Origin: Alphaproteobacteria bacterium
GTDB taxonomy: Bacteria; Pseudomonadota; Alphaproteobacteria; Rs-D84
Assembly: GCA_017503725.1 (NCBI GenBank)
Contig: JAFVSL010000003.1
Span: 72,272 to 136,271, forward strand
Direction: 5' to 3'
DNA length: 64,000 nucleotides
Shown: positions 1-64,000 of the stretch, one piece after another
Position numbering within the stretch: the stretch's first letter is position 1
Layout of the letters: every line of letters starts with the position of its first letter
Notes under the pieces: model-generated
Databases searched by the model: none
Told to the model about the DNA's origin: nothing
Seen by the model: only the letters and a program-made list of their open reading frames with translations
Position numbers and translations under genes: made by a program

Positions 1-411
1 GGCGCCAGATATTGCACGCGCCAAACGCGAAATAATTCGTCGTAAAATAACGCACAGTTTTTGTGATATTGCAAATTATGGGATTAAACCAACCGAGCGT
101 TTTCTCGGTGGCACGGTTAACTATGTTCAATTCTTTTCAAAGGTTTGTCTGTTTTCAAAATTAGCCAAGAAAAATAAACGTAATATCACCTTGGTTGATC
201 CAACACGTCAAATGTCCGGCTGCTGGGGACAGCGTCATTGGTTTTTGACAAATATTCAAATGCACCATATGTCTCAGTGCAGAAAAAATTTATACGCAAA
301 ATATGAAAATTCCAGTGCAAAGTACGTTACATCAAAACGCAAGAAGGTGACGCCACAAATAACACGTGTTTCTGTGCCGGATTATTTTGGTTTGATGCCA
401 TTGACAGAAAA

Positions 412-1122
412 ATGGAAAAAATAATATCAATGAACTATGTTGATGCGCATTGTCATTTGAATGTGGACGAATTGCCCACCGATATTGCGGTGGCGATAAC
501 CAACGCCACGCACCCCGCCGATTGGTCTCGGGTCGCACACCACGACGGGCGGGGCGGTGTTTATGGTGCGGTTGGTGTGCACCCGTGGCGCGTTGCGAAC
601 CTGCCCGATGATTGGGCGGAAAAAATGCGCGAATTGTTGTTATCAAATCCAAATTTAATGATTGGGGAAATTGGTCTGGATAAAAATCATCCCGATATGG
701 GAACTCAGGTGGATGTTTTTATCACACAATTACAAATGGCGGCGACGTTAGGGCGGGTTGCGCATATCCACTGTGTGGGTGCGTGGGACCGCTTATTGGA
801 CGCGTTGCGTGCCACTGTGCCACCGGCAATTGTCTTGCACGGGACGGCCACGTCGCCGGAAATGATACGTGCATTACTAAAATATAATGTATATTTTTCA
901 TTTGGGCGGGCGATTTGTAATCCCGCACACGCACGTGCACACAAGGCTTTACAAGCCACGCCGCAAAACCGAATATTGTCGGAATCTGATTCTGATAACC
1001 CGATGAATGTTGTCGGCGTTGTACAGAAAATGTCTGAAATTTTGAACCGCCCCCTTGCAGAGATAAAAAATACGATTTACAATAATGCTATGGGTTTATT
1101 GAAAAATGGACAGATTGCATAG
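412..1122 (+). CDS. tatD: TatD-family metal-dependent hydrolase/DNase
   Basis: N-terminal HCHL motif typical of TatD (YDAHCHL); 236 aa; second paralog at 57846-58604. Confidence 0.8.
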   Translation: MEKIISMNYVDAHCHLNVDELPTDIAVAITNATHPADWSRVAHHDGRGGVYGAVGVHPWRVANLPDDWAEKMRELLLSNPNLMIGEIGLDKNHPDMGTQVDVFITQLQMAATLGRVAHIHCVGAWDRLLDALRATVPPAIVLHGTATSPEMIRALLKYNVYFSFGRAICNPAHARAHKALQATPQNRILSESDSDNPMNVVGVVQKMSEILNRPLAEIKNTIYNNAMGLLKNGQIA

Positions 1123-1780
1123 AACACGTTTATTGTTTGGTGATGCAGGCATTGAAAAACTGCGTGCGGCAACCGTAATGGTTGTGGGCTGTGGCGCGGT
1201 TGGTTCCTTTGCGATAGAGGCTCTGGCCCGCACCGGCATCGGTCATATTATCGTTGTGGATTTTGACAGTGTGGATGAATCTAATATCAATCGCCAGTTG
1301 TTTGCACTGGATTCAACCATTGGTGTGGCAAAGGTGGATGTGGCATGCGCCCGTATCCACGATATAAATCCCGACACACGCGTTACCGCATATAATATGT
1401 TCTGGGATGAAAATACAGACCTGGATGTGCGCCCAGACTTTGTAATTGATGCGATTGATACTGTCCCGTCCAAGGTTGCGCTTTATAAATGGTGCGCATC
1501 GCATAATGTCCCATTCGTTTCCAGTATGGGTGCGGCCCTTAAAATGGATGTGACGCAAATAAAGATTGCCCCAATATCCCGAACGACGGTGTGTCCATTG
1601 GCGGGCCGGGTTCGTCGTGCGACGCGTGAATTGGATTTGCCAGACTTTCCGGTTGTGTTTTCAACCGAACGCCCCGCGCCTGTATCTGGACACGCCAAGA
1701 ATATGGGCTCTAACGTGACGGTGACGGGAACTTTTGGATTGATGCTGGCCAATTTTGTAATTAAAAAACTGCTTTCATAA
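1106..1780 (+). CDS. tcdA: ThiF/MoeB-family tRNA threonylcarbamoyladenosine dehydratase (TcdA/CsdL-like)
   Basis: GCGAVGS Rossmann motif, E1-like fold, length 224 aa. Confidence 0.7.
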   Translation: MDRLHRTRLLFGDAGIEKLRAATVMVVGCGAVGSFAIEALARTGIGHIIVVDFDSVDESNINRQLFALDSTIGVAKVDVACARIHDINPDTRVTAYNMFWDENTDLDVRPDFVIDAIDTVPSKVALYKWCASHNVPFVSSMGAALKMDVTQIKIAPISRTTVCPLAGRVRRATRELDLPDFPVVFSTERPAPVSGHAKNMGSNVTVTGTFGLMLANFVIKKLLS

Positions 1781-1925
1781 AATACGGCAATTTGTAACTG
1801 TAAATATGCGGATAAGTAGCCTAGGGAACCTTTTCCTAAATGCCGTATTGCGATTGCGCGCGCCATAAAAAAAGTTTATAATAGTCTTGTCTTGTACCCA
1901 AGACATAACAAAGGAGAGAAAACAG

Positions 1926-2138
1926 ATGAGAGGACTAACAAGCTATGTTTTAATGCCATTGACATTTATCGGTGCCCTGAACTGGGGTCTGGTTGGTATC
2001 TTTGGTTTTGACTTGGTTGCGTTTTTGTTTGGGCCCGCCACATTGGCCAGTAACATTGTCTATGCGATAATTGGTATTGCGGCATTGATATGGCTGATAT
2101 GGATGTTCGTTGACCGTCCGACACGCAACGACCGCTAA
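1926..2138 (+). CDS. DUF378-family small membrane protein
   Basis: Two TM helices with GALNWGLVG motif; RBS AAAGGAGAGAA upstream of ATG 1926 (ORF track start 1887 is probably too early). Confidence 0.6.
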   Translation: MRGLTSYVLMPLTFIGALNWGLVGIFGFDLVAFLFGPATLASNIVYAIIGIAALIWLIWMFVDRPTRNDR

Positions 2139-2175
2139 TGATTTATTGCGGTTATATTACAATTAGTTTCATGTC

Positions 2176-2204
2176 CACGCCCCCAGAATTCGGGGCGTTT
2201 TTTT
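2176..2204. terminator. bidirectional intrinsic terminator (CGCCCC-loop-GGGGCG + T/A runs)
   Basis: GC hairpin flanked by A-run and T-run, between convergent DUF378 gene and tRNA-Leu. Confidence 0.6.
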
Positions 2205-2227
2205 TACAAATGTATAGTTGGATTTTA

Positions 2228-2312
<85 letters not shown>

Positions 2313-2484
2313 CTGTGGCGGGTATGGTGGCACTTCGTAGTCGCCATACCCGCGTTCCGTGTGTGGTCTGGGCCGTTAATTCACATAAAAAAAACACAGT
2401 TTTTACATTCTATGATAATTTTTACTTGATTTCCAGTAAAATTTAACCTAAAATCAGGCGCAGAATAATTAAAAGGTAACCAAA

Positions 2485-2664
2485 ATGGCATCTAAAAAAG
2501 GCAGTAAAGAAGTTGTAAAGCTGGAAAACAAAGAAACTGGCTTCTTTTATACAACTACTAAAAATACCAAGTCTGAAAGAACGGCTGGCAAAATGAAATT
2601 CCGCAAATATGATCCGAAATTGCGCAAGCATGTCGTATTTACCGAAGCGAAAATGCCTCACTAA
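2485..2664 (+). CDS. rpmG: 50S ribosomal protein L33
   Basis: 59 aa MASKKGSKEVVKLENKETGFFYTTTKNTKSERTAGKMKFRKYDPKLRKHVVFTEAKMPH. Not in ORF track (under 60 aa); followed by terminator 2681-2709. Confidence 0.85.
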   Translation: MASKKGSKEVVKLENKETGFFYTTTKNTKSERTAGKMKFRKYDPKLRKHVVFTEAKMPH

Positions 2665-2709
2665 TGGCAAATGGTATTTCAAAAAATCCCCCAATTGGGG
2701 GATTTTTTA

Positions 2710-2979
2710 TTACATTGCGCACGCGTCGCTAAATTCATATGTGCCAGAAACGCCTGTATAGGACACGCCCGCCGGCGCATACATTATGCAATTTGCTGCG
2801 GGATTTGATGTCAAACACGAATTTGCCGTTCCCGCCGAAACTGTATCCGATGGGCACGTTGTCGCAACAGATATTGCGGGTGCATTGACGGAAATATATC
2901 CCGCCGGACACTCTGTTGATGGCGTGGCGGCACTTGCGACAAATGGAACGCAAATAAATAAGAAACCTATTTTTTTCAT
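2710..2979 (-). CDS. secreted cysteine-rich small protein, family B (paralog of 44446-44715)
   Basis: Signal peptide; conserved TYEF(S/T)D(A/V)C C-terminus shared with the 44446 and 49610 proteins. Confidence 0.65.
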   Translation of the reverse strand: MKKIGFLFICVPFVASAATPSTECPAGYISVNAPAISVATTCPSDTVSAGTANSCLTSNPAANCIMYAPAGVSYTGVSGTYEFSDACAM

Positions 2980-3449
2980 CAGTTTTCCTCTAAGTTATTT
3001 AAAAATTTTAGCACTGTACTGGCATAGCCTTCGCCTTCGTCGCCATATGATACACATCCTTGTGCGCATAAAGCATTTGTAGTGACATCGGTCAATCCAA
3101 GTACGTCGGGACTTAAGTCCAGATACTGATGAGAGGCGGGTCTTATCCATTTGGACAAAACGGGATATATCATTTTGCAATAACAATAAACTCTTTCCGT
3201 AGCGATGCTGCCATCAGAGTCTAAATCATCTGCCACATCGCCAACATCTGATAGAGAAAATGTTGCAATCCCCCGATATTTTACGCCGTTGCATTTTACC
3301 CACCAATTCATACCATCAGGCATCTCCTCGGTTCCTTCATCACAAACCTCCCAATTATCCATTGTTGGTTTGAATACACACTGTTGCACTGCAAATGCTG
3401 GGGCGGTCATCATTGCCCCAACCGCGGTTAAGGTTAAAAGTTTTTTCAT
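2979..3449 (-). CDS. secreted cysteine-rich protein, family A (CYCKM-x-YP-x-SKW motif; paralog of 43995-44432 and 50463-50936)
   Basis: Signal peptide MKKLLTLTA-GA; conserved Cys pattern; same N-terminus as the 43995 protein. Confidence 0.65.
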   Translation of the reverse strand: MKKLLTLTAVGAMMTAPAFAVQQCVFKPTMDNWEVCDEGTEEMPDGMNWWVKCNGVKYRGIATFSLSDVGDVADDLDSDGSIATERVYCYCKMIYPVLSKWIRPASHQYLDLSPDVLGLTDVTTNALCAQGCVSYGDEGEGYASTVLKFLNNLEEN

Positions 3450-3480
3450 CTGTATCGCTCCCTTCTTTGTTTTATTCGCG

Positions 3481-3705
3481 AAAAAACAAAAACCACTGCG
3501 TAAAACGAGTGGTCAGGAGGTTCGAAACAATCCTTAGAATTGTGTGCTTATTCAATATATTCACAACCCTCCTGACGCTAAAACAGTCAGGAGTTTTCTT
3601 TTATGTCCGATATTTTCACCAGACACTAAGGAACGGGTTTCGACACCCCATTACAACCATCGGTTATAACACCTGCATTATAACGTATTGTTTTTGTTTG
3701 TGCAA
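3481..3705 (-). promoter_or_regulatory. conserved promoter + structured 5' leader with terminator (copy 1 of 3)
   Basis: -35 TTGCAC / -10 TATAAT, then ATGGGGTGTCGAAACCC box, hairpins CTCCTGAC/GTCAGGAG and GGTCAGGAGGGTT/AACCTCCTGACC, then terminator ACCACT-loop-AGTGGT + T8. Near-identical to 43716-43966. Confidence 0.6.
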
Positions 3706-3789
3706 TTGCTTAGATAAATAAAAGTTTAGTGGTTATCATTACGCGTTATGTGATATAATTCCCATTGCGGAAAACAAAGGAATGGAAAA

Positions 3790-4719
3790 ATGCTGCTTGA
3801 TTTGATTTTATTAGTTATTGGTTTCGTCTTGCTGATAAAGGGGGCGGATTATTTCGTTGATGGTGCGTCCAGTTTGGCAACCCGCCTGTGTATTCCGCCA
3901 ATTATTATCGGCTTAACCGTCGTTGCAATGGGAACCAGTGCGCCCGAGGCCGCCGTCAGCATATCATCCGCATTGCACGGTTCAAATTCGATTGCGATTG
4001 GGAATGTTTTGGGGTCTAATATCGCAAATATATTTCTTATTTTAGGTGTGACATCGATAATAACAACCCTGACGGTCCAGAAAAATACGGTTCGTTATGA
4101 AATTCCATTCGTGGCCTTGATTACAATATTATTATGTTGGATGGGGGCTCGGTATGGTATGATTTCGCGTGTGGGGGCGGGGTGCCTGTTGGGATTGTTT
4201 GCGGCGTTTTTAATCTATCTGTATGTTATATCACGCAATACCGAATGCGACATAGATGCCCCAAAGGCACTAAGTGCAACAAAAATTACATTGTTTATTG
4301 TGTTGGGGTTAATTGCCCTGGTCTGGGGCAGTAATTTAACCGTTGAATCCGCCGTATCTATTGCGCGATATATCGGCGTGTCTGAACGTGTCATTGGATT
4401 AACTATTATTGCCATCGGGACCAGTTTACCAGAACTGGTAACCAGTGTTATTGCCGCCCGCAAGGGGGAATCAGACATTGCCATTGGTAATATTGTGGGT
4501 TCAAATATCTTTAATATTTTGTTTGTGCTGGGGATTGCGGGTGTAATTTTACCAATTCCATTTAACCCGGCGTTTTTATTTGATGGCCTGCTTGCGGTCC
4601 TGGCGGTTGTGTTATTGTTTTTGTTCACCTGGGGCAAAAAAAGCCTAACGCGTTGGCCGGGAATGTTATTTGTTTTAATCTATATTGTGTATTTAATTTG
4701 GTTAATTCTGGATAAATAA
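3790..4719 (+). CDS. CaCA-family Na+/Ca2+ exchanger (YrbG-like) membrane protein
   Basis: Duplicated alpha-repeats with GTSAPE and GTSLPE motifs; about 10 TM; terminator 4719-4750. Confidence 0.8.
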
Positions 4720-4747
4720 AAAAAGCGCCCCATCTGGGGCGTTTTTG

Positions 4748-5986
4748 TTAATTGCATACGACAACATATGGTGGCTTTGATTTTTCAGTGTTTATTCCCG
4801 TTTCGCCACAATCTTTACAGTTAAAGCGTCTGTTTCGGGAATATTCCCCCCCTAATGGTACATTGATTCCATCGATTCCAGATTGATTTACATATTCACG
4901 ATTTGGAAAACCAAAGAACAATGCACGTGTTGGCCCCCCGCATTCGGATACATTCCCATTATAGCATCGTGGGTCTGTGATTTTTGTTTCGTCTGGAACA
5001 CACCGTGCAATACAGGTTTCATTATCCACAATCATTTTTTCGCAATCCGTACACGATGTTTGTGGTGCGCGCAATGTTGCGCCCGCCACGCCATAGGCCG
5101 CATTGTACCGAATGTGTTCGCATTTTTTTATTGTCTGTATATTGGATGGATCACCCACGCATTCCCATTCCAGTGTATTATAGTTTAATTGTGCAACCAT
5201 TTTGTCCGGGCAACTTTTTTCTGGGAACGGGCTTATGCATTCCCAAACACTGTCGACCATAACGGCGCTTTGATTATTCGCGCACAGTGGTTTGCGGGAT
5301 TCGTCCGGTACGCATTCCATCAAATCAGAATCCCACACCATATCCCCGCCACAGTTTGTTTTTGTGTTATAACCCGTACATTGCCAACGGCCAAAGCGAT
5401 AAATCTTGACCGTGCCGACGGGACAGGTGATGTCTTCGGTAATATTGACCGCAATTTCGGTTAATGTATCTGGTATTTCGTATTGTGTTAAGTACACCAA
5501 CTGTCCCGGTGTTAATTCCATTTTTTCTATGATAGATTTTGGTACAATTCGTTTCGTACTGGTCCCGCCAGACATAATCACGTTGTCATTAAATATTCCA
5601 AAAGTGCCCGCATCATTAAATTCAGATTCCAGAATTTCCATCATACCGTTATATTGTGCATCGTTAATTGGTGCGGTTGCGGTGACGATGTAACTGAATG
5701 CGGGTTTCTTGTTTCGTACAATTTCGCATTTGGTTATTCCCAATTTGGAATCCAGGCATATAAATTGGCTGATGATATTATTTTGTTGAACACACACGTC
5801 TTCGAAAGTTGTTCCCTTTATCTGGGCGTTGTGAACGGCGGCGGCGCACTGTGCAATCATTCGCAGGTCTGATTTTTCAATCGCATATTCTGTTTCGTGT
5901 TCTTGGATTTTCTGGCTGGGGCTGTCGATTATGTAATAGCCCGCCATAAACAAAGCCACCAAAATCATAATAAAAATATTCATCAT
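4748..5986 (-). CDS. hypothetical membrane-anchored cysteine-rich protein
   Basis: N-terminal TM helix followed by 412 aa with about 30 Cys in recurring C-x-D/C-x-x-C spacing; no family recognised. Confidence 0.5.
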   Translation of the reverse strand: MMNIFIMILVALFMAGYYIIDSPSQKIQEHETEYAIEKSDLRMIAQCAAAVHNAQIKGTTFEDVCVQQNNIISQFICLDSKLGITKCEIVRNKKPAFSYIVTATAPINDAQYNGMMEILESEFNDAGTFGIFNDNVIMSGGTSTKRIVPKSIIEKMELTPGQLVYLTQYEIPDTLTEIAVNITEDITCPVGTVKIYRFGRWQCTGYNTKTNCGGDMVWDSDLMECVPDESRKPLCANNQSAVMVDSVWECISPFPEKSCPDKMVAQLNYNTLEWECVGDPSNIQTIKKCEHIRYNAAYGVAGATLRAPQTSCTDCEKMIVDNETCIARCVPDETKITDPRCYNGNVSECGGPTRALFFGFPNREYVNQSGIDGINVPLGGEYSRNRRFNCKDCGETGINTEKSKPPYVVVCN

Positions 5987-6051
5987 TCTCCCTTGCGATT
6001 TATTAAAAGTGTAGCTAATATAAGTATAAACTGCAACAGGGAAGTTTATTT

Positions 6052-6525
6052 ATGAAAAAAATAATTTTATTGTTATTGGTACTGGCGGGATGCGGCTTTA
6101 CGCCTATGTATGTTGGTCGTGATTCTGATATTTATGTTGCGCCAATTCGCGGTATCAATGGGATTGAATTGCGCAATGCCCTGAATGCTAAATTTGGTGG
6201 TGCGCGCGATACAAATGCAAAATATACATTAAAGATAAATTTGGGCGAACCAATTACCCAGTACAAGGCACTGGAATCAACCGGTGACGCTACCTGGCAG
6301 GAAATATCTATGTCTGCATCATATTCATTAACGGATACCGCGACGGGCGCGGTTTTGGCAACGGGAACCGAACGTGCATCTGAATCATATACTTTTGTGC
6401 GATATCTGGTTGCGTCAAATGCGTCATACAATAATGCGGTTAAGAACTCGTTAACGGTATTGGCTGAAAAGATTGGCACGCGTGCAATTACCGCAACACA
6501 TACAAAAAATACTGATAAAAAATAA
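6052..6525 (+). CDS. lptE: LPS-assembly lipoprotein LptE-like
   Basis: Lipobox LAGCG; position immediately upstream of holA matches the conserved leuS-lptE-holA arrangement. Confidence 0.55.
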   Translation: MKKIILLLLVLAGCGFTPMYVGRDSDIYVAPIRGINGIELRNALNAKFGGARDTNAKYTLKINLGEPITQYKALESTGDATWQEISMSASYSLTDTATGAVLATGTERASESYTFVRYLVASNASYNNAVKNSLTVLAEKIGTRAITATHTKNTDKK

Positions 6526-7511
6526 TGAAATGGAAAGACGCTGATTTTAATTCTGGCATAGAATCCGTTCGCGCGGTGTTGATATATGGTCCCGACGCCG
6601 GCCAGGTTGATGAATACTGTGACCGTGCGATTGCAAAATTGGAAATTGAAAAAGACAACCTGTTTGCGCTGGATTCCGATGAGTTGCGTGAAAAACAGGA
6701 TGCGCTTTTCGCGGAAAGTTGTACCCCGTCTATGTTTGGTGGTCGCAAAATGGTTCTGGTTTCGAATGCGGGTGACGCATCGGCCAAGCAAATTGCAGAA
6801 TTGATAGCGCACCCCGGCCTGTGTGCGACGGTAATTGTGACGGGGGGTGACCTGCGCAGTGGTGGTGGCCTGCGGTCGTTATTCGAAGGGGGCGAAAACC
6901 TGGGGGCTTTGGCGTGCTATACCGATGATGCGCGAACCCTGGAACCGTTAATTAGAAATGAATTGGCGGCGGCGGGTATTGGGCGTATTCACCCCGATGC
7001 AATGGCATATATGACGGCGCACCTGGGGGGGGATCGCGGAATCACACGTGGTTTTTTAACCAAAATCGCCCTTTATGTAAATGACAAAAAGACCGTTGAC
7101 TTAGACGATGTGGAAAAATGTTTGCCGGATTCTGCGGCGGCGGATATGGATGATTTTTTATATTCGCTGACGGCGGGACATATTGCCCAGACGATGACGG
7201 CATTGGACCGATTGTTGTACGATAACGCGGAACCAAATATGTTGGTTCGTATGTTGGACGGTCATTTCAAGAAATTATTAACCGCGGTCGTTGATGGCCA
7301 GTTGCCACGTTTGTTCTGGAAGGTGGCGGAAAAGTTTAATAATGCGGTAAAGATTTGGCCCGCGGCCGAGATTACAAATGTTTTGATACGCCTAAATGAA
7401 CTGGAAAAGCAATTACGTACCACCGGTATGCCGGGCGAGGTTTTATTACGTGACTTTGCCTTGAAATTGTCTGTGCGTGCGGCACGACTTGCAATAAAAA
7501 GAAGGAATTGA
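6525..7511 (+). CDS. holA: DNA polymerase III delta subunit
   Basis: Length 328 aa, synteny with lptE, AAA-like lid-domain pattern. Confidence 0.65.
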   Translation: MKWKDADFNSGIESVRAVLIYGPDAGQVDEYCDRAIAKLEIEKDNLFALDSDELREKQDALFAESCTPSMFGGRKMVLVSNAGDASAKQIAELIAHPGLCATVIVTGGDLRSGGGLRSLFEGGENLGALACYTDDARTLEPLIRNELAAAGIGRIHPDAMAYMTAHLGGDRGITRGFLTKIALYVNDKKTVDLDDVEKCLPDSAAADMDDFLYSLTAGHIAQTMTALDRLLYDNAEPNMLVRMLDGHFKKLLTAVVDGQLPRLFWKVAEKFNNAVKIWPAAEITNVLIRLNELEKQLRTTGMPGEVLLRDFALKLSVRAARLAIKRRN

Positions 7512-8278
7512 TTAAAATGTTAGCATCTGTTTATGCCCCAAAGGATTTTAAGCGTCTGCGCGTGGTCGGTGACCTGGTTGCGCGTTGTTTTGATTTTATT
7601 TCACCACATATTCGGGCGGGCATTTCCACCGGTGAAATCGATCGTATGGTGGCCGAATTTTTAAAAGAAAATGGTGCGCGTTCATCTGATTTGGGGTACC
7701 AGGGGTATCCAAAGCATATTTGTACATCTGTTAACGATGTTATTGTGCACGGCATCCCCAGTGACGATGTAATTTTAAAAGATGGTGATATTGTAAATGT
7801 TGACCTGACGGCTGAATTCAAGGGCTTTCACGGCGATGCATCGCGTATGTTTATGATTGGAAATGTGTCGCCCACGGCGCGCAAATTGGTTAATGTATGC
7901 CAAGATGCCTTGAACGCGGCAATTTCAATCTGCGGCCCCGGTGTTCCGCTGTCTGAAATTGGTCGCGTAATAGAAGAGGTTGTAACCCCACACGGCTTTT
8001 CAATATCGCGTGATTTTGTTGGTCACGGCATCGGCAAGGTTATGCACGATGACCCACAAATATATCACTTTTATGATAAGCGCTGGGATAAAGTAAAGAT
8101 GGTGCCGGGCTTGGTATTTACGATAGAGCCAATGATTAACACGGGCCGTCCCGAATGCAAGATTGACGATGATGGCTGGACCGCGCGTACGGTTGATGGC
8201 GGTTTATCGGCCCAATGGGAACACACAATCGGTATTACCGAAGATGGCGCAATAATATTTACTGAAAAAATGGTCTAG
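7508..8278 (+). CDS. map: methionine aminopeptidase type I
   Basis: Pita-bread-fold motifs: DGDIVNVD, HGIGK, FTIEP. Confidence 0.9.
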   Translation: MIKMLASVYAPKDFKRLRVVGDLVARCFDFISPHIRAGISTGEIDRMVAEFLKENGARSSDLGYQGYPKHICTSVNDVIVHGIPSDDVILKDGDIVNVDLTAEFKGFHGDASRMFMIGNVSPTARKLVNVCQDALNAAISICGPGVPLSEIGRVIEEVVTPHGFSISRDFVGHGIGKVMHDDPQIYHFYDKRWDKVKMVPGLVFTIEPMINTGRPECKIDDDGWTARTVDGGLSAQWEHTIGITEDGAIIFTEKMV

Positions 8279-8287
8279 GGATACATA

Positions 8288-9013
8288 ATGCCAAAGTCTG
8301 ATCCATTGATGCGTGCGGGACACCGCGAACGTCTGCGCAAGAAATTCGAGGCCGGCAAAACCAGTGACGCCGAAGAGATGGAATTGCTTTTGACATATGT
8401 TATTCGTCGTCGTGATGTTCGTGTCCCGTCACGAAAGTTGACGGAAAAGTTTGATACCGCATATAATGCAATGATTGCAAATCCAGATGATATTAAATCT
8501 GTGCCCGGTGTGGGTGATGCGGTTGCGACATTCTTTAAATTATTGCACAGTATTGTGGCACGGGGATATTACGAACGGGACAAGAAAGAATCTGTTTTTA
8601 TGACGATGGACAGTTTAAAAGACTATTGTCGTATGCACTTGGCAAATAAACCCACCGAAGAAATGCGTGTCATGTATCTTGATACCAAGGGGCGTGTTCT
8701 ATGCGAAGAAATAAATGATATCGGTACGGCAAATCAATCTAATGTTTATCCGGATAAAATCTTGGCGCGCGCATTGCTTACCGGTGCGGCCAGTGTTGTA
8801 TTATTTCATAATCATCCGGTTGGTACCTGTGACGCATCAGAAGCAGACAGAGATATGACACTGGATCTGGGAAAAATGTTGTTACAGCATAAAATACGTA
8901 TTTACGATCATCTGATTATTGATAATTTTGGACAGATATACAGTATGCGCACGGCTGCGCATATGTTGGAACTGGATTTGGAAGAGGCCAGAATGGCCCT
9001 AAAACAAATCTGA
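8288..9013 (+). CDS. radC: RadC-family JAB/MPN domain protein
   Basis: HNHPVGTCDASEADRDMT JAMM-like motif; 241 aa. Confidence 0.8.
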   Translation: MPKSDPLMRAGHRERLRKKFEAGKTSDAEEMELLLTYVIRRRDVRVPSRKLTEKFDTAYNAMIANPDDIKSVPGVGDAVATFFKLLHSIVARGYYERDKKESVFMTMDSLKDYCRMHLANKPTEEMRVMYLDTKGRVLCEEINDIGTANQSNVYPDKILARALLTGAASVVLFHNHPVGTCDASEADRDMTLDLGKMLLQHKIRIYDHLIIDNFGQIYSMRTAAHMLELDLEEARMALKQI

Positions 9014-9619
9014 AACGTCGCACACCTGGCTCAGTTTTGTTGCGCCGCCCTGAATCATTTTATTGGTGTTTAGCGTGTATTCGGTTTTTGTTGCGACCGA
9101 CGGTGTGTCCCACGTATCAACAAACGGGCGCGAGATTATTGTTGCACCAAACACCGGGGTGAAATGAAACTGAATCAATCGCAACGCACAATCGGCACCG
9201 TGCGTTGTTCTGAAACCTTTTGGGGTGATATCGTTAAATATTCCGTTATTATTCATTTCAATTTTGTATTCGTCATAGTCGTGCGCATTCCCGGTTGCCA
9301 CGTGCGTACGTGTAATTCGGTCCATATGTCCATCATTGTTAATGTCGCGATTAAATTCGGCGACGCTTTCGATGCCTGCGCCAAATTCATCCAATGTGCC
9401 ACGTATTACGGCATCGGGTGCCCCCAATCCATCCGAAAATTCACCACCGGGTTTGATGGCGCTTGGTGCGCGTTTTGATATAGTTGGTGTTTCAAAGGCG
9501 GTTGTTGTACCCGACTTGCTAAAATCGCCCTTTAGCATCATAAACATCAGTGCGCATATCGCCGCCAGCATTAAAATCAATAATACATTAACCAGTGTTC
9601 CACCACGCTGAGATTTCAT
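8999..9619 (-). CDS. hypothetical membrane-anchored protein (pilin-like N-terminus)
   Basis: MKSQRGGTLVNVLLILMLAAI resembles a prepilin/pseudopilin N-terminal helix; remainder unknown. Confidence 0.45.
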   Translation of the reverse strand: MKSQRGGTLVNVLLILMLAAICALMFMMLKGDFSKSGTTTAFETPTISKRAPSAIKPGGEFSDGLGAPDAVIRGTLDEFGAGIESVAEFNRDINNDGHMDRITRTHVATGNAHDYDEYKIEMNNNGIFNDITPKGFRTTHGADCALRLIQFHFTPVFGATIISRPFVDTWDTPSVATKTEYTLNTNKMIQGGATKLSQVCDVSDLF

Positions 9620-9630
9620 TTTTTATTCCT

Positions 9631-10659
9631 TTATATCTGTTCTACACGTCCCGGTTTCCAGCCTTCGATTTGTCGAATGGCGCCAACTACTTTGTCCAGT
9701 TCCGCATCACTTAAATCCGAAATGCGCCGATTTATAGACAGGCCCGTCAGACGTTCAATACTGCGCTGATATGCGACTGTGTTGTTTTCCGATGGGGGTG
9801 CATATCGACTGACTGCGTTTGCTATTGTCAGGTTGTTGTAAGATCTGCCACGCAACAACTGTTTTACCGCGCGTTGTCCCGTTTGTTCATCTGGGAATAC
9901 GGCGAATCCGCCGGCCTCGCCGATGGCGCCGGCACGACGTGAAAAATCAGACATACGGATGTTGCCCGGGTTGTTATTGCGCCACGCGCGTGTTCCACCA
10001 ACGTGTTTGTATTGGGTATTGTCGGCGGCCACAAATATAACGTCCTTGCCGGATTGTATTGCGCGTACCGGCGTCATATTTTGCGCGGTCGCATTTTGAA
10101 TAGGTGTTGCATAGTGTTCAATATTATCAGGTTTTGTTGTGGGAACGTCAATATCGCCCGGCACGCCCGCCGATGCCAACGGCGCTTCTGAATATGGTGT
10201 TGCCACGATATTTACACCGGAATCATAGATATCTAATTCCTCGTACAGTTGGAATTCATCGTATTTTTTCATTTGTTTCTTGCGCAGGTCCAACAGCGCA
10301 TTTACCGTATCCAACGGTACAGCAATCGTCTTGCACCCCCGGCCAATTAAATCACCACCATATATTGTATTAACAAAAACCGGAATCGCGCATATTGTCC
10401 CCAGTATCAATATTAAATTTTTAACATTGTTTACTATGGACATCGTCTGTGCATTTTTTGATCCGCGTATCATCGCCCACGCCCAGCCCGCCAAAAGTAT
10501 CCCGACAATAAAAATCAGAATTGTCCACGCGTATTCAAAAAAAGTTTGGAAACTGCGAACGACACAGCCAGGATCTTCCATATATATATTGATATCATCC
10601 ACCGCCAGGTTTCGAAAACCCGAATTGTTCAGCAGTCTAAGTATCGTTTCGTTGTCCAT
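9631..10659 (-). CDS. hypothetical membrane protein with conserved C-terminal domain (WRNNNPGNIR motif)
   Basis: Two N-terminal TM helices; C-terminal 150 aa domain of unknown function. Confidence 0.5.
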   Translation of the reverse strand: MDNETILRLLNNSGFRNLAVDDINIYMEDPGCVVRSFQTFFEYAWTILIFIVGILLAGWAWAMIRGSKNAQTMSIVNNVKNLILILGTICAIPVFVNTIYGGDLIGRGCKTIAVPLDTVNALLDLRKKQMKKYDEFQLYEELDIYDSGVNIVATPYSEAPLASAGVPGDIDVPTTKPDNIEHYATPIQNATAQNMTPVRAIQSGKDVIFVAADNTQYKHVGGTRAWRNNNPGNIRMSDFSRRAGAIGEAGGFAVFPDEQTGQRAVKQLLRGRSYNNLTIANAVSRYAPPSENNTVAYQRSIERLTGLSINRRISDLSDAELDKVVGAIRQIEGWKPGRVEQI

Positions 10660-10675
10660 TCACGTGCATGCGTTT

Positions 10676-11638
10676 TTATTTTTGCCCCGCCACACCGGTA
10701 AAGAATCCCGGTATTGAAAAGTCTTCGTCGTTTGCGGCAATTCCGGCCCACCCAAACAGGTCGCCCATCAAACCATTGTCGTCCCGTTTCGCCTTTTTAA
10801 ACGGCAAGATATTTTTTAATTTCCCAATTTTACCATTCCCTGATGGTTTCGGAGATTCCGGAATTTTATCCTGGGTCTGGGCAAATTCATTGGCCAGTTG
10901 CGCCAACGTTGCATCGGTGTCCGCCATATCATCGGTCATAGAAACGGAAAAATCGTCATTGTTTGCATCTGATATCTCTTCTTCGGGGGTGGCGTTTGTG
11001 TCCGGTTCCACATCCGATATAATATCTTCGCCCAATGGCGTCATCGATTCCAGTAATTCTTCCAGTGTCTTTTCGTGCTCTACGACGGGCGCATCGTCTG
11101 TGACAACATCGTCAATTGATACGGTCAATGCGTCAATGCTTTCCGCAACATCTGGTTCAGGTTCGGATATGGGGGCGGTTGCATCCATTGCCGGGGCAAC
11201 CTCTGGTTCATCGACGGATGTGTCGGCTTTGTCATTTGCGGACAATATAGATAATATTGGAATTATTTTGTCGGATTCTGCCTCTGCGGTGATTTCGGGT
11301 GCTTCTTCAACAACTGGTTCAACAACTGTTTCTTCTGGAATAATTTCTGGGATTGATTCTGGCTCTTGTACCGCATCTGTCTCGGGTTCAACGGTGTCAA
11401 TTATTTCTGGGGTGGGTTCTTCGATTGTTTGGGTGATTTGTGTTTCTGTTATTACCTGTGTCGTGTTTGTTGCGACATTTGTCAATGCATCGTCAGCATC
11501 AACCGGAACGCCAAATAACACTGTATCCGCCCCCAGTCCCAACGCACCGCGCACTTCTTCAAAAGCAGCACGAATCTGGGCCATTTCGAACACTTCATTA
11601 CCAGAGATATAGATTATTTTTGTTTTCATCGAATTCAA
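10676..11638 (-). CDS. hypothetical acidic low-complexity protein (E/P/T/D-rich) with structured N- and C-terminal domains
   Basis: Minus ORF has a compact N-terminal domain and an RBS. The opposite-strand 314 aa Ser-rich ORF is judged a shadow. Confidence 0.5.
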   Translation of the reverse strand: MNSMKTKIIYISGNEVFEMAQIRAAFEEVRGALGLGADTVLFGVPVDADDALTNVATNTTQVITETQITQTIEEPTPEIIDTVEPETDAVQEPESIPEIIPEETVVEPVVEEAPEITAEAESDKIIPILSILSANDKADTSVDEPEVAPAMDATAPISEPEPDVAESIDALTVSIDDVVTDDAPVVEHEKTLEELLESMTPLGEDIISDVEPDTNATPEEEISDANNDDFSVSMTDDMADTDATLAQLANEFAQTQDKIPESPKPSGNGKIGKLKNILPFKKAKRDDNGLMGDLFGWAGIAANDEDFSIPGFFTGVAGQK

Positions 11639-11695
11639 TCCCCCACAAATTACCCATACATTATATCACATTTTAGGGTTGAACGCATATAAAAA

Positions 11696-11923
11696 ATGTC
11701 TTACACTGAGATTATGGCTGATATAAAACAACAGATTTTTCAAGAACTGGCCTCATTAGAAGAGGCGGCGGCCCGCCTGCGTGGCACCGCGGTTGCGGCC
11801 GGTAAACAAACGGATCTAGAGGTGGCAATTTTAACCGAACAGGTAAAAAACCTGCGTGATAAAAACGCCCGTGCCACCGATATGATTGATAAATCCATAG
11901 ATATATTAAAGAAGTTAGTATGA
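11696..11923 (+). CDS. small coiled-coil protein co-located with zapA (DUF4164-like)
   Basis: 75 aa coiled coil; overlaps zapA start (ATGA), as in alphaproteobacterial zapA loci. Confidence 0.55.
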   Translation: MSYTEIMADIKQQIFQELASLEEAAARLRGTAVAAGKQTDLEVAILTEQVKNLRDKNARATDMIDKSIDILKKLV

Positions 11924-12204
11924 GTGTAGTTACCATTCCAATCGTTAACAAGAACTATCCTATGGGCTGCGAAGACGGGCAAGAGGCACGTCTTATCGAT
12001 TTGGGTAAAATGGTTGATGCCCGTGCCCGCCAGATTTTGGATAAAATCGGACCCTTGCCGGAAAGCGCACTGTTGGCGACGTTGTGTATCGTTATGGCGG
12101 ATGAATTGCGGTCCAAGACAAACACCACCCCAAGTGTGACCGATGCAGACCTTAAAGAAATCTTGGCGCGCATTCGTGAAATCAAACATAAAATAGCCCA
12201 GTAA
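11920..12204 (+). CDS. zapA: cell division protein ZapA
   Basis: VTIPIVNKNYPMGCEDGQEARL matches the ZapA N-terminus (VTVTINGRQYTIACDDGQE). Confidence 0.75.
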   Translation: MSVVTIPIVNKNYPMGCEDGQEARLIDLGKMVDARARQILDKIGPLPESALLATLCIVMADELRSKTNTTPSVTDADLKEILARIREIKHKIAQ

Positions 12205-12272
12205 AAAATAATTGCCCGTAAAAAAATTCGGGCATTTTTTCTGTTGTTATTTTTTTTCAAATGTTCTAAATT

Positions 12273-14513
12273 TTGGGTACTATGGTAAAAGAAATTATCG
12301 AAAGAATTGATTCTCAGCAATTATCAGACGCATTGTCTGAACGCTATTTGTCATATGCGGTCAGTACGATTGTATCCCGTGCATTACCCGATGTTCGTGA
12401 CGGGTTAAAGCCGGTACATCGCCGTATTTTGTATTCTATGTTGCGCCAGAAATTATCCCCATCGGCCGCATTTCGTAAATGCGCAACGGTCGTTGGTGAT
12501 GTGTTGGGTCATTATCACCCCCACGGGGACAGTTCGGTTTATGATGCGATGGTTCGCCTGGCCCAGGATTTCTCTGTACGCTATCCATTGATTGATGGTC
12601 AGGGTAACTTTGGTAACATTGACGGTGACCCCCAGGCGGCGTATCGTTACACTGAATCCAAGATGACCGATGCCGCAATGTTGATTATGGAGGGTCTGGA
12701 CGAAGACAGTGTCGATATGATGCCGAATTTTGACGGCACGACAATGGAACCGGTTGTTATGCCGGGGGCGTTTCCGAATTTACTGGCAAACGGTGGTATG
12801 GGGATTGCGGTTGGTATGGCGACAAATATCCCAACCCACAACGTGGCCGAGGTTTGCGATGCCTTGAACCTGGTGGTCGATAAACCAGATGCCACCACCG
12901 CCCAAATTATGAAGAAAATGGTTGGTCCCGATTTTCCAACCGGTGGTATTCTGATTGATTCTTTTGAAACGATTGTCAAAAATTATGATACCGGCCGTGG
13001 TGCGTTTCGTGTTCGTGCGCGCTGGGCGGTCGAAGAATTGGAACGTGGCACGTACCAGGTTGTAATCACTGAAATCCCATACGGTATTGTGAAATCTAAA
13101 TTGGTTGAACAAATCGGGGCGTTAATTGACGGTAAAAAGTTGCCATTGGTTGATGATATTATTGATGAATCTACGACCGATGTCCGCATTGTTATTACAC
13201 CAAAGTCCAAGAATATCCCGGCGGACAAAATGATGGCGCATTTGTTTGCAATGACGGATTTGGAATCACGCTTTAACATGAACTTTAACGTGATTGATTC
13301 CAATGGTGCGCCCCGTGTTATGCCAATTGGTGACGTTTTGCGCGAATTTATCGCACACCAGAAAAGTGTTCTTTTGCGTCGTACAACGTGGCGACTGAAC
13401 AATATTGCGCGCCGTCTGGAAATCTTGGGCGGATTGCTGGTTGTGTATTTGAATCTGGACCGTGTTATTGAGATTATCCGAACCGAAGACGATGCCAAGG
13501 CGGTTTTGATTGCAGAATTCAACCTGACCGATATTCAGGTAGAGGCGATTTTAAACACGCGCCTGCGTTCATTGCGCAAACTGGAAGAAATGGAAATCAA
13601 ACGCGAAGACGCCGCCCTGCGCGAAGAACAGCGTCAACTGCAAGAATTGATGGCCAGTCCAGATATGCAAAACGAACAATTAAAGGCCTGGTTCACAGAT
13701 ATTAAAAAGCGTTATGATAAAAAGACCGCATTGGGGCGTCGTCGTACGACTTGGGCGGAACAAACCGAAGAGGTTGTCGTTGACGCGGACGAATTTATTG
13801 AAAAAGAACCATTAACAATAATTTTGTCGACGATGGCTTGGATTCGCGCGGCCAAGGGGCACCTGGATTTGAATGCGCTGGATATGAAATTCAAAGAGGG
13901 CGATGAATTACAGTTTGCGTTCCATGCGATGTCAACGGATAAAATCAATCTGTTTGCATCTGGCGGTAAAATGTTTACGTTGCCGGCGAATGAATTACCG
14001 TCCGCACGTGGTTTTGGTGAATCTGTGCGAATGATGGCGGATATTGGTGCGGATGAAACAATTGTGCGCGCATTTGTACTGGATACCAGGGCGAAATACC
14101 TGGTTGTGGGACGTCACGGTGTTGGCTTTGTTGTGTCGGGTGAAAACTGCCTGGCCCAGACCCGCAATGGAAAACAGGTTATGAACGTCGATGCGAAAAA
14201 TCCGGCGATTATGTGCGTGCCGGTTTCGGGTGATATGGTTGCAATGTCGGGTTCGAATGATAAATTGCTGATATTTGCGACATCTGAAATCCCAGAAATG
14301 TCCCGTGGCAAGGGGGTAATCTTGCAGAAATATAATGCCGAACGCACCTATGTGTTGGACGTTATGTTCTTTGATGCCTGTGATGGCTTTGGCTGGACAA
14401 CGGGTCGCGGTACAACACGGCTCGAAGATTGGAAACCGTGGGTTGCGCGTCGCGCGTCCCAGGGTCGAACAATCCCGGTCGGTTTCCCACGCAGTGGTAA
14501 ATTTGGAAAATAA
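12273..14513 (+). CDS. parC: DNA topoisomerase IV subunit A
   Basis: GyrA/ParC N-terminus [19 protein letters not shown], catalytic Tyr region; 746 aa without long GyrA-type C-terminal extension. Confidence 0.75.
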
Positions 14514-14767
14514 AATAATCCCGCGTTTGCGGGATTTTTTTAATAAACCGGATATTCGCGGGGATAGTTTGGGTTTGGGTGTTGCAGTGCGGATTTAACC
14601 CCACATCCGGCGATTATCACAGAAATCACAAATAAGATAAATATCGTTTTCTTCATACCTTAAATTATATATCGCCGGGGCAGGGGTGTCAATTTTTTAT
14701 ATATGCGATTAAATTCTTGGGAATTTTATGATATAATATACCGAACCCGTTCAGAGAGAGAATATAG

Positions 14768-15967
14768 ATGTCGTCGTCCAAACTGTCGCGTGATTTGCGA
14801 TTGTTGCTTGTTTTTTCTGCATTGCGCAATGTCACAGACCTGTTTTTGGGGACATTTTTAATCTCGTTCATTATGCGCCTTTCCCCGAACGAGATTTTGT
14901 CTGTTTCAATGTACAAGTTGTTTGAATACGCGGCAACGTCTGCGGGATTTTTTATGTTTGCGCATTGGTGCAAACGCTATAACAAGGTTTCTGTATTCGC
15001 ATTGAACCAGGTGCCAAAAATTGCACTGTTGCTTGCGATTATCTTGTTGGGTGATGATGTTGCTAAATATGTTATTCCGCTGGGGGTGCTGTATGGGATT
15101 GGCGCGGCAATGTACCATTTACCGATGAATTTGATGGTCGGTGAAAAAAGTACCCGTGAAACAGTTGGTCTTTATATGGGTGCAAAAACCGCCACCAACT
15201 ACGCGGTCAAGGTTGTCGTACCTGTTGTCTTGGGGTTCTTTATTGATACCGGCTCATATACATCGGTTGCATATGTTTTGCTGGGGCTGTCTGTGCTGGA
15301 ATTGTTTTTGATGGCGTTTTTGTCGCCATCGCGTCATCGTACGCGCCGGCCATTGGATTTTGGTGGCTTTTTCCGTTGTATGATGCGATTTTCGGTTGTT
15401 CGCACCCTTTTTGCGATGGAAATAATGCGTGGTTTTGGTATGGGCCTGTTAACGTCTGTAATAACGATGTATACGGTATTTATGTTCAAAACTGATTTGA
15501 ATCTGGGGATATTTACAACACTGTTTTCTGTGTTTTCAATACTTACATCGTGGCTGTTGGGGCGTTTTGGGCGGCCGCGGTATTATGTGTATATAATATT
15601 GGTTGCGATGTTTATAAGTGCGCTTGGGATTTCGTTATTTGTGTGGCGCACGACACCGATAACATTTCTGGGGTATAATCTGGTTTATGCGACGGCAATT
15701 GTTGCCCTGGACCAGTTGTGTTCCGTTAACACGTTTAAGTTATCTAATTCGAAATGTATAACCGCAAACCATAAAATAGAATATTTTGTGTTTCGTGACT
15801 TTGCGTTGTTTATTGGTCGTTGGATTGGGTATACGGGCCTAATGTATATCGGCGTGTTTGGTGGGTATGCCTGGTTACGTTGGTATTTGGTCGTTATTAC
15901 GTTGTCGATTATATTAGCGGGTGGATTTACAATGCAGATGTTACCATACTTTAAAAAAGGTAAATAA
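14768..15967 (+). CDS. MFS-like polytopic membrane transporter
   Basis: About 12 predicted TM segments, 399 aa. Confidence 0.5.
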   Translation: MSSSKLSRDLRLLLVFSALRNVTDLFLGTFLISFIMRLSPNEILSVSMYKLFEYAATSAGFFMFAHWCKRYNKVSVFALNQVPKIALLLAIILLGDDVAKYVIPLGVLYGIGAAMYHLPMNLMVGEKSTRETVGLYMGAKTATNYAVKVVVPVVLGFFIDTGSYTSVAYVLLGLSVLELFLMAFLSPSRHRTRRPLDFGGFFRCMMRFSVVRTLFAMEIMRGFGMGLLTSVITMYTVFMFKTDLNLGIFTTLFSVFSILTSWLLGRFGRPRYYVYIILVAMFISALGISLFVWRTTPITFLGYNLVYATAIVALDQLCSVNTFKLSNSKCITANHKIEYFVFRDFALFIGRWIGYTGLMYIGVFGGYAWLRWYLVVITLSIILAGGFTMQMLPYFKKGK

Positions 15968-16110
15968 ACACCGCCCAAAAGGTCGGTTTGAATTTTTGGC
16001 AGGGCCATCTGTGCAATTCACGAGTTGATTTTATGCGTGAAATTTTGTTGTTTGGGAAAGATGTTAAGGTGTTTTTGGATAGATATGTCAAAAAATAGTT
16101 TGAAATTCCT

Positions 16111-16878
16111 ATGCGTGTTGATACCATGCGTATCATGGAAATATTTGTAGTTGTTTTAATTATAGGACTGTTTGGTTTATTTATTAAATCAATTGGTAGT
16201 GCTGCTGGAAAAAGTTATACTATAAATATCTGGCCCAAAAGATATGATGAAAGATTAAATGAAATAACATCCGAAGAACGCGGAACTTGGTCAGAACGAA
16301 AACTGATTAGCGCTTTACTTGATTATGGTATTCCACCCAAGGCAATATTTCATGATTTATATGTAAAAAATGGAAAGTACGGTTTTTCGCAGATAGACGT
16401 TGTTGTCGCGACAAAAGTGGGTTTGATTGTCTTTGAAGTAAAAGATTATTCTGGTTGGATTTTTGGTAAGGGGCATCAAAATCAGTGGACTCAGAGTTTC
16501 TATGACAAATATAACCACGAAAAACATACATATCGTTTTTATAATCCTGTGTTGCAAAATGAAGCGCATGTCAAAGTTTTACAAAAACAATCCAAACAAT
16601 TCGCAAGCTTACCGTTTTATTCTGTGGTTGTTTTTTATGGTGACAGTGAATTAAGAGATATTAGTTTTATACCAAATGGAACGTTTGTTGTAAAGCCACA
16701 TAGGTTGGGTGATGTGTTAGATGTCATTTTAGATAATGACGATGCAGAATATACAGATAAATACGAAGTTATGCGAATTTTAAAATCTGCCGTTGACAAT
16801 GGGAATGATACAGATACTCAAACCGAGCACGCAGAAAAAATTAAAGATATGTTGGGAAAAGATAGGGTATTAGATTAA
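16111..16878 (+). CDS. NERD (nuclease-related) domain protein with N-terminal TM
   Basis: FSQIDVVVATKVGLIVFEVKDYSGWIFG ... YNPVLQNEAHVKVL typical of the NERD domain; sits in low-GC region. Confidence 0.65.
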   Translation: MRVDTMRIMEIFVVVLIIGLFGLFIKSIGSAAGKSYTINIWPKRYDERLNEITSEERGTWSERKLISALLDYGIPPKAIFHDLYVKNGKYGFSQIDVVVATKVGLIVFEVKDYSGWIFGKGHQNQWTQSFYDKYNHEKHTYRFYNPVLQNEAHVKVLQKQSKQFASLPFYSVVVFYGDSELRDISFIPNGTFVVKPHRLGDVLDVILDNDDAEYTDKYEVMRILKSAVDNGNDTDTQTEHAEKIKDMLGKDRVLD

Positions 16879-16932
16879 TTATTGCAAAAAATAGTGTTGC
16901 GGAATATAATCTTCCAAAAGAAAGGCTTAAAC

Positions 16933-17274
16933 ATGAACAGAATATGTTTACTTTTGGTGTCATTATTTTTATTTGGTTGTACAGGAATGTCCAAAGATGG
17001 CGAAATCTGTTTCGAATTCCAAACATTTGAGGTGTTGCAGGGTTTAGAGGGTGGAGCTTTGGCCTATGAATGTCCTTGGTATGAAGAAATGTGCTTTACT
17101 AGACCTGTTGTATACTTAACAAGTCCACAAGACGTTGATTATTACGATGAACAAAGTGTGTCGTCATCTTCAACAACGTGTTGGATTCAGGATGGTGTAT
17201 ATAGATACACAAACAAAAATGACATTATGAAAACAGTGCCGAGATTAAAGTTGGTTGAAAAAATGAAAAAATAA
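16933..17274 (+). CDS. hypothetical lipoprotein (paralog of 17289-17663)
   Basis: Lipobox LFGC; C-terminal YYD(E/D)Q...C...G.Y.Y..K.D.(M/L)KTVP shared with the next gene. Confidence 0.5.
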   Translation: MNRICLLLVSLFLFGCTGMSKDGEICFEFQTFEVLQGLEGGALAYECPWYEEMCFTRPVVYLTSPQDVDYYDEQSVSSSSTTCWIQDGVYRYTNKNDIMKTVPRLKLVEKMKK

Positions 17275-17288
17275 AAAAAGGAGACACA

Positions 17289-17663
17289 ATGAAAAAAATA
17301 TGGGTGTTTATTCTTGGAATCGTTACGGGGATTATTTTGACGATATTGTTTGCCACAGTATCATATATTTCTTCAACTGGTGGCAATTCTGGTTTGAATA
17401 TGTTTGAAGAGCCTGGCGAATGTCTGATAAGCAGGTCCAGTTTAAAAATATTTCAAGTTTTGGAACCTACAGCAGCATTAGCCATGATAAAAGACGATTT
17501 TTCATCAGGGGCATATTTGTTGGTCAATAATGAAGGTAAATCATATTATGATGACCAAGTAATTAAATTGCCGACAGGAAAATGCTTTAAGCAGATTGGT
17601 ACCTATCAATATCCTACTAAAGATGATAGATTAAAAACAGTACCTGTTGTTCAAATATTGTAG
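17289..17663 (+). CDS. hypothetical membrane-anchored protein (paralog of 16933-17274)
   Basis: N-terminal TM; shared C-terminal motif with the upstream gene. Confidence 0.5.
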   Translation: MKKIWVFILGIVTGIILTILFATVSYISSTGGNSGLNMFEEPGECLISRSSLKIFQVLEPTAALAMIKDDFSSGAYLLVNNEGKSYYDDQVIKLPTGKCFKQIGTYQYPTKDDRLKTVPVVQIL

Positions 17664-17811
17664 TATAGAATGTAAACTCGCCAAGATGGCGAGTTTTTTA
17701 TAAAAGTTCGTAAATCGTCAAAACGGGGTTAGTTTTTAACCGCCAACTTACGAACTGGTGAACATATTGAAAATCCAATAAAATCCCGCCCGTTTGGGCG
17801 GTTTTTATTTT

Positions 17812-17887
17812 TGGCAGCCCCAACCGGATTCGAACCGGTGTTCTCGCCTTGAAAGGGCGGTGTCCTAGGCCTCTAGACGATGGGGCC
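17812..17887 (-). tRNA. tRNA-Glu (anticodon TTC)
   Basis: Minus-strand GGCCCCATCGTCTAGAGGCCTAGGACACCGCCCTTTCAAGGCG...GGTTCGAATCCGGTTGGGGCTGCCA. Confidence 0.9.
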
Positions 17888-17951
17888 AAAACTGCCGTGT
17901 TCATATGAACGCCGACAAATTATACATATATTTTTGCCCCGTGTCAAGTTT

Positions 17952-18374
17952 TTATTCCGCCGGCGCCGCATTAGCTGCCAGTGGGTCGGATTCAACCATT
18001 GTGAACACGATTTCAGTGCCATTATCGGACGTCAGGACCAACGTACCATCGCGCAATTCGTATGTTGTGACCGTTGGCATAAATTGAAAGTATTCGGTTT
18101 CGGTCTGCATTGCGCCCGGTTCGCCCATCATCATCGTGGATGCGAATCCGTCAAATTTGATATTGTCGCCGTCGGCGGTGTATGCCCCGTTATAAAGGTT
18201 TACAACCTTGCCATTAACGCGCATTTCATCCGGCGCAAAAGACAGGACGATCGTCGCACCCGGCTGGTTCGCGACAAAGTGTTTCCCCTTTAACATATCT
18301 GGGTTTTGTGTATTCATATCACAGGCCGCCAATGCCATCGCGCACGCGCCAATTGCGAATAACTTAAATTTCAT
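17952..18374 (-). CDS. META-domain (HslJ-like) lipoprotein
   Basis: Lipobox ALAAC; YELRDGTLVLTSDNGTEIVF META-domain signature. Confidence 0.6.
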   Translation of the reverse strand: MKFKLFAIGACAMALAACDMNTQNPDMLKGKHFVANQPGATIVLSFAPDEMRVNGKVVNLYNGAYTADGDNIKFDGFASTMMMGEPGAMQTETEYFQFMPTVTTYELRDGTLVLTSDNGTEIVFTMVESDPLAANAAPAE

Positions 18375-18467
18375 ATATTGCTCCTTTTGCTTCGTATAGA
18401 ATCATTATAGACCAAAAATCAGAATAATAAATAAGAAAAAACACCGTCGAATGACGGTGTAAATACT

Positions 18468-18543
18468 GGCGGGATTGACGGGGCTCGAACCCGCGACCTT
18501 CTGCGTGACAGGCAGACGCTCTAACCAGCTGAGCTACAACCCC
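18468..18543 (-). tRNA. tRNA-Asp (anticodon GTC)
   Basis: Minus-strand GGGGTTGTAGCTCAGCTGGTTAGAGCGTCTGCCTGTCACGCAGAAGGTCGCGGGTTCGAGCCCCGTCAATCCCGCCA. Confidence 0.9.
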
Positions 18544-18630
18544 TTAAAGCGTTACGTATGATATATTGTCGGTGGAATAAATGCAAGTACTTTTTTTCAA
18601 AAAAATAAAAATCCCCAAACTGGGGATTGT

Positions 18631-18876
18631 TTAGCGTTCTTTTTGGTCGGTTTGTGTATTTGCTTTGACGAATATCTTTTTAATCGCCGCAAAGAATTTC
18701 TTGCGCTTTTCAGCGCGTTTTGCAGACTTTTCCCAGGCGCGTTCCAGCATTTCGTTTTCTTTTTCTTCGGCGCGACGCAGTTTTTCTGCACTGTATTCTT
18801 TCATTTCGCGACTCATTTTATCGTCCATTGGTTCGCGATAGTTTGCGTCTGTGATTGTGATGTTATCTTCGTCCAT
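18631..18876 (-). CDS. hypothetical small K/E-rich protein
   Basis: Start chosen at MDEDNITI with RBS AAGGAGAA. The longer ORF-track start would overlap the ATPase gene. Confidence 0.4.
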   Translation of the reverse strand: MDEDNITITDANYREPMDDKMSREMKEYSAEKLRRAEEKENEMLERAWEKSAKRAEKRKKFFAAIKKIFVKANTQTDQKER

Positions 18877-18895
18877 AAGATTCTCCTTTATCAAA

Positions 18896-19855
18896 TTAAA
18901 CAACCTCTGTAACGGCGCGCAGGGCCCCGTCGCGTGATAATTGAACAACGCGGATTTTCTTTTTCATTTCCGCGATTAAATCTGTGCGATCATATGCCGG
19001 CTGGGTGTGCAAGATGCGATCTGCGAATGCGGCGTATGCGGCCTCGGCACTTTCGGCGTGAATAGTGGTATAGAAATGGTCGTGTCCCGTTCCCAACATT
19101 TCCCACAAAATAGACGCGTTGTCGGTTGATATTTCCCCGCCAATAATAACGTCCGGGGTCATACGCACAACCAAATCCAGCAATCGTGCATAGTTCATAT
19201 CATTTGTCTGTTCGGTACGCGATAATACAAAGTGTACGCGATTTTGTTGTGGTACACGTATTTCGCGCGCGTCTTCGACGGTGATAACGCGACTGTTTTT
19301 ATCTATCAGTGTCAGCATATGGTTTAAAAACGTCGTCTTTCCGGTTGCGGTCGCACCACTAATTAAAATCGGACTGCCGTCATTGATTGCGCTCATCAGT
19401 CTTTCGTACGGGTCGTCTGGGCGAACATTTTCGCGTGGTTTAACCTTTAACAACGGACGCCCCCGTTCCAGGTGATAGTTTTCAAAACTGGTTTCCGGTG
19501 CGCCACCACCGCGAATATTCATTGCCACCCCGCCGGTGACATCGTTTTCATCGTATTGAACGTTTGGTCCCGCAATGGCGGTAAATCGATGGTTGCCGGG
19601 TAATGTTGCGTATACGACCGGCATTCCGTGAATTGGGTCAAATGGACGTTCGTAAATATTTGCAACCGTGTGAATAAGGTCGATTAAATACTGTTTGGAT
19701 AAAACTTCTGCCTGGTACGACACCCAGGGCACACGCGCCCCGTGCAGGCGCATCCAAACCTCGCCCGCGTGGTTGATTGCGATTTCTTCTACAAACGATG
19801 GTTTATAGAATTCTTCCAGTGGACGCAACAAAGATTCTAATACTACATTTGACAT
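18896..19855 (-). CDS. VirB11/TrbB/CpaF-family secretion ATPase (orphan)
   Basis: Walker A ILISGATATGKTT, hexameric secretion-ATPase architecture, 319 aa; no other T4SS genes nearby. Confidence 0.7.
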   Translation of the reverse strand: MSNVVLESLLRPLEEFYKPSFVEEIAINHAGEVWMRLHGARVPWVSYQAEVLSKQYLIDLIHTVANIYERPFDPIHGMPVVYATLPGNHRFTAIAGPNVQYDENDVTGGVAMNIRGGGAPETSFENYHLERGRPLLKVKPRENVRPDDPYERLMSAINDGSPILISGATATGKTTFLNHMLTLIDKNSRVITVEDAREIRVPQQNRVHFVLSRTEQTNDMNYARLLDLVVRMTPDVIIGGEISTDNASILWEMLGTGHDHFYTTIHAESAEAAYAAFADRILHTQPAYDRTDLIAEMKKKIRVVQLSRDGALRAVTEVV

Positions 19856-19934
19856 TTATGTATATTTTACCATAAATCGTGACTTGAATCAAAAAGGTTT
19901 ATTTGCTAAAATTAAAAAAAAGAGAGAAAGGACG

Positions 19935-20495
19935 ATGAAAAAAACAATTCTTTTTGCACTGTGTTCTGTGTTGTCGTTGGGCGCGTGTACAACGGGTGAT
20001 ACGCCATACAACGTTGACGATTTTGCAACCGGTGGTGCGGATGCGCCATTGTACAACGAACGGACCAGCACTTTTATGCAGGCGGATAATCAGTTTGCAA
20101 ACATTGATTCGTATAAACCAAAAACGGCCGCGGAAAAAGAACAAACCGCAAACCGCTGGAATACATCGCGTATGGAAACCCGTTGGCAGGAATATCGTGG
20201 CACAATGGTCCGCGTCCAGATTTTGTTGGGTAATTCAGACCTGCGCGAAATGCGTTTACGCCTGATGCAGAATGCGGACGGTATGGATATCAATGGCGAC
20301 ACGCGTACCATATTGGCCGCGGTCGCGGATTATGAAATGAAGCGTGTTTGTGGCCGCAATGCATCCAGCATTGTTATGGTCTATGACAAACCGTCGTTTG
20401 ATGTGATGCGTCCAACACCTTACTTTGATTACCGGATAGAGGCCGAGGGATCCACAATGCGCGAATATGGGTTCCGCTGTGTCTATAACAACTAA
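19935..20495 (+). CDS. hypothetical lipoprotein
   Basis: [18 protein letters not shown] lipobox; RBS AAGAGAGAAAGG. Confidence 0.5.
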
Positions 20496-20526
20496 ACAAG
20501 AACAACAAAACAAAAAAGGAAAGCAA

Positions 20527-20850
20527 ATGAAAAAATTGATGATTGCATTGGGTTTGTGTGGTGTATTGGGTGCCTGTGACAGTAATGCCGGCGCACAAAA
20601 TGGCGACACGGTTGTAATTAATTTTGCGGGCTATCTGGACGGGGTTCAGTTCCCAGGCGGCACCGCAGAGGGCTTTCCATTAAAATTGGGCAGTGGTCAA
20701 TTCGTTCCTGGCTTCGAAGAACAATTGGTTGGCGCGGTAAAGGGCGAAGAACGCGATGTTAACATCACATTCCCAACAGAATATGTCCCAGAATTGGCGG
20801 GCAAAGATGTCGTGTTCAAGGTGACGGTTGTTGATATTATCGAAGAATAA
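20527..20850 (+). CDS. FKBP-type peptidyl-prolyl cis-trans isomerase lipoprotein
   Basis: Lipobox LGAC; FKBP-domain motifs [20 protein letters not shown]; terminator 20866-20893. Confidence 0.75.
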
Positions 20851-20890
20851 AGTCAATATCTGATAAAAATCCCCCAATCGGGGGATTTTT

Positions 20891-21172
20891 TTATTCATTG
20901 CTTCGTATTGTCATTGGTTTCAGGGGATTTGCATCCGAATGCCGAAAGATTTCATCACGTGCCATTGTTAACCTTATTTTTGTTTCCTGATATCGGGCCT
21001 CGCGCTCGTACGTGCGTTTCAGGCTATAAAATATTTGTTCCATTTGTGAATATGCCAAAAAAATTTCGCTTAATAAATCAGATTGTTTCGGGCGATACAT
21101 TTCGGCAACCTTGAAATCCGCCTCTAAATCCGCCAGTGTGTCTTCTGTAATATCCATATCGTTTACCCCCAT
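20891..21172 (-). CDS. hypothetical small cytoplasmic protein
   Basis: 93 aa ORF directly downstream of leader copy 3. Confidence 0.45.
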   Translation of the reverse strand: MGVNDMDITEDTLADLEADFKVAEMYRPKQSDLLSEIFLAYSQMEQIFYSLKRTYEREARYQETKIRLTMARDEIFRHSDANPLKPMTIRSNE

Positions 21173-21180
21173 TGTTTATT

Positions 21181-21401
21181 GTTTATAAAAATAAAAAACC
21201 GCATCTGAAAATCAAAAGCGGTTGGAGGTTAAAGACTATTCTAGAAAGATAGTGCTGTTTATTGGATATTCACAGCCCTCCAACCGACGGTTGGAGATTT
21301 TTTACGTCATCACAGACGTTCTAGAAAGGGTCTTTACACCCCATACTGAACAAAAACATTCAGTACCCGTCAATTATACCCCACAAAAAATCATATTGCA
21401 A
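21181..21401 (-). promoter_or_regulatory. conserved promoter + structured 5' leader with terminator (copy 3 of 3)
   Basis: -35 TTGCAA / -10 TATAAT, ATGGGGTGTAAAGACCC box, hairpins CTCCAACC/GGTTGGAG and GGTTGGAGGGCT/AACCTCCAACC (compensatory relative to copies 1 and 2), terminator CCGC-loop-GCGG + T-run. Confidence 0.6.
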
Positions 21402-21417
21402 ATAATTCGATGAATAA

Positions 21418-23472
<2,055 letters not shown>

Positions 23473-23506
23473 AAAAATCCCCCCGGTCGGGGGGATTTTT
23501 TAAATC

Positions 23507-23857
23507 TTAGTGCAACCGATTTGCCAATTTCCCCAGTTCGCTTTGCATTACTGCGCCACGTGTGGAATTAAAGCGTGTAACCATTGCGCGATTGTCCAAT
23601 GCGTGCTTGAACGCGGCCATTGAATCTGCATCGCTATATGTTGCAACGATTGTGTTAAATGTTTTGTTTTTGATAACAATATTTTTAACAATTGTTTCTT
23701 CTTTGTCGGCGAATGTGATTTCCGCTTTGAATTTATCACCAACGGAATAGTGTGCCTTGCCGTATGCATAATCGCGCGTGTTTTTCGTTCCGTCCAAGAA
23801 TACATCAACACGATGAACGGCGACGTTGTTAATCAATGCTAAGAACTGATCTTTCAT
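23507..23857 (-). CDS. hypothetical protein
   Basis: 116 aa ORF with RBS; no family recognised. Confidence 0.45.
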   Translation of the reverse strand: MKDQFLALINNVAVHRVDVFLDGTKNTRDYAYGKAHYSVGDKFKAEITFADKEETIVKNIVIKNKTFNTIVATYSDADSMAAFKHALDNRAMVTRFNSTRGAVMQSELGKLANRLH

Positions 23858-23966
23858 ATATTTTTCCTTTTACTTACTTTTTTTATCTTGGGACAGGTAT
23901 TTTAACGAATTTATTACACCTGTCCATAAAAAAATAAAGCGTCGGGTTATAACGACGCCTTATTTA

Positions 23967-24485
23967 TTATTTCTGGTTTTGTTGTTGAGCATCGGTTATC
24001 TTTTTAAATGTTTCTTTTGCGGATGCCAGTGCTTCTTGTGATTTTGCTAGCATATCTTCGCGTTTAAACAACGCCGATGTCACGCGAGAAACCAAGAAAG
24101 GTTTGGTTATGCGTTCAATAATCTTGCCAGATTTACGGTCAATAACCGTTACAATGCGCGGTCGCGCGTAATTATGTTTATTTTCTGGATCTTGTTTGTT
24201 TTCGATTTCCAGTCTGAAATCATCAACATCGTAAATATCTGTTGGCATTGCACGCTTCTTGGATTCTAAATCCTTGCGATGTGTGATTTTTGTTGTGTTG
24301 TTAATAACGGCAATAACCTTATTCGCAAATTTACGATCTTTGGCAGGGGCGATAATCAGCGCGTCTGTCAAGACATAAAAGTTATAACGTTTGTCTGCGG
24401 CGGTAAAACGTGGTGTAAACGTGATTTTTACCGGCTGTTCCGTTACGATTTGTTCGTTTACTGGTACAGATCCTAAATCTTCCAT
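23967..24485 (-). CDS. hypothetical protein
   Basis: 172 aa ORF followed (minus strand) by hairpin CGTCG-loop-CGACG + T-run. Confidence 0.45.
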   Translation of the reverse strand: MEDLGSVPVNEQIVTEQPVKITFTPRFTAADKRYNFYVLTDALIIAPAKDRKFANKVIAVINNTTKITHRKDLESKKRAMPTDIYDVDDFRLEIENKQDPENKHNYARPRIVTVIDRKSGKIIERITKPFLVSRVTSALFKREDMLAKSQEALASAKETFKKITDAQQQNQK

Positions 24486-24627
24486 TTTACTTCTCCGTTG
24501 TTAATTCTTTACATATTTAGTATAGACAAATTACAGTAAATGTCAAGTCTTTTTTACCTGTTGCGGGACGATTATTTTAGTGATATATTTTTACCTGTCC
24601 AATAAAAAATAACAAAAGGAATATTTA

Positions 24628-25437
24628 ATGTTATTAAAGGGTAAAAAGATTTTAATCACGGGCGTTGCCAACGATTGGTCTATGGCGTGGGCGATTGCCA
24701 AACGTGCGTCGGAAATGGGTGCTGAAATCGCGATGCCATACGCGATGCCGGCGTTGGAAAAACGTGTTCGTCCATTGGCGGAATCGATCGGGGCTAAATT
24801 TGTTCAGGAATGCAACGTTCAAAACGATGAACAATTGGATGATTTGTTTAATAAGATTGGGGCCGAATGGGGGCACCTGGATGGGATGTTGCACGCGATT
24901 GCGTTTTCGGATAAAAATGAATTAACCGGCCGCTATGCCGATACAACACGTGATAATTTCAAGAATACGATGGATATTTCTGTCTATTCATTGGTTGATT
25001 TAACGCGTCGCGCATCTAAATTGATGGACAATGGTGGTTCTATTGTGACCCTGACATATTATGGTGGGGAAAAATCCGTGCCAAATTATAACGTAATGGG
25101 TGTGGCAAAATCCGCCCTTGACAGCAGTGTTCGTTATCTGGCATCTGATTTGGGGCGCGACGGTATTCGCGTCAATGCAATCAGTGCGGGTCCGATTATG
25201 ACCCTGGCGTCCAGTGGGGTTGGCGGGTTCAAGGCGATGTTGCGCCTGAATGCGGAACAAACACCATTGCGTCGCAATATGACGCTGGACGACGTTTCGG
25301 GTGCGGCAATGTATTTGTTCAGTGACCTGTCATCGGCCGTCACCGGCGAGGTTCATCACGTCGACTGTGGTTATTCCACAACCGGTATGATGCCAAATGA
25401 AATGAAAGATATTTTGTTAAAGAATCTTGATAATTAA
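24628..25437 (+). CDS. fabI: enoyl-[acyl-carrier-protein] reductase (NADH)
   Basis: SDR fold, N-terminal KKILITGVAN, Y-x6-K catalytic region; terminator 25437-25468. Confidence 0.9.
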   Translation: MLLKGKKILITGVANDWSMAWAIAKRASEMGAEIAMPYAMPALEKRVRPLAESIGAKFVQECNVQNDEQLDDLFNKIGAEWGHLDGMLHAIAFSDKNELTGRYADTTRDNFKNTMDISVYSLVDLTRRASKLMDNGGSIVTLTYYGGEKSVPNYNVMGVAKSALDSSVRYLASDLGRDGIRVNAISAGPIMTLASSGVGGFKAMLRLNAEQTPLRRNMTLDDVSGAAMYLFSDLSSAVTGEVHHVDCGYSTTGMMPNEMKDILLKNLDN

Positions 25438-25464
25438 AAAAAATCCCGCATTTCGCGGGATTTT

Positions 25465-26289
25465 TTATTCGTCCAATGCGACGATAAATATCCCACGCTT
25501 GTCGGCATGTTTTATAACGGCGGGTTTGTTGACGACAAAGCACGTCTTGGTATTTACCACAATCCCACGCAGGTTTGCGTCCGCCACCGCGTTCACCGTA
25601 TCAACGCCAATCGCCGGGATATCAATGCGTAAGTCCTGGCCGGGTTTCGTCATTTTTGCAAAGACACCACTTTTACGCTTGTGATTTGTGCGCATTTCAA
25701 CCACACGGTTCAGCATACGTGCCGTTCCCTCGGCGGCCTCGACCGCGATGACCTGTTTATCAACGACGACGGATGCGCCAATATCGGCGGCACCAATGGT
25801 GTGTGAAACCTCTATTGCGCGTTCAATGTTCTTTTTGTCGGCGCCGGTTGGTTTTGTCTTGGTTTGTACGCCCGCCGTTTCAAAGGCCAATTCTGGGGCC
25901 AAATCTTGGGCCGCGACAATTTCAAATCCCTGTTTTTCCAGAACGCTATTTAATGCAACCGCCATAGAATCATACCCCCGTTGATTTTTTAATATTTTTA
26001 ACAATGTCCAAAATGTCCACCAGTCTGGTCGAATGTCCGAAAAATTCGGATGCCCCAGCGCCCCAACCATCGTAATTTTTTTGATGCCGCGGCGTTTAAA
26101 TTCGCGTATGGCGCGCCCGCTGCCCCCCAGGCGTACGGTCAAATCGGGGTTTAGTTCCGGGTTAACAAAATTCTTTAACCCGACAACAAACACGTCCCAT
26201 CCCGCGCGTTTCAGTGCATCGCGCGTAAAAAACGGCAGGTCCAACGCCCCCGCAACCAGTGCTATTTTTTTATCTGTGTTTTTCTTCAT
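25465..26289 (-). CDS. lpxI: UDP-2,3-diacylglucosamine hydrolase LpxI (DUF1009)
   Basis: KIALVAGALDLP N-terminus and overall LpxI-like pattern; start trimmed to MKKNTDKK. Confidence 0.7.
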   Translation of the reverse strand: MKKNTDKKIALVAGALDLPFFTRDALKRAGWDVFVVGLKNFVNPELNPDLTVRLGGSGRAIREFKRRGIKKITMVGALGHPNFSDIRPDWWTFWTLLKILKNQRGYDSMAVALNSVLEKQGFEIVAAQDLAPELAFETAGVQTKTKPTGADKKNIERAIEVSHTIGAADIGASVVVDKQVIAVEAAEGTARMLNRVVEMRTNHKRKSGVFAKMTKPGQDLRIDIPAIGVDTVNAVADANLRGIVVNTKTCFVVNKPAVIKHADKRGIFIVALDE

Positions 26290-26374
26290 AATTCCAATGG
26301 TACGCATAAAAGGCACTGGAATCAAGTTTCAATTTATGTTAAAATTCCATATAAATAAAACCTGGGTTATTGTA

Positions 26375-27139
26375 ATGAAAAAAGTATCTTATGTTTTGCT
26401 GTCTGCAATGCTGGCGTCGCCGTCATATGCAAAAATTGATGCAGATATGTTTATTGACGAGGTTTCACGCGGTGTTGACGTTGTCGCCGCCCCACGTGTT
26501 GCGCCAAATGTTGTTGACGATGCGCCCGGCGCCCTTGGGGCAGAGGTTTATGAAACCGCCGGCATAATCGAAAATGGTGATATGCGTATGTTTATCCCAA
26601 CGTCAATGTATGTGCGTATGGGTGGTGGATTAAACCTGGGGTTTGCGACGTCGCGCGCAACGTATGATGGGGCTCGGTATGAATCCTCTGGATCGTATTC
26701 GACACAAATCGGCCTGGGGTGGAATTTGTCGTCTTTTGTTCGCACAGAATTGGATTTCCAAACAACGACACTGAAATTTTCAGACGTTGAAAATATGGAC
26801 GCCAATTATCAGACGCTTGGCGGAATGTTGTACTTTGATTTGGCGCGTCGCTATGTTCAAATGGGGGATATAACGCATCGTCGTACATTTGTTCCATTTA
26901 TGGGTGTTGGTGCGGCGTTTGGCGCGTATCGGTTTAATGGCGCAAACGGTGCGGATGGTGCGATTTTGGCGGTGCCACGTGCGGTATTGGGTTTCAATGT
27001 AATGTTTAATGACCTAATCGGTCTGGACGTTTATTATCAGTACCAGATGATGATTGGCAACGGCTTTGGTTGGGATGCACCACGTGGTGGTGTGGACAGC
27101 ATAAGTAACATTATGGCATCTTTCCGGGTGAATTTCTAA
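26375..27139 (+). CDS. outer-membrane beta-barrel protein (OmpA-like/Omp25-type porin family)
   Basis: Signal peptide MKKVSYVLLSAMLASPSYA; alternating amphipathic strands; C-terminal aromatic (RVNF). Confidence 0.6.
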   Translation: MKKVSYVLLSAMLASPSYAKIDADMFIDEVSRGVDVVAAPRVAPNVVDDAPGALGAEVYETAGIIENGDMRMFIPTSMYVRMGGGLNLGFATSRATYDGARYESSGSYSTQIGLGWNLSSFVRTELDFQTTTLKFSDVENMDANYQTLGGMLYFDLARRYVQMGDITHRRTFVPFMGVGAAFGAYRFNGANGADGAILAVPRAVLGFNVMFNDLIGLDVYYQYQMMIGNGFGWDAPRGGVDSISNIMASFRVNF

Positions 27140-27154
27140 ATGGGGGTATGGGAT

Positions 27155-27802
27155 ATGAATAAAAAGGTTTTGTTTTCAGTATTTGCGTTAATGCCAATGG
27201 TGGCAAATGCCGCAATTCCATACCGTGTGGAAATGGTTGAAATGCCGGTTATAATCCCAGAATCTGGTAACGATCCGGAATCTTTTGCGCGCGAACATCG
27301 TTTTTATATTGGTGGGGCATATAATTTTTCAATGTGGTCTGATGATAATGACGGTCAAATTGCAATCAACGGCAAAAACACTTCGTCATTTGACGTCAGT
27401 GCCGGTATCCGTATTTACGACACTTTTAGATTAGAGGCAAACTATATCCGCAACAACGCCGAATGGGATGCGTTCAAGATAACGGGTGATATGGCATTTA
27501 TAAACGCCATATTTGATGCCAGAATCGACAGTATGTACCGTCTTTTCCGGTCCCAGATGATTGTTCCATACGTTGGATTTGGTGCGGGGTTGTCTTGGAA
27601 TCGGGCGGAAAACGCGACGTTGGATAAAAAAATAAGTCCGGCGGCGGCGGCCCTGGCGGGGATTGCGGTTGAATTTGGTGAACACTTTACATTGGATTTT
27701 GGATACCGTTATATGTATATGTTTGAGCCGGGATTGGACGCGATTGCTGATTTTAGTCCCATCGCGCACCAGTTTCGTGCGGGCGCGCGTATAAACTTCT
27801 AA
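27155..27802 (+). CDS. outer-membrane beta-barrel protein (tandem paralog)
   Basis: Signal peptide, C-terminal RINF; similar architecture to upstream gene. Confidence 0.6.
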   Translation: MNKKVLFSVFALMPMVANAAIPYRVEMVEMPVIIPESGNDPESFAREHRFYIGGAYNFSMWSDDNDGQIAINGKNTSSFDVSAGIRIYDTFRLEANYIRNNAEWDAFKITGDMAFINAIFDARIDSMYRLFRSQMIVPYVGFGAGLSWNRAENATLDKKISPAAAALAGIAVEFGEHFTLDFGYRYMYMFEPGLDAIADFSPIAHQFRAGARINF

Positions 27803-27812
27803 GGGGCGCGGG

Positions 27813-28736
27813 ATGAAGACCTGTCCTTTCTTTGGTCGCTGTGGCGGGTGCAAGTTTGATTTTACCGCCCCAGATTATCACGATGCTAAGATTTCGGCAC
27901 TGCCGAATTTGCCAGTGACGGATGCACCGGTGTGGATTGATGCGGGACTGCGCCGTCGTGGGGACTTTTGTTTTGCGCCGGGTGTCTTTGGTCTGTTTGA
28001 AGGGGGAACAAAAAATATTATCCCCATAACAAATTGTCCGAATATGGCACCGGAAATTAACGCGGTCTTGCCGGAATTGGCGGGATTACCGTGGACGGGC
28101 GCGGGTGCGTGCCTGGTGACGGTGTGTGATAATGGGGTGGATGTGAATATAACATCGTCTGTCCCATATATAAGCCCAGAATTAAGGAACGCGGTGCTAG
28201 AACTGCCCGTTTTGCGTGTAACCTGGAATGATAAAGTTATTTTTGAAAAATCTAAACCCGTAATAAGTTTTGGTGATAAATCCGTCGAATATCCATCACG
28301 CGCATTTTTACAGCCCACAATCAGTGGTGCGGATGCGTTGCGTAATATGGTTGCGCACGCGGCACACGGTGCGGGGCGTGTGGCGGATTTATTTTGTGGA
28401 CTGGGGAATTTTACATTTGCCCTGAATGCGGATGGTTTTGATGTGGTTGGTACGGGTGCAAAGCGGGATTTGTTCAAGCACCCCCTGACGGTTGGAATGC
28501 TGAACACATATGATTGTGTGGTAATGGATCCACCACGTGCCGGTGCCGATGCCCAGTGTCGGGAACTGGTAAAAAGTAATGTCGGACGTGTGATTTATGT
28601 TTCTTGCAATCCGCAGACATTTCGTCGTGATATGGAAATATTAACACGTGGCGGATATAAACTGCGTACCTTAATCCCGGTTGACCAGTTTGTCGGCAGT
28701 GCACATTGGGAAATCTTTTCAGTATTTGAAAAATAG
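27813..28736 (+). CDS. class I SAM-dependent RNA (uracil-5)-methyltransferase, RlmD/TrmA family (no TRAM domain)
   Basis: DLFCGLGNFTFAL SAM motif I; VVMDPPRAGA and YVSCNPQTFRRD catalytic motifs. Confidence 0.75.
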   Translation: MKTCPFFGRCGGCKFDFTAPDYHDAKISALPNLPVTDAPVWIDAGLRRRGDFCFAPGVFGLFEGGTKNIIPITNCPNMAPEINAVLPELAGLPWTGAGACLVTVCDNGVDVNITSSVPYISPELRNAVLELPVLRVTWNDKVIFEKSKPVISFGDKSVEYPSRAFLQPTISGADALRNMVAHAAHGAGRVADLFCGLGNFTFALNADGFDVVGTGAKRDLFKHPLTVGMLNTYDCVVMDPPRAGADAQCRELVKSNVGRVIYVSCNPQTFRRDMEILTRGGYKLRTLIPVDQFVGSAHWEIFSVFEK

Positions 28737-29159
28737 TTTTTGTATCGAAAAAAATACCGCCGTTGCCGGCGGTATTTCCGAATGCCCCGAAAGGAAGGAA
28801 AGGAGAAAAAGAAATTGGGCATTCTAAAAAAATGTTCTGGGGTCCACGGTCCAGAGGAGAGAGAATGTAGGAGGGAGTCTGAATCCCTGGACCCCACAGA
28901 TGCTTTCGCACCTGGTCATCGGCTTTGCTTCCTTTGACGAATCGAAATATAATACAGATATTTGCTTTTGTCAAGTGTTTTGTCAAAAAATTTTTTAGTA
29001 TTGTCATTTTTTTCTAAAAATTCCTAAAAAAAGCCCGAAATATCCCTAAAAACCTAGGAAATGGTACTTGTTGTATGAATTGGTGCCGGGGCATAAAATT
29101 TGTGGTGTGCTGGAACGTTCTGATGGATTCTGGCGAATATCGAAGAAGGAGAGAGAAAA

Positions 29160-29408
29160 ATGACCCACGAAGATGTATGGCGGGCAATAGAACGCTTTGC
29201 AACCGAACACGGTATGTCTTGTTCTGGATTGGCAAAGTGCAGTGGTTTGGACCCAACGACCTTTAATAAAAGCAAGCGTTGGTCCAAAGAAGGACAGCCC
29301 AGATGGCCGTCGACAAACAGTATTTCCAAAATTTTGTCGTCGACCGGGGCGCGAATCCAAGACTTTACCAAGTATATTGATTCGCCCCAGGATTCTGGAC
29401 GCGACTAA
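29160..29408 (+). CDS. small helix-turn-helix DNA-binding protein (phage-repressor-like N-domain)
   Basis: WRAIERFATEHGMSCSGLAKCSGLDPTTFNKSKRW HTH pattern; strong RBS GAAGGAGAGAGAAAAATG. Confidence 0.55.
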   Translation: MTHEDVWRAIERFATEHGMSCSGLAKCSGLDPTTFNKSKRWSKEGQPRWPSTNSISKILSSTGARIQDFTKYIDSPQDSGRD

Positions 29409-29490
29409 GCACACTTTTTATGCACGGTTTCGACACCCCAAAAACCACGCGCACTATGCACGTGGTTTTTTGTTGGACAATCGGGGTGCT

Positions 29491-29928
29491 ATGGGGTATT
29501 GTATCTATATGCTATCGGGAATAAGAATCTTTTCAGACGATCAAATCTGGCGGCAAATTTTGTCCGAATTAAACGCCACGGTATTGGATGCGCCCACGGT
29601 AACGGATGTTGATATGGCAAATCTGGATATCTCGGCCCCGATCCATCCAATGGAATTAAAGGCGCGAATACTGTCGGCGACGGATAATTCGCGTTTGTTG
29701 GGCCAGATTTTTGGCACGCCAACAACGTTACCGTATATTCAGGGGAAATTGGTAATCGCACTTTATAAAAGTGGCGGTATGTCATCATCAGATTTGAAAC
29801 GTGCGCTGGGATATGCGGCGGACACATCTACGCATACGGTGGATACCGCGATTTATCAGTTGCGCCGAAAATTCGGTCGTGATTTTATTGTTACAAATAA
29901 TGGGGTATATAAACTTGGCCGGATATAA
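29491..29928 (+). CDS. hypothetical protein with OmpR/PhoB-type winged-helix C-terminal domain
   Basis: C-terminal THTVDTAIYQLRRKFGRDFIVTNNGVYKLG resembles a trans_reg_C winged helix; start uncertain. Confidence 0.45.
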   Translation: MGYCIYMLSGIRIFSDDQIWRQILSELNATVLDAPTVTDVDMANLDISAPIHPMELKARILSATDNSRLLGQIFGTPTTLPYIQGKLVIALYKSGGMSSSDLKRALGYAADTSTHTVDTAIYQLRRKFGRDFIVTNNGVYKLGRI

Positions 29929-30586
29929 GGTATTTTCTTTTGATAAAATCCCCAGCACCCAGGATGCTGCGCACGAATTAATTGCCAGCGGACACGGGGC
30001 AAATCGTACGGCGGTTGTTGCCCAGGCGCAAAGTGCGGGGCGGGGGCGTCATCGTCGTAAATGGGTATCGCATCACGGAAATTTGTACGTCAGTTTTATT
30101 TACGATTGTGATGTGCGTGATGGGCGCCTGGCGTATGCGGTGGCGGTGGCGGTGGCGGAAACGTTGGCGACATACGGCATCGCGCCAACAATTAAGTGGC
30201 CAAATGATATCTTGATTGATGGCAAAAAGGTTTGTGGAATTTTAATCGAATATTCTGGGCCCTATGTCATTGTGGGAATCGGTATAAATATTCAGACCAA
30301 CCCAACGGTACGCGAATATAAAACGACCAAGTTGGATAATTATACCCCAGGTTTATCGCCAAATGATTTGCTGGGGGAATTGATGCGCAATTTGGATAAA
30401 TGGCGTCGCACAGAATTTTCGGTTGTACGCGCACGCTGGATGCAGTTGGTTGAACATTTAAACAAAGATGTTCTGTACCAGGGGGCACCCGCCGAATTGA
30501 TTGGAATAAATGAAAACGGTGCACTGATTTTACGTCGCGATACACGGTATTTGTTGGTGTATGGTGATGAAATAACAATGCTGTAA
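29900..30586 (+). CDS. birA: biotin--[acetyl-CoA-carboxylase] ligase (class I, no HTH)
   Basis: GRGRHRRKW biotin-binding loop (GRGRRGRxW), KWPND motif; start uncertain (overlaps upstream gene by 29 nt). Confidence 0.75.
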   Translation: MGYINLAGYKVFSFDKIPSTQDAAHELIASGHGANRTAVVAQAQSAGRGRHRRKWVSHHGNLYVSFIYDCDVRDGRLAYAVAVAVAETLATYGIAPTIKWPNDILIDGKKVCGILIEYSGPYVIVGIGINIQTNPTVREYKTTKLDNYTPGLSPNDLLGELMRNLDKWRRTEFSVVRARWMQLVEHLNKDVLYQGAPAELIGINENGALILRRDTRYLLVYGDEITML

Positions 30587-30619
30587 GTGGCGGAATCCTG
30601 CGGGTTTGCAAATATATGC

Positions 30620-30648
30620 TTGACATTTATTTAAAAATATGATATACT
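30620..30648 (+). promoter_or_regulatory. near-consensus sigma70 promoter (TTGACA-17-TATACT)
   Basis: Exact -35 hexamer, 17 nt spacer, TATACT -10; followed within 30 to 90 nt by two intrinsic terminators. Confidence 0.55.
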
Positions 30649-30674
30649 TGACACCATCAAAGACATAAATAATG

Positions 30675-30741
30675 CCCACAACAACTGTTGGGGATTTTTT
30701 TTGTCTGTTTTTTAGCCGCACATTTTTGTGCGGTTTTTTTT
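30675..30741 (+). terminator. tandem intrinsic terminators (CCCACAAC-loop-GTTGGGG-T8, then GCCGCACA-loop-GTGCGG-T8)
   Basis: Two GC hairpins each followed by T8 on the plus strand, lying between promoter and RBS of the hydrolase gene. Confidence 0.6.
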
Positions 30742-30775
30742 ATTTGTCACAAATCATATGGGGGGATTTTCAGAA

Positions 30776-31186
30776 ATGAATCTAAGACTGATAAAGAATC
30801 CAGACGAAACGAAAAAGTTATCATATCAAATTGCGCGTGTTGTTTATGCGGAAACATCCGCATCATCACTGACCGCGGTCGAGGCACTGGTATCAATGAT
30901 AAACAATGCATCACGTGCCAGCGGCAGAAGTTTCGCACAAATAATATCTGATACCGATATGTTTGAATCATTAAATGAAACATCCGTTCGTCACGAAATG
31001 TTATCGGTTCCCCCACTTTCACGCGGATTTCAAATGTGCTTGCGGGTTGTTGGTCGAATGCTGATGGGTGGGTTGCCGGATATGTGTCGTGGTGCAACAC
31101 GCTTTCATCACGGTGATGTAAATCCAGATTGGGCACGTTCACGTGGGTATATATTGGATATTGATGAATTACTGTTTTATTTATAA
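30776..31186 (+). CDS. SleB-like cell-wall hydrolase (Hydrolase_2 family), probable endolysin
   Basis: IARVVYAE...ALVSMINN...FHHGDVNPDWARSRGYI matches the SleB/Hydrolase_2 consensus; followed by holin-like gene. Confidence 0.6.
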   Translation: MNLRLIKNPDETKKLSYQIARVVYAETSASSLTAVEALVSMINNASRASGRSFAQIISDTDMFESLNETSVRHEMLSVPPLSRGFQMCLRVVGRMLMGGLPDMCRGATRFHHGDVNPDWARSRGYILDIDELLFYL

Positions 31187-31199
31187 GTGGAAATAAAAA

Positions 31200-31397
31200 A
31201 TGAACAAGTTTTACAAGGGCGGATTCCTAAGCGGCTATCGAACATATATTATGTCATCGGTTGGAATCTTGTCGGCGATTGCGGCCTATGCGGTCGGGGA
31301 CAGTGATATTTTCATAACACTGCAAAGTATTTTTACATTGGGTGGAATTTTCTTTTTACGCAAATCGAATGAACCAAAGGATAAATCAAATGGATAA
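31200..31397 (+). CDS. holin-like small membrane protein (2 TM)
   Basis: 65 aa, two hydrophobic helices, charged C-terminus, immediately after the hydrolase. Confidence 0.5.
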   Translation: MNKFYKGGFLSGYRTYIMSSVGILSAIAAYAVGDSDIFITLQSIFTLGGIFFLRKSNEPKDKSNG

Positions 31398-32046
31398 AGT
31401 TCCAGAAAAATTTTTAAACGAAGACGGTACATTAAATGCAGATGCATTGATGAAATCTTATTCAGAACTTGAACGCAAAATCGGAACAATGATAACGGTG
31501 CCGACCGATGGGTGTGATGAAAGTGTTCGTGCGCGCTTTAATCGCGCGATTGGTGTGCCGGAAACATCTGATGAATATCCAACAAATGAAATATTTGATG
31601 ATGAAAATTTGAAAAATAAATTTCACGAAATTGGATTAACATCAACCCAGGTTGAAAAAATTTATGATATTGCAAATGAATTTCTTGCACCTGTGATATC
31701 AGATTTATATAACACGCAAAATGAAAAAGATGCACTTGCAGAATTAAAAAACTTTTTCGGTGGAACGGAAAAAATGAATGATGCATTGCGTGCAATAGAT
31801 GCGTTTGGTAAAAAGTTTTTACCCGCCGATGCATTTGATGAACTGTGCTCCTCGCCCCAGGGAATCCAAGGGATTTATCGTATGATGCAATCAATGGAAC
31901 CAAATGTTGAAACCGAAAAAAATGAAATAAAAAATTTAACGGATTCAGATTTACGACGTATGATGCGTGATCCAAAATATTGGCGTGATGGCGATGCAGA
32001 ATACATACGCAAAATAGAAAATGGTTTTAAAAAATTATATTCATAA
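31393..32046 (+). CDS. putative phage scaffolding protein (T7 gp9 position)
   Basis: Acidic helical 218 aa protein immediately upstream of the capsid module; assignment by position and composition only. Confidence 0.4.
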
Positions 32047-32155
32047 GAAAAAAAATTCACTTTCTTCTTTACTAATTTTTGATATTCATATAAAATACCA
32101 AGTAAGAACAAAACAAATTTGTTCTATCCAAAAAATAGAAGAGAAGGAGAGAAAT

Positions 32156-32635
32156 ATGGTCTTTGGCCTGTTCAAAAAATCTGCAAAGAAAGCAGTTGTA
32201 AAACCAGCCGCAAAACCGGTTGCAAAAAAAGAACCTGCAAAGAAAGCGCCAGCAAAGAAAGTTGCTGCAAAAAAGCCAGCTGCAAAACCAGTTGCAAAGA
32301 AAGCACCTGCGAAAAAAGTAGTTGCAAAACCAGTTGCAAAGAAAGCACCTGCAAAAAAAGTAGTTGCAAAACCAGTTGCGAAAAAAGCACCTGCAAAAAA
32401 AGTAGTTGCAAAACCAGTTGCGAAAAAAGCACCAGCGAAAAAAGTAGCGGTTAAAAAACCAGTTGCGAAAAAAGCACCAGCGAAAAAAGTAGCGGTTAAA
32501 AAACCGGTTGCAAAAAAAGCACCTGCGAAAAAAGTAGTTGCAAAACCAGCAGCGAAAAAAGTTGCAGTTAAAAAAGTTGCTGCAAAACCAGTTGCAAAGA
32601 AAGCGTGTGCAAAAAAATGTGCAAAAAAGAAATAA
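32156..32635 (+). CDS. histone H1-like / AlgP-like lysine-alanine-rich repeat protein
   Basis: About 20 tandem [14 protein letters not shown] repeats encoded by 45 nt DNA repeats; RBS GAGAAGGAGAGAAAT. Confidence 0.65.
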
Positions 32636-32853
32636 TATAATTTCTTAACGCTATTAACCCGAACGATTGTTCGGGTTTTTCTTTTGAAAATTTCAGTCAG
32701 ATGAAATATACAGTCTGACTGAATTTTTTATTGCGGACAAGTCTTGCCACCCCGCATTTATTTTATGTTTACGGCGCATTTATTGCATAACCGTTTCATA
32801 AAATCGTCGCGCAAATTGCGCATTTTTCATTTAACCAAACAAAGGAAATAAAT

Positions 32854-33681
32854 ATGTCCGTTTCAATTGATCAGGTCTTCGTAAAGCAATTCGAGGCCGA
32901 TGTTCATTTGGCCTATCAACAGATGGGCACAAAACTGCGTTCAACCGTTCGCAGCAAATCAGGTGTTGTTGGCGCATCTACCACATTCCAAAAGGTTGGT
33001 CGTGGCACCGCCAGCACAAAATCACGTCACGGTATTGTACCGGTAATGAATTTGAACCACGAACCTGTGGAATGTATGTTAACTGATTACTATGCGGGTG
33101 ATTGGGTTGATGCATTGGATGAATTAAAGGTAAATATTGATGAACGCCGTGTTGTTGCGTCTGCTGGTGCGTATGCCCTGGGGCGCAAGACAGACGAATT
33201 GATTATCGATGCAATGAACACATCAACATTGTCTGTTGGTGATTATACAACCGGCTTGACCAAAGATTTGATTTTATCAGCGGTTGAAATTTTAAACACA
33301 AACGATGTCCCAGATGATGGTCGTCGCTTTGCGGTTATTGGCGTACACCAGTGGAATGAACTGTTGTCGATGGATGAATTTGTATCGGCCGATTATGTTG
33401 GTGATGCAAATCCATTGGTAAATGGTTTTGAGGCAAAAAAATGGTTGGGTATTACATGGGTTCTGCATAACGCATTGCCGGTATCCCAAACGAACCGAGA
33501 TTGCTTTATCTATCACGCGTCCAGCGTTGGGCACGCCTGTGGCCAGGAAGTAAAAACAGACATTTCTTGGCACGGTGAACGTGCGGCGCATTTCATCAGC
33601 AACAGTATGTCCCAGGGTGCCGTTTTAATCGACAATGACGGTATCGTTCGTGTCAAATGTTCTGATGCGCCCGCTGCCTAG
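32854..33681 (+). CDS. phage major capsid protein, T7 gp10-like (short form)
   Basis: TKLRSTVRSKSGVVGASTTFQKVGRGTA parallels T7 gp10 TSRHMVRSISSGKSAQFPVLGRTQAAY; 275 aa. Confidence 0.7.
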   Translation: MSVSIDQVFVKQFEADVHLAYQQMGTKLRSTVRSKSGVVGASTTFQKVGRGTASTKSRHGIVPVMNLNHEPVECMLTDYYAGDWVDALDELKVNIDERRVVASAGAYALGRKTDELIIDAMNTSTLSVGDYTTGLTKDLILSAVEILNTNDVPDDGRRFAVIGVHQWNELLSMDEFVSADYVGDANPLVNGFEAKKWLGITWVLHNALPVSQTNRDCFIYHASSVGHACGQEVKTDISWHGERAAHFISNSMSQGAVLIDNDGIVRVKCSDAPAA

Positions 33682-33719
33682 GTGTAAAAAACAACCACTT
33701 TAACCAAAGGATAAATCTT

Positions 33720-33953
33720 ATGGCATTTCAAAATAAAAATCTGTCGGTGATTGCGTATGCAAATGGCTTTACATTGTGGCATTATGCATCTGCAACAGAA
33801 ACTATTGCGACGATTTCTGCGACCGGCTTTTTCAATGATGTTAAAACATTGATGAATATTGGTGATGTTGTAATTATCAACGCGTCTGATAACACCGCAA
33901 TCAAGAAAATAAACATCACGGCCAGCAACGTCACAACCGGTGCATTGGCATAA
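33720..33953 (+). CDS. hypothetical small protein in capsid-tail module
   Basis: 77 aa ORF with RBS AAGGATAAAT; function unknown. Confidence 0.4.
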   Translation: MAFQNKNLSVIAYANGFTLWHYASATETIATISATGFFNDVKTLMNIGDVVIINASDNTAIKKINITASNVTTGALA

Positions 33954-34026
33954 TAATTTATTATCGTCAAATGGTGGTGCAATTTTGCACCACCAATATT
34001 TTTTATTAACAACAGTGGGGGCAATT

Positions 34027-34545
34027 ATGCTTACAAAAATAGATTTATGTTCAATGGCGCTATTAAAACTGGGGGAACAACCAATTCAGTCTTTCAGTGA
34101 CGATACCGCCACCGCACAGTTGGCACGAACCTTATTTGATCCCATAACAGATGCATTGATTGCGTCGCATCCGTGGCGTTTTGCAACCCGTCAATTAACA
34201 TTGACCAAAAATTCAGATGGTGATTTCCTGATTCCATCAGATGTTTTACGGGTACTGAAATCGGGCGGTGATATTGTTGGTAACAAGATTGTTGCACCAA
34301 CAGATAACCTGACAATAACGGCCTGTACGCGTGTTGGGGTTGATATGTTTCCGGGCTATTTTGTGTCATTGGTGGCGACAAAATTGGCGATGGAATTTTG
34401 TATCCCGCTTTCTGGTGACCAGACCGTGTTCAGAATGCTGGCGGCGCTTTATGAATCAGAATTACAGTCTGCAAAATTCATCGACAGCACAACCGCACCC
34501 GGTGCAAAAATAGACAATTTTTCGTTAATAAATGCACGGTTTTAA
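34027..34545 (+). CDS. tail tubular protein A, T7 gp11-like
   Basis: LLKLGEQPIQSFSDDTATAQLARTLFD...SHPWRF parallels T7 gp11 ILASIGEPPVSTLEGDA...RGWTF. Confidence 0.65.
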   Translation: MLTKIDLCSMALLKLGEQPIQSFSDDTATAQLARTLFDPITDALIASHPWRFATRQLTLTKNSDGDFLIPSDVLRVLKSGGDIVGNKIVAPTDNLTITACTRVGVDMFPGYFVSLVATKLAMEFCIPLSGDQTVFRMLAALYESELQSAKFIDSTTAPGAKIDNFSLINARF

Positions 34546-36272
34546 TGGGGGGCAAAATGGCAAATTTTATTAAAACACAGAATTCTTTTGCCCACGGTGT
34601 GGTGTCATCTGAGTTTTTTACGCGTGATGATATTAACGGATTGTCGTGCCTTGAAAATATGGATGTTTTGCCGGGGGGCGGTCTGACGCGTCGTCGCGGA
34701 TTAGCACATATTGCGAATTTACCGGGTGTTGCACGCCTGGTGCCATTTTCTGTATCGGAAACAGAAAACTATGTCTTGGCAATAACATCGGTGCATATAA
34801 TTATTTATTCTGGTACGCAGATGATGGGCGACTTGTTTGCGCCCTGGGGGGCGGACGATTTGTCGCGCCTGCAATACGCCCAGCGTTTTGACACAATGAT
34901 ATTTGTGCACCCAGATTATCGTCCGCAAATTTTGAAAAAAACCGAAACAGGCTTTGAATTGGGTGACTTTATATTTGCGCGCAATGATGCCGATATGTCG
35001 ATGAATATTCCGTTTATGCGGTTCGAGGATACGTCTGATATAAAAATTTCAGTCAGCACCAGTGACCGAGGCAACAACTATGCTAAATTCACGACCAGTT
35101 CAGATTTCTGGACCCCTGAATATGTGCGAACACGCTTTATGCTGTTGGACCGTCAGTGGATAATTGATGAATACATCAGTCCGACCGAGGTTATCGCATA
35201 TGTCAACGGTACATACACCGCGCCCGGCGCGCCGGTAACCGATTGGTTTGAATCCGCGTTCAGCACCCCGCGTGGCTGGCCGTGCAGTATAACATTTCAC
35301 CAAGATCGATTGGTTTTTGGTGGTTCGCGTTCCTATCCGGCGGGCGTATGGATGTCCCGTGTTGGTCAACATAAAAACTTTAACGTTGGCACCGGTCTGG
35401 ATGACGAAGCAATTTTTATAACCCTGCTGTCCCAGCAGCGACAACAAATTTGTACCGTGGTCAGTGGCGATAATCTTCAAATTCTGACCACTGATGGCGA
35501 ATGGGCGATTTCCAGCAAACCATTAACCCCATCGGTCGTTGATATAAAACAGCACACGTCCGTTGGATCTTGTGCATCAAGATATTTACCACCCCAGAAG
35601 ATAGAAGACGCCACCATATTCGTGTCCAAGACAATGCGTGATATTCGCGAATTGTCTTTGGATGATTTGGGTGAAAATTATAACGCAACTGATTTATGCG
35701 CATTTGCCAAGCATTTGATGACATCGCCGGTGGATATGGCGTACAACGATGCAACCCGGCAATTATTCGTGGTCCAATCAGACGGTAATATGGCTGTCTT
35801 GAACCAGAATGGGGCATTGGGGATATCGGCGTGGGCCGAATACAAAACATATGGCAAATTTATATCTGTAACGGTTGTAGACGGGAAAACATATGTCGTA
35901 TCGCTGCGTGATGATGCGTATAACATTGAATGTTTTTCAGATTCTGTGATGCGGGATGCAGATAAATATGATTTTGCATACCAGGCGGCGTCTTTGCCAT
36001 TTCGTGTGTCTCATCATAATGTGTCGCGTTTGCGCATTCGCCGGGTGTCACTGCGCCTGCTGAATACTAAATCAGTATTTATAAATGGCGCGCGTGCCAC
36101 ATTGCCAAATGAAATTTATTCAGAAAATCATCCGGGTTATTCGGGTGACGTGTCTGTAAATTTGCTGGGTGGATGCCTATCGTGTTTGTCGCCATATTGG
36201 ACCATACACGGAAACGAGCCCCAGCCAATAACGGTTTTATCTGTTTGTGTGTCCGGCGGATACAGTGTTTAA
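34545..36272 (+). CDS. tail tubular protein B, T7 gp12-like (shortened)
   Basis: N-terminus FIKTQNSFAHGVVSSEFFTRDDINGLSCLENMDVLPGGGLTRRRG parallels T7 gp12 IKNLKGGISQQPDILRYPDQ...ETEGLQKRP. Confidence 0.65.
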   Translation: MGGKMANFIKTQNSFAHGVVSSEFFTRDDINGLSCLENMDVLPGGGLTRRRGLAHIANLPGVARLVPFSVSETENYVLAITSVHIIIYSGTQMMGDLFAPWGADDLSRLQYAQRFDTMIFVHPDYRPQILKKTETGFELGDFIFARNDADMSMNIPFMRFEDTSDIKISVSTSDRGNNYAKFTTSSDFWTPEYVRTRFMLLDRQWIIDEYISPTEVIAYVNGTYTAPGAPVTDWFESAFSTPRGWPCSITFHQDRLVFGGSRSYPAGVWMSRVGQHKNFNVGTGLDDEAIFITLLSQQRQQICTVVSGDNLQILTTDGEWAISSKPLTPSVVDIKQHTSVGSCASRYLPPQKIEDATIFVSKTMRDIRELSLDDLGENYNATDLCAFAKHLMTSPVDMAYNDATRQLFVVQSDGNMAVLNQNGALGISAWAEYKTYGKFISVTVVDGKTYVVSLRDDAYNIECFSDSVMRDADKYDFAYQAASLPFRVSHHNVSRLRIRRVSLRLLNTKSVFINGARATLPNEIYSENHPGYSGDVSVNLLGGCLSCLSPYWTIHGNEPQPITVLSVCVSGGYSV

Positions 36273-36297
36273 TCAATACAACAAAAAGGAATTTATT

Positions 36298-36645
36298 ATG
36301 GGACAACTTGTATCAGATGTTAGTGAAATCTTGGATTACAAAGATGAAAAGAAACAGGCAAAATCTGCCCGTCAGGAAATCTTGAAACAGATGGCCGCAG
36401 ACGATGCCGAAAAAACAAACCTGGTCAAAAAGGTGTTGGCGACCCAGCGTGCAAAATATGGCGCATCGGGCGTGTCGTCGCGCGGACTCAGCCAGGGGGC
36501 GGTCCTTGCGCGGTTGAAATCAGAAACCGAACAACCATACACTGAAAAACGCAACGCGAATTTGAAAAAATTAAAATCAACACGTGCCAAGAAACCTAAT
36601 TTATTAAAAACAATATTGTCGCGCTTTGATGACTTAGTCGGCTAG
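36298..36645 (+). CDS. hypothetical basic virion/packaging-associated protein
   Basis: 116 aa K/R-rich ORF between tail tube B and fiber genes. Confidence 0.4.
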   Translation: MGQLVSDVSEILDYKDEKKQAKSARQEILKQMAADDAEKTNLVKKVLATQRAKYGASGVSSRGLSQGAVLARLKSETEQPYTEKRNANLKKLKSTRAKKPNLLKTILSRFDDLVG

Positions 36646-36661
36646 GAATAGGGGGATAATT

Positions 36662-37210
36662 ATGCATAAAATCTCTTACATAGCAGATGGTGTCACGACT
36701 GAATTTGAATTTGCATTTCCATTTTTTCAGGCGGCAGATATCCGCGTCGCCAAGAACGAGGTCATTTTAACCACTGATGAATATTCAGTTGTTGAAAATG
36801 TATCTTTTGATGGTGGACGTGTTGTGTTTAATGTTGCGCCCACCGCGGACACACGTATTGATATCTATCGCGTTGTCGCATTGTCGCGCGTCATAGATTA
36901 TCAGCCAACCGCAAAAATAGACCCAGAACATCTAAATTCGGACTTTAATTTTTTAATCGAGGCCCTAAAAGACCTTCACGCACCCGATGTTGATATCGAG
37001 GCCTGGCGTAACACGCACACAAACGTGGTGAATTTCTTGGAATATACGAACAGTCTAATCCAAGATAAATTAACCGGTGGCGGTGTGCTGGGGATTTATC
37101 GCAATTTAATAGCGGTGCTGGATAACGCATTACCAAATCTGATTAACGACTATGGATACATTACGGATTCGGCCGACGACGCCACGTGCGACGATTACGG
37201 ATTATTGTAA
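36662..37210 (+). CDS. tail fiber N-terminal (tail-attachment) domain only, T7 gp17-like
   Basis: YIADGVTTEFEFAFPFFQAADIRV parallels T7 gp17 YQLDGSNRDFNIPFEYLARKFVVV; only 182 aa, no distal receptor-binding domain. Confidence 0.55.
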   Translation: MHKISYIADGVTTEFEFAFPFFQAADIRVAKNEVILTTDEYSVVENVSFDGGRVVFNVAPTADTRIDIYRVVALSRVIDYQPTAKIDPEHLNSDFNFLIEALKDLHAPDVDIEAWRNTHTNVVNFLEYTNSLIQDKLTGGGVLGIYRNLIAVLDNALPNLINDYGYITDSADDATCDDYGLL

Positions 37211-37214
37211 TTTT

Positions 37215-37793
37215 ATGGATACGTGGAACCATACCCTGGGGCAGACAACACCCACACACCACCGTAAAATAATGGAATTTCTGGTGGATGTTCTGGGGGA
37301 CGATATGCACCGGGGACTGCTGATGGCGTTTCGACATTCGGGCAAATCGACCGTTGTCGGGATTTTTGCAGCGTGCACATTGTACCTGTTCCCGTGTACG
37401 CGCATACTGATTTTGTCGGCGCACACGACATTGGCATCGCGAATGGTCGGGCATATCAGACATATCTTGGAAAATCATCCCTGGTGTGCGGATTTATTGC
37501 CCACATCGCGTCGTGATTGGTCGTCGGGACACATTACTATCAACCGACCAATAGGCATACGCGAACCATCTGTAATATGCCAGGGCATCCACGGCAACAT
37601 CACCGGAATGCGCGCAGATTTAATAATCTGCGATGACGTAGAGGTGCCAAACACATCAAACACCCCGCAAAAGCGTGAAAATCTGCGTGAAAGATTACGT
37701 GAACTGGATTTTATCTTGTCGCCCACGGGCACGATGATTTACATCGGTACACCACACACAATGGATACGATTTATCGTACCAGCGATGACTAG
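37215..37793 (+). CDS. terminase large subunit, N-terminal ATPase part (split gene)
   Basis: Walker A FRHSGKST, Walker B LIICDDVE, coupling motif IYIGTPH; ends at a stop without a nuclease domain. Confidence 0.65.
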   Translation: MDTWNHTLGQTTPTHHRKIMEFLVDVLGDDMHRGLLMAFRHSGKSTVVGIFAACTLYLFPCTRILILSAHTTLASRMVGHIRHILENHPWCADLLPTSRRDWSSGHITINRPIGIREPSVICQGIHGNITGMRADLIICDDVEVPNTSNTPQKRENLRERLRELDFILSPTGTMIYIGTPHTMDTIYRTSDD

Positions 37794-38446
37794 GCGTTAT
37801 CTTCGGCTTTTACCGAACTGATAAACGTGCGCAACCGCCCCAACAGTTCGTTTCCTGCATCCCCAAACATCGGCAGGTATGTTTCATATTCTGGCATATC
37901 GGCCTGGATTTCTGCGCGTGCACGTTCATCCAGTGGTGCGTTAATAATTTGATTCGCCGTATCCCACAATTGATACGCGCGATATGTTTTTGTAACGACC
38001 GCCCATTGATTTTGCATATCCGGATGCTTGTCCAGTGCATCGTGAATTGCGTTTGCCCATTCTTCGCCAAATCTGCGTACCACATTAAGGCCACGTATAC
38101 GATTCAGGCCGTCTGGATCGGGGGTAAAAGAATTTAACACAGATTGTAATTCAGAAATATCTTTCTGGGACAAAATGGTGTCGGTCACACTGGATTGTGT
38201 CATCAATCCACCATATGGAATCAATTCTGGTTCAATGGAATCCATTGGTGTTTTGCCACTGCGCAGATTTTCAATATGCCGGATAAGCATTTTACCGGTT
38301 GGCATTTCGCGCAACTCTTTGATTACGTCATCGGTGGCCTCGTCTATAAAGACTGGGTTAATCGCAGACCATCCGCCAACGATAACGTGTTCCTGGCGAT
38401 AAAGGTTTAACAATCTTTGTGCCGTGGCGGCGATACGTGCTTTCAT
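37790..38446 (-). CDS. hypothetical protein
   Basis: 218 aa ORF in the block interrupting the terminase. Confidence 0.45.
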   Translation of the reverse strand: MKARIAATAQRLLNLYRQEHVIVGGWSAINPVFIDEATDDVIKELREMPTGKMLIRHIENLRSGKTPMDSIEPELIPYGGLMTQSSVTDTILSQKDISELQSVLNSFTPDPDGLNRIRGLNVVRRFGEEWANAIHDALDKHPDMQNQWAVVTKTYRAYQLWDTANQIINAPLDERARAEIQADMPEYETYLPMFGDAGNELLGRLRTFISSVKAEDNA

Positions 38447-38480
38447 AATGTGCCTCTCTCTCCGGTATTATGTTGATGAA

Positions 38481-39488
38481 TTATTCCATCACAATCATAA
38501 CAACTTTGTGCATTGTTTGCGCGTTAATTTTTTCTTCTGGGCTGGATATTTGACCGTATATTTTCCCTTTGGAATCTTGACGTACACTAACAATTTGCGC
38601 GTTGACGGTTGTTTCTGAATCCAATGCATCAAAGTCCGTATCAATGCATACCGCCAAATCGCCCGCCACAATTGGTGCATCTACATCGGCAAATACGTAT
38701 GATTTTTCAGGGATAAATCCGCCCAAGCGCTTTGAATTTGGCATAACCGCGTAAATACCACTGCGGCCCTCTAATGACATTGGGGCAACAATCATCGTTT
38801 TGTCAGATTTTTTAAACGCAATTGATTTACCAGACGGCATACCGAACACCGGGACCAGTTTTTTGCGTGCACTGTCATACAATTTTGCGCCATACAAGCC
38901 GCCACTCATATCAATGCCAGATAATGGGTTGCCCGGTTCCAGTACGGATTTAACGCGTTCCTTGACCTTGTTAATCTGTTTGTTTAATTCGCCGCTTTTA
39001 TACAGGGTTGCGATTTTATCAAACATACTTTCGACCGTCATCGCGAACGATTGTGCCAATGGTTCAATTTCATTTTCATAGATTTCGCGTTGTCCAACCT
39101 CGATTTTATGATACACAGACAATGTCATACCGGCATCTTTGGCGGCACGTGCGATAGTTTTTCCAGATTGCTGGCGAATTTTGCGCAGACCACTGCCGAA
39201 AATTTTCAGGCCACCATCTTCGTTATCATTCAGACGGCGTTTGATTTCGGTTTGCCATTGTTCTGCAACCTCGTCAGATTCTTTGATGAAAATGTCGGAC
39301 AGTTTGCACCCCAAGATATTACAGATATTCAGCAACTGTTTCTGGTTCAAGCGGCGTACACCCTTTTCAATTTTTGAAACCGCGGACAGGGACAAACCCG
39401 CGCGTCGCGCCAGTTCCGTCATCTTCATCCCATTTTTCAGGCGGATGTTTCTGATATTATTTGGAAAAATAATTTCTTCTTGGGCCAT
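38481..39488 (-). CDS. XRE-family transcriptional regulator with two HTH domains and CI/LexA-like C-terminal domain
   Basis: Two Cro/C1-type HTH segments (MTELARRAGLSLSAVSKIEKG; IARAAKDAGMTLSVYHKIEVG) plus C-terminal beta-rich domain. Confidence 0.6.
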   Translation of the reverse strand: MAQEEIIFPNNIRNIRLKNGMKMTELARRAGLSLSAVSKIEKGVRRLNQKQLLNICNILGCKLSDIFIKESDEVAEQWQTEIKRRLNDNEDGGLKIFGSGLRKIRQQSGKTIARAAKDAGMTLSVYHKIEVGQREIYENEIEPLAQSFAMTVESMFDKIATLYKSGELNKQINKVKERVKSVLEPGNPLSGIDMSGGLYGAKLYDSARKKLVPVFGMPSGKSIAFKKSDKTMIVAPMSLEGRSGIYAVMPNSKRLGGFIPEKSYVFADVDAPIVAGDLAVCIDTDFDALDSETTVNAQIVSVRQDSKGKIYGQISSPEEKINAQTMHKVVMIVME

Positions 39489-39563
39489 TGTGCAACTCCT
39501 TAAAAACTATAATCTTGACAAAATAATAGTCAATTTTTAAGGCTTGCGCAAGTAAATAATCAC

Positions 39564-41120
39564 TTACAGTGGCATATCATCCGGGATTGCATCGATATCA
39601 ATTGGCGTTGGTGAAAATTCAGATCCATCCAATGGTATGCTGGCGGTTGGTTGTGATGTGACGTTTTCACCACGTGTGTCAAATTCATCCGGCAGATTGT
39701 CGAACAAACTGTAATCGCCAAAGAATGCGGTGCGTACGGTTTCCGGACGTCCGTGACGGTTTTTTCCGATGATAATATCGGCCTTGCCACGGGATTGTTC
39801 GTAACGTTTTTGCCACGATTCCACCATTGCGGAATTTGTTGTGTTTGAAATTCTTTCTGATGGATTACGGTTCGCCAGATAGTATTCTTCGCGGTACGTA
39901 AACATAACAATGTCGGCGTCTTGTTCAATAGATCCAGATTCACGCAAGTCCGCCAATTGTGGACGTTTGTCATCGCGCTGTTCAACGCTACGTGACAACT
40001 GTGACAGGGCAATTACCGGCACATCCAATTCCTTGGCCAGCATTTTTAGCCCTCGTGTAATTTCGGAAATTTCTTGGACACGGTTGTCGCTGCGCTTGCC
40101 ACCGGGGGACGTCATCAATTGCAGATAGTCCACCACAATCAACGCAATTCCACCATATTTCCGTGCCAGGCGTCTTGCACGTGTGCGCATCATCGGTACC
40201 GACATACCCGGCGTATCATCAATGCACAGTGGAATCTTGCTGATTGCGTCGGCGTATTGTGTCATTTTAAGCATATCTTCATCCGTCAGGTTTCCTTCAC
40301 GCATTGCGGATGCGGGCACCTTGGACTGGGATGATAAAACACGTGCCGCTAATTGGGAATGCGACATTTCAAGACTGAAAAATACGACGGCGCCCTTGTA
40401 ATTTTTATTGGCCGTGCCATAGTGTATTGCATTTGCCGCATTAAACGCGATATTCATCGCCAACGTGGTTTTACCCATCGCCGGACGACCCGCTACGATA
40501 ATTAAATCCGAATGGTGCAGACCACTGATTGATTTATCCAGCGCCGTCAGTCCCGTTGTCAGACCCGATAATTGCCCGTCGGCCTTGTACGCGGTTTCGG
40601 CTTCCCTTAATGCGGCCTGTAATGCGGTTGCGATTGAAACAACGTCACGTTCGGACGAACCCGTGGTTGCCATATCGAATAATTTCTGTTCGGCAACCTC
40701 TATTTGTCGATTAACTGGATTGTCCAGGTCTTCGACAAATGCGCCATCCATAATATCCTGGGCCAGGTTGATTAACTGTCGTCTTTGTGCATGTTCGTAT
40801 ACGATGCGACCATATTGTTCAACGTTAACAACGGTTGCCCCCGCACCCGATAATTGGGTCAGGTAATCCACACCACCCACCGATTCCAAGACCCCCTGTT
40901 GGTCCAGATAGTTTTTAGCGGTAATAATATCGAACGGGATACCGGCGGCAAATTGACGTTCCGCCAGTTTATAAATTTCCTGGTGTGCGGGATGCGAAAA
41001 GTGTTCCGCATTCAAGAATTCTGACACACGTTCCAACGCGCGATTATTCATCAACACCGCGGCCAGTACGGCCTGTTCTGCTTCCAGATTGGTTGGCAAA
41101 GTCTTAGGGGTAAAATCCAT
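39564..41120 (-). CDS. dnaB: replicative DNA helicase DnaB
   Basis: DnaB N-domain NLEAEQAVLAAVLMN, Walker A AGRPAMGKTT, RecA-like core; start set at MDFTPKTL; acidic C-terminal tail of about 60 aa. Confidence 0.8.
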   Translation of the reverse strand: MDFTPKTLPTNLEAEQAVLAAVLMNNRALERVSEFLNAEHFSHPAHQEIYKLAERQFAAGIPFDIITAKNYLDQQGVLESVGGVDYLTQLSGAGATVVNVEQYGRIVYEHAQRRQLINLAQDIMDGAFVEDLDNPVNRQIEVAEQKLFDMATTGSSERDVVSIATALQAALREAETAYKADGQLSGLTTGLTALDKSISGLHHSDLIIVAGRPAMGKTTLAMNIAFNAANAIHYGTANKNYKGAVVFFSLEMSHSQLAARVLSSQSKVPASAMREGNLTDEDMLKMTQYADAISKIPLCIDDTPGMSVPMMRTRARRLARKYGGIALIVVDYLQLMTSPGGKRSDNRVQEISEITRGLKMLAKELDVPVIALSQLSRSVEQRDDKRPQLADLRESGSIEQDADIVMFTYREEYYLANRNPSERISNTTNSAMVESWQKRYEQSRGKADIIIGKNRHGRPETVRTAFFGDYSLFDNLPDEFDTRGENVTSQPTASIPLDGSEFSPTPIDIDAIPDDMPL

Positions 41121-41145
41121 GTCAAAATCCTTTTCCTTAACGCCA

Positions 41146-41985
41146 ATGGTATATGAAAAAAATGCTTTTTCAATGCCTTTTTTATCGGGATATAAAATAT
41201 TGAAAATTCCGATAGTTGACGCCAATGGTACGCCCGCGTGGCCGGAACTTTTCCCGATTGAAAAGGTTGCCCAGATGCGGCAAATCGTCGGCCCCCGGCA
41301 TTTTTCAGCACAAATGATGCTGGAATTTGTGCCACCTGAACGTATTCGTCTGGACCCGGGGCAAATACATTTCTATGAATATATGCTGGATATTCATTCG
41401 GCACGTCTGGGGCCGCATTTGATAACGGGTGCGTCTGTGTATTGGGATCCGTCCACCGGCCGCCATAAATCAGACCACAGTGTTTGTGTTCTGATATATC
41501 GTGATGATAAAAATCATAATGTTTTTATACACGATGTTATGTATATGACGGTTTCTGATACCGAAACCCACCCCTTGAATGCCCAGTGTGAACGGGTGAT
41601 TGATTTTATGCACCGATACGGTATGCGCCGAATAACAATCGAGACAAATGGACTGGGCAATGCATTGCCGGAAATAATGCGCGATGTGGCGGTGCGTCGG
41701 GGTCAAAACATATACGTAAATAAAATCACTAATAACCGGAACAAGTCCGACAGAATCTTGGATGCGATTGAACCCCTGCTGACCTCGGGGCACCTGTATG
41801 CCAATATGCGTGTGCAACATACGCCACTTTTGTCGGAAATGTTGGGTTGGTCACCCGTTGGCGGGGTGGGGCACGATGACGGCTTGGACGCGATTGCGGG
41901 TGCGATTGCGCAAACGCCGATTGTCCTGCGTCCGTCCGGGGGGATGTCCCGTCCAGTTTATGCAAATACAAATTTCACAATATAA
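41146..41985 (+). CDS. terminase large subunit, C-terminal nuclease part (split gene)
   Basis: RNaseH-like nuclease motifs VYWDPSTGRHKSDHSVCVLI and GHDDGLDAIAGAI; start uncertain (41119-41173). Confidence 0.65.
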   Translation: MVYEKNAFSMPFLSGYKILKIPIVDANGTPAWPELFPIEKVAQMRQIVGPRHFSAQMMLEFVPPERIRLDPGQIHFYEYMLDIHSARLGPHLITGASVYWDPSTGRHKSDHSVCVLIYRDDKNHNVFIHDVMYMTVSDTETHPLNAQCERVIDFMHRYGMRRITIETNGLGNALPEIMRDVAVRRGQNIYVNKITNNRNKSDRILDAIEPLLTSGHLYANMRVQHTPLLSEMLGWSPVGGVGHDDGLDAIAGAIAQTPIVLRPSGGMSRPVYANTNFTI

Positions 41986-42011
41986 AACAACACAAACAAA
42001 AAGGATAAAAT

Positions 42012-43241
42012 ATGCAATCTAATTTATTGCAAATGTACAAACGTGCGCTGGATATGCGCGATCCGTGGTTGCGTCGTTGGGCGGATGCACGCCGGTATAC
42101 AATGCCGGAAACCGATGACGACACGGCAACGCTGTTTGATGCAACCGCAATGGATGCGGTTGATAATCTGGCGGCATCACTTTATACATTATTGACCCCA
42201 CCGGAATCATTGTGGCTGAACCTGGTCCCGGAAAGTGATTTGTCACCCGATGCAGGCACCGCGACGGATGTGTTGCGTGCAAACTTAAATGATTCTAATT
42301 TTTATACGACCGTGCACCAATGTTATTTGGATTTGGTCACGTTGGGAACAGCGTGTTTGTTTATGGCGGAAAATCCGATTGGTGCGTCATCTGCATTTTC
42401 GTTCACCGCGATTCCAATGTCAGATATTGCAATTTTACCAAACGCGGTATTTCACACCACATCAATGTCCGCGCGTGATGCGATGGAAAAATATCCGACA
42501 TGGACGGTGCCGGCAAACCTGCGTGATACAATAAAACAAGACCCCGACACCCCAATTAAACTGGTACAGAGTTTGGTTGGAACTGAATTTACAGCGTGGT
42601 TGGATGCCGGTGGCGACATTGAAAACAACATTGTTGCAACGGGAACATTTGAAACAAATCCGTATTTGATTTTCCGTTGGTCGGTGACGTCCGGCGAAAT
42701 TTATGGGCGTGGCCCGGTCTTGCGTGCGTTGCCAGATATTAAAACCGCGAACAAGGTTGTGGAATTAGTCTTGAAAAACGCGACAATATCCGTATCTGGT
42801 ATCTGGATGGCGGACGATGACGGCGTGATAAATTTGAATAACATCAGCCTGACGCCGGGTGCGATTATACCAAAGGCGGTTGGTTCGTCGGGCCTGACAC
42901 CATTGACCAGTGGTGCAAACTTTGATGTGTCCCAGATTATTTTAAAAGATCTGCGGGAACGCATCCGTCACGCATTGTTGGCGGACCGGTTGGGCCTGTT
43001 AAGCGAAAAAGAAATGACCGCAACCGAGATTATGGCCCGTAATTCCGATATGATGCGAATCTTGGGTGCGACCTATGGTCGATTACTGCACGAATTTATA
43101 AGGCCATTGTGCGAACGCGGTTTGCAGATTTTATCACGCCGTGGTGTGATTGAACCAATAACCCTGCACGGGGATGCAGAATTAAAATACATTGCACCAA
43201 TTGCACAAATGGTTGCGCTGGAATCAATTGCGGGGGTGTAA
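42012..43241 (+). CDS. phage portal (head-to-tail connector) protein, T7 gp8-like (shortened)
   Basis: MYKRALDMRDPWLRRWADARRYTMPE...AVDNLAASLYTLLTPPESLWLNL parallels T7 gp8 YERLKNDRAPYETRAQNCAQYTIP...GLNNLASKLMLALFPMQTWMRL. Confidence 0.65.
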   Translation: MQSNLLQMYKRALDMRDPWLRRWADARRYTMPETDDDTATLFDATAMDAVDNLAASLYTLLTPPESLWLNLVPESDLSPDAGTATDVLRANLNDSNFYTTVHQCYLDLVTLGTACLFMAENPIGASSAFSFTAIPMSDIAILPNAVFHTTSMSARDAMEKYPTWTVPANLRDTIKQDPDTPIKLVQSLVGTEFTAWLDAGGDIENNIVATGTFETNPYLIFRWSVTSGEIYGRGPVLRALPDIKTANKVVELVLKNATISVSGIWMADDDGVINLNNISLTPGAIIPKAVGSSGLTPLTSGANFDVSQIILKDLRERIRHALLADRLGLLSEKEMTATEIMARNSDMMRILGATYGRLLHEFIRPLCERGLQILSRRGVIEPITLHGDAELKYIAPIAQMVALESIAGV

Positions 43242-43244
43242 TAA

Positions 43245-43439
43245 ATGTCGGAAAATATCGCACAAGATTTTGCGCGCACATTTTGCACCCCATCGGGTGC
43301 GCGTGTGATTGAGCATTTACGCAAAATAACTATTGAACGGGTACTGGGGGCGAACGCGACGGACGCAGAATTGCGCGGGGTTGAGGCCCAACGTGCCCTT
43401 GTTCACCAAATTGAAAATATGATAGAACGGGGGAAATAA
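43245..43439 (+). CDS. hypothetical small protein
   Basis: 64 aa ORF tightly packed after portal gene. Confidence 0.4.
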   Translation: MSENIAQDFARTFCTPSGARVIEHLRKITIERVLGANATDAELRGVEAQRALVHQIENMIERGK

Positions 43440-43441
43440 AA

Positions 43442-43699
43442 ATGACGACGCAACCCAGTGCCATTGGCATCCTAGATTTTTTACGCGACAGTTGGTTTTT
43501 AATCGCCTTTATTGCGGGGTGTGTCTACTGGGTTGCGCGCCAGGATTCGTCCGTTGCGGAACTGGAACGTGTTGATGCCCGTATAACATCGCTTGAAAAT
43601 CGCACAACGGTCTTGGAAACGGGTATCGGCCAAATTCAAATAAAAATAGACGATATCAAAGAAGACCTGAACCTGATAAAAGGCGCAGTTATTAAATAA
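43442..43699 (+). CDS. hypothetical TM + coiled-coil protein (holin/spanin-like)
   Basis: One TM helix followed by heptad coiled coil; 85 aa. Confidence 0.4.
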   Translation: MTTQPSAIGILDFLRDSWFLIAFIAGCVYWVARQDSSVAELERVDARITSLENRTTVLETGIGQIQIKIDDIKEDLNLIKGAVIK

Positions 43700-43715
43700 A
43701 AGTTTATCTAAGCGA

Positions 43716-43966
43716 TTGCGTAAGTGGAAACATTTGGTTATAATGTGATTGTTATGGTGACTTTGCCATAATGGGGTGTAGAAACCCGACTTACGCGTCG
43801 AAACATAAATAAGCGGAAATATGCCGGACGGTTGTGTTTTGATGAAATAAAACTCCTGAACTTTATTGGTCAGGAGGGTTGCGAATATATTGAATAAGCA
43901 CACAATTCGTAAGATTGTTTCTAACCTCCTGACCACTTGAATTTATTCAGTGGTTTTTGTTTTTTC
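43716..43966 (+). promoter_or_regulatory. conserved promoter + structured 5' leader with terminator (copy 2 of 3)
   Basis: -35 TTGCGT (43716-21), 17 nt spacer, -10 TATAAT (43739-44); ATGGGGTGTAGAAACCC box; hairpins CTCCTGA/GTCAGGAG and GGTCAGGAGGGTT/AACCTCCTGACC; terminator ACCACT-loop-AGTGGT + T-run. Confidence 0.6.
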
Positions 43967-43994
43967 GCGAAAAACAATGAAAGGAGTTGAACAA

Positions 43995-44432
43995 ATGAAA
44001 AAACTTTTAACCTTAACCGCGCTTGGTGCGATTCTTGCCGCACCGGCAATCGCCGCAACCCAATGCGTTAAGCAGGTTGATGCAAATACCCCCTGTACGA
44101 ATTTAACCAATGGAAATTCGGATTGGATAATTCAGTGTGGCGGGCAAAGATACAGAGGGGTCATTTTCCTTGGTGAATATCAACCTGAGGGCAGCACCGC
44201 AGATAGTCTGGAAACGGGTGTTGCAGATGACCCACATAGGGCGGATGATGGCTGTTGGTGTAAAATGACATATCCGGTGGAATCAAAATGGGTTTCGGTT
44301 GGGTATACGCCGGGTTCTGGTGGATTTTTTACGTGTTCCCAACGTTGTTCTTGGGGTGACACCGATTTGGGGCTTTTTTACAGCAAAGATCTTGTAAATG
44401 ATTACTATTTACCAAATTTAATCTCTGACTAG
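43995..44432 (+). CDS. secreted cysteine-rich protein, family A (CWCKMTYPVESKW)
   Basis: Signal peptide MKKLLTLTALGAILAAPAIA; paralog of 2979-3449. Confidence 0.65.
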   Translation: MKKLLTLTALGAILAAPAIAATQCVKQVDANTPCTNLTNGNSDWIIQCGGQRYRGVIFLGEYQPEGSTADSLETGVADDPHRADDGCWCKMTYPVESKWVSVGYTPGSGGFFTCSQRCSWGDTDLGLFYSKDLVNDYYLPNLISD

Positions 44433-44445
44433 GTAGGGGGGGAAA

Positions 44446-44715
44446 ATGAAAAAAATAGCATTTATAATTGCGTTTATGCCGATGTGTGCATATTCCGTCG
44501 CCCCATCCACCAGTTGCCCCACAGGATACGTAACCGTTACGCGTTCTAATTTTATTATGGCGACTGTGTGTCCAACGGGATATGTGGCGGCACGAAAGTT
44601 AAATTCTTGCCTGAACAATGCAACGTATGATTGTTGGCTGTATACGCCGGCCGGCGTCAGTTACACCGACGGTCTCGGCACGTATGAATTTACCGATGTG
44701 TGCCCAATGTCATAA
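44446..44715 (+). CDS. secreted cysteine-rich small protein, family B
   Basis: Paralog of 2710-2979 (both 89 aa; shared CPTGY...TYEFTDVC). Confidence 0.65.
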   Translation: MKKIAFIIAFMPMCAYSVAPSTSCPTGYVTVTRSNFIMATVCPTGYVAARKLNSCLNNATYDCWLYTPAGVSYTDGLGTYEFTDVCPMS

Positions 44716-44758
44716 AAAATCCCGCCATCGGCGGGATTTTTTTCTTTTCCTTTCTCTA

Positions 44759-45391
44759 TTAACGAGAATAGAATTCGACAACCAATTCTGGGAACATCTG
44801 AACCGGATATGGAACATCTTCGAACGCTGGTACGCGTACGAATGTCGCCGTAAAGTTCGCACTGTCCACAGAAACATAGTCTGCAAAATTGCGTTCCGCA
44901 GATTCCAATGCCAAAACGACCAATGGCATCTGTTTTGCTTTTTCGCTGACTGTGATAACGTCACCCGGTTTTACGCGATATGATGCAACCTTAACGCGCT
45001 GACCGTTTACATAGATGTGACCGTGGCTGATTAACTGACGAGAACTAAATACAGTTGGTGCCAATTTTGCACGATATACAACCGCATCCAAACGGCGTTC
45101 CAGCAAACCGATTAAGTTTTCTGGTGTGTCGCCCTTCATATTATCTGCTTCCAGATAATATGCGCGGAACTTCTTTTCGCCAATATTGCCATAGTAGCCC
45201 TTCAATGTCTGTTTTGCACGCATCTGTTTTGCGTAATCAGACGAATTGCCACCACGTGATGTAGGACCGTGCTGGCCCGGTTTGTATTTACGTTTGTTAA
45301 ATGGGGATTTTGCCTGGCCCCACAGATTAACGCCCAATGAACGTCCAATCTTTAATTTACGAGTATTGCGCTTTGCGCCTGCTCTTGCCAT
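44759..45391 (-). CDS. rpsD: 30S ribosomal protein S4
   Basis: GQHG, S4 RNA-binding domain pattern, 210 aa. Confidence 0.9.
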   Translation of the reverse strand: MARAGAKRNTRKLKIGRSLGVNLWGQAKSPFNKRKYKPGQHGPTSRGGNSSDYAKQMRAKQTLKGYYGNIGEKKFRAYYLEADNMKGDTPENLIGLLERRLDAVVYRAKLAPTVFSSRQLISHGHIYVNGQRVKVASYRVKPGDVITVSEKAKQMPLVVLALESAERNFADYVSVDSANFTATFVRVPAFEDVPYPVQMFPELVVEFYSR

Positions 45392-45510
45392 AGTTTATAT
45401 CCTTTTTTTGGTTTTTACTTGTGCCGAATATTTTAACAGAATCCTTATCACGGATGGGACCAAAAACGCACCACCGTTTAATCAGTTCTGATTACCCAGC
45501 GGGGCTTAGT

Positions 45511-46371
45511 TTATAGTGTTTTTTTACGAAAATCAAGTAATTTCTGCAATGAAACAAAGTTTTTAATACCGTTGTTCCGTGCCTGAACGAATGCCAGTTG
45601 AAAATCACGCCCAATGCGGTCGACGTCGTGTGCATCATCAGATATCAATACCGGAACATTATATTCGGCAATCATTTTCATTATGTTTGTCCCCGGATAT
45701 GGCTGAAGGGTTCCGATTTTATATCCACTGGTGTTAATTTCGACGGGTACGCCGGATTTAGCAATTATTTTAATCGTTTCGCGTTTTATCGCGTCCCATT
45801 TTCTATGTTCCCCCAGGTTCTTCTTCTTGGGTAAATCCAGGTGCGCAATCCAATTAAACATACCGCTTTTTACCAGTTCTTGGATGTTTTTCCAATAAAT
45901 ATTCAGCATTTCGTCGCGTATTTTCGCATCCACCGCCGCCATATCGTGCACATTACAGACCGTGCCACCATATTCAACAAAATGTGCCGCCCCAATTAGA
46001 TAGTCTGGTTTTAATATTTCGCACGCACGTGCAAAGCCATCCGCCCAGGCATCCGTTGGGAAACGGTCGACCTCCATCCCACGTAAAATGCGGATGTCTG
46101 GATTTTCATCTTGCAGACGTGCCAATTCATCATAGTGTGGCTGAAACTTGGCCAAGGCCTCATCAAAACTGGTGTTGTACATTGTGCTGTATCCGCCCGC
46201 CACGGCCGCACCATACATCTTTGTGCGTCGAATTTCGGGATGCACGATAAAGTGATTAGATATCCCAATTGTCTTGAATCCGGCATTGCGTGCCGCGGCA
46301 ATCATATGTTCGGGTGTATTTTTTCCGTCAAATCCAATTGTATGCGTATGTAATGTAAAATCTTGTGCCAT
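45511..46371 (-). CDS. PHP-domain phosphoesterase (HisJ-type histidinol-phosphatase family)
   Basis: LHTHT N-terminal metal-binding motif, later H and D ligands; start trimmed to MAQDFTLHTHT. Confidence 0.65.
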   Translation of the reverse strand: MAQDFTLHTHTIGFDGKNTPEHMIAAARNAGFKTIGISNHFIVHPEIRRTKMYGAAVAGGYSTMYNTSFDEALAKFQPHYDELARLQDENPDIRILRGMEVDRFPTDAWADGFARACEILKPDYLIGAAHFVEYGGTVCNVHDMAAVDAKIRDEMLNIYWKNIQELVKSGMFNWIAHLDLPKKKNLGEHRKWDAIKRETIKIIAKSGVPVEINTSGYKIGTLQPYPGTNIMKMIAEYNVPVLISDDAHDVDRIGRDFQLAFVQARNNGIKNFVSLQKLLDFRKKTL

Positions 46372-46373
46372 TT

Positions 46374-47258
46374 TTATATAATTCTTTTCTTGATTGCGCC
46401 AAACAATGCAAAACCAACCAACAACACCATAATTGCGATAAATATAGAAACCGCCATTTTTGGGTTTTCTGCGAATGGTAATTGCATATTCATTCCATAG
46501 TATCCAACAATCACCGTCGGAATAACCAACACAATGTTCCACATTGTTAAACGGTTAATGTTGGTATTAGAATCCATATTGATAACACTTTCGAATGTTT
46601 CTTTGATTGCTTTCAGCATTTTGCTATATGATGTCACAACTTCGGTTGCCTGGGCTAATTCGATGCGTGCATCCTCGGCCAGTTCTTTGGCCTCGTCCGT
46701 TTTAACGAAACCCCGAACCTTTTCCAGTTTGTCCAGCACCGCAATATTTCCCCGAATTCCCGCCATATACAGGGTATAACTGTTTTCAACCTCTAATAAA
46801 TCCATCAATTCTTTTTTGCGGATGCGTTCCAACAACACGCGCTTTGACGCCAGAACACGCTTGTTCAATTCCTTTAACATACGCAGGTACGATTCCGCGA
46901 TATAGTACATAACATTCAAGATAAATTCTTCACGTGACGTCTTTTCCGATTTTTTAATTTTATCCAACAAATCACACCGCTTGCGACAGACGGTTATAAC
47001 GCGGTTAGACGTGTAAATAATAGACAACGGCTCTGTATGCCACAGGGTGTCGTTTTCACGGTTAATAATTGGGAAACGCACAATTATAACCTTGTAATCA
47101 TCTTCGATTTCAAAGCGTGGCTGTTCATCCGGGTCCAGAATGTCGGAAATAGTATCTTCGTCAATTTTGTATTCGTTTTGCAGTTTTTCAAAATCTTTAT
47201 GATCGGGATTGCCAACATTTACCCACGAAAAATTTTCCAGTTTTTCTGTTACAAACAT
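46374..47258 (-). CDS. corA: CorA-family magnesium/cobalt transporter
   Basis: C-terminal two TM with YGMNM signature (GMN motif). Confidence 0.8.
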   Translation of the reverse strand: MFVTEKLENFSWVNVGNPDHKDFEKLQNEYKIDEDTISDILDPDEQPRFEIEDDYKVIIVRFPIINRENDTLWHTEPLSIIYTSNRVITVCRKRCDLLDKIKKSEKTSREEFILNVMYYIAESYLRMLKELNKRVLASKRVLLERIRKKELMDLLEVENSYTLYMAGIRGNIAVLDKLEKVRGFVKTDEAKELAEDARIELAQATEVVTSYSKMLKAIKETFESVINMDSNTNINRLTMWNIVLVIPTVIVGYYGMNMQLPFAENPKMAVSIFIAIMVLLVGFALFGAIKKRII

Positions 47259-47393
47259 CCGCGCCCCCTTTGATTATGATTGTCGTCATATTTTACCCCT
47301 TAAATTTTAAATTGCAAGATTTTCCCGCGGAATATAAACCCGTATAATGTTTATTTTTCCCGTGCTATGATTTACCACAACAGGGGGGACAAA

Positions 47394-47843
47394 ATGGCCA
47401 AGAATACGGAATATCAAACCAATGTCTTTACAATTGCGCACTATATTTTATTGTTTATGGTAACGGTTACCTGTGCCAGTATTGTTACGTGGCTTATTCT
47501 TGATCGATACAACACCCAAAAATTCAACAGTACAAATATAACGTATATTATGAATAATGATCCGTGTGTGAAACAAACCCGTGACGCGGTATCACGTATG
47601 TGGTCATTTAACCAGGAACTTATTCCCACGCGCTACAAAACGATTGCAGATGCATATTCCAATGATGCGGTTTTAACGCGAATAACCGGATATTGTGATG
47701 GTGTTCCATTTATGTGTCGCGCGGGCCAGTTGCGTCGCACCTGTGATCCGTGTGCAATTCGAACCGGTCGCCACCACGCAATGGAAATGCACATTGCCGA
47801 TATGATACGTGCCAATTGTGGGTACGATATTGATAAAAAATAA
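47394..47843 (+). CDS. hypothetical membrane protein
   Basis: One TM near N-terminus; Cys-containing C-terminal region. Confidence 0.45.
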   Translation: MAKNTEYQTNVFTIAHYILLFMVTVTCASIVTWLILDRYNTQKFNSTNITYIMNNDPCVKQTRDAVSRMWSFNQELIPTRYKTIADAYSNDAVLTRITGYCDGVPFMCRAGQLRRTCDPCAIRTGRHHAMEMHIADMIRANCGYDIDKK

Positions 47844-48086
47844 AACGGGCCCAAGACCCGTTTAAATTTATATGGCTTGTCATACGAAGCCTTGGCGAAG
47901 TATGGTCACCGTTGACAGGATTCCCTTGGGCTTGTGCCCTGCGGGGCATTCGTTAGCACTCGAACTTCACTGCGTTCGTTCTCGCTTACTCATTGTCGAA
48001 CCCGGCAACTGCGTTGCGATGTATCGAACCGACATACCCACTGATATAAATTAAAACGGGTACAAGACCCGTTTAAATTTATATGG
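47843..48086. repeat. tRNA-Pro-associated element: 33 nt direct repeats (47843-47875 and 48054-48086) flanking a 178 nt core
   Basis: Direct repeats AAACGGG(C/T)(C/A)CAAGACCCGTTTAAATTTATATGG. Core carries a partial copy of the tRNA-Pro 3' end (GAATCCTGTCA) and is homologous to 62563-62696. Confidence 0.6.
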
Positions 48087-48162
48087 TCGGGGTGACAGGA
48101 TTCGAACCTGCGACCCCTTGCACCCCATGCAAGTACTCTACCAGGCTGAGCTACACCCCGAC
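48084..48162 (-). tRNA. tRNA-Pro (anticodon GGG)
   Basis: Minus-strand GTCGGGGTGTAGCTCAGCCTGGTAGAGTACTTGCATGGGGTGCAAGGGGTCGCAGGTTCGAATCCTGTCACCCCGACCA. Confidence 0.85.
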
Positions 48163-48217
48163 ATAACGCGCATAATATAACAAATTTGAATAAAACACAA
48201 ATTATTTTTATGATACA

Positions 48218-48859
48218 ATGGTCTTTGGATTTATTTATGGAGATGGTATGTACAATAAAGAATTTTGGAATCGGGTTTATAGTGGCAGGGTTAAGCCGTG
48301 GCTACAAGATGATTTCGCACGCTTTATGATTGACAGTGTGCGCGACTATCTAAAACCAGAAAAGTCAATTATGTTGGATTATGGATGTGGAAATGGTGCT
48401 GTTGCGGCATATTTTAGAAATAGTGGTGCAATTGTTGATACGGCTGAAATTGCGGATGACATGGTTGCGTTGCTGCGTTCTACTTATTCTGGAACAAATG
48501 TGTATTCGGTTAATACACCATCAGATATTCCGCACAAACATTATTATGATAATGTTCTGTGCTTAAATGTTTTTCATCACATATCGCCCGAATATTGGGA
48601 TGTGTTTTTAGACCAGTTACACACATTGATAAAGCCAGGTGGTCGTTTAATTATATCTGGCTGGGATGATTCCGATTATTATCTAAATCAAAATAATAAT
48701 GTTGCCCTGGCCACCCAGTGTACCAGTTGGACAATAACATCCCTTGTCCGTCATTTTGTGCTGTCCCAATGGTCGCTGATTGATAATACGGTTCGTAAAT
48801 TCAAGTATGCGGGTTTCGAAGAACGTTCTATGCGCTTTTATTGTTTGGTTGCCAAATAG
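48218..48859 (+). CDS. class I SAM-dependent methyltransferase
   Basis: MLDYGCGNGAVAAYF motif I, acidic motif II DTAEIADDM. Confidence 0.65.
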   Translation: MVFGFIYGDGMYNKEFWNRVYSGRVKPWLQDDFARFMIDSVRDYLKPEKSIMLDYGCGNGAVAAYFRNSGAIVDTAEIADDMVALLRSTYSGTNVYSVNTPSDIPHKHYYDNVLCLNVFHHISPEYWDVFLDQLHTLIKPGGRLIISGWDDSDYYLNQNNNVALATQCTSWTITSLVRHFVLSQWSLIDNTVRKFKYAGFEERSMRFYCLVAK

Positions 48860-48958
48860 TCAATCCGAATTCATGCATATTGCTGGCATGTGGTATGCGG
48901 TGTATGATATTTGTGTCCGGACTTTAATTAAATAACAACAAAACAAAAAGGATATAAA

Positions 48959-49066
48959 ATGTCAAAAAATGATGATAAACAGTGTAAATGCAAGAATTGC
49001 AGTGGTTTAAATTCTGGCCACGAAGACAAGAAATCTGGGGGCGACAAAAAGAAATGTGATAAATAA
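48959..49066 (+). CDS. small lysine/cysteine-rich peptide (35 aa)
   Basis: MSKNDDKQCKCKNCSGLNSGHEDKKSGGDKKKCDK; RBS AAAAGGATATAAAATG; followed by terminator 49071-49098; not in ORF track. Confidence 0.4.
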   Translation: MSKNDDKQCKCKNCSGLNSGHEDKKSGGDKKKCDK

Positions 49067-49188
49067 ATCATACCGGCAATTTTTTGCCGGTATTTTTATA
49101 TATTTTATGCTTGCACGAATCGGATAAATATTACTAGTATGCGCATATCAAGTTTAACTTAAATCACACAACGAAGGGAGAAATCGTT

Positions 49189-49566
49189 ATGATAGTTGGC
49201 ATCGGAATTGACTTGGTTGAATGCGACCGTTTTCTGGATTGGTCTGCATTCAAGAAGCAGCGCATATTCACAAAGAAAGAATTAGAATACGCCGACAACG
49301 ACAATGCAAATTCGGAAAAACATTTGGCGAATTTCTGGGCCGCACGCGAGGCTTTCTTAAAAGCGCTTGGCACGGGCTTTGGTGATGATATTTCTTTTTC
49401 TGATGTCTCGGTTGCCCATAACGATGCGGGCCGTCCTGAATTGGTTATATCCGGTGGTGCCCGTGCGATATTAAAGCAAATTGCCGGCACAGATGCGCGG
49501 ATACACCTTTCCCTGACGGACCAGGGGGATTATTGCGCCGCAATGGTTGTAATAGAGGTTCAATAA
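49189..49566 (+). CDS. acpS: holo-[acyl-carrier-protein] synthase
   Basis: MIVGIGIDLVE N-terminus, 125 aa; terminator 49571-49600. Confidence 0.85.
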   Translation: MIVGIGIDLVECDRFLDWSAFKKQRIFTKKELEYADNDNANSEKHLANFWAAREAFLKALGTGFGDDISFSDVSVAHNDAGRPELVISGGARAILKQIAGTDARIHLSLTDQGDYCAAMVVIEVQ

Positions 49567-49609
49567 TAATAAAAAAACCGCCATCCGGCGGGTTTTTTAT
49601 TTGTTGATG

Positions 49610-50437
49610 TTACTCGCTAAATTCATTACATACACTGGCAAAGCCGTATGTACCAACATCATCCGTGAAACCGGCACCTTGATCATACACGGCGAAACAT
49701 TGGCGCGTGGCCTCTTGTCTTTCTACGTCTCTACAGGAAAAGACAACATTAGTACCAGTATAGGACAGATTTCCAAGGGTTGACGCGGTACCTTGGGTCT
49801 CATGAACGCCACAGGGCGCAGGGGTCACGCCCTGGCGTATAACGGGAATATGGCCATCAATAATACATGACTCGGCGTTATAATTCAGGTTGACAAGATC
49901 ACTGCCATAGCCATTACGTCCTACTTTTGTCTGGGGGCTAAAATAATTGGCCTGCACACCGTTATTTTGCCCAAACCAGAAATTACAATGATATGAACAG
50001 TCAGTTAAACATGAATCAAGCGTTGCGCCCACTACTCCGTGGGGGGCCATAAACCACGTGGAAACGATGGGGGAAATCATCTTGCAATAGCAATATGCGT
50101 CGCTTGAATCATCTACGCCAATAAACGGGTTCTCTGTTCCATAGCCTACGGGCTCATTTTGCTTGTTAAGACCGTCGCATCGCGCCATTACAATAGTTTG
50201 TTTATAATAAGACGTATACCCGGATTCTGGTTTTTCGTTGACTGTAACATTATAGCCTAAAATGTTCTTTCTAGTATGTGTTGTATCTGTTACATCCGTT
50301 GATTGTGAGTTGGTCCATTCGCTTTGTCCGATGGCAAAATGCGTTGGATTTATGCACAGGGTTAGACTTTTATCGGTTGCGTTGGCATCACCAACATATA
50401 ATGCACAGACCAAAATGGGAAAAATATAATGTTTCAT
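49610..50437 (-). CDS. secreted cysteine-rich protein, fused family A+B architecture
   Basis: Signal peptide; internal CYCKMISPIVSTW (A motif) and C-terminal GTYGFASVCNEF (B motif). Confidence 0.6.
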   Translation of the reverse strand: MKHYIFPILVCALYVGDANATDKSLTLCINPTHFAIGQSEWTNSQSTDVTDTTHTRKNILGYNVTVNEKPESGYTSYYKQTIVMARCDGLNKQNEPVGYGTENPFIGVDDSSDAYCYCKMISPIVSTWFMAPHGVVGATLDSCLTDCSYHCNFWFGQNNGVQANYFSPQTKVGRNGYGSDLVNLNYNAESCIIDGHIPVIRQGVTPAPCGVHETQGTASTLGNLSYTGTNVVFSCRDVERQEATRQCFAVYDQGAGFTDDVGTYGFASVCNEFSE

Positions 50438-50462
50438 AAAAATTTCCTTGTTGTGTTAATTG

Positions 50463-50936
50463 TTAAAACATAACCACGGTACCAAGCAGATACTGGCGTG
50501 CGCCCACGGCGACACTAGCAGTGCCTGTCAAAAGGTCGGCGCAGCGACCGTAGCATTCGTTAAGGCACTCAACCCCATCAGTAAACTCTTTTTTGGAATA
50601 AACAAATTGCGATAATGTTGGTTCAATTCTGGTGCACCAACAATATCTTGCCATATGTTGCGAATTATAACCTGCGGGAATGGTGGTTACATGAGATGAA
50701 GCCGACCCCGAACAAATTGGCATCACGGTGATGTGCACGGTGTCGACCTGTCCCAGACTGGGGCATTCCGCCTGTACTAAATCATAACTTGTGCGAACAA
50801 TGGTGCACGGATTTCTGTAAGTTGTCGTGATGGTAGCGCTATACGGATGACAAAGACCCAACGATGCATCCACAATTTGTGGAAACAAAAATTCACCCAT
50901 TAAACATATTGTTGACCAAAACAAATTTCGTTTCAT
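50463..50936 (-). CDS. secreted cysteine-rich protein, family A (CWCTRIEPTLSQF)
   Basis: Signal peptide; A-family Cys pattern. Confidence 0.55.
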   Translation of the reverse strand: MKRNLFWSTICLMGEFLFPQIVDASLGLCHPYSATITTTYRNPCTIVRTSYDLVQAECPSLGQVDTVHITVMPICSGSASSHVTTIPAGYNSQHMARYCWCTRIEPTLSQFVYSKKEFTDGVECLNECYGRCADLLTGTASVAVGARQYLLGTVVMF

Positions 50937-51116
50937 TTATTATCCCTCCACTAGGAAAACGGTCCCTTGGATTCGGCATAAAATCGGATTGACAAGGTGT
51001 ACAAAACTGGGGTAAAATAGGGTCAATGAAACACCGAAAATAAACCACCGTTTGGATTCGGCATAACAAATTCAAATTATTTGTTGTAAAATCAACATAT
51101 TATTTTTGAAAAAAAC

Positions 51117-52412
51117 TTATTTTATTAAATCACCAGATTTTATGTATTCGGCATCGGTTTTCTTTAAATATTTTTGCGCGCGGCGTGCATATTCGCCCGC
51201 CTGTTCATCGTCACCACGCATCGCATAATATTCCGCCATTGCCCACGCGTGACGCCCCATATCCGCATCACCATAGCATCGCGCCAAAACCCAATACGCC
51301 AATGGTGTCGGCTGGGTTAAAATTACACGCTTGGATAATTCAATCGCACGTGCGTTGTCGCCCGGCTTGCCCCGTTCCGCCAGCACCAACGCCAACGCCG
51401 TTTCAATCTGGGGGGCGTCCTTTACCAATGCCAACGATTTTTCATATGCGCGCACACTGTCATCATAGTGTCCAAACTGAAATTCAATATCCCCCAATAA
51501 TTCATAGAAATATCCATTGTTTGGGTTGCGGGAAATCAGTGTCTGGGTTCCCATACGCGCCCCGTCCAGATTACCACCACGCATATTCGCGATTGCGCGC
51601 GCATAAAGGGCCGCATCCGATTTATCTGCGTATGGATATTTTGCCAAAACATTTTTTGCATCATCCAAATATCCAACCAACTTGGCCCGCACCAATTCAT
51701 ATTGCGCATCACGGGTGGCGGTATCGGGCGCGCGATAATTTGGTGCGTGTTCGGCAATATATTCACGTGCGTTCTTTAACCGTTCACGTGTCAGCGGGTG
51801 ATTTATCCGATTTGGATTTATTGTGTTTTCCATCGCACCGGTTAAATCGTTCATCTGTTCAAAGACGGTTATAAATCCATTTGGATTTTGCCCGGCGCGT
51901 ATCATCAAATCAATCCCCAGGTTATCCGCAATACGTTCTTCGTCCCGGGAAAATGCCAACAAAGACTGGGTCGCAACCCCGGACGAACCCGCCAGCACCC
52001 CCGCCCCCAGTGATGGATTCCCCCCGGCGACCATTAACCCGACCCCCAATGCCTGAATCAGCATTGTGCGTTTCATTTCTGCATCCGACCGTGCCGATAA
52101 TTGCGCCATATGTCCACCAATGGTGTGACCCAATTCGTGCGCAATCACCGCCACCAACGCATCTGGATTTTTTATTTGTTTCAGCAGGCCCGTGTAAACA
52201 TAGACATCTTCGCCACTGCGCACAAACGCGTTAAAATCATCATCGTCTATGATGTGAACATTCAAGCGGCCCGCCCCAATGTCGGCCGCCGTCCCCAGTG
52301 GTGCAACCAGTTCTGATAAAAAATGCTCGGTCTCTGTATCGTTAATAAGTGTTGCCCCAAATGTCGGCATCACCATAAAAACAGATAACAAAAATGCAAA
52401 TATTTTACGCAC
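51117..52412 (-). CDS. M48-family Zn metalloprotease with C-terminal TPR repeats (BepA-like)
   Basis: HELGHTIGGH HExxH motif, signal peptide, TPR-like C-terminal half. Confidence 0.7.
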   Translation of the reverse strand: MRKIFAFLLSVFMVMPTFGATLINDTETEHFLSELVAPLGTAADIGAGRLNVHIIDDDDFNAFVRSGEDVYVYTGLLKQIKNPDALVAVIAHELGHTIGGHMAQLSARSDAEMKRTMLIQALGVGLMVAGGNPSLGAGVLAGSSGVATQSLLAFSRDEERIADNLGIDLMIRAGQNPNGFITVFEQMNDLTGAMENTINPNRINHPLTRERLKNAREYIAEHAPNYRAPDTATRDAQYELVRAKLVGYLDDAKNVLAKYPYADKSDAALYARAIANMRGGNLDGARMGTQTLISRNPNNGYFYELLGDIEFQFGHYDDSVRAYEKSLALVKDAPQIETALALVLAERGKPGDNARAIELSKRVILTQPTPLAYWVLARCYGDADMGRHAWAMAEYYAMRGDDEQAGEYARRAQKYLKKTDAEYIKSGDLIK

Positions 52413-54462
52413 CCTGAATCACCCCACGGTCAAATATGTACATTAAATCGCGTGTCCATTCGTCAGCATCATTATCGCGTGCTGCATTCGCCGCCAACTT
52501 AAACAAATCACGATGTTCGCGATAATCTACAAAATGATATTGTATCCAACCGCTTTGACGGGTGCCCATCAATTCACCAACGCCACGCATCATTAAATCC
52601 TGTTCGGCAATTACAAATCCATCATCTGTCTCGCACAGGACGTCCAGACGCTTTATTCCATCATCAGACAGGTTATTGCCAAAGATTAAAACACAATACG
52701 ATTGCGTGTTGCCGCGTCCGACGCGCCCACGCAACTGGTGCAAGGCCGCCAAACCGAACCGTTCGGCATTCTCAATAACGATGATAGATGCACGGGGTAC
52801 GTCAATTCCAACCTCTATGACCGTGGTCGCAACCAGGATACGCATATCAGAATCGTTATCGGCAAATTTTTCCATAACCGTGTCGCGCTGTTTCTTGTCC
52901 ATTTGCCCATGAACCAGGCCCGCCGTCGGAAAATATTGGCACAACATCTTGTGCCGTTCGACCACCGCCGTCATATTGGCATCACCACTTTCTGATTCTT
53001 CGACCAGGGGGCATACCCAGAAAACCTTGGCCCCGGTGGCAATTTGCATCTGCAACCGCCCCACCAGTTCATTTATTCGCATCATTGGTAACTTGGTCGT
53101 TTTTATTGGTTTGCGTCCGGCGGGTTTCTCGTTAATAATCGATACATCCATATCGCCATACATCGTCATAGACAGTGTTCGCGGAATCGGCGTCGCAGAC
53201 AACGCCAACAAATCTGGATTGTTTCCTTTTTGTCGCAGAGCTTCGCGCTGGGCCACGCCAAATCGATGCTGTTCATCAATAATAACCAGGCCCAAATCGC
53301 GGTATTCAACGTCCGCCGAAAATAATGCGTGCGTTCCGACAACCAAACGTGTCCGCCCCGACTTTAACGATATTAACTTTTCACGGCGGGCCACACCTTT
53401 GTCGCGCCCCGTCAGGATATCACACACAATCCCGATTTTATCACACATTGGCTTTAATTTGGCAAAGTGCTGCTGGGCCAGGGTATCCGTTGGTGCCAGC
53501 AAAGCCGTGGCCGCGCCCGTTTCCGCCATTTTAACCGCCGCCGCCAGGGCAACAATTGTTTTTCCCGATCCAACATCCCCCTGGACCAGGCGCATCATCG
53601 GAACATTCTTTTGCAGGTCATCGAATATTTCATCGCACGTACGACTTTGCGCGCCCGTCATTTCAAAGGGCAGGGCCGCATAAAACTTTTCCATCAAATC
53701 ATATTTTTTTGGACGCACAGCGCGACGGTTCTTGACGTCGGCACGATTGCGACGACTGATTACAATTGCAGACTGGTGCGCGAATAATTCACAATATGCC
53801 AATTTCGCCATATAGGTCGCATTCGGCATTAAATCATCGGCAGACGTGGGAAAATGAATATGTTGCAACGCATCAAAAAATTCCAAGACGCGTTCTTCGC
53901 CCTCGCCACGTAATTTGTCGGGCAATATTTCAAATATCTTGTCACGGACGTTGGCGAACACTTTCTGGGTTAATCCCTCGCCCGCGGGATAAATCGCCTG
54001 AATAGACGGTATCTTGGACGCGTTTTGCATTTCTTCGATAAAGTCTGGATGACTGATTGTTGGGCGCGCCCCACGTTCCAGTTTGCCCGAAATCATACGC
54101 CAATCACCGATTGGTAATTTCTTTAACCAATAATCCAGATAGTTCACATTAAAGAACTGAATCACAACCGGGTTGCCCATTTTATCGTTGCACAGTATCT
54201 GGGTCGGTCGCCGCCGTCCACGAAAGACACCGCCGGACTTGTGGCTTTTAACCAACAGTGGGATTGTTATCACATCCCCCGGGGTTGCATCCATAACATT
54301 GTCGGTTATGTCGCGCGCACGCACATATGCCGGACGATGCAATAAAAAATCCAGCACGCGTCGCCCCCCCAACACATCGTCAAAGCGCGCCGCCAGAACC
54401 GGTCCCACCCCCTTGATGAATTGCAGGTCTGTATTTAAAAAATCAATCAGTTCACGTTTCAT
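52405..54462 (-). CDS. recG: ATP-dependent DNA helicase RecG
   Basis: Wedge domain N-terminus, helicase motifs GDVGSGKT and DEQHRFGV, 685 aa. Confidence 0.85.
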   Translation of the reverse strand: MKRELIDFLNTDLQFIKGVGPVLAARFDDVLGGRRVLDFLLHRPAYVRARDITDNVMDATPGDVITIPLLVKSHKSGGVFRGRRRPTQILCNDKMGNPVVIQFFNVNYLDYWLKKLPIGDWRMISGKLERGARPTISHPDFIEEMQNASKIPSIQAIYPAGEGLTQKVFANVRDKIFEILPDKLRGEGEERVLEFFDALQHIHFPTSADDLMPNATYMAKLAYCELFAHQSAIVISRRNRADVKNRRAVRPKKYDLMEKFYAALPFEMTGAQSRTCDEIFDDLQKNVPMMRLVQGDVGSGKTIVALAAAVKMAETGAATALLAPTDTLAQQHFAKLKPMCDKIGIVCDILTGRDKGVARREKLISLKSGRTRLVVGTHALFSADVEYRDLGLVIIDEQHRFGVAQREALRQKGNNPDLLALSATPIPRTLSMTMYGDMDVSIINEKPAGRKPIKTTKLPMMRINELVGRLQMQIATGAKVFWVCPLVEESESGDANMTAVVERHKMLCQYFPTAGLVHGQMDKKQRDTVMEKFADNDSDMRILVATTVIEVGIDVPRASIIVIENAERFGLAALHQLRGRVGRGNTQSYCVLIFGNNLSDDGIKRLDVLCETDDGFVIAEQDLMMRGVGELMGTRQSGWIQYHFVDYREHRDLFKLAANAARDNDADEWTRDLMYIFDRGVIQGA

Positions 54463-54596
54463 ACACTATAAATTTAGTGAAAAATCCCCGAATATTCAAT
54501 AATAAAAAACGCTCGTGTTTTCCCCTTGTATTTAATCGGCCGTTGTTCTAATATTCCGGTATAAGAATCCATATTGATGGCATTCGGGGGGATTGT

Positions 54597-56726
54597 ATGA
54601 AAAAGATAGTTTTACTGACTTTTCGTTGCCTTGTGACATCCGTCGTGCTCGCGGTTGTTGGTGGTTCTGGTTCAATGGGTGGAATCATCACTGGATGTAC
54701 GGGGTATGACACTATGTTGAATTGTAACAGCACATCGGATCCCTATACGTGCTATTGGGGATATACGCGCAAATATACTGGTGGACAGCCGTCGTACAAT
54801 TGTTATGAATGTACCAATTTGCCATTGGCGGATAATATCCTGGTATCCAGTAATACAGAGACTCAACCTACAATTTCTTGGCTAACCGCTAAAACAGAAT
54901 ACGTTGACCCCTATGGCAATTATCGTGAATTTCCTAACGTGGATGGTTTTTGCCCAATTTTGGTTTCGTGTCCCGCCGGGTATGGATTAAAACTTTATAT
55001 AAACCCAAAATGCAATACGTTAAATGCGGTGTCAGACTGTCGTTATCAGATTAGTTGTGAAGAGTGTGCTATGGGAACATTTGATCGTGAAACCCGATTG
55101 GTGCGTTTATATGCGCCCAGCGCCCTTGAGGATTATGGACTGTATTACGTTCGTGGTCAGTTTGATGATATTGATGGGACCAGTACTTTTATACTAGATA
55201 ATACGGATATGGTTGACAGTAAAATATACGGCTGTGGCGCGTGTGGGGCTAATGCTCATGTAAATACAGATGGCAATAATTGTGACTGTGACGATGGATA
55301 CAGATACTATGATATTGCCGGTCGGGCGATCACCACAAATATTGGGGAACGCGATTGTGTGCCACGTACATACAAAATATATTTGAATACTGGTACCTCT
55401 GCATCCAGTAGCAGTCCGTATATAAACTATCGGCCCGGCACGGGATACGATTTAGATTTAGATGGTGTATACGGTGACGATGGGACCAGTTTGGATTCCG
55501 TTGTAACCGTTACAGTGCCCAAGCAAAATTTTACTGGTTGGTATTTTTGCCCAATGATTACTGGTATTGGTGCGACTATTTGTGGGAATCCAATGTGGTC
55601 AACAAATTCATTTAGCAACAGTGATGATATCATTACCACTTGTAACGGTATTACGCAGTGCAGTATAGACGAATATGATGCAATAAACTTATACAGACAA
55701 TATTCTTGGAAAACTTATACGGTAAAATATGCCGATGGTTCCAATAAAACGAAAACGTGTACATATAATTCAGACTGTAAGATTGATTATACACCGACAA
55801 CCACTATTCCCGGTGGTCAGTTGTTTAAAAACTGGACATATCCCGGTTTTGTGATAAACGTTGGTGATAACATCAAGACCATTGAACAATCGCAACCCAG
55901 TGAATTTAGCAGTAATCAGATTAGCCTTGGCGTCAGTTATACGGAATGTCCGGCCGGCTATTATTGTAAAAATAATGTTCAAACCGAATGTCCCGCGGGC
56001 CACTATTGCCCGGGCGAGACCGCAACCCCAATCCCGTGTGAGGGGGGATATTATTGCCCGGCAAAAAGTGAATCCCAAACAGAGTGTCCCGCGGGCCACT
56101 ATTGCCCGGGCGAGACCGCAACCCCAATCCCGTGCGAGGGGGGATATTATTGCCCGGCAAAAAGTGAATCCCAAACCGAATGTCCCGCGGGCCACTATTG
56201 CCCGGCCAATACCGTAACTCCAATCCCGTGCGATGGCGGATATTATTGCCCGGCAAAAAGTGAATCCCAAACAGAGTGTCCCGCGGGTCACTATTGCCCG
56301 GCCAAGACCACAACCCCAATTCCGTGCGATGATGGGGCATATTGTCCCGCCGGCAGTGCTGCCCCAAACCAGTGTCCCGGGGGGTACTATTGTTCGGAAA
56401 AAAGTTCGGAACCGATTCCGTGCGATGGCGGATATTATTGTCCCGCCGGCAGTGCCACCCAAACACCGTGTAATGTTGGGTATTATTGCCCGGTAAAAAG
56501 CGCCACCCAAACACCGTGCGATAGCGGCTATTATTGCCCAGCAGAATCCGCAGAAATGAAAAATTGTCCCGTTGGCACAACCAGTGATGCTGGACGTTCC
56601 GGTGTTGCCGGTGCCAAGGCCGCAACCGATTGCTATGTCAGTGATATGACCAAATTCAAAGACAGTGGTTTTAGTTTTACCCTGCCAATAACATCGGGAA
56701 CCGTGAAATACAAGGGCAGGGGTTAA
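54597..56726 (+). CDS. large secreted cysteine-rich tandem-repeat protein (GCC2/GCC3-like CPxGxYC repeats)
   Basis: N-terminal signal/TM; about 12 repeats of ECPAGHYCP(G/A)xTxTPIPC(E/D)GGYYCPAKSESQT; near-identical 90 bp DNA repeats 55940-56560. Confidence 0.7.
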   Translation: MKKIVLLTFRCLVTSVVLAVVGGSGSMGGIITGCTGYDTMLNCNSTSDPYTCYWGYTRKYTGGQPSYNCYECTNLPLADNILVSSNTETQPTISWLTAKTEYVDPYGNYREFPNVDGFCPILVSCPAGYGLKLYINPKCNTLNAVSDCRYQISCEECAMGTFDRETRLVRLYAPSALEDYGLYYVRGQFDDIDGTSTFILDNTDMVDSKIYGCGACGANAHVNTDGNNCDCDDGYRYYDIAGRAITTNIGERDCVPRTYKIYLNTGTSASSSSPYINYRPGTGYDLDLDGVYGDDGTSLDSVVTVTVPKQNFTGWYFCPMITGIGATICGNPMWSTNSFSNSDDIITTCNGITQCSIDEYDAINLYRQYSWKTYTVKYADGSNKTKTCTYNSDCKIDYTPTTTIPGGQLFKNWTYPGFVINVGDNIKTIEQSQPSEFSSNQISLGVSYTECPAGYYCKNNVQTECPAGHYCPGETATPIPCEGGYYCPAKSESQTECPAGHYCPGETATPIPCEGGYYCPAKSESQTECPAGHYCPANTVTPIPCDGGYYCPAKSESQTECPAGHYCPAKTTTPIPCDDGAYCPAGSAAPNQCPGGYYCSEKSSEPIPCDGGYYCPAGSATQTPCNVGYYCPVKSATQTPCDSGYYCPAESAEMKNCPVGTTSDAGRSGVAGAKAATDCYVSDMTKFKDSGFSFTLPITSGTVKYKGRG

Positions 56727-56775
56727 TCCATATCCCAACCATATACAGAATTAAAAATCCGCCAATCGGCGGGTT

Positions 56776-57246
56776 TTAATTTCCTTTTAATATGCGTGCT
56801 TTGTTTTTATCCCATTCGCGCTGTTTTATTGTTTCGCGCTTGTCGACCTTGTTTTTACCGTATCCGATGCCCAGCAAGACCTTTAATTTTCCGCGATTAT
56901 TAAAATACAGTTTCAGGGGCACAATTGTTGCACCTTTTTCTTGTAATTTTCCGATTAAACGGTTGATTTGATTTCGGTGTAATAATAATTGGCGACTGCG
57001 CCGTTCGTCAAAGTTTACAATGCGTGCCGCGGTTGGTAATTTTTGAATTTCCACCCCGGCCAAGAATAAATTATCGCCACGCCGTTGCACAAATCCATCA
57101 ACGATGGTTACCAAACCATATCGAATGGATTTTATTTCCGCGCCGGTTAATGAAATACCGGCCTCTATCGTATCTTCAATAGAGTAATTGAACCGCGCTT
57201 TGCGATTTTCAGAAACCTGACCAAATTTTATAATTTGACGTGCCAT
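56776..57246 (-). CDS. smpB: SsrA-binding protein
   Basis: KARFNYSIEDTIEAGISLTGAEIKS N-terminal pattern, 156 aa. Confidence 0.9.
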   Translation of the reverse strand: MARQIIKFGQVSENRKARFNYSIEDTIEAGISLTGAEIKSIRYGLVTIVDGFVQRRGDNLFLAGVEIQKLPTAARIVNFDERRSRQLLLHRNQINRLIGKLQEKGATIVPLKLYFNNRGKLKVLLGIGYGKNKVDKRETIKQREWDKNKARILKGN

Positions 57247-57342
57247 AATGGGCGTATTCTACACCAATAATTAAAAGATTGCAAATTTAATAAACGGTGC
57301 TAAGATTACGCCCGAATATAAACATAGCGCCAAGGACAAATT

Positions 57343-57822
57343 ATGAAAAATGAAGAGTATTCTATGGATCAATTCTGTGATTATACAACAGACAGATTTA
57401 ATACCGCTCAACCCGATATGCCGGCACCTTCATTTGTTAAGCAATTGTGGTATGGTATTGGTCGTATAGAATCATTATATCAAATTAACAATACCACTGT
57501 TGCAGAACTGCAATGTGGCGCGTATGGTAAACCAGAGGTTGTTTTTACGCCATATCTAAATTTGGGGTGGTTCCGCACTGATCGAGATGTCAGAATTTTT
57601 GCAAGAAATCACGCTGAAAAGCATTTGTGTATTTTGGGTTTTGAAACAATCGTTAATACTGCGACAGATAAATCTAGATTACCAGATATATCTGTTGTTG
57701 TACCGTTAAATACAAAACGTAATATTAATCGTATGCGTATATTTGGTCCATATATGTTGTTTGATAAAAGAAAGATGTTAACATCTGCGGTATTGTCGCA
57801 AATGGAATCCAAGACAAAATAA
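57343..57822 (+). CDS. hypothetical protein
   Basis: 159 aa ORF; terminator 57821-57850. Confidence 0.45.
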   Translation: MKNEEYSMDQFCDYTTDRFNTAQPDMPAPSFVKQLWYGIGRIESLYQINNTTVAELQCGAYGKPEVVFTPYLNLGWFRTDRDVRIFARNHAEKHLCILGFETIVNTATDKSRLPDISVVVPLNTKRNINRMRIFGPYMLFDKRKMLTSAVLSQMESKTK

Positions 57823-57845
57823 AAATCCCCCATCTGGGGGATTTT

Positions 57846-58604
57846 TTATAATTTCATCTTTGGGTACAATCTGTGCGTGTTTTCTGTCAGAATCTGTTCC
57901 AACTCAGTTAATTTTACACCCTTAACATCCGCTAACACGCGTGCGGTCTCGATTACCATTGCGGGCTCGCACGGTTTGCCACGGTATGGAACCGGGGCGC
58001 AATATGGACTGTCGGTTTCGATAACAATCCGGTCGATTGGAATTTTTGAAAAAGTTTCACGAATGTCACCCGAATTTTTAAATGTCAAAATGCCACTGGC
58101 CGAAAACATAAAACCACGGTCCAACATCTTTTTTGCTAAATCCCACGAACTGGTATAGCAATGCATAACACCACATACATCACCGTTTAAAATTTGCGCG
58201 GTGTCGGCCTCGGCCTCGCGCGTGTGAATTGCGACGGGCAGGGCACATTTCTTTGCAATTGCCAATTGCCGTTCGAATAATTCAATTTGTTGCATACGCG
58301 TGTCTGCATTATAGTGGTAATCCAGACCGATTTCCCCAATCCCAACAACGCGCGGGTCGTTTAATATGTCGTCTGTTAACAAATCGTCGGGGTTTGTGTT
58401 AATGTATTCTGGGTGAATTCCAATTGTGCAAAAAACATTATCGTGCATATGCGCAATGTGCAACGCGCCCGGAATATCATTCGGGTCGGCGGTGGGACAA
58501 ATCATAATACCAACGCCCGCGGCCATCGCATTTGCGATTGCGCGGTCTGCATCCCCATCGTTACAGTGCCGGTCGGTCAAGTGACAGTGTGTATCTATAA
58601 ACAT
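57846..58604 (-). CDS. TatD-family hydrolase (second paralog)
   Basis: MFIDTHCHL, later His and Asp ligands; 252 aa. Confidence 0.8.
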   Translation of the reverse strand: MFIDTHCHLTDRHCNDGDADRAIANAMAAGVGIMICPTADPNDIPGALHIAHMHDNVFCTIGIHPEYINTNPDDLLTDDILNDPRVVGIGEIGLDYHYNADTRMQQIELFERQLAIAKKCALPVAIHTREAEADTAQILNGDVCGVMHCYTSSWDLAKKMLDRGFMFSASGILTFKNSGDIRETFSKIPIDRIVIETDSPYCAPVPYRGKPCEPAMVIETARVLADVKGVKLTELEQILTENTHRLYPKMKL

Positions 58605-59500
58605 TTTTTTATTTCGCTTATTATTTTAAATATTGCAATTTCAGGTTCCAGATAGATTCGATTAACATCCGCGATTGCGTGCGTAACCATTGGATATAAG
58701 TCCGCCAGACCGAAATGCGCCACCGCATCCAACAGAATTTGATATATTTCCGGATTTGGTGCAATCTTTTTCGCAATGGCCATCATATCGCCCGCGTTTG
58801 CCCGCGGGTTATTAAGTATATCAATCAGGTGTTCGTAAATCTCATCTCCGCCCGATGATTTAAGATTCGCGATTTTCCCAAAACAACCATTCGCCAGGCG
58901 CAATGTATCGGTGCTGATATCATCTTCGGGCATAAATCGCGCGCACAGTTCCCGCATCTGGGATATGGTTAACGGCCGCATTTTTTCCACACGCGCACGT
59001 GAACGCACCGTCGGTAATACGTTTGATAATTGGTGCACCACCAACAGGAATAACGTTTGTGCCGGTGGCTCTTCCAGTAATTTTAATATCGCATTCGATG
59101 CCGCTGTATTTAATTCATCCACAGAATCAATCAGTACAACCCGCCATCCGCCCGACATAGACGACATCTGCATTTTATCAATCATCGCGCGCACGGTGTA
59201 TACTGAAATAACCTTGCCGTCGGATTTTATGTTTCCGTTTTTATCAATGTTTCTGTCTTGGTCCACGATAAAGAAATCCCCGACATTTCCATAAACCATT
59301 TTTGCGATTTTATACGCCAGTGTCGCTTTACCAATGCCGCGCGGACCGGTTAACATCCATACCGGGTGAATGGGATGCGTATCACGATTTTCCCACGCAT
59401 TCATAAACGTGCGCAGTGTATCACTGTGCCCCACCAGGGCTTCATTTTCCATTGGATGGGGAAATACGTATTCTGAACTTTTCTTTTTTCTTGGTGCCAT
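58595..59500 (-). CDS. holB: DNA polymerase III delta-prime subunit
   Basis: AAA-like P-loop LTGPRGIGKATLA, 301 aa, overlaps tatD start. Confidence 0.7.
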   Translation of the reverse strand: MAPRKKKSSEYVFPHPMENEALVGHSDTLRTFMNAWENRDTHPIHPVWMLTGPRGIGKATLAYKIAKMVYGNVGDFFIVDQDRNIDKNGNIKSDGKVISVYTVRAMIDKMQMSSMSGGWRVVLIDSVDELNTAASNAILKLLEEPPAQTLFLLVVHQLSNVLPTVRSRARVEKMRPLTISQMRELCARFMPEDDISTDTLRLANGCFGKIANLKSSGGDEIYEHLIDILNNPRANAGDMMAIAKKIAPNPEIYQILLDAVAHFGLADLYPMVTHAIADVNRIYLEPEIAIFKIISEIKKCL

Positions 59501-59502
59501 TT

Positions 59503-60708
59503 TTAAATCCCAAACATTACCCGAATATTTTTAATAACGCGTCCCATAAATTGAATCTTGCGCACGCGTTCTTTTGCCACCAGTGGTGCCCGCGCGATAA
59601 CACGACCGTCTTGTTCCGCGATTATTTCGCCGATTTGTGCGCCCGCATCAATTGGTGCGGCAATTGGTTCGTCAAATCGGGCCAAGACACGGACATCTTT
59701 TAATCCGTCTTTTTTATCAACCGTGATTGCGAATGGCTTGGCGACCGTTGCGACAACGGTGTCTTGTTTCCCATACCATACCGGAATATCAACAACCTTG
59801 TCGCCGGGGCGATAAAAAACCTTGTTCATTGTGGTCGAAAAGCCGTGGTTTAATAACTTTTTCATCTCGTTCGCTAATGCATCGTGCCCCTTGCCGTTGA
59901 ATCCGTTAATCACCGCCACCAGGCGTCGTCCGCCAACCTTTGCACTGGCAACCATACCGTATCCACCGTCATTTGTGTGCCCCGTTTTAAGGCCATCCGC
60001 CCCCGGCATAATAAACAGCAATTTGTTATAGTTTACCGTATGTGTACGCCCCCATTCACGACACCAGTCTGTCTGGTGTTCATTAAATTCAAATCGCTTG
60101 GTCGCAAACATCGGGTACAGGTCTGGATAGTCCCCAATCAAATGCAACGCCAATGTGGCCAGTTCACGACTGGTCATCAGATTGTTTGGATTGGGCAAAC
60201 CGCTGGCATTCCCGAACGTAGACTGTTCCATACCAATACTGCGTGCCTTTTGTTCCATTAACTGTGTGAATGCACCCTCGGACCCGGCTAATTTTTCCGC
60301 CACGACAACGGATGCATCGCCCCCCGATTGCACAATCAGGCCCAATATCAAATCACGTACGGAAATTGTCTGACCCGCGCTAAGGCAAATCTTGCTTGCT
60401 GGGTACCATTTTGGATCGTTATAGTCTGCGTTTTCGCTGACCGGGAAACGCGTGTCCAACGTGATATTTCCGGCCTTTATCTCGTCAAACAATACGGCCA
60501 ACGTCATCAGTTTAATCATCGATGACGGCGGCATCAGTTTATCGGCATTTTTTGCCACAATCTCGACACCGGAATCATAGTCAATCAGGAATGCAGACTT
60601 TGCCTTGGTCTTAAATTCTGTGGCATTTGCCACACCACAAACAATCGATAAAAATAATGCAAATAATTTCTTTTTCATAGATCTGATAATAGCAACATCA
60701 AACACCAT
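59503..60708 (-). CDS. dacC: D-alanyl-D-alanine carboxypeptidase (PBP5/6, S11 family)
   Basis: Signal peptide; SxxK (SMIK) and KTG (LKTGHT) motifs; C-terminal beta-domain. Confidence 0.75.
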   Translation of the reverse strand: MVFDVAIIRSMKKKLFALFLSIVCGVANATEFKTKAKSAFLIDYDSGVEIVAKNADKLMPPSSMIKLMTLAVLFDEIKAGNITLDTRFPVSENADYNDPKWYPASKICLSAGQTISVRDLILGLIVQSGGDASVVVAEKLAGSEGAFTQLMEQKARSIGMEQSTFGNASGLPNPNNLMTSRELATLALHLIGDYPDLYPMFATKRFEFNEHQTDWCREWGRTHTVNYNKLLFIMPGADGLKTGHTNDGGYGMVASAKVGGRRLVAVINGFNGKGHDALANEMKKLLNHGFSTTMNKVFYRPGDKVVDIPVWYGKQDTVVATVAKPFAITVDKKDGLKDVRVLARFDEPIAAPIDAGAQIGEIIAEQDGRVIARAPLVAKERVRKIQFMGRVIKNIRVMFGI

Positions 60709-60722
60709 TTCAAATATATTTT

Positions 60723-61952
60723 TTATTGAATTTTTCCAACAAATGTATCGCCCTGAATTTCAGTGATAACTGCGTTGCAAATTGTCCGTGGCGGAATAGG
60801 CGTGCCAACAATTTTAACGGAAATATCGTGTGGGCAACGTGCGATGTTGTTTTCTTCGACCAGTACTTGAACGGTTTGCCGCGCTTGTGATTGCATAAAA
60901 TTGGCACGATTTTCATTTGCCGCGTCATTTATTATTTTTACACGTTGTTTGGAAATTGCGCGATTAACCTGGTTTGGCATAGTTGCTGCAACGGTATTGG
61001 GGCGGGGCGAATATGGAAACGCGTGAATCTTAATCGGCTTTAATTCGCGCACCAATGCCAAGGTCTCGTTAAACAATTCTTCGCTTTCCCCGGGAAAACC
61101 GCAAATAATATCCCAACTGAATGTTATATTGTCACCCGCCATTTGCACCCATTTTCGAACCGTGTCTGCGGTATGACGGCGACGCATAGATTTTAAAATT
61201 GTGTCCGAGCCCGACTGCATCGAAAAATGCATATGTGGCATCATACGTGCATCGGATTTAATCAGGTCTATGATTTTTCCAACCTCTGGCACCGCCGGAT
61301 CCATCGACGACAGGCGCAGTCGTCGTATCCCCGGCACATCCGCCAATAATTTTTTGCACAAATCAGAAATTAAAAATGCCCGCCCATCATACACCCGTGC
61401 ATATGATGCGATATCAACCCCGGTTAAGACTATTTCGCCGAACCCGGCGTCCATCGCCGCACGCACATCGGCCAAGATTTCGTCGTATTCAAATGAAACC
61501 GCGCCCCCCCGCAACAGGCGTGTCACACAATATGTGCAATCGTGATTGCATCCATTTTGAATTTGAACGAACTTTTTTGATAATTTTTCATCTGTATCGC
61601 GGAAATTGTCGATGGTTGCGCCCCCAACAATATTGCACGGGGTGCGTGCCATCGCATCCATATATGCGTTCAGATTTCTTTTTTGAAAATTATCGACAAC
61701 GATAACATTTGGTATGTCGCAAAACATTTCCGGGTTACGGGTTGCCGCACACCCGGTAACGAATATTGGGGTGTTTTTATTCTCGCGTGCGATGCGTCGG
61801 ACGGATTGGCCTGATTGCCGTTCGGCTTCGCCTGTGACGGCGCAAGTATTCACGACAATCGCAGTTTCCAGGACATTTTTCAGCATACTTTGAATCTTTT
61901 CAGATTCCAACGCGTTCAGCCTACAACCAAAAGATAATGTTTTAATACTCAT
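60723..61952 (-). CDS. MiaB/RimO/MtaB-family radical-SAM methylthiotransferase (size suggests MtaB)
   Basis: N-terminal MTTase Cys triad (FGCRLN...), radical SAM CxxxCxxC (CNHDCTYC), C-terminal TRAM. Confidence 0.75.
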   Translation of the reverse strand: MSIKTLSFGCRLNALESEKIQSMLKNVLETAIVVNTCAVTGEAERQSGQSVRRIARENKNTPIFVTGCAATRNPEMFCDIPNVIVVDNFQKRNLNAYMDAMARTPCNIVGGATIDNFRDTDEKLSKKFVQIQNGCNHDCTYCVTRLLRGGAVSFEYDEILADVRAAMDAGFGEIVLTGVDIASYARVYDGRAFLISDLCKKLLADVPGIRRLRLSSMDPAVPEVGKIIDLIKSDARMMPHMHFSMQSGSDTILKSMRRRHTADTVRKWVQMAGDNITFSWDIICGFPGESEELFNETLALVRELKPIKIHAFPYSPRPNTVAATMPNQVNRAISKQRVKIINDAANENRANFMQSQARQTVQVLVEENNIARCPHDISVKIVGTPIPPRTICNAVITEIQGDTFVGKIQ

Positions 61953-62033
61953 TTTTTTATTTTTCTGCTTGCATTTTTACTATCTATAAGGCATTATAAC
62001 CAGGCTAAAAATGATTTCAACAAAGGATTTAAA

Positions 62034-62426
62034 ATGGCCCGTACAACAAATTCTGATACATTACCATATGTAGAAAGCCGTTATGAACTGGGGATGTTGG
62101 CGTCTCAGCGTGTTCGTGATTTGAACGGTGGTGCGGAAGCGGTTGTGGACAAAGAAAATGACAAATTGACGGTTGTAGCCCTGCGCGAAATTGCCAGTGG
62201 TAAATTGGATGTGAATGCCGTACGTCACGAATTTGTTCAGTCTTACAAAGAAACACCTGCATTGGCAGATGGCGAAGAATCATTGGAAATCGGAACCGAG
62301 GATCCATTACTGCGTGAAATTGATGCGGAATTGGAAAATGCCTTGGCGGACGATGCGCCGATTGCGGATGCCGCGGACGTTATGGACGAAGTAATGGCCG
62401 ACGACGCATCCATTGACGAAGAATAA
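62034..62426 (+). CDS. rpoZ: DNA-directed RNA polymerase omega subunit
   Basis: SRYELGMLASQRVRDL...DKLTVVALREIASGKL parallels the RpoZ core; acidic C-terminal tail. Confidence 0.8.
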   Translation: MARTTNSDTLPYVESRYELGMLASQRVRDLNGGAEAVVDKENDKLTVVALREIASGKLDVNAVRHEFVQSYKETPALADGEESLEIGTEDPLLREIDAELENALADDAPIADAADVMDEVMADDASIDEE

Positions 62427-62433
62427 ACGGATA

Positions 62434-62524
62434 CGGAGACGTCGCATAGTTGGTCTAGTGCGCTACATTGGAAATGTAGTATACTCGCAAGGGTATCAAG
62501 GGTTCGAATCCCTTCGTCTCCGCC
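62434..62524 (+). tRNA. tRNA-Ser (anticodon GGA), type II
   Basis: GGAGACGTCGCATAGTTGGTCTAGTGCGCTACATTGGAAATGTAG-long arm-AAGGGTTCGAATCCCTTCGTCTCCGCCA. Confidence 0.85.
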
Positions 62525-62710
62525 ACAAAAATCAAACGCCCATTGTGGGCGTTTTATTTTTGTGCCGAAATCGGGGTTCGAACCCGGTAAAGCCACGACA
62601 GTGGCGTGGGTTCGACAATGAGTAGGTTTTGCAAACATAGTACAGCAAAACCGTCAGGAATGCCCCACAGCCCCGCCACTCGCGGGGCGAGGGAATACTT
62701 CGTCTCCGCC
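62525..62710. repeat. tRNA-Ser-associated element ending in a 14 nt direct repeat of the tRNA 3' end (CTTCGTCTCCGCCA at 62697-62710)
   Basis: Core 62563-62696 is homologous, in the same orientation relative to the tRNA, to the tRNA-Pro-associated core (shared ACTCATTGTCGAACCC, GGGGCATTC, GGGAAT). Confidence 0.55.
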
Positions 62711-62869
62711 AGGAATAATCAAAACCCCGACAAAATCTGTTGGGGCTTTGTTTTTAGGCGGATTCCAGCCACTTTTTCACCACAAGGTTACCAGTATGTA
62801 CAACGAAGTTATCAAATAATCGAATATTTGCACTGCTTACATACATTGCCCAAAACCATCGTGGCAATT

Positions 62870-63178
62870 TTAGTTTTTCTTACCCTTAAAACTATAATCT
62901 GTGCCAAAGTCTCTTGCGTCCTGTTTATGGGCTTTCCAATGAGCTTGTTGACTAGCGAACACAAACAGGTTTGATGGCCTATTGTCCTGTTTGTTTCGGT
63001 TGATATGATGTACAACCTCACCACGTCGCAGTGGTCTGCCAAGTTTCATCTCTGCCATATGCCGATGAACCAATATGCCAGTATCTTTATATACTCTGTA
63101 TCCATTGGCGTTTGTGTACGATTTTGTTTGATTGCGAGGATGTGTGAAATGTTTATTTTTCATTTTCATCACTTCCAT
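62870..63178 (-). CDS. HNH endonuclease
   Basis: GYRVY...HRHMAEMKLGRPLRRGEVVHHINRNKQDNRPSNL HNH motif; low-GC region. Confidence 0.7.
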   Translation of the reverse strand: MEVMKMKNKHFTHPRNQTKSYTNANGYRVYKDTGILVHRHMAEMKLGRPLRRGEVVHHINRNKQDNRPSNLFVFASQQAHWKAHKQDARDFGTDYSFKGKKN

Positions 63179-63875
63179 TGTCGTTCTGTATTTCTGCTGG
63201 CATCAAATCAATCAAATTGCCATTACATGTGGGATAATGCTTACACATAATTTCTTTAAAATCATCTTCTTGGCCGTCGTTGTACTCTGGCTTTAGTCGT
63301 CTAACTTTCACTTCCTTGAACGCAAACTGCTTGCCGCAATGTATGCATTCTACAATTGTGTCTGGCTCAAATCCCATTCCGTACTTTCGGCATTCATCAA
63401 TACCATCTTGCCAGTCCTTTCCAGAAAGTTCTTCATGATAAGGCACATCACTATCCAATGGTTCGTGTGAATATTCTGTTATTTCACGACCATCAGGTGT
63501 AAAATTATGCGATATAAAACTTGTACATCCATATTCATTATGAATACTTCTTTCTAGTGATTTACGGGCTTTTAATTGATCTGTTTCTGGTGCTGTTGTT
63601 AAATCTTTCCAGCTGGCAAACCCTGCCATTTGGGCAATTAAATGCTGCGCATTACCCAATTTAAATTCAAAGTTTTTATCATCGTCCATTATCCCATATT
63701 CAAGGAATATACCTACGATATCAAAAAACTTTGGTTCGTATTCATAAATATCACCATCTTCAGAAAGATAGCGGGTTTGGTAGTCTTTAAGCAAATTTTT
63801 TGCTTGTAATTTAAAGTAGTCTATATTTTTCATAATATAATCCTTTACCGCATTTGCGGAGTTGCCCAAGTTCAT
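63153..63875 (-). CDS. hypothetical protein (low-GC, probably mobile-element associated)
   Basis: 240 aa ORF overlapping HNH gene start; Cys pairs CxxC near C-terminus. Confidence 0.45.
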   Translation of the reverse strand: MNLGNSANAVKDYIMKNIDYFKLQAKNLLKDYQTRYLSEDGDIYEYEPKFFDIVGIFLEYGIMDDDKNFEFKLGNAQHLIAQMAGFASWKDLTTAPETDQLKARKSLERSIHNEYGCTSFISHNFTPDGREITEYSHEPLDSDVPYHEELSGKDWQDGIDECRKYGMGFEPDTIVECIHCGKQFAFKEVKVRRLKPEYNDGQEDDFKEIMCKHYPTCNGNLIDLMPAEIQNDNGSDENEK

Positions 63876-64000
63876 TATCTAATATTGATTTTGCGTTCGT
63901 AGTCTCTTGGCTTAGATAATAAGCTCGGAGGTTTATATTATTTTATTTGTTGGATGATGAAATCTTTACACGAACGGGCTAGCCTTCCAACAGGCATGCA

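Follow-up and report, generated by a model that had tools for sequence, protein, structure and literature searches.

The lysine/alanine-repeat (K/A) gene that lies between the scaffold and capsid genes of a phage-derived module in a gut alphaproteobacterium (Ca. Enterousia / Rs-D84 group, genomes of ~0.75-1 Mb) is most likely added cargo with a DNA-binding product, and no original part of a virus-like particle. The preferred reading, to which we give an about even chance, is that of a self-contained cargo cassette whose product is a polycationic DNA-binding protein, expressed autonomously and in abundance. The proposed scheme has the following elements: (i) the cassette would occupy a recurrent scaffold/capsid slot of an anciently domesticated T7-/pelagiphage-type head-tail module, (ii) its own sigma-70-type promoter would drive strong constitutive transcription, (iii) its terminators would hold this transcription out of the capsid operon, and (iv) the protein would bind DNA or another polyanion non-specifically via charge neutralisation and may act for the cell as a nucleoid-associated, compacting protein.

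The analyzed stretch of DNA (the 64-kb window) contains the following genes and signals of the module:

30620..30745, forward strand: predicted promoter (near-consensus TTGACA, 17-nt spacer, TG-TATACT), short conserved leader and two tandem terminators
30777..31186, forward strand: cell-wall hydrolase, endolysin-like (weak PF07486 match; phrog_938 endolysin)
31200..31397, forward strand: 65-aa hydrophobic protein, holin-like by position and hydrophobicity only, conserved in all loci
31342..32046, forward strand: T7-type scaffolding protein (PF05396, phrog_3742), net charge -12
32156..32635, forward strand: K/A-repeat protein gene (159 aa, 16.3 kDa, net charge +58, pI 11.1)
32854..33681, forward strand: major capsid protein (PF19821, 247 bits; phrog_3437)
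33720..36272, forward strand: p77 (phrog_18004), tail tubular protein A and tail tubular protein B (Pfam/PHROG matches)
37152..37793, forward strand: N-terminal half of the T7-type large terminase (NF033889 positions 1-190 of 500, 225 bits)
41230..41985, forward strand: C-terminal half of the T7-type large terminase (NF033889 positions 221-500; PF22530, PF17289)
42012..43241, forward strand: T7-type portal protein (PF12236, 284 bits)

The open reading frame and the family matches of its neighbors (PF05396 and PF19821) confirm the original prediction of a 159-aa Lys/Ala repeat gene between scaffold and capsid. The surrounding T7-type genes form an ancient, vertically inherited, domesticated module, syntenic in at least 80 species, and no recent prophage. 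Wherever a locus includes upstream DNA (61+ loci), the module adjoins birA with the same synteny, and neither polymerase nor integration genes were found near it. Capsid identity is 85-100% in 80 species representatives; the median identities are 90% for the capsid (a value biased upward by the way in which the loci were chosen), 84% for the portal, 84% for DnaB, and 64% for BirA. Three reverse-strand genes, including dnaB, part the two terminase halves. The module contains no T7-size internal core genes, recognizable fibre genes or prohead protease; no spanin was recognized in the lysis cassette, and the 65-aa holin-like protein has no family match. The promoter-terminator unit at 30620..30745 lies ahead of the lysis and scaffold genes and shows compensatory changes in 9 of 11 pairs (24 loci), and the module is apparently gated by tandem terminators. 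As in gene transfer agents (GTAs), the phage-derived structural genes keep one chromosomal position, pass on vertically, and are under purifying selection. This head-tail-lysis module of the T7/pelagiphage type, with its split terminase, is conserved in hundreds of gut alphaproteobacterial species; the literature searched contained no description of it, and it may represent a new family of GTA-like elements in animal gut microbiomes.

Orthologs of the K/A gene were collected by synteny, because the homology search with the K/A protein gave compositional hits and barely recovered true orthologs; tblastn of the protein against the loci found nothing, owing to composition-based statistics. In 79 of 80 genome loci, the cassette is found at no other place than between scaffold and capsid; IMG/VR contigs and lineages farther away carry it as well. 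No free-standing copy outside the module context was found among the loci examined. The K/A gene is absent from every phage-like relative examined, the nearest of which (Hodr, MT838907, L142/L143 and L185-L215) have capsids 45-68% identical. The gap between scaffold and capsid holds no gene in pelagiphage Hodr (40 nt), MT838907 (20 nt) and L142/L143 (~90 nt), and some phage relatives fill the slot with a membrane-protein gene or, on the reverse strand, a PilZ-domain gene. The earlier statement on T7 is right in that neither T7 nor the nearest phage relatives have a gene of the K/A kind at this place.

The slot has been reused within the domesticated loci as well, and of the related loci open to checking, those of a single sub-clade lack the K/A gene. 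In the sub-clade of L158, L229, L231/L232 and L236, a conserved gene for a ~190-aa membrane protein replaces the K/A gene, and the capsid, scaffold and tail genes are intact; the slot membrane proteins of L158 and L195 are mutually unrelated. Since L230 and L233, sister lineages of L158, carry the K/A gene, it appears to be near-ancestral and to have been replaced in one sub-clade; the proposal of a late post-domestication addition, made from L158 alone, was dropped. The reverse situation is seen in L043, where the K/A gene is intact in a decayed module (frameshifted scaffold, 5-kb tail deletion, truncated portal). A further contig, L225, shows the K/A gene but no capsid gene after it; the terminators, the motifs preceding the capsid gene, and the capsid ribosome-binding site and ATG are all still there, divergence begins only past that point, and the contig was set aside as likely chimeric and of low coverage.

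The placement in the slot, inheritance along with the structural module from close to its beginnings, and the lack of copies found in any other context would also suit a packaged DNA condenser, or "phage protamine": a polycation that enters procapsids, guided for example by its N-terminal motif or held by electrostatics with the acidic scaffold and capsid interior, and stays with the packaged host DNA, neutralizing charge in a GTA-like particle in the manner of T4 internal proteins and adenovirus protein VII. Several points make this reading rather unlikely: conservation within the structural module of related phages, a mark of virion-internal proteins, is not seen for the K/A gene, no PHROG family matches its product, one sub-clade has other cargo in the slot while the rest of its module is intact, and L043 retains the gene in a decayed one. 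Moreover, terminase-driven packaging in tailed phages needs no condensing proteins. The split terminase and the lack of T7-size internal core genes would favor a condenser, as would the net charges of scaffold (-12) and capsid (-10) against +58 for the K/A protein and the conservation of its N-terminal and Cys motifs. The signals around the gene, listed below, bear on the same question.

32068..32096, forward strand: predicted sigma-70-like promoter of the K/A gene (TTTACT, 17-nt spacer, TAAAAT; consensus scan)
32105..32125, forward strand: inverted repeat AGAACAAA-N5-TTTGTTCT at the predicted mRNA 5' end, a putative 5'-terminal stem-loop or operator
32144..32150, forward strand: ribosome-binding site AAGGAGA of the K/A gene (direct reading; GGAGAG invariant in 39 loci)
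32656..32685, forward strand: predicted intrinsic terminator 1, a G+C-rich hairpin followed by a T-run (z-score -6.4 for 32630-32740)
32685..32736, forward strand: predicted intrinsic terminator 2, a conserved hairpin TCAGTCAGA...TCTGACTGA followed by a T-run
32771..32792, forward strand: conserved motif GGCGCAT..TTGCATAACC 5' of the capsid gene

The promoter and terminator calls combine consensus matches with conservation. In the promoter region, CTTTACTA is invariant and ATAAAAT nearly so among 39 aligned orthologous upstream regions. The arms of the 5' inverted repeat are invariant in 37-39 of 39 loci, and its loop varies in length and sequence; since the arms are without variation, covariation is impossible for this putative stem-loop, and Rfam gave nothing above threshold, this repeat included. 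The first inverted-repeat pattern has no second copy in the window (one exact match and three sites with 3 mismatches), and the second pattern has a single match there. At the place of terminator 1, the orthologs have a hairpin of variable sequence with a T-run, and in terminator 2, 10 of 13 pairs are kept via changes on both sides (alignment of 39 loci). Between the K/A terminators and the capsid start, the consensus scan detected no sigma-70-like promoter; the consensus of the capsid-upstream motif, searched in the window with 3 mismatches allowed, matched only its own site, and no shared operator was detected.

The K/A gene is predicted to be a self-contained unit: a promoter and a 5' stem-loop precede the strong ribosome-binding site and the open reading frame, and 2-3 tandem terminators follow. 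Morons are independent transcription units placed between phage genes of a late operon (PMC3594210). The K/A gene is likewise found between genes that are adjacent in Hodr, MT838907 and L142/L143, and it is followed by two predicted factor-independent terminators (hairpin and T-run), the second of which shows compensatory changes. The terminator scan found none between scaffold and K/A gene, so the K/A gene would also be co-transcribed with the lysis and scaffold genes, a point in favor of the packaged condenser; the constitutive-type predicted promoter and the 2-3 terminators, however, separate it from the capsid operon. With these signals, the lack of a PHROG match, the other cargo of the sub-clade, and L043 standing against it, the original proposal of co-option for packaging is left unsupported and doubtful. 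The other original proposal, a host nucleoid protein inserted by chance, fared better in one part: an inserted self-contained unit absent from phage relatives agrees with the data, but a chance event in a single genome does not, as the cassette is fixed and its promoter, stem-loop and terminators are conserved in 79 of 80 loci, in IMG/VR contigs and in distant lineages.

The same signals could serve at the DNA or RNA level, the promoter and terminators acting together as a leader that regulates the capsid operon (in the way of a lambda pR'-tR' unit that an antiterminator reads through) and the repeat frame being a tolerated, fast-evolving passenger. The design of a strong promoter, short leader and two tandem terminators recurs, conserved with covariation, at 30620-30745, and the capsid operon has no detected sigma-70-like promoter of its own; antitermination is reported to control the GTA of Caulobacter (PMC11150451). 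We nevertheless regard such a leader as very improbable, because the frame itself is under purifying selection. Fourteen pairwise ortholog comparisons gave 71, 172 and 459 differences at codon positions 1, 2 and 3, respectively, and of the codon changes in these pairs, 352 are synonymous and 215 non-synonymous. The window and L001 differ by indels of 12, 3, 3, 3 and 3 nt, every one a multiple of 3. As substitutions fall mainly at third positions and every indel is in frame, the open reading frame is truly coding. The start, the ribosome-binding site and the N- and C-terminal motifs are kept in ~90 lineages, and the Lys fraction of the orthologs stays within 33-43%. Purifying selection holds both the frame and the composition. 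A regulatory leader explains the flanks, leaves the protein unexplained, and is compatible with the cargo cassette.

Translation was taken to start with the ATG at 32156, 3' of AAGGAG (32144-32149), and to run to a stop codon whose last nucleotide is 32635. A longer frame of 204 aa from 32021 was rejected, there being no conservation upstream of M46. Two variants, a frameshift fusion of scaffold and K/A and initiation at the ATG farther upstream (32021), were discarded as well: stops ~20 codons 5' close the frame in most orthologs, and the ribosome-binding site and ATG at the MAF/MVF start are invariant. Other open frames over the repeats (111 aa on the forward and 86 aa on the reverse strand) were excluded by the codon-position pattern and the conserved ends. 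The synonymous codons of the K/A gene (GCA, GTT/GTA, CCA) are close to those of rpsD, the one gene that represents the ribosomal side of this comparison, and unlike those of ligA, recG, parC and the tail and portal genes; its GC3 is 0.18, against 0.25-0.54 in the neighbors. Under the cargo-cassette reading, the predicted promoter would make expression of the gene both autonomous and high.

The K/A product is an intrinsically disordered polycation with ~37% Lys and Ala/Pro/Val spacers (K 37%, A 28%, V 17% and P 12% in the window). Among the K/A proteins, the composition is K 37%, A 31% and P 11%, and the net charge ranges from +24 to +60. The protein consists of an N-terminal MVFGLFKK motif, K/A/P/V repeats and a 12-residue C-terminal motif; the repeats fill it from residue ~9 to the end, with no folded partner domain. 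Across orthologs, the termini read MAF.F[LF]K and CAKK.CAKKK, and the hydrophobic N-terminal motif and the Cys motif are kept in 73 of 80. These short motifs probably serve self-association, metal bridging or partner contact; being dispensable for generic DNA binding, they hint at a specific partner. An elaborated form of the packaging proposal would make use of them: the K/A protein as the dedicated "protamine" of an undescribed T7-type GTA-like particle of Rs-D84, gained at domestication, targeted to the procapsid through its N-terminal motif or the acidic scaffold, Cys-cross-linked, and condensing host DNA in the head. We consider this form quite unlikely.

The polycation might instead act in lysis, displacing divalent cations of the outer membrane as does disruptin gp28 of podophage phiKT, a documented cationic peptide that disrupts this membrane (bioRxiv 10.1101/515445). 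Endolysin-like and holin-like genes lie 1 kb upstream in the same direction, no spanin was recognized there, and the alternative cargo of the sub-clade is a membrane protein; unrelated genes sharing a slot, however, need no common function, and some relatives have PilZ genes in this place. Disruptin is reportedly helical and 56 aa long, whereas the K/A proteins are of 72-164 aa, proline-rich, without amphipathic character and without a signal peptide. A protein of charge +58 would be sequestered by nucleic acids in the cytoplasm, and a lytic agent under a constitutive-type promoter would endanger the cell. Taken together, these properties make a lysis accessory highly improbable.

The likeness to H1-like proteins appears to be one of composition only. 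In the Pfam scan, the K/A protein matched HC2 (PF07382; 49.5 bits, E = 7.2e-13, gathering cut-off 40) and Extensin_1 only, and no Linker_histone domain, the winged-helix globular domain that basic tails flank in eukaryotic linker histone H1, was found. Since both the HC2 model and the query are of low complexity, this score reflects composition and is no proof of common descent. The NCBIfam models for chlamydial Hc2 (NF038052) and Burkholderia-type H1-like proteins (NF038053) gave 34 bits against a cut-off of 135 and 43.3 bits against a cut-off of 80, respectively, and the former score marks the Hc2 match as compositional. Homology matches of the K/A protein were to K/A-rich tails on DNA- or RNA-polymerase-binding proteins of the HU, DksA, RsfS, SWIB and BlaI types. 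The composition is like that of the C-terminal tail of histone H1, chlamydial Hc2 and the tails of mycobacterial HupB, and it speaks for a DNA-binding product. A tblastn search for HU had no match in the 64-kb window, which is too small a sample of the genome to be informative.

A tandem DNA repeat array was delineated within the gene by Tandem Repeats Finder:

32265..32604, forward strand: tandem DNA repeat array (42-nt period, 8.0 copies, 87% matches, score 414)

Tandem repeats of 45 nt had been proposed; the array is real, and its dominant period is 42 nt (14 aa), with two units of 45 nt. In the protein, the 14-aa unit occurs in three exact copies, followed by two 15-aa units. The expected instability of copy number is seen between species, where the protein ranges over 72-164 aa and unit lengths differ, but not among the assemblies compared, as an identical 159-aa product was called independently on 5 contigs from other assemblies. 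Copy numbers from metagenome-assembled genomes call for caution, because short-read assemblies often break within the repeats (14 of 15 truncated contigs).

Among bacterial chromatin proteins, the lysine-rich repeat proteins of the H1/Hc2 kind form a class that is known yet little understood. The K/A protein is a bare polycationic tail maintained as fixed cargo in a domesticated capsid module, in bacteria whose genomes of ~0.75-1 Mb hold few dispensable genes. Should it work on the nucleoid, an entire group of bacteria would draw a core chromatin protein from a moron-style slot. If it acts in packaging, it would represent a new way of DNA handling in phage-derived particles, and as a protamine it would be the first histone-like packaging protein of a particle derived from a tailed phage.

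Comparison with known systems places the K/A gene near several of them. Like morons, it has predicted terminators of its own, a third-position composition unlike that of its neighbors, and a slot reused by unrelated cargo, and a promoter of its own is predicted from a consensus-type site; its carrier, however, is a vertically inherited domesticated module and no mobile prophage, and the usual moron products are exclusion, virulence or defence proteins, whereas this cargo is a repeat polycation. The GTAs RcGTA, BaGTA, CcGTA and FpGTA share with the module the phage-derived head, tail, lysis and terminase genes, vertical inheritance and purifying selection. The module differs from them in that its genes are of the T7/pelagiphage type as opposed to the HK97/RcGTA type, and its terminase is split by dnaB and two other genes. 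No other GTA cluster is known to carry a K/A gene. FpGTA of Faecalibacterium is a podovirus-like GTA (PMC12946183).

Among virion proteins, T4 IPI-III and adenovirus protein VII and mu are basic proteins accompanying packaged DNA, with no sequence relation to the K/A protein; in T4, a short N-terminal sequence serves to target these proteins. Bordetella BpH1, Pseudomonas AlgP and the tails of mycobacterial HupB are DNA-binding K/A/P repeat polycations, and the protein from the window resembles these, the Burkholderia-type H1-like proteins, and Streptomyces DdbA/HupS. DdbA has an H1-like DNA-binding domain (PMC3643593). Compared with tails of the HupB/DdbA/HupS type, the K/A protein is a tail with two short terminal motifs only. 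Chlamydial Hc2 (HctB) is likewise small and extremely Lys/Ala-rich, with short lysine-rich repeats whose number sets its size; Hc2 binds and condenses DNA, and in C. trachomatis these repeats vary its size from 165 to 237 aa (PMC2848022). Both termini differ between the two proteins, and Hc2 is encoded among developmental genes, whereas the K/A gene belongs to an alphaproteobacterium and lies in a phage-derived capsid module.

The Lys/Ala-rich (K/A) ORF on the forward strand (32156-32635) encodes a protein of 159 aa, and its ATG lies six bases 3' of the sequence AAGGAG. Computed values for the protein are +58 (net charge), 11.1 (pI) and 16.3 kDa (mass); between its two 12-aa ends, the body is composed of K, A, P and V repeats. 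The original prediction of a K/A repeat protein gene stands, but its 45-nt tandem repeats are not the dominant ones: Tandem Repeats Finder reports 8.0 copies of a 42-nt unit (32265-32604; 87% matches, score 414), the protein contains three identical copies of the 14-aa unit, and two further units are 15 aa (45 nt) long. The reading frame is genuinely coding, as judged from three features: (i) differences at codon positions 1/2/3 amount to 71/172/459 in 14 ortholog pairs, (ii) compared with the closest relative, L001, all indels are in-frame and changes are mostly synonymous, the flanks being identical, and (iii) the same 159-aa protein was independently called on five contigs of other assemblies.

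The 80 orthologs are 72-164 aa long, with a composition of K 37%, A 31%, V 14% and P 11% and net charges from +24 to +60. Since the strongest repeat period differs among species (5, 9, 10, 14, 15, 16, 19, 20 or 24 aa), the sequences suggest that the repeats have been reshuffled again and again. The termini are conserved: the N-terminus carries a hydrophobic motif (MAF.F[LF]K, MAFLFKK or MVFGLFKK), the C-terminus ends in KKK (or KRK), and 73 of the 80 orthologs possess one to four cysteines, usually in a C-terminal CAKK.CAKKK and, in a few lineages, near the N-terminus. The protein passes the Pfam HC2 cut-off (49.5 bits against 40) and fails the NCBIfam Hc2 model (34 bits against 135) and the NCBIfam model for Burkholderia H1-like proteins (43.3 against 80). 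The hits of a large protein search were K/A tails joined to HU, DksA, RsfS, SWIB and BlaI-type domains; neither a linker-histone globular domain (Pfam scan) nor a matching PHROG family was found. Thus, the protein is H1/Hc2-like by composition, and membership in the curated H1-like/Hc2 families is not demonstrable from its sequence. Its mode of action is probably H1/Hc2-like as well, namely neutralisation of DNA charge, and it constitutes a fresh variant within an already known kind.

The ORF belongs to a module of phage-type genes, which are listed here in order.

Gene order of the module (30620-43241)
ATG at 30777: endolysin-like hydrolase, the first phage-type gene
after the hydrolase: 65-aa hydrophobic protein, with the hydrolase a putative lysis pair
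directly before the K/A gene: T7-type scaffold
32156-32635, forward strand: K/A gene
32854-33681: capsid (PF19821, phrog_3437)
after the capsid: p77, then tail tubular proteins A and B, then p132
36662-37210: T7 fibre N-terminal fragment
37152-37793: T7-type large terminase, N-half (model positions 1-190 of 500)
37790-41225, reverse strand: 218-aa protein, XRE-type regulator and dnaB, 3.3 kb separating the terminase halves
41230-41985: T7-type large terminase, C-half (model positions 221-500)
after the terminase C-half: T7-type portal

In GTDB species representatives, 262 relatives of the capsid gene were confirmed; the 80 best matches are all gut MAGs named Candidatus Enterousia or uncultured Alphaproteobacteria (85-100% amino acid identity). 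Ca. Enterousia is placed in the order Rs-D84; in one study, the Enterousia MAGs measure 0.75-1.0 Mb, and genome reduction was reported across the order (PMC12306168). Every locus that reaches far enough shares this gene order, including the split terminase and the adjacency to birA, and synteny beside birA extends over at least 80 species of Ca. Enterousia/Rs-D84. Median identities to the window are 90% for the capsid (a figure inflated by locus selection), 84% for the portal, 84% for dnaB and 64% for birA, so that capsid, with this reservation, and portal are conserved on par with dnaB. Conservation extends to both terminase halves (median identities of 76% and 63%), which are split identically in all related loci, whereas the phage-like relatives L142 and L143 have the large terminase in one piece. 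Among cultured relatives, a Pelagibacter podophage comes closest (45% capsid identity), and no T7-size core proteins or polymerases were seen within the 64-kb window. The phage-type genes form a vertically inherited, domesticated phage module rather than a recent prophage. The fibre fragment gene is absent from roughly 20 of 75 related loci, and several loci (L016, L033, L036, L037, L046, L061 and L079) contain additional DNA that separates the terminase C-half from the portal. Elsewhere, the window encodes a NERD nuclease-domain protein, a T2SSE-type ATPase and a 709-aa ORF without a Pfam match (16111-16878, 18896-19855 on the reverse strand, and 54597-56726).

Exactly one K/A ORF occupies the scaffold-capsid interval in all 65 genome loci having this interval intact, and none was found elsewhere in those loci or in the window. 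Among 15 contigs stopping just upstream of the capsid, 14 break inside the K/A repeats (L007, L015, L028, L031, L034-L036, L048, L053, L061, L071, L072, L075 and L078). This places the gene in 79 of the best 80 loci; the remaining contig starts only with the capsid gene and gives no information. As these breaks show, short-read assemblies are disrupted by the repeats, and thus copy numbers may be collapsed in MAGs. The gene also occurs in IMG/VR contigs with capsid identities as low as 79% and in more distant lineages found via the capsid protein (L230, with a GC content of 0.55, L233, L235, L237 and L238); these distant lineages have the same promoter, inverted repeat and RBS. When the metagenome collection was scanned for the C-terminal signature KKACAKKK-stop, true matches lay in capsid context only, except for L225, which looks chimeric and was rejected.

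The K/A gene has the anatomy of a separate expression cassette. Across 39 aligned loci, CTTTACTA is invariant and ATAAAAT nearly so in the putative promoter (TTTACT-17-TAAAAT, 32068-32096), the RBS GGAGAG is invariant, and an inverted repeat at the expected transcript start, AGAACAAA-N(3-7)-TTTGTTCT (32105-32125), has invariant arms and a variable loop. Because the arm spacing varies, a 5'-terminal stem-loop is the likelier reading and a fixed-geometry operator the less likely one; the arms, which never vary, offer no covariation. That the unit is mainly regulatory is a minor alternative. Downstream of the gene lie two hairpins followed by T-runs (three in some species), and in the second, TCAGTCAGA...TCTGACTGA, 10 of 13 pairs have changed on both sides with pairing retained. 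A scan of the stretch from these terminators to the capsid start (32737-32853) detected no sigma-70-like promoter; this interval instead contains the conserved motifs GGAYAATCC, GACCC and, at 32771-32792, GGCGCAT..TTGCATAACC. A search of Rfam with the K/A region matched no family. Codon choice (GCA, GTT/GTA, CCA) is like that of rpsD and unlike that of ligA, recG, parC and the tail and portal genes, a pattern that, with rpsD as the single ribosomal reference, is compatible with high expression.

Phage-like relatives with 45-68% capsid identity retain the canonical order of intact terminase, portal, scaffold and capsid, and none of those examined has a K/A gene. Other genes are found in the scaffold-capsid gap of several relatives.

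Other genes in the scaffold-capsid gap
L198, 4321-4743, reverse strand: PilZ-domain gene
L200, 2824-3264, reverse strand: PilZ-domain gene
L208, 4196-4615, reverse strand: PilZ-domain gene
L158, 2121-2687: membrane protein gene, ~190 aa
L229, 4298-4867: membrane protein gene, ~190 aa
L231, 4289-4864: membrane protein gene, ~190 aa
L236, 4305-4874: membrane protein gene, ~190 aa

The reverse-strand PilZ-domain gene is found in environmental phage-like loci (L196-L200 and L208), and another phage-like locus, L195, has a membrane-protein gene. Within the domesticated lineage, a sub-clade (L158, L229, L231/L232 and L236) with intact capsid, scaffold and tail genes has the K/A gene replaced by a conserved polytopic membrane protein that matches no Pfam family, ends in KKK or KRK, and is encoded with its own promoter and terminators. 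Since such genes occupy the same place in relatives, the junction is a recurrent cargo slot, and the K/A gene is near-ancestral in the domesticated module, yet replaceable. L043 (5700-13500) carries a decayed module with a frameshifted scaffold, a ~5-kb deletion that fuses tubeA residue 70 to terminase N-half residue 72, and a portal truncated at residue 103. Its K/A gene, of 112 aa, is intact, as are the capsid and p77; this locus is a single short-read MAG, possibly misassembled, and carries limited weight.

Cassette anatomy, cargo-slot behaviour, absence from phages, replaceability and survival in the decayed L043 module are each well supported. Together they lead us to favour, with about even confidence, a moron-type gene that is expressed autonomously and yields a polycationic product that would act on cellular DNA. 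We consider packaging of the protein as a 'protamine' unlikely; three points speak for it, namely that the gene has travelled with the module since near its origin, that it can be co-transcribed with the scaffold (a scan found no terminator between the two genes) and that it has conserved terminal motifs superfluous for generic DNA binding. A role as a lysis accessory is a minor alternative.

A parallel design precedes the hydrolase gene: a predicted near-consensus promoter (TTGACA-17-TG-TATACT, 30620-30648) is followed by a conserved leader of ~28 nt, tandem terminators (30676-30702 and 30714-30745), an RBS and the ATG at 30777. Alignment of 24 loci shows the unit 30620-30745 to be conserved, 9 of 11 pairs having changed in a compensatory manner. 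Both phage-derived gene blocks are thus preceded by a predicted strong promoter and then tandem terminators. Such a layout resembles late-gene control by processive antitermination, of which lambda pR'-tR'/Q is the classic case. In a layout of this kind, the terminators of a moron would keep transcription from its constitutive promoter out of the late genes, and an antiterminated polymerase would read through them. Alternatively to an antitermination-gated leader, the segment 30655-30745 could be a small RNA gene. Literature searches found no description of a domesticated T7-type module with a split terminase; this T7/pelagiphage-type module may be an undescribed GTA-like element and merits follow-up in its own right. 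GTA control by antitermination is reported in Caulobacter (PMC11150451), and Faecalibacterium FpGTA was called the first podovirus-like GTA-like element in a 2026 paper (PMC12946183).

Follow-up and report, generated by a model that had tools for sequence, protein, structure and literature searches.

A gut bacterium of Candidatus Enterousia (order Rs-D84), a group of small-genome Alphaproteobacteria, encodes its large terminase as two separate polypeptides, and the genes for these two pieces are separated by an operon carrying a host-type dnaB gene. This arrangement lies within a phage-derived head-tail-lysis cluster of approximately 14 kb that resides between lipB and rpsD, at 30.6-44.7 kb of the window (the 64,000-nucleotide stretch of DNA that was analyzed). 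Our favored interpretation, which we regard as probable, is that the region is a fixed, vertically inherited, podovirus-derived cluster with a two-polypeptide terminase, and most likely a GTA-like domesticated particle system. A preliminary description had noted a terminase encoded as two ORFs around an opposite-strand block with dnaB, an XRE regulator and a hypothetical gene, and both family matches and the gene map confirm this organization. The features of the locus, from left to right, are:

30620..30648 (+), putative sigma-70-like promoter upstream of the cluster, by consensus match (TTGACA-17-TATACT, 11/12, TG extension)
30714-30735, hairpin and T-run downstream of this promoter match
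30776..31186 (+), endolysin-like cell-wall hydrolase, 136 aa (phrog_938 endolysin, E=4e-8; weak Pfam Hydrolase_2), position kept in 58 loci
31200..31397 (+), 65-aa membrane protein, putatively holin-like, judging from its position and hydrophobicity; a 72-aa homologue occupies the equivalent position in the cluster of clade B (a lineage described below)
31390..32046 (+), T7-type scaffolding (capsid assembly) protein (Pfam Phage_T7_Capsid, E=7e-9)
32156..32635 (+), Lys/Ala-rich low-complexity protein, 159 aa, differing between species
32854..33681 (+), major capsid protein (Pfam Phage_capsid_2, E=3e-73; interspecies identity 83-92%; dN/dS 0.02-0.08)
33720..33953 (+), 77-aa conserved phage protein (phrog_18004)
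34027..34545 (+), tail tubular protein A (phrog_394, E=3e-33; Pfam Tube)
34545..36272 (+), tail tubular protein B-like tail protein, 575 aa (phrog_376, E=4e-82)
36298..36645 (+), 115-aa conserved protein without a family match; weak homologues at the equivalent position in clade B
36662..37210 (+), short tail-fibre protein with a T7 fibre N-terminal domain (Pfam Phage_T7_tail, phrog_1640), missing from some species
37152..37793 (+), TerL-N, 213 aa, ATPase core (Pfam, PHROGs and NCBIfam matches; dN/dS 0.03-0.09)
37790..38446 (-), hyp218, 218-aa conserved protein, last in the dnaB-XRE-hyp218 string (dN/dS 0.03-0.13)
38481..39488 (-), XRE-family regulator, 335 aa, two HTH_3 domains followed by a C-terminal domain without family assignment (dN/dS 0.02-0.05)
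39564..41120 (-), dnaB, alphaproteobacterial-type replicative helicase, 518 aa (NF006606; dN/dS 0.02-0.06)
41119..41985 (+), TerL-C, 288 aa, remainder of the ATPase and RNase H-like nuclease (dN/dS 0.01-0.09)
42012..43241 (+), portal or head-to-tail connector (Pfam Head-tail_con, E=2e-84; interspecies identity 79-86%)
43245..43439 (+), Bbp19-like small phage protein (Pfam PF25181, E=2e-9)
43442..43699 (+), 85-aa membrane/coiled-coil protein, probably a lysis accessory protein (weak XhlA/hemolysin similarity); a similar protein opens the clade B cluster
44714..44742 (+), strong terminator-like hairpin with a 13-bp stem between the cluster and rpsD, likely the right boundary of the cluster

The repertoire (endolysin, holin-like protein, scaffold, capsid, tail tubes A and B, short fibre, large terminase, portal, and small lysis or accessory proteins) is of the T7/BPP-1-like podovirus type, as seen in its Phage_capsid_2 capsid, T7 scaffold, tail tubes A and B, and Head-tail_con portal. 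Profile searches of 24.6-48.9 kb found no integrase or phage replication genes, and no att-like repeats were found at the locus. Neither a small terminase nor T7-type ejection proteins (gp14-16 equivalents) were recognized in the cluster by Pfam and PHROGs profile searches. These components may be missing, too diverged for recognition, or located elsewhere; casting the 115-aa protein as small terminase or internal virion protein would be a guess.

Taken together, the two plus-strand ORFs make up one T7-type large terminase from end to end, and this split pattern of matches is far beyond chance. TerL-N matches positions 272-459 of phrog_38, positions 1-190 of the 500 in NCBIfam termin_lrg_T7, and Pfam Terminase_6N, and TerL-C matches phrog_38 positions 468-702, Terminase-T7_RNaseH-like, and Terminase_6C. 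TerL-N carries Walker A (G64-K65-S66-T67), Walker B (D161-D162), the catalytic E164, and motif III (G199-T200-P201). TerL-C opens with the end of the ATPase domain, some 75-80 residues comprising one strand and the helical lid, and continues into the RNase H-like nuclease. The break is thus not exactly at the ATPase-nuclease boundary, as had been proposed, but inside the ATPase domain, approximately 10 residues past the GTP(H) motif, between motif III and the lid. The same description held that the Walker A/B and nuclease acidic motifs are intact, and indeed Walker A and B, the catalytic Glu, the GTP motif, and the acidic residues of the nuclease vary little or not at all.

When concatenated, the two pieces are collinear with intact terminases of 480-510 aa, with only about three additional residues at the junction, and they yield a single BLAST alignment that crosses this junction against T7-like phage terminases. 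An AF2 model of the concatenate (pLDDT 91.6) places the break in a coil between strands 189-199 and 230-234, where the 10-residue block has a pLDDT of 62, and starts the nuclease near residue 300. Because its input was a single concatenated chain, the model tests fold compatibility rather than association of the pieces, and as a prediction it shows that TerL-N and TerL-C are compatible with one fold. In Foldseek searches this model matches full-length terminases, and ATPase-only chains align over approximately 280 columns.

Separate start and stop codons delimit each piece, and we found no signs of RNA or protein splicing. The gene ends described earlier (37793 and 41985) stand, but both starts (37215 and 41146) lie too far downstream. 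For TerL-N the start is most likely 37152, since F21, D23, W25, and N26 are invariant among 18 aligned homologues. TerL-C most likely starts at 41119, where its ATG and the start codon of dnaB fall in one CATG palindrome; in 67 of 70 loci this ATG is in-frame and open.

Both junctions are seamless. TerL-N (+) and hyp218 (-) end in a shared CTAG at 37790..37793, where their stop codons overlap, and 4-nt stop-stop overlaps of the CTAG/TTAA type are present in 51 of 79 loci, with a gap of at most 10 nt in all; a terminator between these two genes therefore has no space. At the other junction, dnaB (-) and TerL-C (+) begin within one CATG at 41118..41121, so that their start codons overlap with zero spacer (67/70 loci), and the dnaB promoter and leader must therefore lie inside the first TerL-C codons. 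A promoter-like site for dnaB is present there on the opposite strand (41173-41146), within the first 20 or so codons of TerL-C, and synonymous diversity in the first 20 codons is 0.24 versus a gene mean of 0.72.

The genes between the terminase pieces run on the minus strand, opposite to the terminase genes. The helicase passes the cutoffs of NF006606, the alphaproteobacterial replicative-helicase equivalog (605 bits, cutoff 540), and TIGR00665 (506 bits, cutoff 385), but fails that of phage_DnaB (413 bits, cutoff 499), and it is 76-87% conserved across species. By these profile scores, DnaB looks host-type and not phage-derived, which bears out the suggestion that the block contains the host replicative helicase and speaks against the helicase being part of the phage-derived element. 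The XRE protein does have the two HTH domains reported for it, which resemble those of phage repressors and control proteins, and the first is almost invariant between species. An S24/CI-type C-terminal domain was not detected in this protein, whose gene has a promoter-like site at 39533-39506, and it may well be a regulator of the element. Profile searches of Pfam, PHROGs, NCBIfam, PADLOC, and PDB gave no matches for hyp218.

The identical split and gene order are found in all loci long enough to be informative among 80 species-representative Candidatus Enterousia genomes, which is the comparison of relatives that had been called for, and the split recurs in six metagenome contigs. All 80 loci have an intact TerL-N ORF, and 68 of 70 have an intact TerL-C ORF. 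A search with TerL-N gave 829 homologues, and relatives are encoded in more than 590 species genomes; the best 120 of the 829 are all approximately 200 aa, and the 18 aligned homologues, taken from these 120, all terminate directly after PHTxDTIYRT. Values of dN/dS for the terminase pieces (0.01-0.09) are comparable to those of dnaB (0.02-0.06) and below those of lipB (0.06-0.18), and despite saturation of dS between species they stay under 0.1; purifying selection acts on every part of the locus. Capsid and portal are 79-92% identical between species, versus 52-68% for the neighboring housekeeping genes lipB and trmA. Across 47 loci, the distance matrices of element genes are correlated with those of host genes (rho 0.40-0.85, Mantel p=0.002); the cluster co-diversifies with host genes. 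Its position between lipB and rpsD is constant in species whose loci reach both flanks. In one genome (L061) the copy has decayed, and so the cluster is dispensable.

This partial decay is what could be cited for the view that the terminase halves are functionless relics of a decaying prophage, or a misassembly, which we find barely credible. Inactivation by rearrangement is refuted by the intact ORFs and low dN/dS, and an assembly artefact is contradicted by recurrence of the split in independent short-read and long-read assemblies, including a circular long-read metaFlye chromosome (a MAG, L018). A more substantial proposal is that the dnaB-XRE-hyp218 block landed straight in a permissive loop of a terminase gene that was still whole, such that a single event created the two-piece enzyme. 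The break does fall in a variable, low-confidence loop, neither side has lost anything, and both junctions are exact. Moreover, a neighbor-joining tree of TerL does not group the three split clades (0 of 60 bootstraps), and independent origins of the split are possible on this tree. However, two further alphaproteobacterial lineages have a split terminase without dnaB. In clade C the break is in the identical loop and the two genes are merely adjacent and translationally coupled, through the overlap ATGGGTGA or a 2-nt gap; in clade B, split at the same loop, the order is TerL-N, tRNA, ftsZ, portal, TerL-C. Insertion of dnaB is therefore unnecessary for the split, and a route in which the gene first split into two neighbors, with the block entering later, requires only viable intermediates. 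No repeats or recombinase were found flanking the block. We consequently judge single-step insertion doubtful, if conceivable: from the earlier idea of a two-piece terminase created by linker insertion, we retain the functional two pieces and not insertion as their necessary cause.

The block could instead be the replication and lysogeny module of the phage itself (a phage DnaB and a CI-like repressor) within a rearranged prophage. The phage-like HTH domains of the XRE protein and the HTH or S24 regulators near related clusters are compatible with this scenario, but we consider it very unlikely given the profile scores, conservation, and dN/dS (approximately 0.03) of DnaB, host genomes of only 0.75-1.0 Mb (PMC12306168), the failure to find an integrase, att-like repeats, or an S24 domain in the XRE protein, and the constant position of the locus. 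It is also unlikely, though less so, that the cluster is functional and domesticated, with a working two-piece terminase, and that its particles serve killing or lysis, DNA release (for biofilm or nutrition), or phage interference rather than gene transfer. The evidence for selection is silent on which function is selected, and the searches turned up neither a small terminase nor ejection proteins. Nevertheless, strict conservation of the portal and of the catalytic residues in both the ATPase and the nuclease of the terminase points to DNA packaging and not to empty particles, and the testable features of the cluster agree with published GTA criteria.

The preferred GTA-like reading is in keeping with the alphaproteobacterial GTAs (RcGTA-type, Rhodogtaviriformidae; BaGTA, CcGTA), which share the host class and are likewise chromosomally fixed head, tail, and packaging clusters derived from tailed phages, without integration and replication genes, inherited vertically and under purifying selection. 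GTA clusters also exist in strongly reduced alphaproteobacterial genomes (PMC9254644). The alphaproteobacterial GTAs named above trace back to HK97-like siphoviruses, and their terminase is a single chain, whereas the Enterousia cluster, known here from its genes, is podovirus-type with a two-piece terminase and an essential host operon inside. FpGTA of Faecalibacterium belongs to another phylum (Bacillota), its packaging is backed by experiment where ours is read from gene content, and the parts of the report considered here describe no split terminase or nested essential genes (PMC12946183).

The joined pieces share fold and motifs with T7-like (Autographiviridae) and BPP-1-like large terminases, and match the T7-type PDB chains 8dgc and 4bij (T7 gp19 threading model). 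Deposited phage terminases, among the matches listed, align continuously across the break at less than 30% identity, in contrast to the two pieces of Enterousia, and the closest metagenomic relatives (approximately 50% identity over TerL-N) are mostly intact at 480-510 aa. The herpesvirus terminase ATPase gene UL15 is in two parts family-wide, approximately 3.5 kb apart, with UL16 and UL17 on the opposite strand between them (PMC3079670). The UL15 parts, however, are exons spliced at the mRNA level into one protein, whereas each TerL piece has its own start and stop. The UL15 break point also differs. Phage genes in pieces that function as separate subunits include Aeh1 nrdA, split by mobE, and the T4 topoisomerase genes gp39/gp60, where, as for TerL, a surface-loop break is tolerated and two polypeptides reassemble. 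Those splits are due to homing-endonuclease insertions in lytic phage genomes; the TerL split involves no mobile endonuclease, its pieces are separated by a host operon or are directly adjacent, and it affects a packaging motor.

The two-piece layout, kept by selection in dozens of species, is a working design and not a broken gene. We propose that the TerL-N ATPase core and TerL-C, with the lid and nuclease, would join non-covalently via fragment complementation across a surface loop, and that the reassembled pieces would form one packaging motor on the portal. The host operon sits antisense between the terminase genes, seamlessly joined to them, with the XRE protein as a possible regulator of the cluster and with late-gene and dnaB-operon transcription perhaps interfering with each other. 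We infer that such a cluster would produce particles, package DNA, and transfer genes.

The large terminase of this podovirus-like cluster is encoded as two separate genes. Open reading frame (ORF) mapping and family searches confirmed the arrangement reported in the preliminary description, wherein two plus-strand terminase ORFs lie on either side of an opposite-strand string carrying dnaB, an XRE regulator with two HTH domains, and a hypothetical gene (hyp218). The two ORFs stand as described, but their starts had to be corrected to 37152 for the N-terminal piece (TerL-N) and to 41119 for the C-terminal piece (TerL-C). The features that make up this arrangement are as follows.

37152-37793, plus strand: TerL-N, 213 aa, defined by the ORF map and family matches
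37790-38446, minus strand: hyp218, 218 aa, no family match
38481-39488, minus strand: XRE protein, 335 aa, two HTH_3 domains (E=8e-20)
39564-41120, minus strand: dnaB, 518 aa, PF00772 and PF03796 both present
41119-41985, plus strand: TerL-C, from an ORF of 41089-41985 with its start placed at 41119, matching the rest of the terminase
41173-41146: sigma-70-like site for dnaB by consensus match (TTGAAA-16-TACCAT), inside the first TerL-C codons

Each piece corresponds to its own portion of a T7-type enzyme. TerL-N matches positions 272-459 of phrog_38, positions 1-190 of the 500 in NCBIfam termin_lrg_T7 (NF033889), and Pfam Terminase_6N. TerL-C, which begins MSKSFSLTPMVYEK when read from the CATG start it shares with dnaB, matches positions 468-702 of phrog_38, Terminase-T7_RNaseH-like and Terminase_6C. 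The N piece scores 224.7 bits with NF033889 (cutoff 150) and the C piece alone scores 99 bits, under that cutoff; the nuclease families PF22530 (33.6 bits, cutoff 27) and PF17289 (23.3 bits, cutoff 22.6) both recognize the C piece. When joined, the pieces are collinear with intact terminases of 480-510 aa, with approximately three extra residues at the junction of the alignment, and they match T7-like phage terminases in a single BLAST segment that spans this junction. The motifs are intact, as had been stated previously. The ASCE ATPase residues G64-K65-S66-T67, D161-D162, E164 and G199-T200-P201 are invariant in 18 homologues, and these same Walker A, Walker B, catalytic Glu and motif III residues are invariant or nearly so when compared against 63 intact terminases. 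Likewise, the nuclease acidic residues D314, E379 and D457/D458/D461 (concatenated numbering) are nearly invariant. Thus, instead of one polypeptide of ~480-590 aa containing both domains, the locus carries two ORFs that lie 3.3 kb apart and have separate start and stop codons.

The preliminary description had placed the break exactly at the boundary between ATPase and nuclease, and this proved to be incorrect. Measured against T7-type terminase chains in the PDB (PhiV-1 terminase 8dgc, 586 aa; T7 gp19 model 4bij, 476 aa), the N piece ends near residue 215, which is approximately 10 residues past the GTP(H) motif. The Pfam nuclease domain starts only at about residue 98 of the C piece, and the first catalytic Asp (in WDP) is found approximately 100 residues into this piece. 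An AlphaFold2 model of the concatenated N+C chain, built from an alignment including the 63 intact homologues, has a pLDDT of 91.6 and a pTM of 0.81; a single-sequence model with a pLDDT of 34 was discarded in its favor. The junction (213|214) falls within a coil (200-229) that connects a strand ending in motif III (189-199) to a further strand (230-234), and the 10-residue block holding it has the lowest internal confidence of the model (62). Helices follow at 251-280, and the nuclease sheet begins at about residue 304. Foldseek searches with this model returned the full-length terminases PhiV-1, T4 gp17, Sf6 gp2 and D6E, ATPase-only chains of P74-26 TerL over ~280 columns, and nuclease-domain structures as nuclease-only chains over ~195-228 columns. 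The C piece thus carries, in addition to the nuclease, approximately 75-80 residues from the end of the ATPase domain, comprising one strand and the lid, so that the two proteins would have to rebuild one ATPase domain. As judged from the concatenated chain, TerL-N and TerL-C would do so by fragment complementation.

The split is shared by a large group of related bacteria. The exact XRE protein is present on at least 23 metagenome contigs, and the terminase is split in the same manner in six of the six loci shown. A protein collection yielded 829 TerL-N homologues, of which the best 120 are all ~200 aa in length and 73-98% identical; the 18 that were aligned from among these all end alike, just past PHTxDTIYRT and a short acidic tail. 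More than 590 species-representative genomes carry a TerL-N relative, and the best 80 of these come from animal and human guts, with labels that read Candidatus Enterousia or uncultured Alphaproteobacteria. Enterousia is placed in the order Rs-D84, and its genomes measure 0.75-1.0 Mb (PMC12306168). Among the 80 species representatives, the same split is found in every informative locus, and gene order is identical wherever the locus is long enough to judge: lipB, endolysin, scaffold, capsid, p77, tube A, tube B, p115, (fibre) and TerL-N on the left, then hyp218, XRE and dnaB on the opposite strand, followed by TerL-C, portal, Bbp19-like and p85 on the right (p77, p115 and p85 being small proteins of 77, 115 and 85 aa). 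Long-read validation is provided by locus L018, taken from a circular chromosome assembled with metaFlye (958,618 bp), which shows the same gene order, including the split terminase. Its presence both on this chromosome and on independent contigs rules out an assembly artefact.

Intact ORFs (those covering >=90%) and dN/dS (Nei-Gojobori, nine species pairs) for genes of the locus.
TerL-N: intact in 80/80 loci; dN/dS 0.03-0.09
TerL-C: intact in 68/70 loci; dN/dS 0.01-0.09
Capsid: intact in 68/70 loci; dN/dS 0.02-0.08
Portal: intact in 64/68 loci; dN/dS 0.02-0.07
dnaB: dN/dS 0.02-0.06
XRE: dN/dS 0.02-0.05
lipB: dN/dS 0.06-0.18

Inactivation of the terminase by rearrangement, which had been offered as one explanation for the split, is refuted by these intact ORFs and by dN/dS values below 0.1. 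Capsid and portal proteins of distant species are 79-92% identical, compared to 52-68% for LipB and TrmA, and the pairwise distance matrices of element and host genes correlate (rho 0.40-0.85, Mantel p=0.002, 47 species). One Enterousia genome carries a decayed copy (L061:6600-14600, JAZLBQ010000007.1) in which the genes from capsid to fibre are deleted, TerL-C is truncated and the portal is missing, with TerL-N and the hyp218-XRE-dnaB block still intact. This decay could be a real loss or a problem of MAG assembly. The fibre (36662-37210 in the window) is unmatched at its usual position in several species (L018, L064-L066, L069, L074, L079, L082 and L085), the last of which has a weak fibre match elsewhere in the locus, and the receptor-binding part seems to be the variable module of the cluster. 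The scaffold gene (31390-32046, plus strand) exhibits unusually low synonymous diversity across species (0.46, versus 0.61-0.74 for other genes), and it overlaps or abuts a variable Lys/Ala-rich ORF at 32156-32635.

Regarding the genes inside the split, we had previously considered that the helicase and regulator might belong to the phage-derived element. For the helicase, a phage origin is unsupported: DnaB passes both the alphaproteobacterial replicative-helicase equivalog NF006606 (605.1 bits, cutoff 540) and TIGR00665 (505.6 bits, cutoff 385), and it fails the phage DnaB model TIGR03600 (412.9 bits, cutoff 498.65). No second dnaB copy is present within the 64-kb window. Because the host genome is only 0.75-1.0 Mb and dN/dS is ~0.03, this protein is most likely the cell's own helicase. 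Synonymous diversity within dnaB dips to 0.57-0.63 (gene mean 0.70) at codons ~340-450, which encode the conserved ATPase core; this may reflect codon bias in a conserved region or an embedded signal. Across 18 species with saturated synonymous sites, the first XRE HTH (residues 1-70) has remained almost 100% identical, and it is more conserved than DnaB. A repressor of the CI/LexA type was considered for this protein. It has the necessary HTH, but a Peptidase_S24 domain with its Ser-Lys dyad was undetected in the sequence, and the candidate Ser252 varies among orthologues (S/Q/A/T/V). Its C-terminal 125 residues gave zero Pfam matches even at E<=1, and PDB profiles gave no match outside the HTH region. 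For this C-terminal domain and hyp218 alike, searches of Pfam (E<=1), PHROGs, NCBIfam, PADLOC and PDB profiles returned nothing besides the HTH.

Terminases that are split at the same loop also occur without dnaB. Among 1.84 billion representative proteins, the closest relatives from outside the clade share ~50% identity across the N piece and are for the most part intact (480-510 aa), and some of these intact terminases also reside in compact chromosomal clusters beside host genes (e.g. L153). Two further groups, termed clades B and C, share the split. In clade C (L146-L148, one of which is a 1.47-Mb contig), TerL-N (210 or 224 aa) is directly followed on the same strand by TerL-C (271-326 aa), with either an 8-nt overlap (ATGGGTGA) or a 2-nt gap, spacings that are the usual signature of translational coupling. 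The pair adjoins ftsY-miaB-dapF (L146:9549-12928, L147, L148:5934-18040). What L146 and L147 retain is limited to a gene for a 149-aa protein, both terminase pieces and three small genes, and neither capsid nor portal is nearby; in L148, the surroundings also include capsid, tail, scaffold, portal and an S24 regulator. Clade B (L149-L152, 29-35% GC) is common in human and animal gut metagenomes, and its TerL-N proteins form ~30 protein clusters ending DTIYK(V/T). The order here is TerL-N, a noncoding stretch with a tRNA, ftsZ, portal, TerL-C, a gene for a 220-aa protein and Bbp19, with mipZ/parA-like and obg genes just downstream. The ftsZ gene (527-584 aa) is nested between TerL-N and portal (L149:10001-17600, L151/L152). 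A two-gene terminase therefore recurs in this element family, and an essential cell-cycle gene directly follows TerL-N in two lineages, namely dnaB in Enterousia and ftsZ in clade B. T7-like terminases of GenBank phages are exclusively single-piece and share <30% identity, and when IMG/VR was searched for free phages that carry such a split, Enterousia loci saturated the results.

These comparisons bear on how the split arose. The preliminary description had suggested that an ancient insertion at the linker created a functional two-piece terminase. That the terminase is functional is supported by the intact ORFs and by dN/dS, but a single event, in which the block was inserted into an intact gene and thereby split it, is a doubtful cause given that this loop is also the site of the split in two other groups, which lack the dnaB insertion. 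It is simpler to assume that the split came first, and that an insertion between the two genes occurred later. In a neighbor-joining tree, each split clade is recovered in 60 of 60 bootstraps, the union of all three in none of 60, and the AB pair in 12 of 60, such that either one ancient split or recurrent splits in the same loop would be compatible with the sequences. The small number of extra residues at the junction argues against a terminase gene interrupted by an intein or intron. The block encodes only dnaB, XRE and hyp218, and the clade C pieces are separate, overlapping ORFs, which also speaks against such an interruption; an Rfam search of the window found tRNAs only and no intron class. 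A strikingly similar layout is found in herpesviruses, where the two exons of the terminase gene UL15 lie on either side of antisense genes (PMC3079670). This likeness is limited to layout, as the UL15 parts are spliced to yield one protein, whereas the Enterousia parts are separate proteins.

The junctions between block and terminase are extremely compact. The starts of dnaB and TerL-C share the palindrome CATG (41118-41121) in 67 of 70 loci. At the other end, the stops of TerL-N and hyp218 overlap by 4 nt (CTAG, TTAA, TTAG or CTAA) in 51 of 79 loci, and the gap never exceeds 10 nt. Synonymous diversity in the first 20 codons of TerL-C is 0.24, versus a gene mean of 0.72, whereas it is not lowered at the dnaB 5′ end (0.68, mean 0.70). 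A TerL-C promoter inside dnaB is thus unsupported, and no conserved dedicated promoter is evident for TerL-C and portal. A Shine-Dalgarno-like sequence (GGAG/GGGG), which is the complement of DnaB codons 4-5, is located 8 nt upstream of the TerL-C ATG. This anatomy fits late antisense transcripts through the block and simple genome compaction equally well. Separately, a 12-mer (ACGCCAATGGTA) is present twice in the TerL-C 5′ end, 79 nt apart (41140-41151 and 41219-41230). The first copy spans an internal ATG at 41146, and a partial reverse complement is located near the dnaB 3′ end (39601-39617). Just upstream of the endolysin-like gene, the stretch 30620-30735 (plus strand) holds the best sigma-70-like match of the region (TTGACA-17-TATACT) and, within the 70 nt after it, a hairpin with a T-run. 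This hairpin could be an attenuator or an antitermination target, as has been described for the Caulobacter gene transfer agent (GTA).

As a whole, the element (~30.6-44.7 kb) forms a compact cluster of T7/BPP-1-like podovirus genes for morphogenesis and lysis, which spans 14.1 kb including the 3.3-kb host block. Its products comprise an endolysin-like hydrolase, a 65-aa holin-like membrane protein, a T7-type scaffold, a Phage_capsid_2 major capsid protein, tail tubular proteins A and B, a short fibre with a T7 fibre N-terminal domain, the terminase, a Head-tail_con portal, a Bbp19-like protein and an XhlA-like 85-aa protein. Family searches found no integrase or phage replication genes in 24.6-48.9 kb, and no small terminase or ejection proteins were recognized in or near the cluster. 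Repeat searches of 37.0-42.2 kb gave short, chance-level matches only, with no long flanking repeats and no att-like or recombination sites. The flanks are ordinary host genes (lpxI, a tRNA methyltransferase and lipB on one side; rpsD, a PHP phosphatase and corA on the other). The cluster follows lipB in all 58 loci that reach this flank, and rpsD adjoins it where the right flank was recovered. An integrated temperate prophage is unsupported, given the lack of integrase and replication genes within 24.6-48.9 kb, the lack of long flanking repeats within 37.0-42.2 kb, and the same locus in all species examined. Two small genes lie just ahead of lipB (29160-29928, plus strand), one for an HTH protein of 82 aa and the other for a protein of 104-145 aa whose C-terminus is of the winged-helix (Trans_reg_C-like) type. 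In clade B, the corresponding position ahead of the cluster is occupied by a Trans_reg_C-like gene of 168 aa, and BLAST found no homology between these winged-helix genes. Two small Cys-rich proteins (145-160 aa and 89 aa) with apparent signal peptides are encoded between the cluster and rpsD (43950-44715, plus strand); this pair is present in the closest relatives only, and therefore is probably outside the conserved element.

Six criteria have been proposed for GTAs: proteins derived from tailed phages, full endogenization, mostly vertical inheritance with host co-diversification, packaging of mostly random host DNA, a head too small for its own cluster, and delivery to cells (PMC9662315). 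Three of the six can be judged from sequence, and the element agrees with all three. Capsid, scaffold, portal, tail tubes, fibre, terminase and endolysin all have tailed-phage family matches. The flanks are fixed and host genes lie inside, with neither an integrase nor a replication module. Finally, synteny in all informative loci, the correlated distance matrices and dN/dS <0.1 point to vertical inheritance. The closest known kind is the alphaproteobacterial GTA, from which this element differs in being podovirus-derived, in its split packaging ATPase, and in its nested essential host genes. We conclude from its sequence characteristics that it likely represents a new podovirus-type GTA-like family of abundant, uncultured gut Alphaproteobacteria with genomes <1 Mb. 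A 2026 paper presents a Faecalibacterium element as the first podovirus-like GTA (PMC12946183). We found no description of the element in literature on Enterousia or Rs-D84 with phage or GTA, and a phrase search of the literature found no split or bipartite terminase.

All these observations could be joined into one reading that we consider improbable as a whole, in which an unrecognized podovirus GTA family is widespread in gut Alphaproteobacteria, with a motor that is split in its ATPase domain and rebuilt by complementation, and with a late operon interleaved with cell-cycle genes. Late transcripts in Enterousia would run from TerL-N, antisense through hyp218, XRE and dnaB, and into TerL-C and portal. 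Transcription of dnaB (or ftsZ in the sister clade) and of the particle genes would then be mutually exclusive, and late antisense readthrough would silence helicase and repressor, thereby serving as a commitment switch.

Work on large terminases treats them as single-chain motors with two domains, and current models for force generation rest on the covalent arrangement of ATPase, lid and nuclease. A terminase that is split after motif III, and maintained by selection in hundreds of species, would be a natural experiment on which connections the motor needs. Contigs of 4-14 kb that are filed in IMG/VR as viral genomes (L087-L145, L157-L195) are this same chromosomal cluster, usually cut at the capsid gene, so that surveys of viromes may include an element encoded by the host in their phage counts. 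The retention of 11 kb of phage genes in genomes smaller than 1 Mb implies a strong benefit, and the nesting of dnaB or ftsZ together with zero-length, palindromic junctions suggests that particle production may be coupled to the cell cycle by regulation.

Follow-up and report, generated by a model that had tools for sequence, protein, structure and literature searches.

Genes for tRNAs are classic landing sites of bacterial islands, and their use as integration sites was reportedly classified by crossover position by Williams in 2002. In islands and prophages of the T-loop class, which tyrosine integrases insert into tRNA genes, the direct repeat is a tRNA 3′ segment running from the T loop to or past the CCA, and the displaced tRNA fragment marks where an island ends (Islander database, PMC4383910); in mycobacteriophage Ms6, recombination takes place in the T loop, and an altered attP core retargets it to the T loops of other tRNAs (PMC1762012). 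In cis-mobilizable elements (CIMEs) and accretion (reviewed in PMC5704250), non-autonomous DNA is bounded by attachment-site copies, the recombinase acts in trans, and repeated integration at one site produces tandem arrays. Tandem islands have been described at ssrA in Dehalococcoides (PMC3146451).

The short units described here, two of which lie in a 64-kb stretch of DNA (the window, meaning the whole stretch analysed), resemble tRNA-integrating islands in the nature of their direct repeat, in leaving the tRNA intact, in sharing their sites with real islands and in stacking in tandem. They differ in that the family units, of ~100–190 bp, carry neither integrase nor cargo, in that one core serves 15 tRNAs where an integrase normally has one target, and in that the core lies inside the T-loop copy, not beside it. 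CIMEs share the non-autonomous state and the arrays, but are decayed kilobase-sized derivatives of one element at one site, whereas the family consists of a tiny structured core at many sites with no known parent element. Searches of the literature returned nothing on tRNA-flanking mini elements or Enterousia repeats. Since the repeat occurs behind at least 15 tRNAs in ~84 related genomes, we regard it as a real, apparently undescribed, tRNA-anchored element.

Both window units lie among housekeeping genes, 3′ of their tRNA and on the tRNA strand, the common orientation that the initial annotation had reported. Their homology, also claimed there, was confirmed with a covariance model built from relatives, which matches the two units and nothing else in the 64 kb. 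The unit at tRNA-Ser(GGA) comprises the following parts:

62435 to 62525, plus strand: tRNA-Ser(GGA), the anchor (ARAGORN; Rfam tRNA, 59 bits)
62526 to 62567, plus strand: proximal terminator-like palindrome (T1), hairpin at 62534–62554
62568 to 62608, plus strand: variable 5′ arm, with the T-arm-like GGGGTTCGAACCC (62573–62585) and the hairpin GCCACGACAGTGGC (62592–62605)
62609 to 62697, plus strand: conserved core (covariance model match 62609–62711, 98.8 bits, E = 1.3e-23), made of GGTTCGACAATGAGTA (62609–62624), hairpin 1 (62625–62652), GTCAGGAATGCCCCACAG (62653–62670), hairpin 2 (62671–62687) and CGAGGGAATA (62688–62697)
62698 to 62711, plus strand: tail, CTTCGTCTCCGCCA, which repeats the last 14 nt of tRNA-Ser exactly (repeat search)
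62725 to 62755, plus strand: distal terminator (T2), a terminator-like hairpin at 62725–62745 followed by a T run

The 22-nt arms of T1 (62521–62542 and 62546–62567, 91% complementary) reach into the CGCCA end of the tRNA. The tail is the exact copy of 62512–62525 that had been noticed at the outset, and across relatives it matches the variant of its own tRNA; the 5′ arm is kept in all Ser-GGA units of relatives. The unit at tRNA-Pro(GGG) is read on the opposite strand:

48084 to 48160, minus strand: tRNA-Pro(GGG), the anchor (ARAGORN; Rfam tRNA, 61.2 bits)
48044 to 48083, minus strand: proximal terminator-like palindrome (T1), which separates the tRNA from the element
48003 to 48043, minus strand: variable 5′ arm, with the T-loop-like GTCGGTTCGATAC (48021–48033) and the small hairpin GCAACGCAGTTGC (48005–48017)
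47923 to 48002, minus strand: conserved core (covariance model match 47903–48002, 77.1 bits, E = 4.5e-18), made of GGTTCGACAATGAGTA (47987–48002), hairpin 1 (47955–47986), AACGAATGCCCCGCAG (47939–47954), hairpin 2 (47929–47938) and CAAGGG
47903 to 47922, minus strand: tail, a mutated copy of the tRNA-Pro 3′ end, AATCCTGTCAACGGTGACCA (11-nt exact repeat)
47876 to 47902, minus strand: TACTTCGCCAAGGCTTCGTATGACAAG, part of a small palindromic element of unrelated type
47831 to 47875, minus strand: distal repeat of CCA, trailer and terminator (45 nt, 91% identical to 48042–48086)

The T1 palindrome of this unit (18-nt arms 48044–48061 and 48067–48084) holds a terminator-like hairpin on both strands (48054–48074), the distal repeat holds another (47843–47863), and a terminator scan of the Pro locus gave four terminator-like sites against 0.7 expected. 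The arm type recurs in relatives 3′ of Gln, Pro, Ser-TGA and Val tRNAs. The initial annotation had bounded this unit by 33-nt direct repeats including the CCA and had read them as an integrase signature. A repeat does exist, at 45 nt longer than described, and its CCA is tRNA-derived; the remainder, and thus most of the repeat, is trailer and terminator-like hairpin, not tRNA. The genuine tRNA-derived copy is internal: the partial tRNA-Pro copy reported within the core holds up as an exact 11-nt match, TGACAGGATTC (47913–47923 and 48093–48103), and belongs to the mutated 20-mer at 47903–47922, which is found unmutated (GAATCCTGTCACCCCGACCA) in the near-identical relative L013. The core had been started at 47876, a boundary that has to be moved, 47876–47902 belonging to a different small element that is also present in L013 and has longer relatives in L021, L060, L090 and the Gly–Tyr spacer of L078. 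Both conserved blocks named as shared by the two units, GGGTTCGACAATGAGTA and GAATGCCCCRCAG, occur exactly twice in the window, with 0.14 chance matches expected for the former at up to three mismatches. The two “GGTTCGA-loop hairpins” require correction: GGTTCGA is T-loop-like, and in the predicted centroid fold of the Ser unit its two copies pair with each other instead of lying in hairpin loops.

We then took a census of the family by an exact-motif scan of assemblies; the sequence examined for neighbouring features covered ~8 kb around each copy and the one 64-kb window. The scan gave 119 loci in 84 assemblies, whose hosts, save for one chance match, are Candidatus Enterousia-like gut Alphaproteobacteria. 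A same-strand tRNA lies within 400 nt upstream of 96 of the 127 motif matches, representing 15 isoacceptors and 7 amino acids, and the family was encountered solely in tRNA 3′ flanks. The search of relatives suggested in the initial annotation yielded ~138 further copies, each ending in the 3′ sequence of its own tRNA, which supports the miniature tRNA-targeting element conjectured there. The order of parts is terminator, variable arm, GGTTCGA, a ~95-nt conserved core with two covarying hairpins, and a tail that copies the adjacent tRNA from the T loop to the CCA; with the terminator, units span ~130–190 bp and are protein-free. Indels in the hairpins break every reading frame, and the unit is therefore non-coding; a small-protein reading was rejected on the same ground, the type-b hairpin in addition containing a stop. 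A viral origin was likewise discarded: two pattern scans of viral contigs gave zero and two matches, both of the latter rejected by the covariance model and with no tRNA nearby.

The tail is specific to its neighbour. An exact copy of at least 12 nt of the adjacent tRNA 3′ end, reaching the CCA, is present in 59 of 84 tRNA-adjacent units; the copies (exact over 14–20 nt) start in or just after the T loop without exception, and the repeat often runs past the CCA through the terminator, for a total of 14 to ~65 nt. Where the neighbouring tRNA has an informative sequence variant, the tail carries that same variant in 43 of 44 cases. Near-identical elements in different species (L015 and L080) each carry the variant of their own tRNA, which counts against the recombination reading set out below in that it would then require continuing exchange or gene conversion. 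In one genome an identical unit follows both tRNA-Ser(GGA) and tRNA-Ser(CGA), whose 3′ halves match, and we count this as support for recent spread or conversion. Some tails are hybrid, which may hint at exchange between tRNAs, as judged against a small library of tRNA ends.

Units also occur in tandem, interspersed both with other small cores that occupy this T-loop position, at least four unrelated cores being found there, and with single-gene cassettes of 0.9–1.3 kb (1.0–1.4 kb with the preceding unit), each ending in a tRNA-3′-like copy. Presence and absence can be compared at one site, for a related Gly-type unit: the tRNA-Gly/tRNA-Tyr spacer is 5–6 nt when empty and, when filled, contains a 114-nt unit with a flanking repeat whose start lies in the T loop. 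A search for empty tRNA-Pro sites found the 158-aa neighbour not on record, and a metagenome scan with the 213-aa methyltransferase returned only distant methyltransferases. Islands integrate at these same tRNA 3′ ends. The close relative SIG48 has the same two elements as the window, with an island integrated upstream of an unchanged Ser element.

Within the core, hairpin sequences vary freely between copies while the unpaired motifs are conserved. In hairpin 1, both sides change in 299 cells, a value reached in 0 of 500 shuffles, and a CCC/GGG helix becomes CGC/GCG or GGC/GCC in variant copies. Pairing is almost purely Watson–Crick, with 14 G-U pairs among 1421 hairpin cells; an attempt to assign the strand from G-U pairs was abandoned, there being no asymmetry, and folding of the opposite strand is as good or better. 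The predicted fold of the Ser element is better than that of shuffled sequence (z = −3.55), that of the Pro element is not (z = −1.0). Against Rfam 15, tRNAs alone reached the curated threshold in the window; at E ≤ 10 no match extended beyond the 5′ edge of the Ser core and none fell on the conserved Pro core, the best overlaps scoring below 17 bits against curated thresholds of at least 43. Likenesses to hammerhead, tmRNA, Y-RNA-like and attC structures, seen by eye, found no support in Rfam or motifs. A tRNA minihelix, with the arm pairing with the tail as an acceptor stem, was dismissed at 7.4 paired positions of 11 against 7.3 in the control; a T stem closing the core gives 3.25 pairs, only slightly more than the 2.89 of the control. 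The 5′ arm is not a copy of the tRNA body, the cognate signal being absent beyond the T stem; the three bases left of GGTTCGA do match the cognate T stem at 1.43 of 3 positions, whereas non-cognate tRNAs match at 0.72 of 3 (permutation p < 0.0002).

Other families of small repeats and cassettes offer partial parallels. Integron attC cassettes also form arrays of small units or single genes at one anchor, and attC sites are likewise hairpin-defined, variable in sequence and mostly Watson–Crick paired; unlike these, the family lacks GTTRRRY/RYYYAAC core sites by inspection (GTTCGAC does not fit), has much longer conserved unpaired stretches and is anchored on a tRNA gene. No integron integrase was seen in ~1 Mb of loci. 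REP/BIME, Rickettsia palindromic elements and Correia elements (PMC2229807) are similarly short, non-coding, hairpin-forming and multi-copy, and lie between convergent genes near terminators, but are not tied to tRNA genes and hold no copy of neighbouring sequence. The family does not behave as a classical cut-and-paste MITE either, with terminal inverted repeats and a short target duplication of constant size: its repeat varies from 14 to ~65 nt and is tRNA-derived, and arm–tail complementarity is not above control.

We tentatively favour a reading, plausible if somewhat short of probable, in which the modules are non-autonomous, use site-specific recombination at the tRNA T loop or 3′ end to spread, and stack in arrays. 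The core is placed inside the T loop of a partial copy of the neighbouring tRNA (~positions 49–76), so that the module ends in the tRNA's own T stem, acceptor and CCA. The data show the family itself, where and in which orientation it lies, the identity of the tails, the tandem arrays, presence and absence at one site and the absence of coding capacity; from this pattern we infer a recombinase, a crossover point and a direction of exchange. Modules would be propagated in trans by conservative recombination at attachment sites of the T-loop class; recombination would supply the tRNA with a module-borne 3′ end and terminator, and the resident 3′ end would move to the far side of the module as its tail. 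Repeated events would stack modules and small gene cassettes in tandem, and the displaced tails could act as harmless landing pads, letting one core family reach many tRNAs. A repeat running past the CCA into the terminator is expected if the excised module carries the 3′ end and trailer of its previous locus, and the integration of islands at these 3′ ends indicates that the sites are real attachment sites. Several observations count against this reading. The T-loop copy is interrupted by the core (GGTTCGA, core, AATCC), whereas a simple attR should have its halves adjoining, and cognate T-stem bases left of GGTTCGA are not predicted by a plain attP arm. Recombination also leaves the Watson–Crick covariation of the hairpins unexplained, and a double-stranded circle of 100–190 bp is mechanically awkward. 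The tRNA integrases known so far serve one tRNA, not 15, and travel with their own element. The repeat pattern fits the integrase-mediated insertion proposed in the initial annotation; however, the ~1 Mb around the copies contains only four integrase-like genes, together with one unrelated serine recombinase. Iterative searches of this ~1 Mb that used these integrase-like and serine-recombinase genes as seeds returned no others, with no functional recombinase adjoining any copy, and a Pfam scan of one integrase-like protein detected no catalytic domain.

The exact position of the core between the T-loop halves, with cognate T-stem bases remaining at its left, is what a single-stranded DNA miniature transposon of the IS200/IS605-derived or IS91-like hairpin type would leave on inserting 3′ of GGTTCGA or GTTC without target duplication, an explanation that we consider unlikely. 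Insertions in real tRNA genes would be lethal, and the survivors would be those in displaced partial tRNA copies from earlier integrations. IS200/IS605-derived miniature elements and TnpB guide RNAs are likewise small, lack coding capacity and have a hairpin close to either end, and such miniatures insert after a fixed short motif without obvious target duplication, which the GGTTCGA/core/AATCC junction fits. The hairpin near each core end, the near-pure Watson–Crick pairing without strand asymmetry expected of DNA hairpins, the constant orientation to the tRNA and the four or more unrelated cores at one position all agree with such insertion. Yet a sequence-reading transposase should not tolerate freely differing hairpins, which also set the family apart from the known miniatures; different cores have different ends but one target; conservation across tRNA types extends to the 5′ arm upstream of GGTTCGA, and the travelling unit therefore exceeds the core; the locus-specific part duplicates sequence ~190 nt upstream, a product foreign to the known miniatures; and a second process would be needed for the partial tRNA copies at 15 tRNAs. 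No TnpA (HUH) or TnpB gene was recognised in the ~8 kb around each copy or in the window, where searches were seeded with the two recombinase types present. The conserved unpaired motifs, varying helices and compensatory helix switches would instead suit a structured non-coding RNA gene, transcribed by read-through from the tRNA promoter between two bounding terminators and needing a tRNA-identical 3′ end for its function, whether it acts as a scaffold-plus-guide RNA or imitates a tRNA 3′ fragment as mimic or decoy, its spread to many tRNAs being secondary. This we judge rather unlikely: terminators do flank both sides, the Ser element folds better than shuffled sequence, the unit is non-coding, and the tail keeps matching its own tRNA exactly while the adjoining T-stem part decays, but Rfam gave no match even at E up to 10, G-U pairs are nearly absent and the opposite strand folds as well or better, no promoter-like site precedes the arm, the arm–tail acceptor stem and the fold of the Pro element do not exceed their controls, and tandem arrays and duplicated terminators are left unexplained. 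A special form, in which the core is an RNA scaffold and the tail a programmable 3′ segment (the exact 14–20 nt of the tRNA 3′ end beside TTCGA), appears quite improbable. Selection on such an RNA would account for tails tracking tRNA variants while neighbouring bases decay, and the layout, a conserved core followed by a tail that repeats the tRNA gene exactly, with TTCGA next to the target, recalls TnpB/Cas12-like guides, where a conserved scaffold is followed by ~16–20 nt of locus-specific sequence and a terminator; G-U pairs are scarce, however, and a guide against the host's own essential tRNA gene would be self-destructive. If true, the RNA might guide a homing element or a partner nuclease or recombinase to tRNA genes, like transposon guides or bridge RNAs, or act as a tRNA 3′-fragment mimic or decoy, for example against toxins that cleave tRNAs or against elements recognising the ends of tRNAs.

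Dedicated machinery could also be dispensed with, if template switching during replication at the terminator and T-arm palindromes duplicated the tRNA 3′ end locally, in inverted and direct orientation, and gene conversion spread the core. The arm of several families does open, right after the palindromic terminator, with a stretch imperfectly reverse-complementary to the tRNA 3′ end; arm–tail duplexes of cognate pairs have a slight edge in stability, at −15.7 against −12.9 kcal/mol for non-cognate pairs; local duplication fits the duplicated terminators; and copies within one genome are 0.73 identical, against 0.66 for copies at different tRNAs in different genomes. Such a process seems improbable all the same, as it leaves unexplained how a single ~95-nt core came to occupy one and the same nucleotide position at 15 unlinked sites, the Ser-GGA and Pro families show little or no sign of an inverted copy, and the palindrome centre is not at the T loop. 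The possibility raised at the outset that islands of one family left the units behind as identical scars on excision, or else that they are old, vertically inherited tRNA trailer, is very improbable and largely refuted. Islands do insert at these tRNAs, inheritance of the unit at a particular tRNA is often stable within a host clade (Ser-GGA units share a derived AATAC change), and the window and SIG48 have the same two elements. Nevertheless, one conserved core with identical boundaries stands at 15 different tRNAs, copy number differs between relatives (one versus two units), and different core subtypes occur at one tRNA in different hosts. In SIG48 the island sits between tRNA-Ser and the unchanged element, which is therefore not the scar of that island; the 33-nt repeat at Pro, taken as an integrase signature, is mostly terminator and trailer; and the refuting outcome named at the outset, an absence of further copies, did not occur.

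One protein-free module of ~100 nt thus stands behind 15 tRNAs, each time with the tail of that tRNA, in genomes of ~1 Mb. Note that the family can mislead the annotation of tRNAs, islands and terminators in its host genomes. If a recombinase moves the modules in trans, it may recognise a generic T arm, which would be of interest for retargetable integration tools; if the unit acts as RNA, it would represent a new class that reads out the tail of the tRNA beside it. In either case, the arrays are hot spots of gene gain that have gone unrecognised, in uncultured bacteria of a group common in the guts of animals and humans.

The two elements of the window each lie 3' of their own tRNA gene and on the same strand as it:

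48084-48160, minus strand, tRNA-Pro(GGG), called by ARAGORN
62435-62525, plus strand, tRNA-Ser(GGA), called by ARAGORN

A repeat search of the window recovered the tRNA 3'-end repeats that the initial annotation had described at both tRNAs. At the Ser element, the 14-nt tail copy is indeed exact (CTTCGTCTCCGCCA, 62512-62525 = 62698-62711). At the Pro element, the 33-nt repeat is present as the inner part of a 45-nt direct repeat (47831-47875 versus 48042-48086, 91% identity), of which the tRNA part is CCA alone, the remainder being trailer and a terminator-like hairpin. The true tRNA-derived copy at this locus is a mutated 20-mer (47903-47922), whose counterpart in the near-identical relative MAG SIG48 (locus L013), GAATCCTGTCACCCCGACCA, matches the tRNA end perfectly; the 11-mer TGACAGGATTC is also copied exactly (47913-47923 = 48093-48103). 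The conserved blocks said to be common to both elements, GGGTTCGACAATGAGTA and GAATGCCCCRCAG, each occur exactly twice in the window, clearly above chance (0.14 occurrences expected for GGGTTCGACAATGAGTA at up to 3 mismatches). Neighboring genes are ordinary, encoding a ribosomal protein S4-like protein, CorA, a PHP-domain protein, a methyltransferase and an M48 peptidase. Elsewhere in the window, GAATGTCCCGCGG occurs twice, 192 nt apart (55986-55998 and 56178-56190, plus strand), within a 709-aa ORF (54597-56726), and is probably an internal protein repeat unconnected with the tRNA elements.

The two elements belong to a non-coding family with many copies, strictly tied to the 3' side of tRNA genes; each copy ends in the tail of its own tRNA, and copy number and arrangement vary among relatives. 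A scan for GGTTCGACAATGAG followed 20-50 nt later by AATGCCCC, with each species represented by a single genome, returned at least 119 loci from at least 84 assemblies, so that the further copies at other tRNA 3' ends for which the initial annotation proposed a search do exist. Among the matches listed, every host is either a Candidatus Enterousia or an unnamed gut alphaproteobacterium, of ruminant, horse, bird or human origin, the sole exception being one Poribacteria MAG match, evidently due to chance. A same-strand tRNA lies within 400 nt upstream in 96 of the 127 motif matches listed, mostly at a spacing of 60-92 nt; the others mostly fall at a locus edge, are the second unit of a tandem pair, or follow a degenerate tRNA 3' remnant that closes an inserted island. 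At least 15 isoacceptors are involved among the matches listed (Tyr-GTA; Arg-ACG, -CCT and -TCT; Gln-CTG and -TTG; Pro-CGG, -GGG and -TGG; Ser-GGA, -TGA and -CGA; Lys-TTT and -CTT; Val-CAC). A covariance model built from 40 units scored the window elements at 98.8 and 77.1 bits, matched nothing else in the 64 kb, identified 136 units in the loci listed and found none on viral contigs. The core matched no Rfam family at E up to 10, and assignment to Rfam was rejected, as was assignment to the integron cassettes.

Read along the tRNA strand, the units are ordered as follows:

Parts 1-2: tRNA ending in CCA; palindromic terminator
Part 3: variable arm with T-loop-like GGTTCGAAnCC or GAYGAGAACC, often with a small hairpin GCAAC...GTTGC
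Parts 4-8: GGTTCGACAATGAGTA; hairpin 1; GTYASGAATGCCCCRCAG; hairpin 2; SRAGGG
Part 9, the tail: AATCC, T-stem 3' strand, acceptor 3' strand, discriminator base, CCA
Part 10: second terminator, often identical to the first, in which case the direct repeat reaches ~65 nt

An exact own-tRNA tail of at least 12 nt reaching CCA is present in 59 of the 84 tRNA-adjacent units listed, and in most of the remaining units the copy is mutated. Where tRNA types vary among hosts, the tail corresponds to the variant of its own neighbor in 43 of 44 informative cases, and this matching persists between near-identical units of different species (L015 versus L080). To the left of GGTTCGA, tRNA positions 49-51 display 1.43 of 3 matches to the cognate T-stem 5' strand versus 0.72 of 3 for non-cognate tRNAs (permutation P < 0.0002), a signal absent at positions 46-48. 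The conserved core thus lies within the T loop of a ~28-nt copy of the tRNA 3' end, of which the left half decays and the tail is retained. In diverged tails (L003, L041, L046, L102, L020, L104, L036, L086 and window 47903-47922), changes are concentrated in the acceptor segment (e.g. CCCCAA to GACCCG or GGCCGA, CCCC to ACGGT), with the T-stem part and terminal CCA retained; they could reflect decay, hybrid sites or selection against identity.

Tandem units are present in L001, L036, L050, L052, L077, L099 and L100. The GGTTCGA | ... | AATCC position is shared with three or more other types of small core, which alternate with the units. The tRNA arrays also contain single-gene cassettes of 0.9-1.3 kb (1.0-1.4 kb with the preceding unit), each ending in a degenerate tRNA 3' copy, with genes that include SAM methyltransferases, a histidine phosphatase and an RNase T-like exonuclease. 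In relatives, such cassettes downstream of arrays open with a motif, TTTCTAAT..TTTCACCGAGTTCGAAAGTT, seen behind the Gln/Tyr arrays of many loci; it has an inverted copy ~40 nt on, possibly serves the cassettes as promoter or operator, and resembles TTTTCAATATGTTCACCAGTTCGTAAGTTGG, found after the terminator at ~17735-17790 (minus strand) downstream of tRNA-Glu (17812-17887) in the window. A hairpin element, AT-rich and 85-110 nt long, with ends ACGAGAATACACAATTAGAAAAATC ... GATTTTTCTTATTGTGTATCGAGG, is a further small insert at this position and splits tails at the T loop directly after GGGAAT (L016, L018, L098, L112, L042, L055, L075 and L076). Another small palindromic family, CACTTCGCG...GCTTCGTGTGGC...GCCACA..., distinct from the units, lies directly after CCA ends; it follows tails in L021, L060 and L090, occupies the tRNA-Gly/tRNA-Tyr spacer of L078, and is represented in the window by the 27-nt fragment TACTTCGCCAAGGCTTCGTATGACAAG (47876-47902, minus strand).

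The spacer between tRNA-Gly(TCC) and tRNA-Tyr forms a clear presence/absence series: it is 5-6 nt when empty (L056, L087, L097), 120 nt in L029, with a 114-nt unit, a flanking repeat beginning in the T loop and a tRNA-Gly tail at the end, and 196 nt where another insertion has been added (L002, L008, L044). This spacer is a hot spot in which five distinct small inserts, 25-190 nt long, are found across genomes (L029, L038/L083, L002/L008/L044, L073/L081, L078 and L084). In SIG48, the distance from tRNA-Pro to the Ser element is ~10.7 kb longer than in the window; identity between its locus L069 and window 62435-62800 starts precisely at the final 8 nt of tRNA-Ser and spans terminator, element, tail and second terminator, with unrelated island DNA upstream. 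The Ser element, unchanged beside this island, therefore predates it and is not its scar. The proposal of scars left by excised islands, or of plain inherited trailer sequence, is largely refuted, and we consider it very improbable. As in L069, the final ~8 nt of tRNA-Ser(GGA) serve as the integration site of islands or prophage-like regions in L010, L026, L032, L071 and L095; the regions at these six loci carry ParB-like, terminase-like and serine-recombinase genes, with repeated TCCCTGTAAATTCCCTG motifs near their right ends. In one genome, the units behind tRNA-Ser(GGA) and tRNA-Ser(CGA) are identical, starting in the variable arm of the tRNA and continuing to the tail. Copies at different tRNAs share 0.73 identity within one genome versus 0.66 between genomes. 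Around tRNA-Pro, the window and L013 are near-identical downstream, but ~45 nt upstream of this tRNA they diverge completely; in the window, a 213-aa SAM methyltransferase is encoded there (48218-48859, plus strand), a function also encoded by cassettes in other genomes' tRNA arrays.

Hairpin 1 shows strong covariation: 90% of cells are paired versus 69.5% in shuffles, 299 cells are changed on both sides (reached by 0 of 500 shuffles), and the signal collapses when pairing partners are slid; the short CCC/GGG helix becomes CGC/GCG or GGC/GCC in variant copies. The units contain no conserved reading frame, and the helices are therefore selected or templated as palindromes. A functional RNA requiring a tRNA-identical 3' end would be one reading of such covariation. 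Against it count the near absence of G-U pairs (14 of 1421 cells) and of one-sided helix changes, the reverse strand folding equally well or better, the failure of an acceptor-like stem to form between arm and tail, and the lack of a promoter-like site ahead of the arm in the window elements. We thus lean slightly toward helices acting in DNA, and regard the RNA reading as improbable.

Our tentative preference is for site-specific recombination, in which a recombinase supplied in trans would act at the tRNA T loop/3' end to move the units; displaced tails would then be non-lethal landing pads, which could explain the spread across tRNAs. There are precedents: tRNA-integrating elements leave a repeat that begins in the T loop and stops at varying distances past CCA (PMC4383910), the T loop is also where phage Ms6 recombines, with other tRNA T loops becoming its target when the attP core is changed (PMC1762012), and tandem accretion and non-autonomous elements bounded by attachment sites are known (PMC5704250, PMC3146451). 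However, no recombinase accompanies the units, the core lies within rather than beside the T-loop copy, the targets number 15, very small circles would be required and the hairpins are left unexplained. An iterative search of ~1 Mb of loci and the window, seeded with the integrase-like and serine-recombinase genes seen there, found no recombinase beyond one serine type, within an island, and four integrase-like genes, all near tRNA-Pro(CGG) and encoding a conserved 335-aa protein:

L036, 1959-2966
L086, 801-1808
L004, 2521-3525
L104, 2545-3549

These genes lie ~2 kb from the tRNA-Pro(CGG) arrays. In L036, the copy scanned, Pfam detected arm-binding and central domains (Arm-DNA-bind_3, Phage_int_M) and no catalytic domain; the protein is possibly an integrase that has decayed or been repurposed. 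Insertion of a hairpin-type single-strand transposon into displaced tRNA fragments, directly after GGTTCGA, is unlikely, though somewhat less so than the RNA. The unit layout is like that of IS200/IS605-derived miniature elements and their guide RNAs, though with no known partner enzyme. Template-switch duplications with gene conversion appear less probable than either.

Literature searches found no description of the family. Among known systems, the nearest in its workings would be a tRNA-integrating element or CIME in miniature and without cargo, but the family lacks two traits that define this class, an integrase of its own and a single target. A self-matching tail at many tRNAs is surprising and testable, and ordinary recombination, a mechanism we infer, is the most likely explanation of the family.
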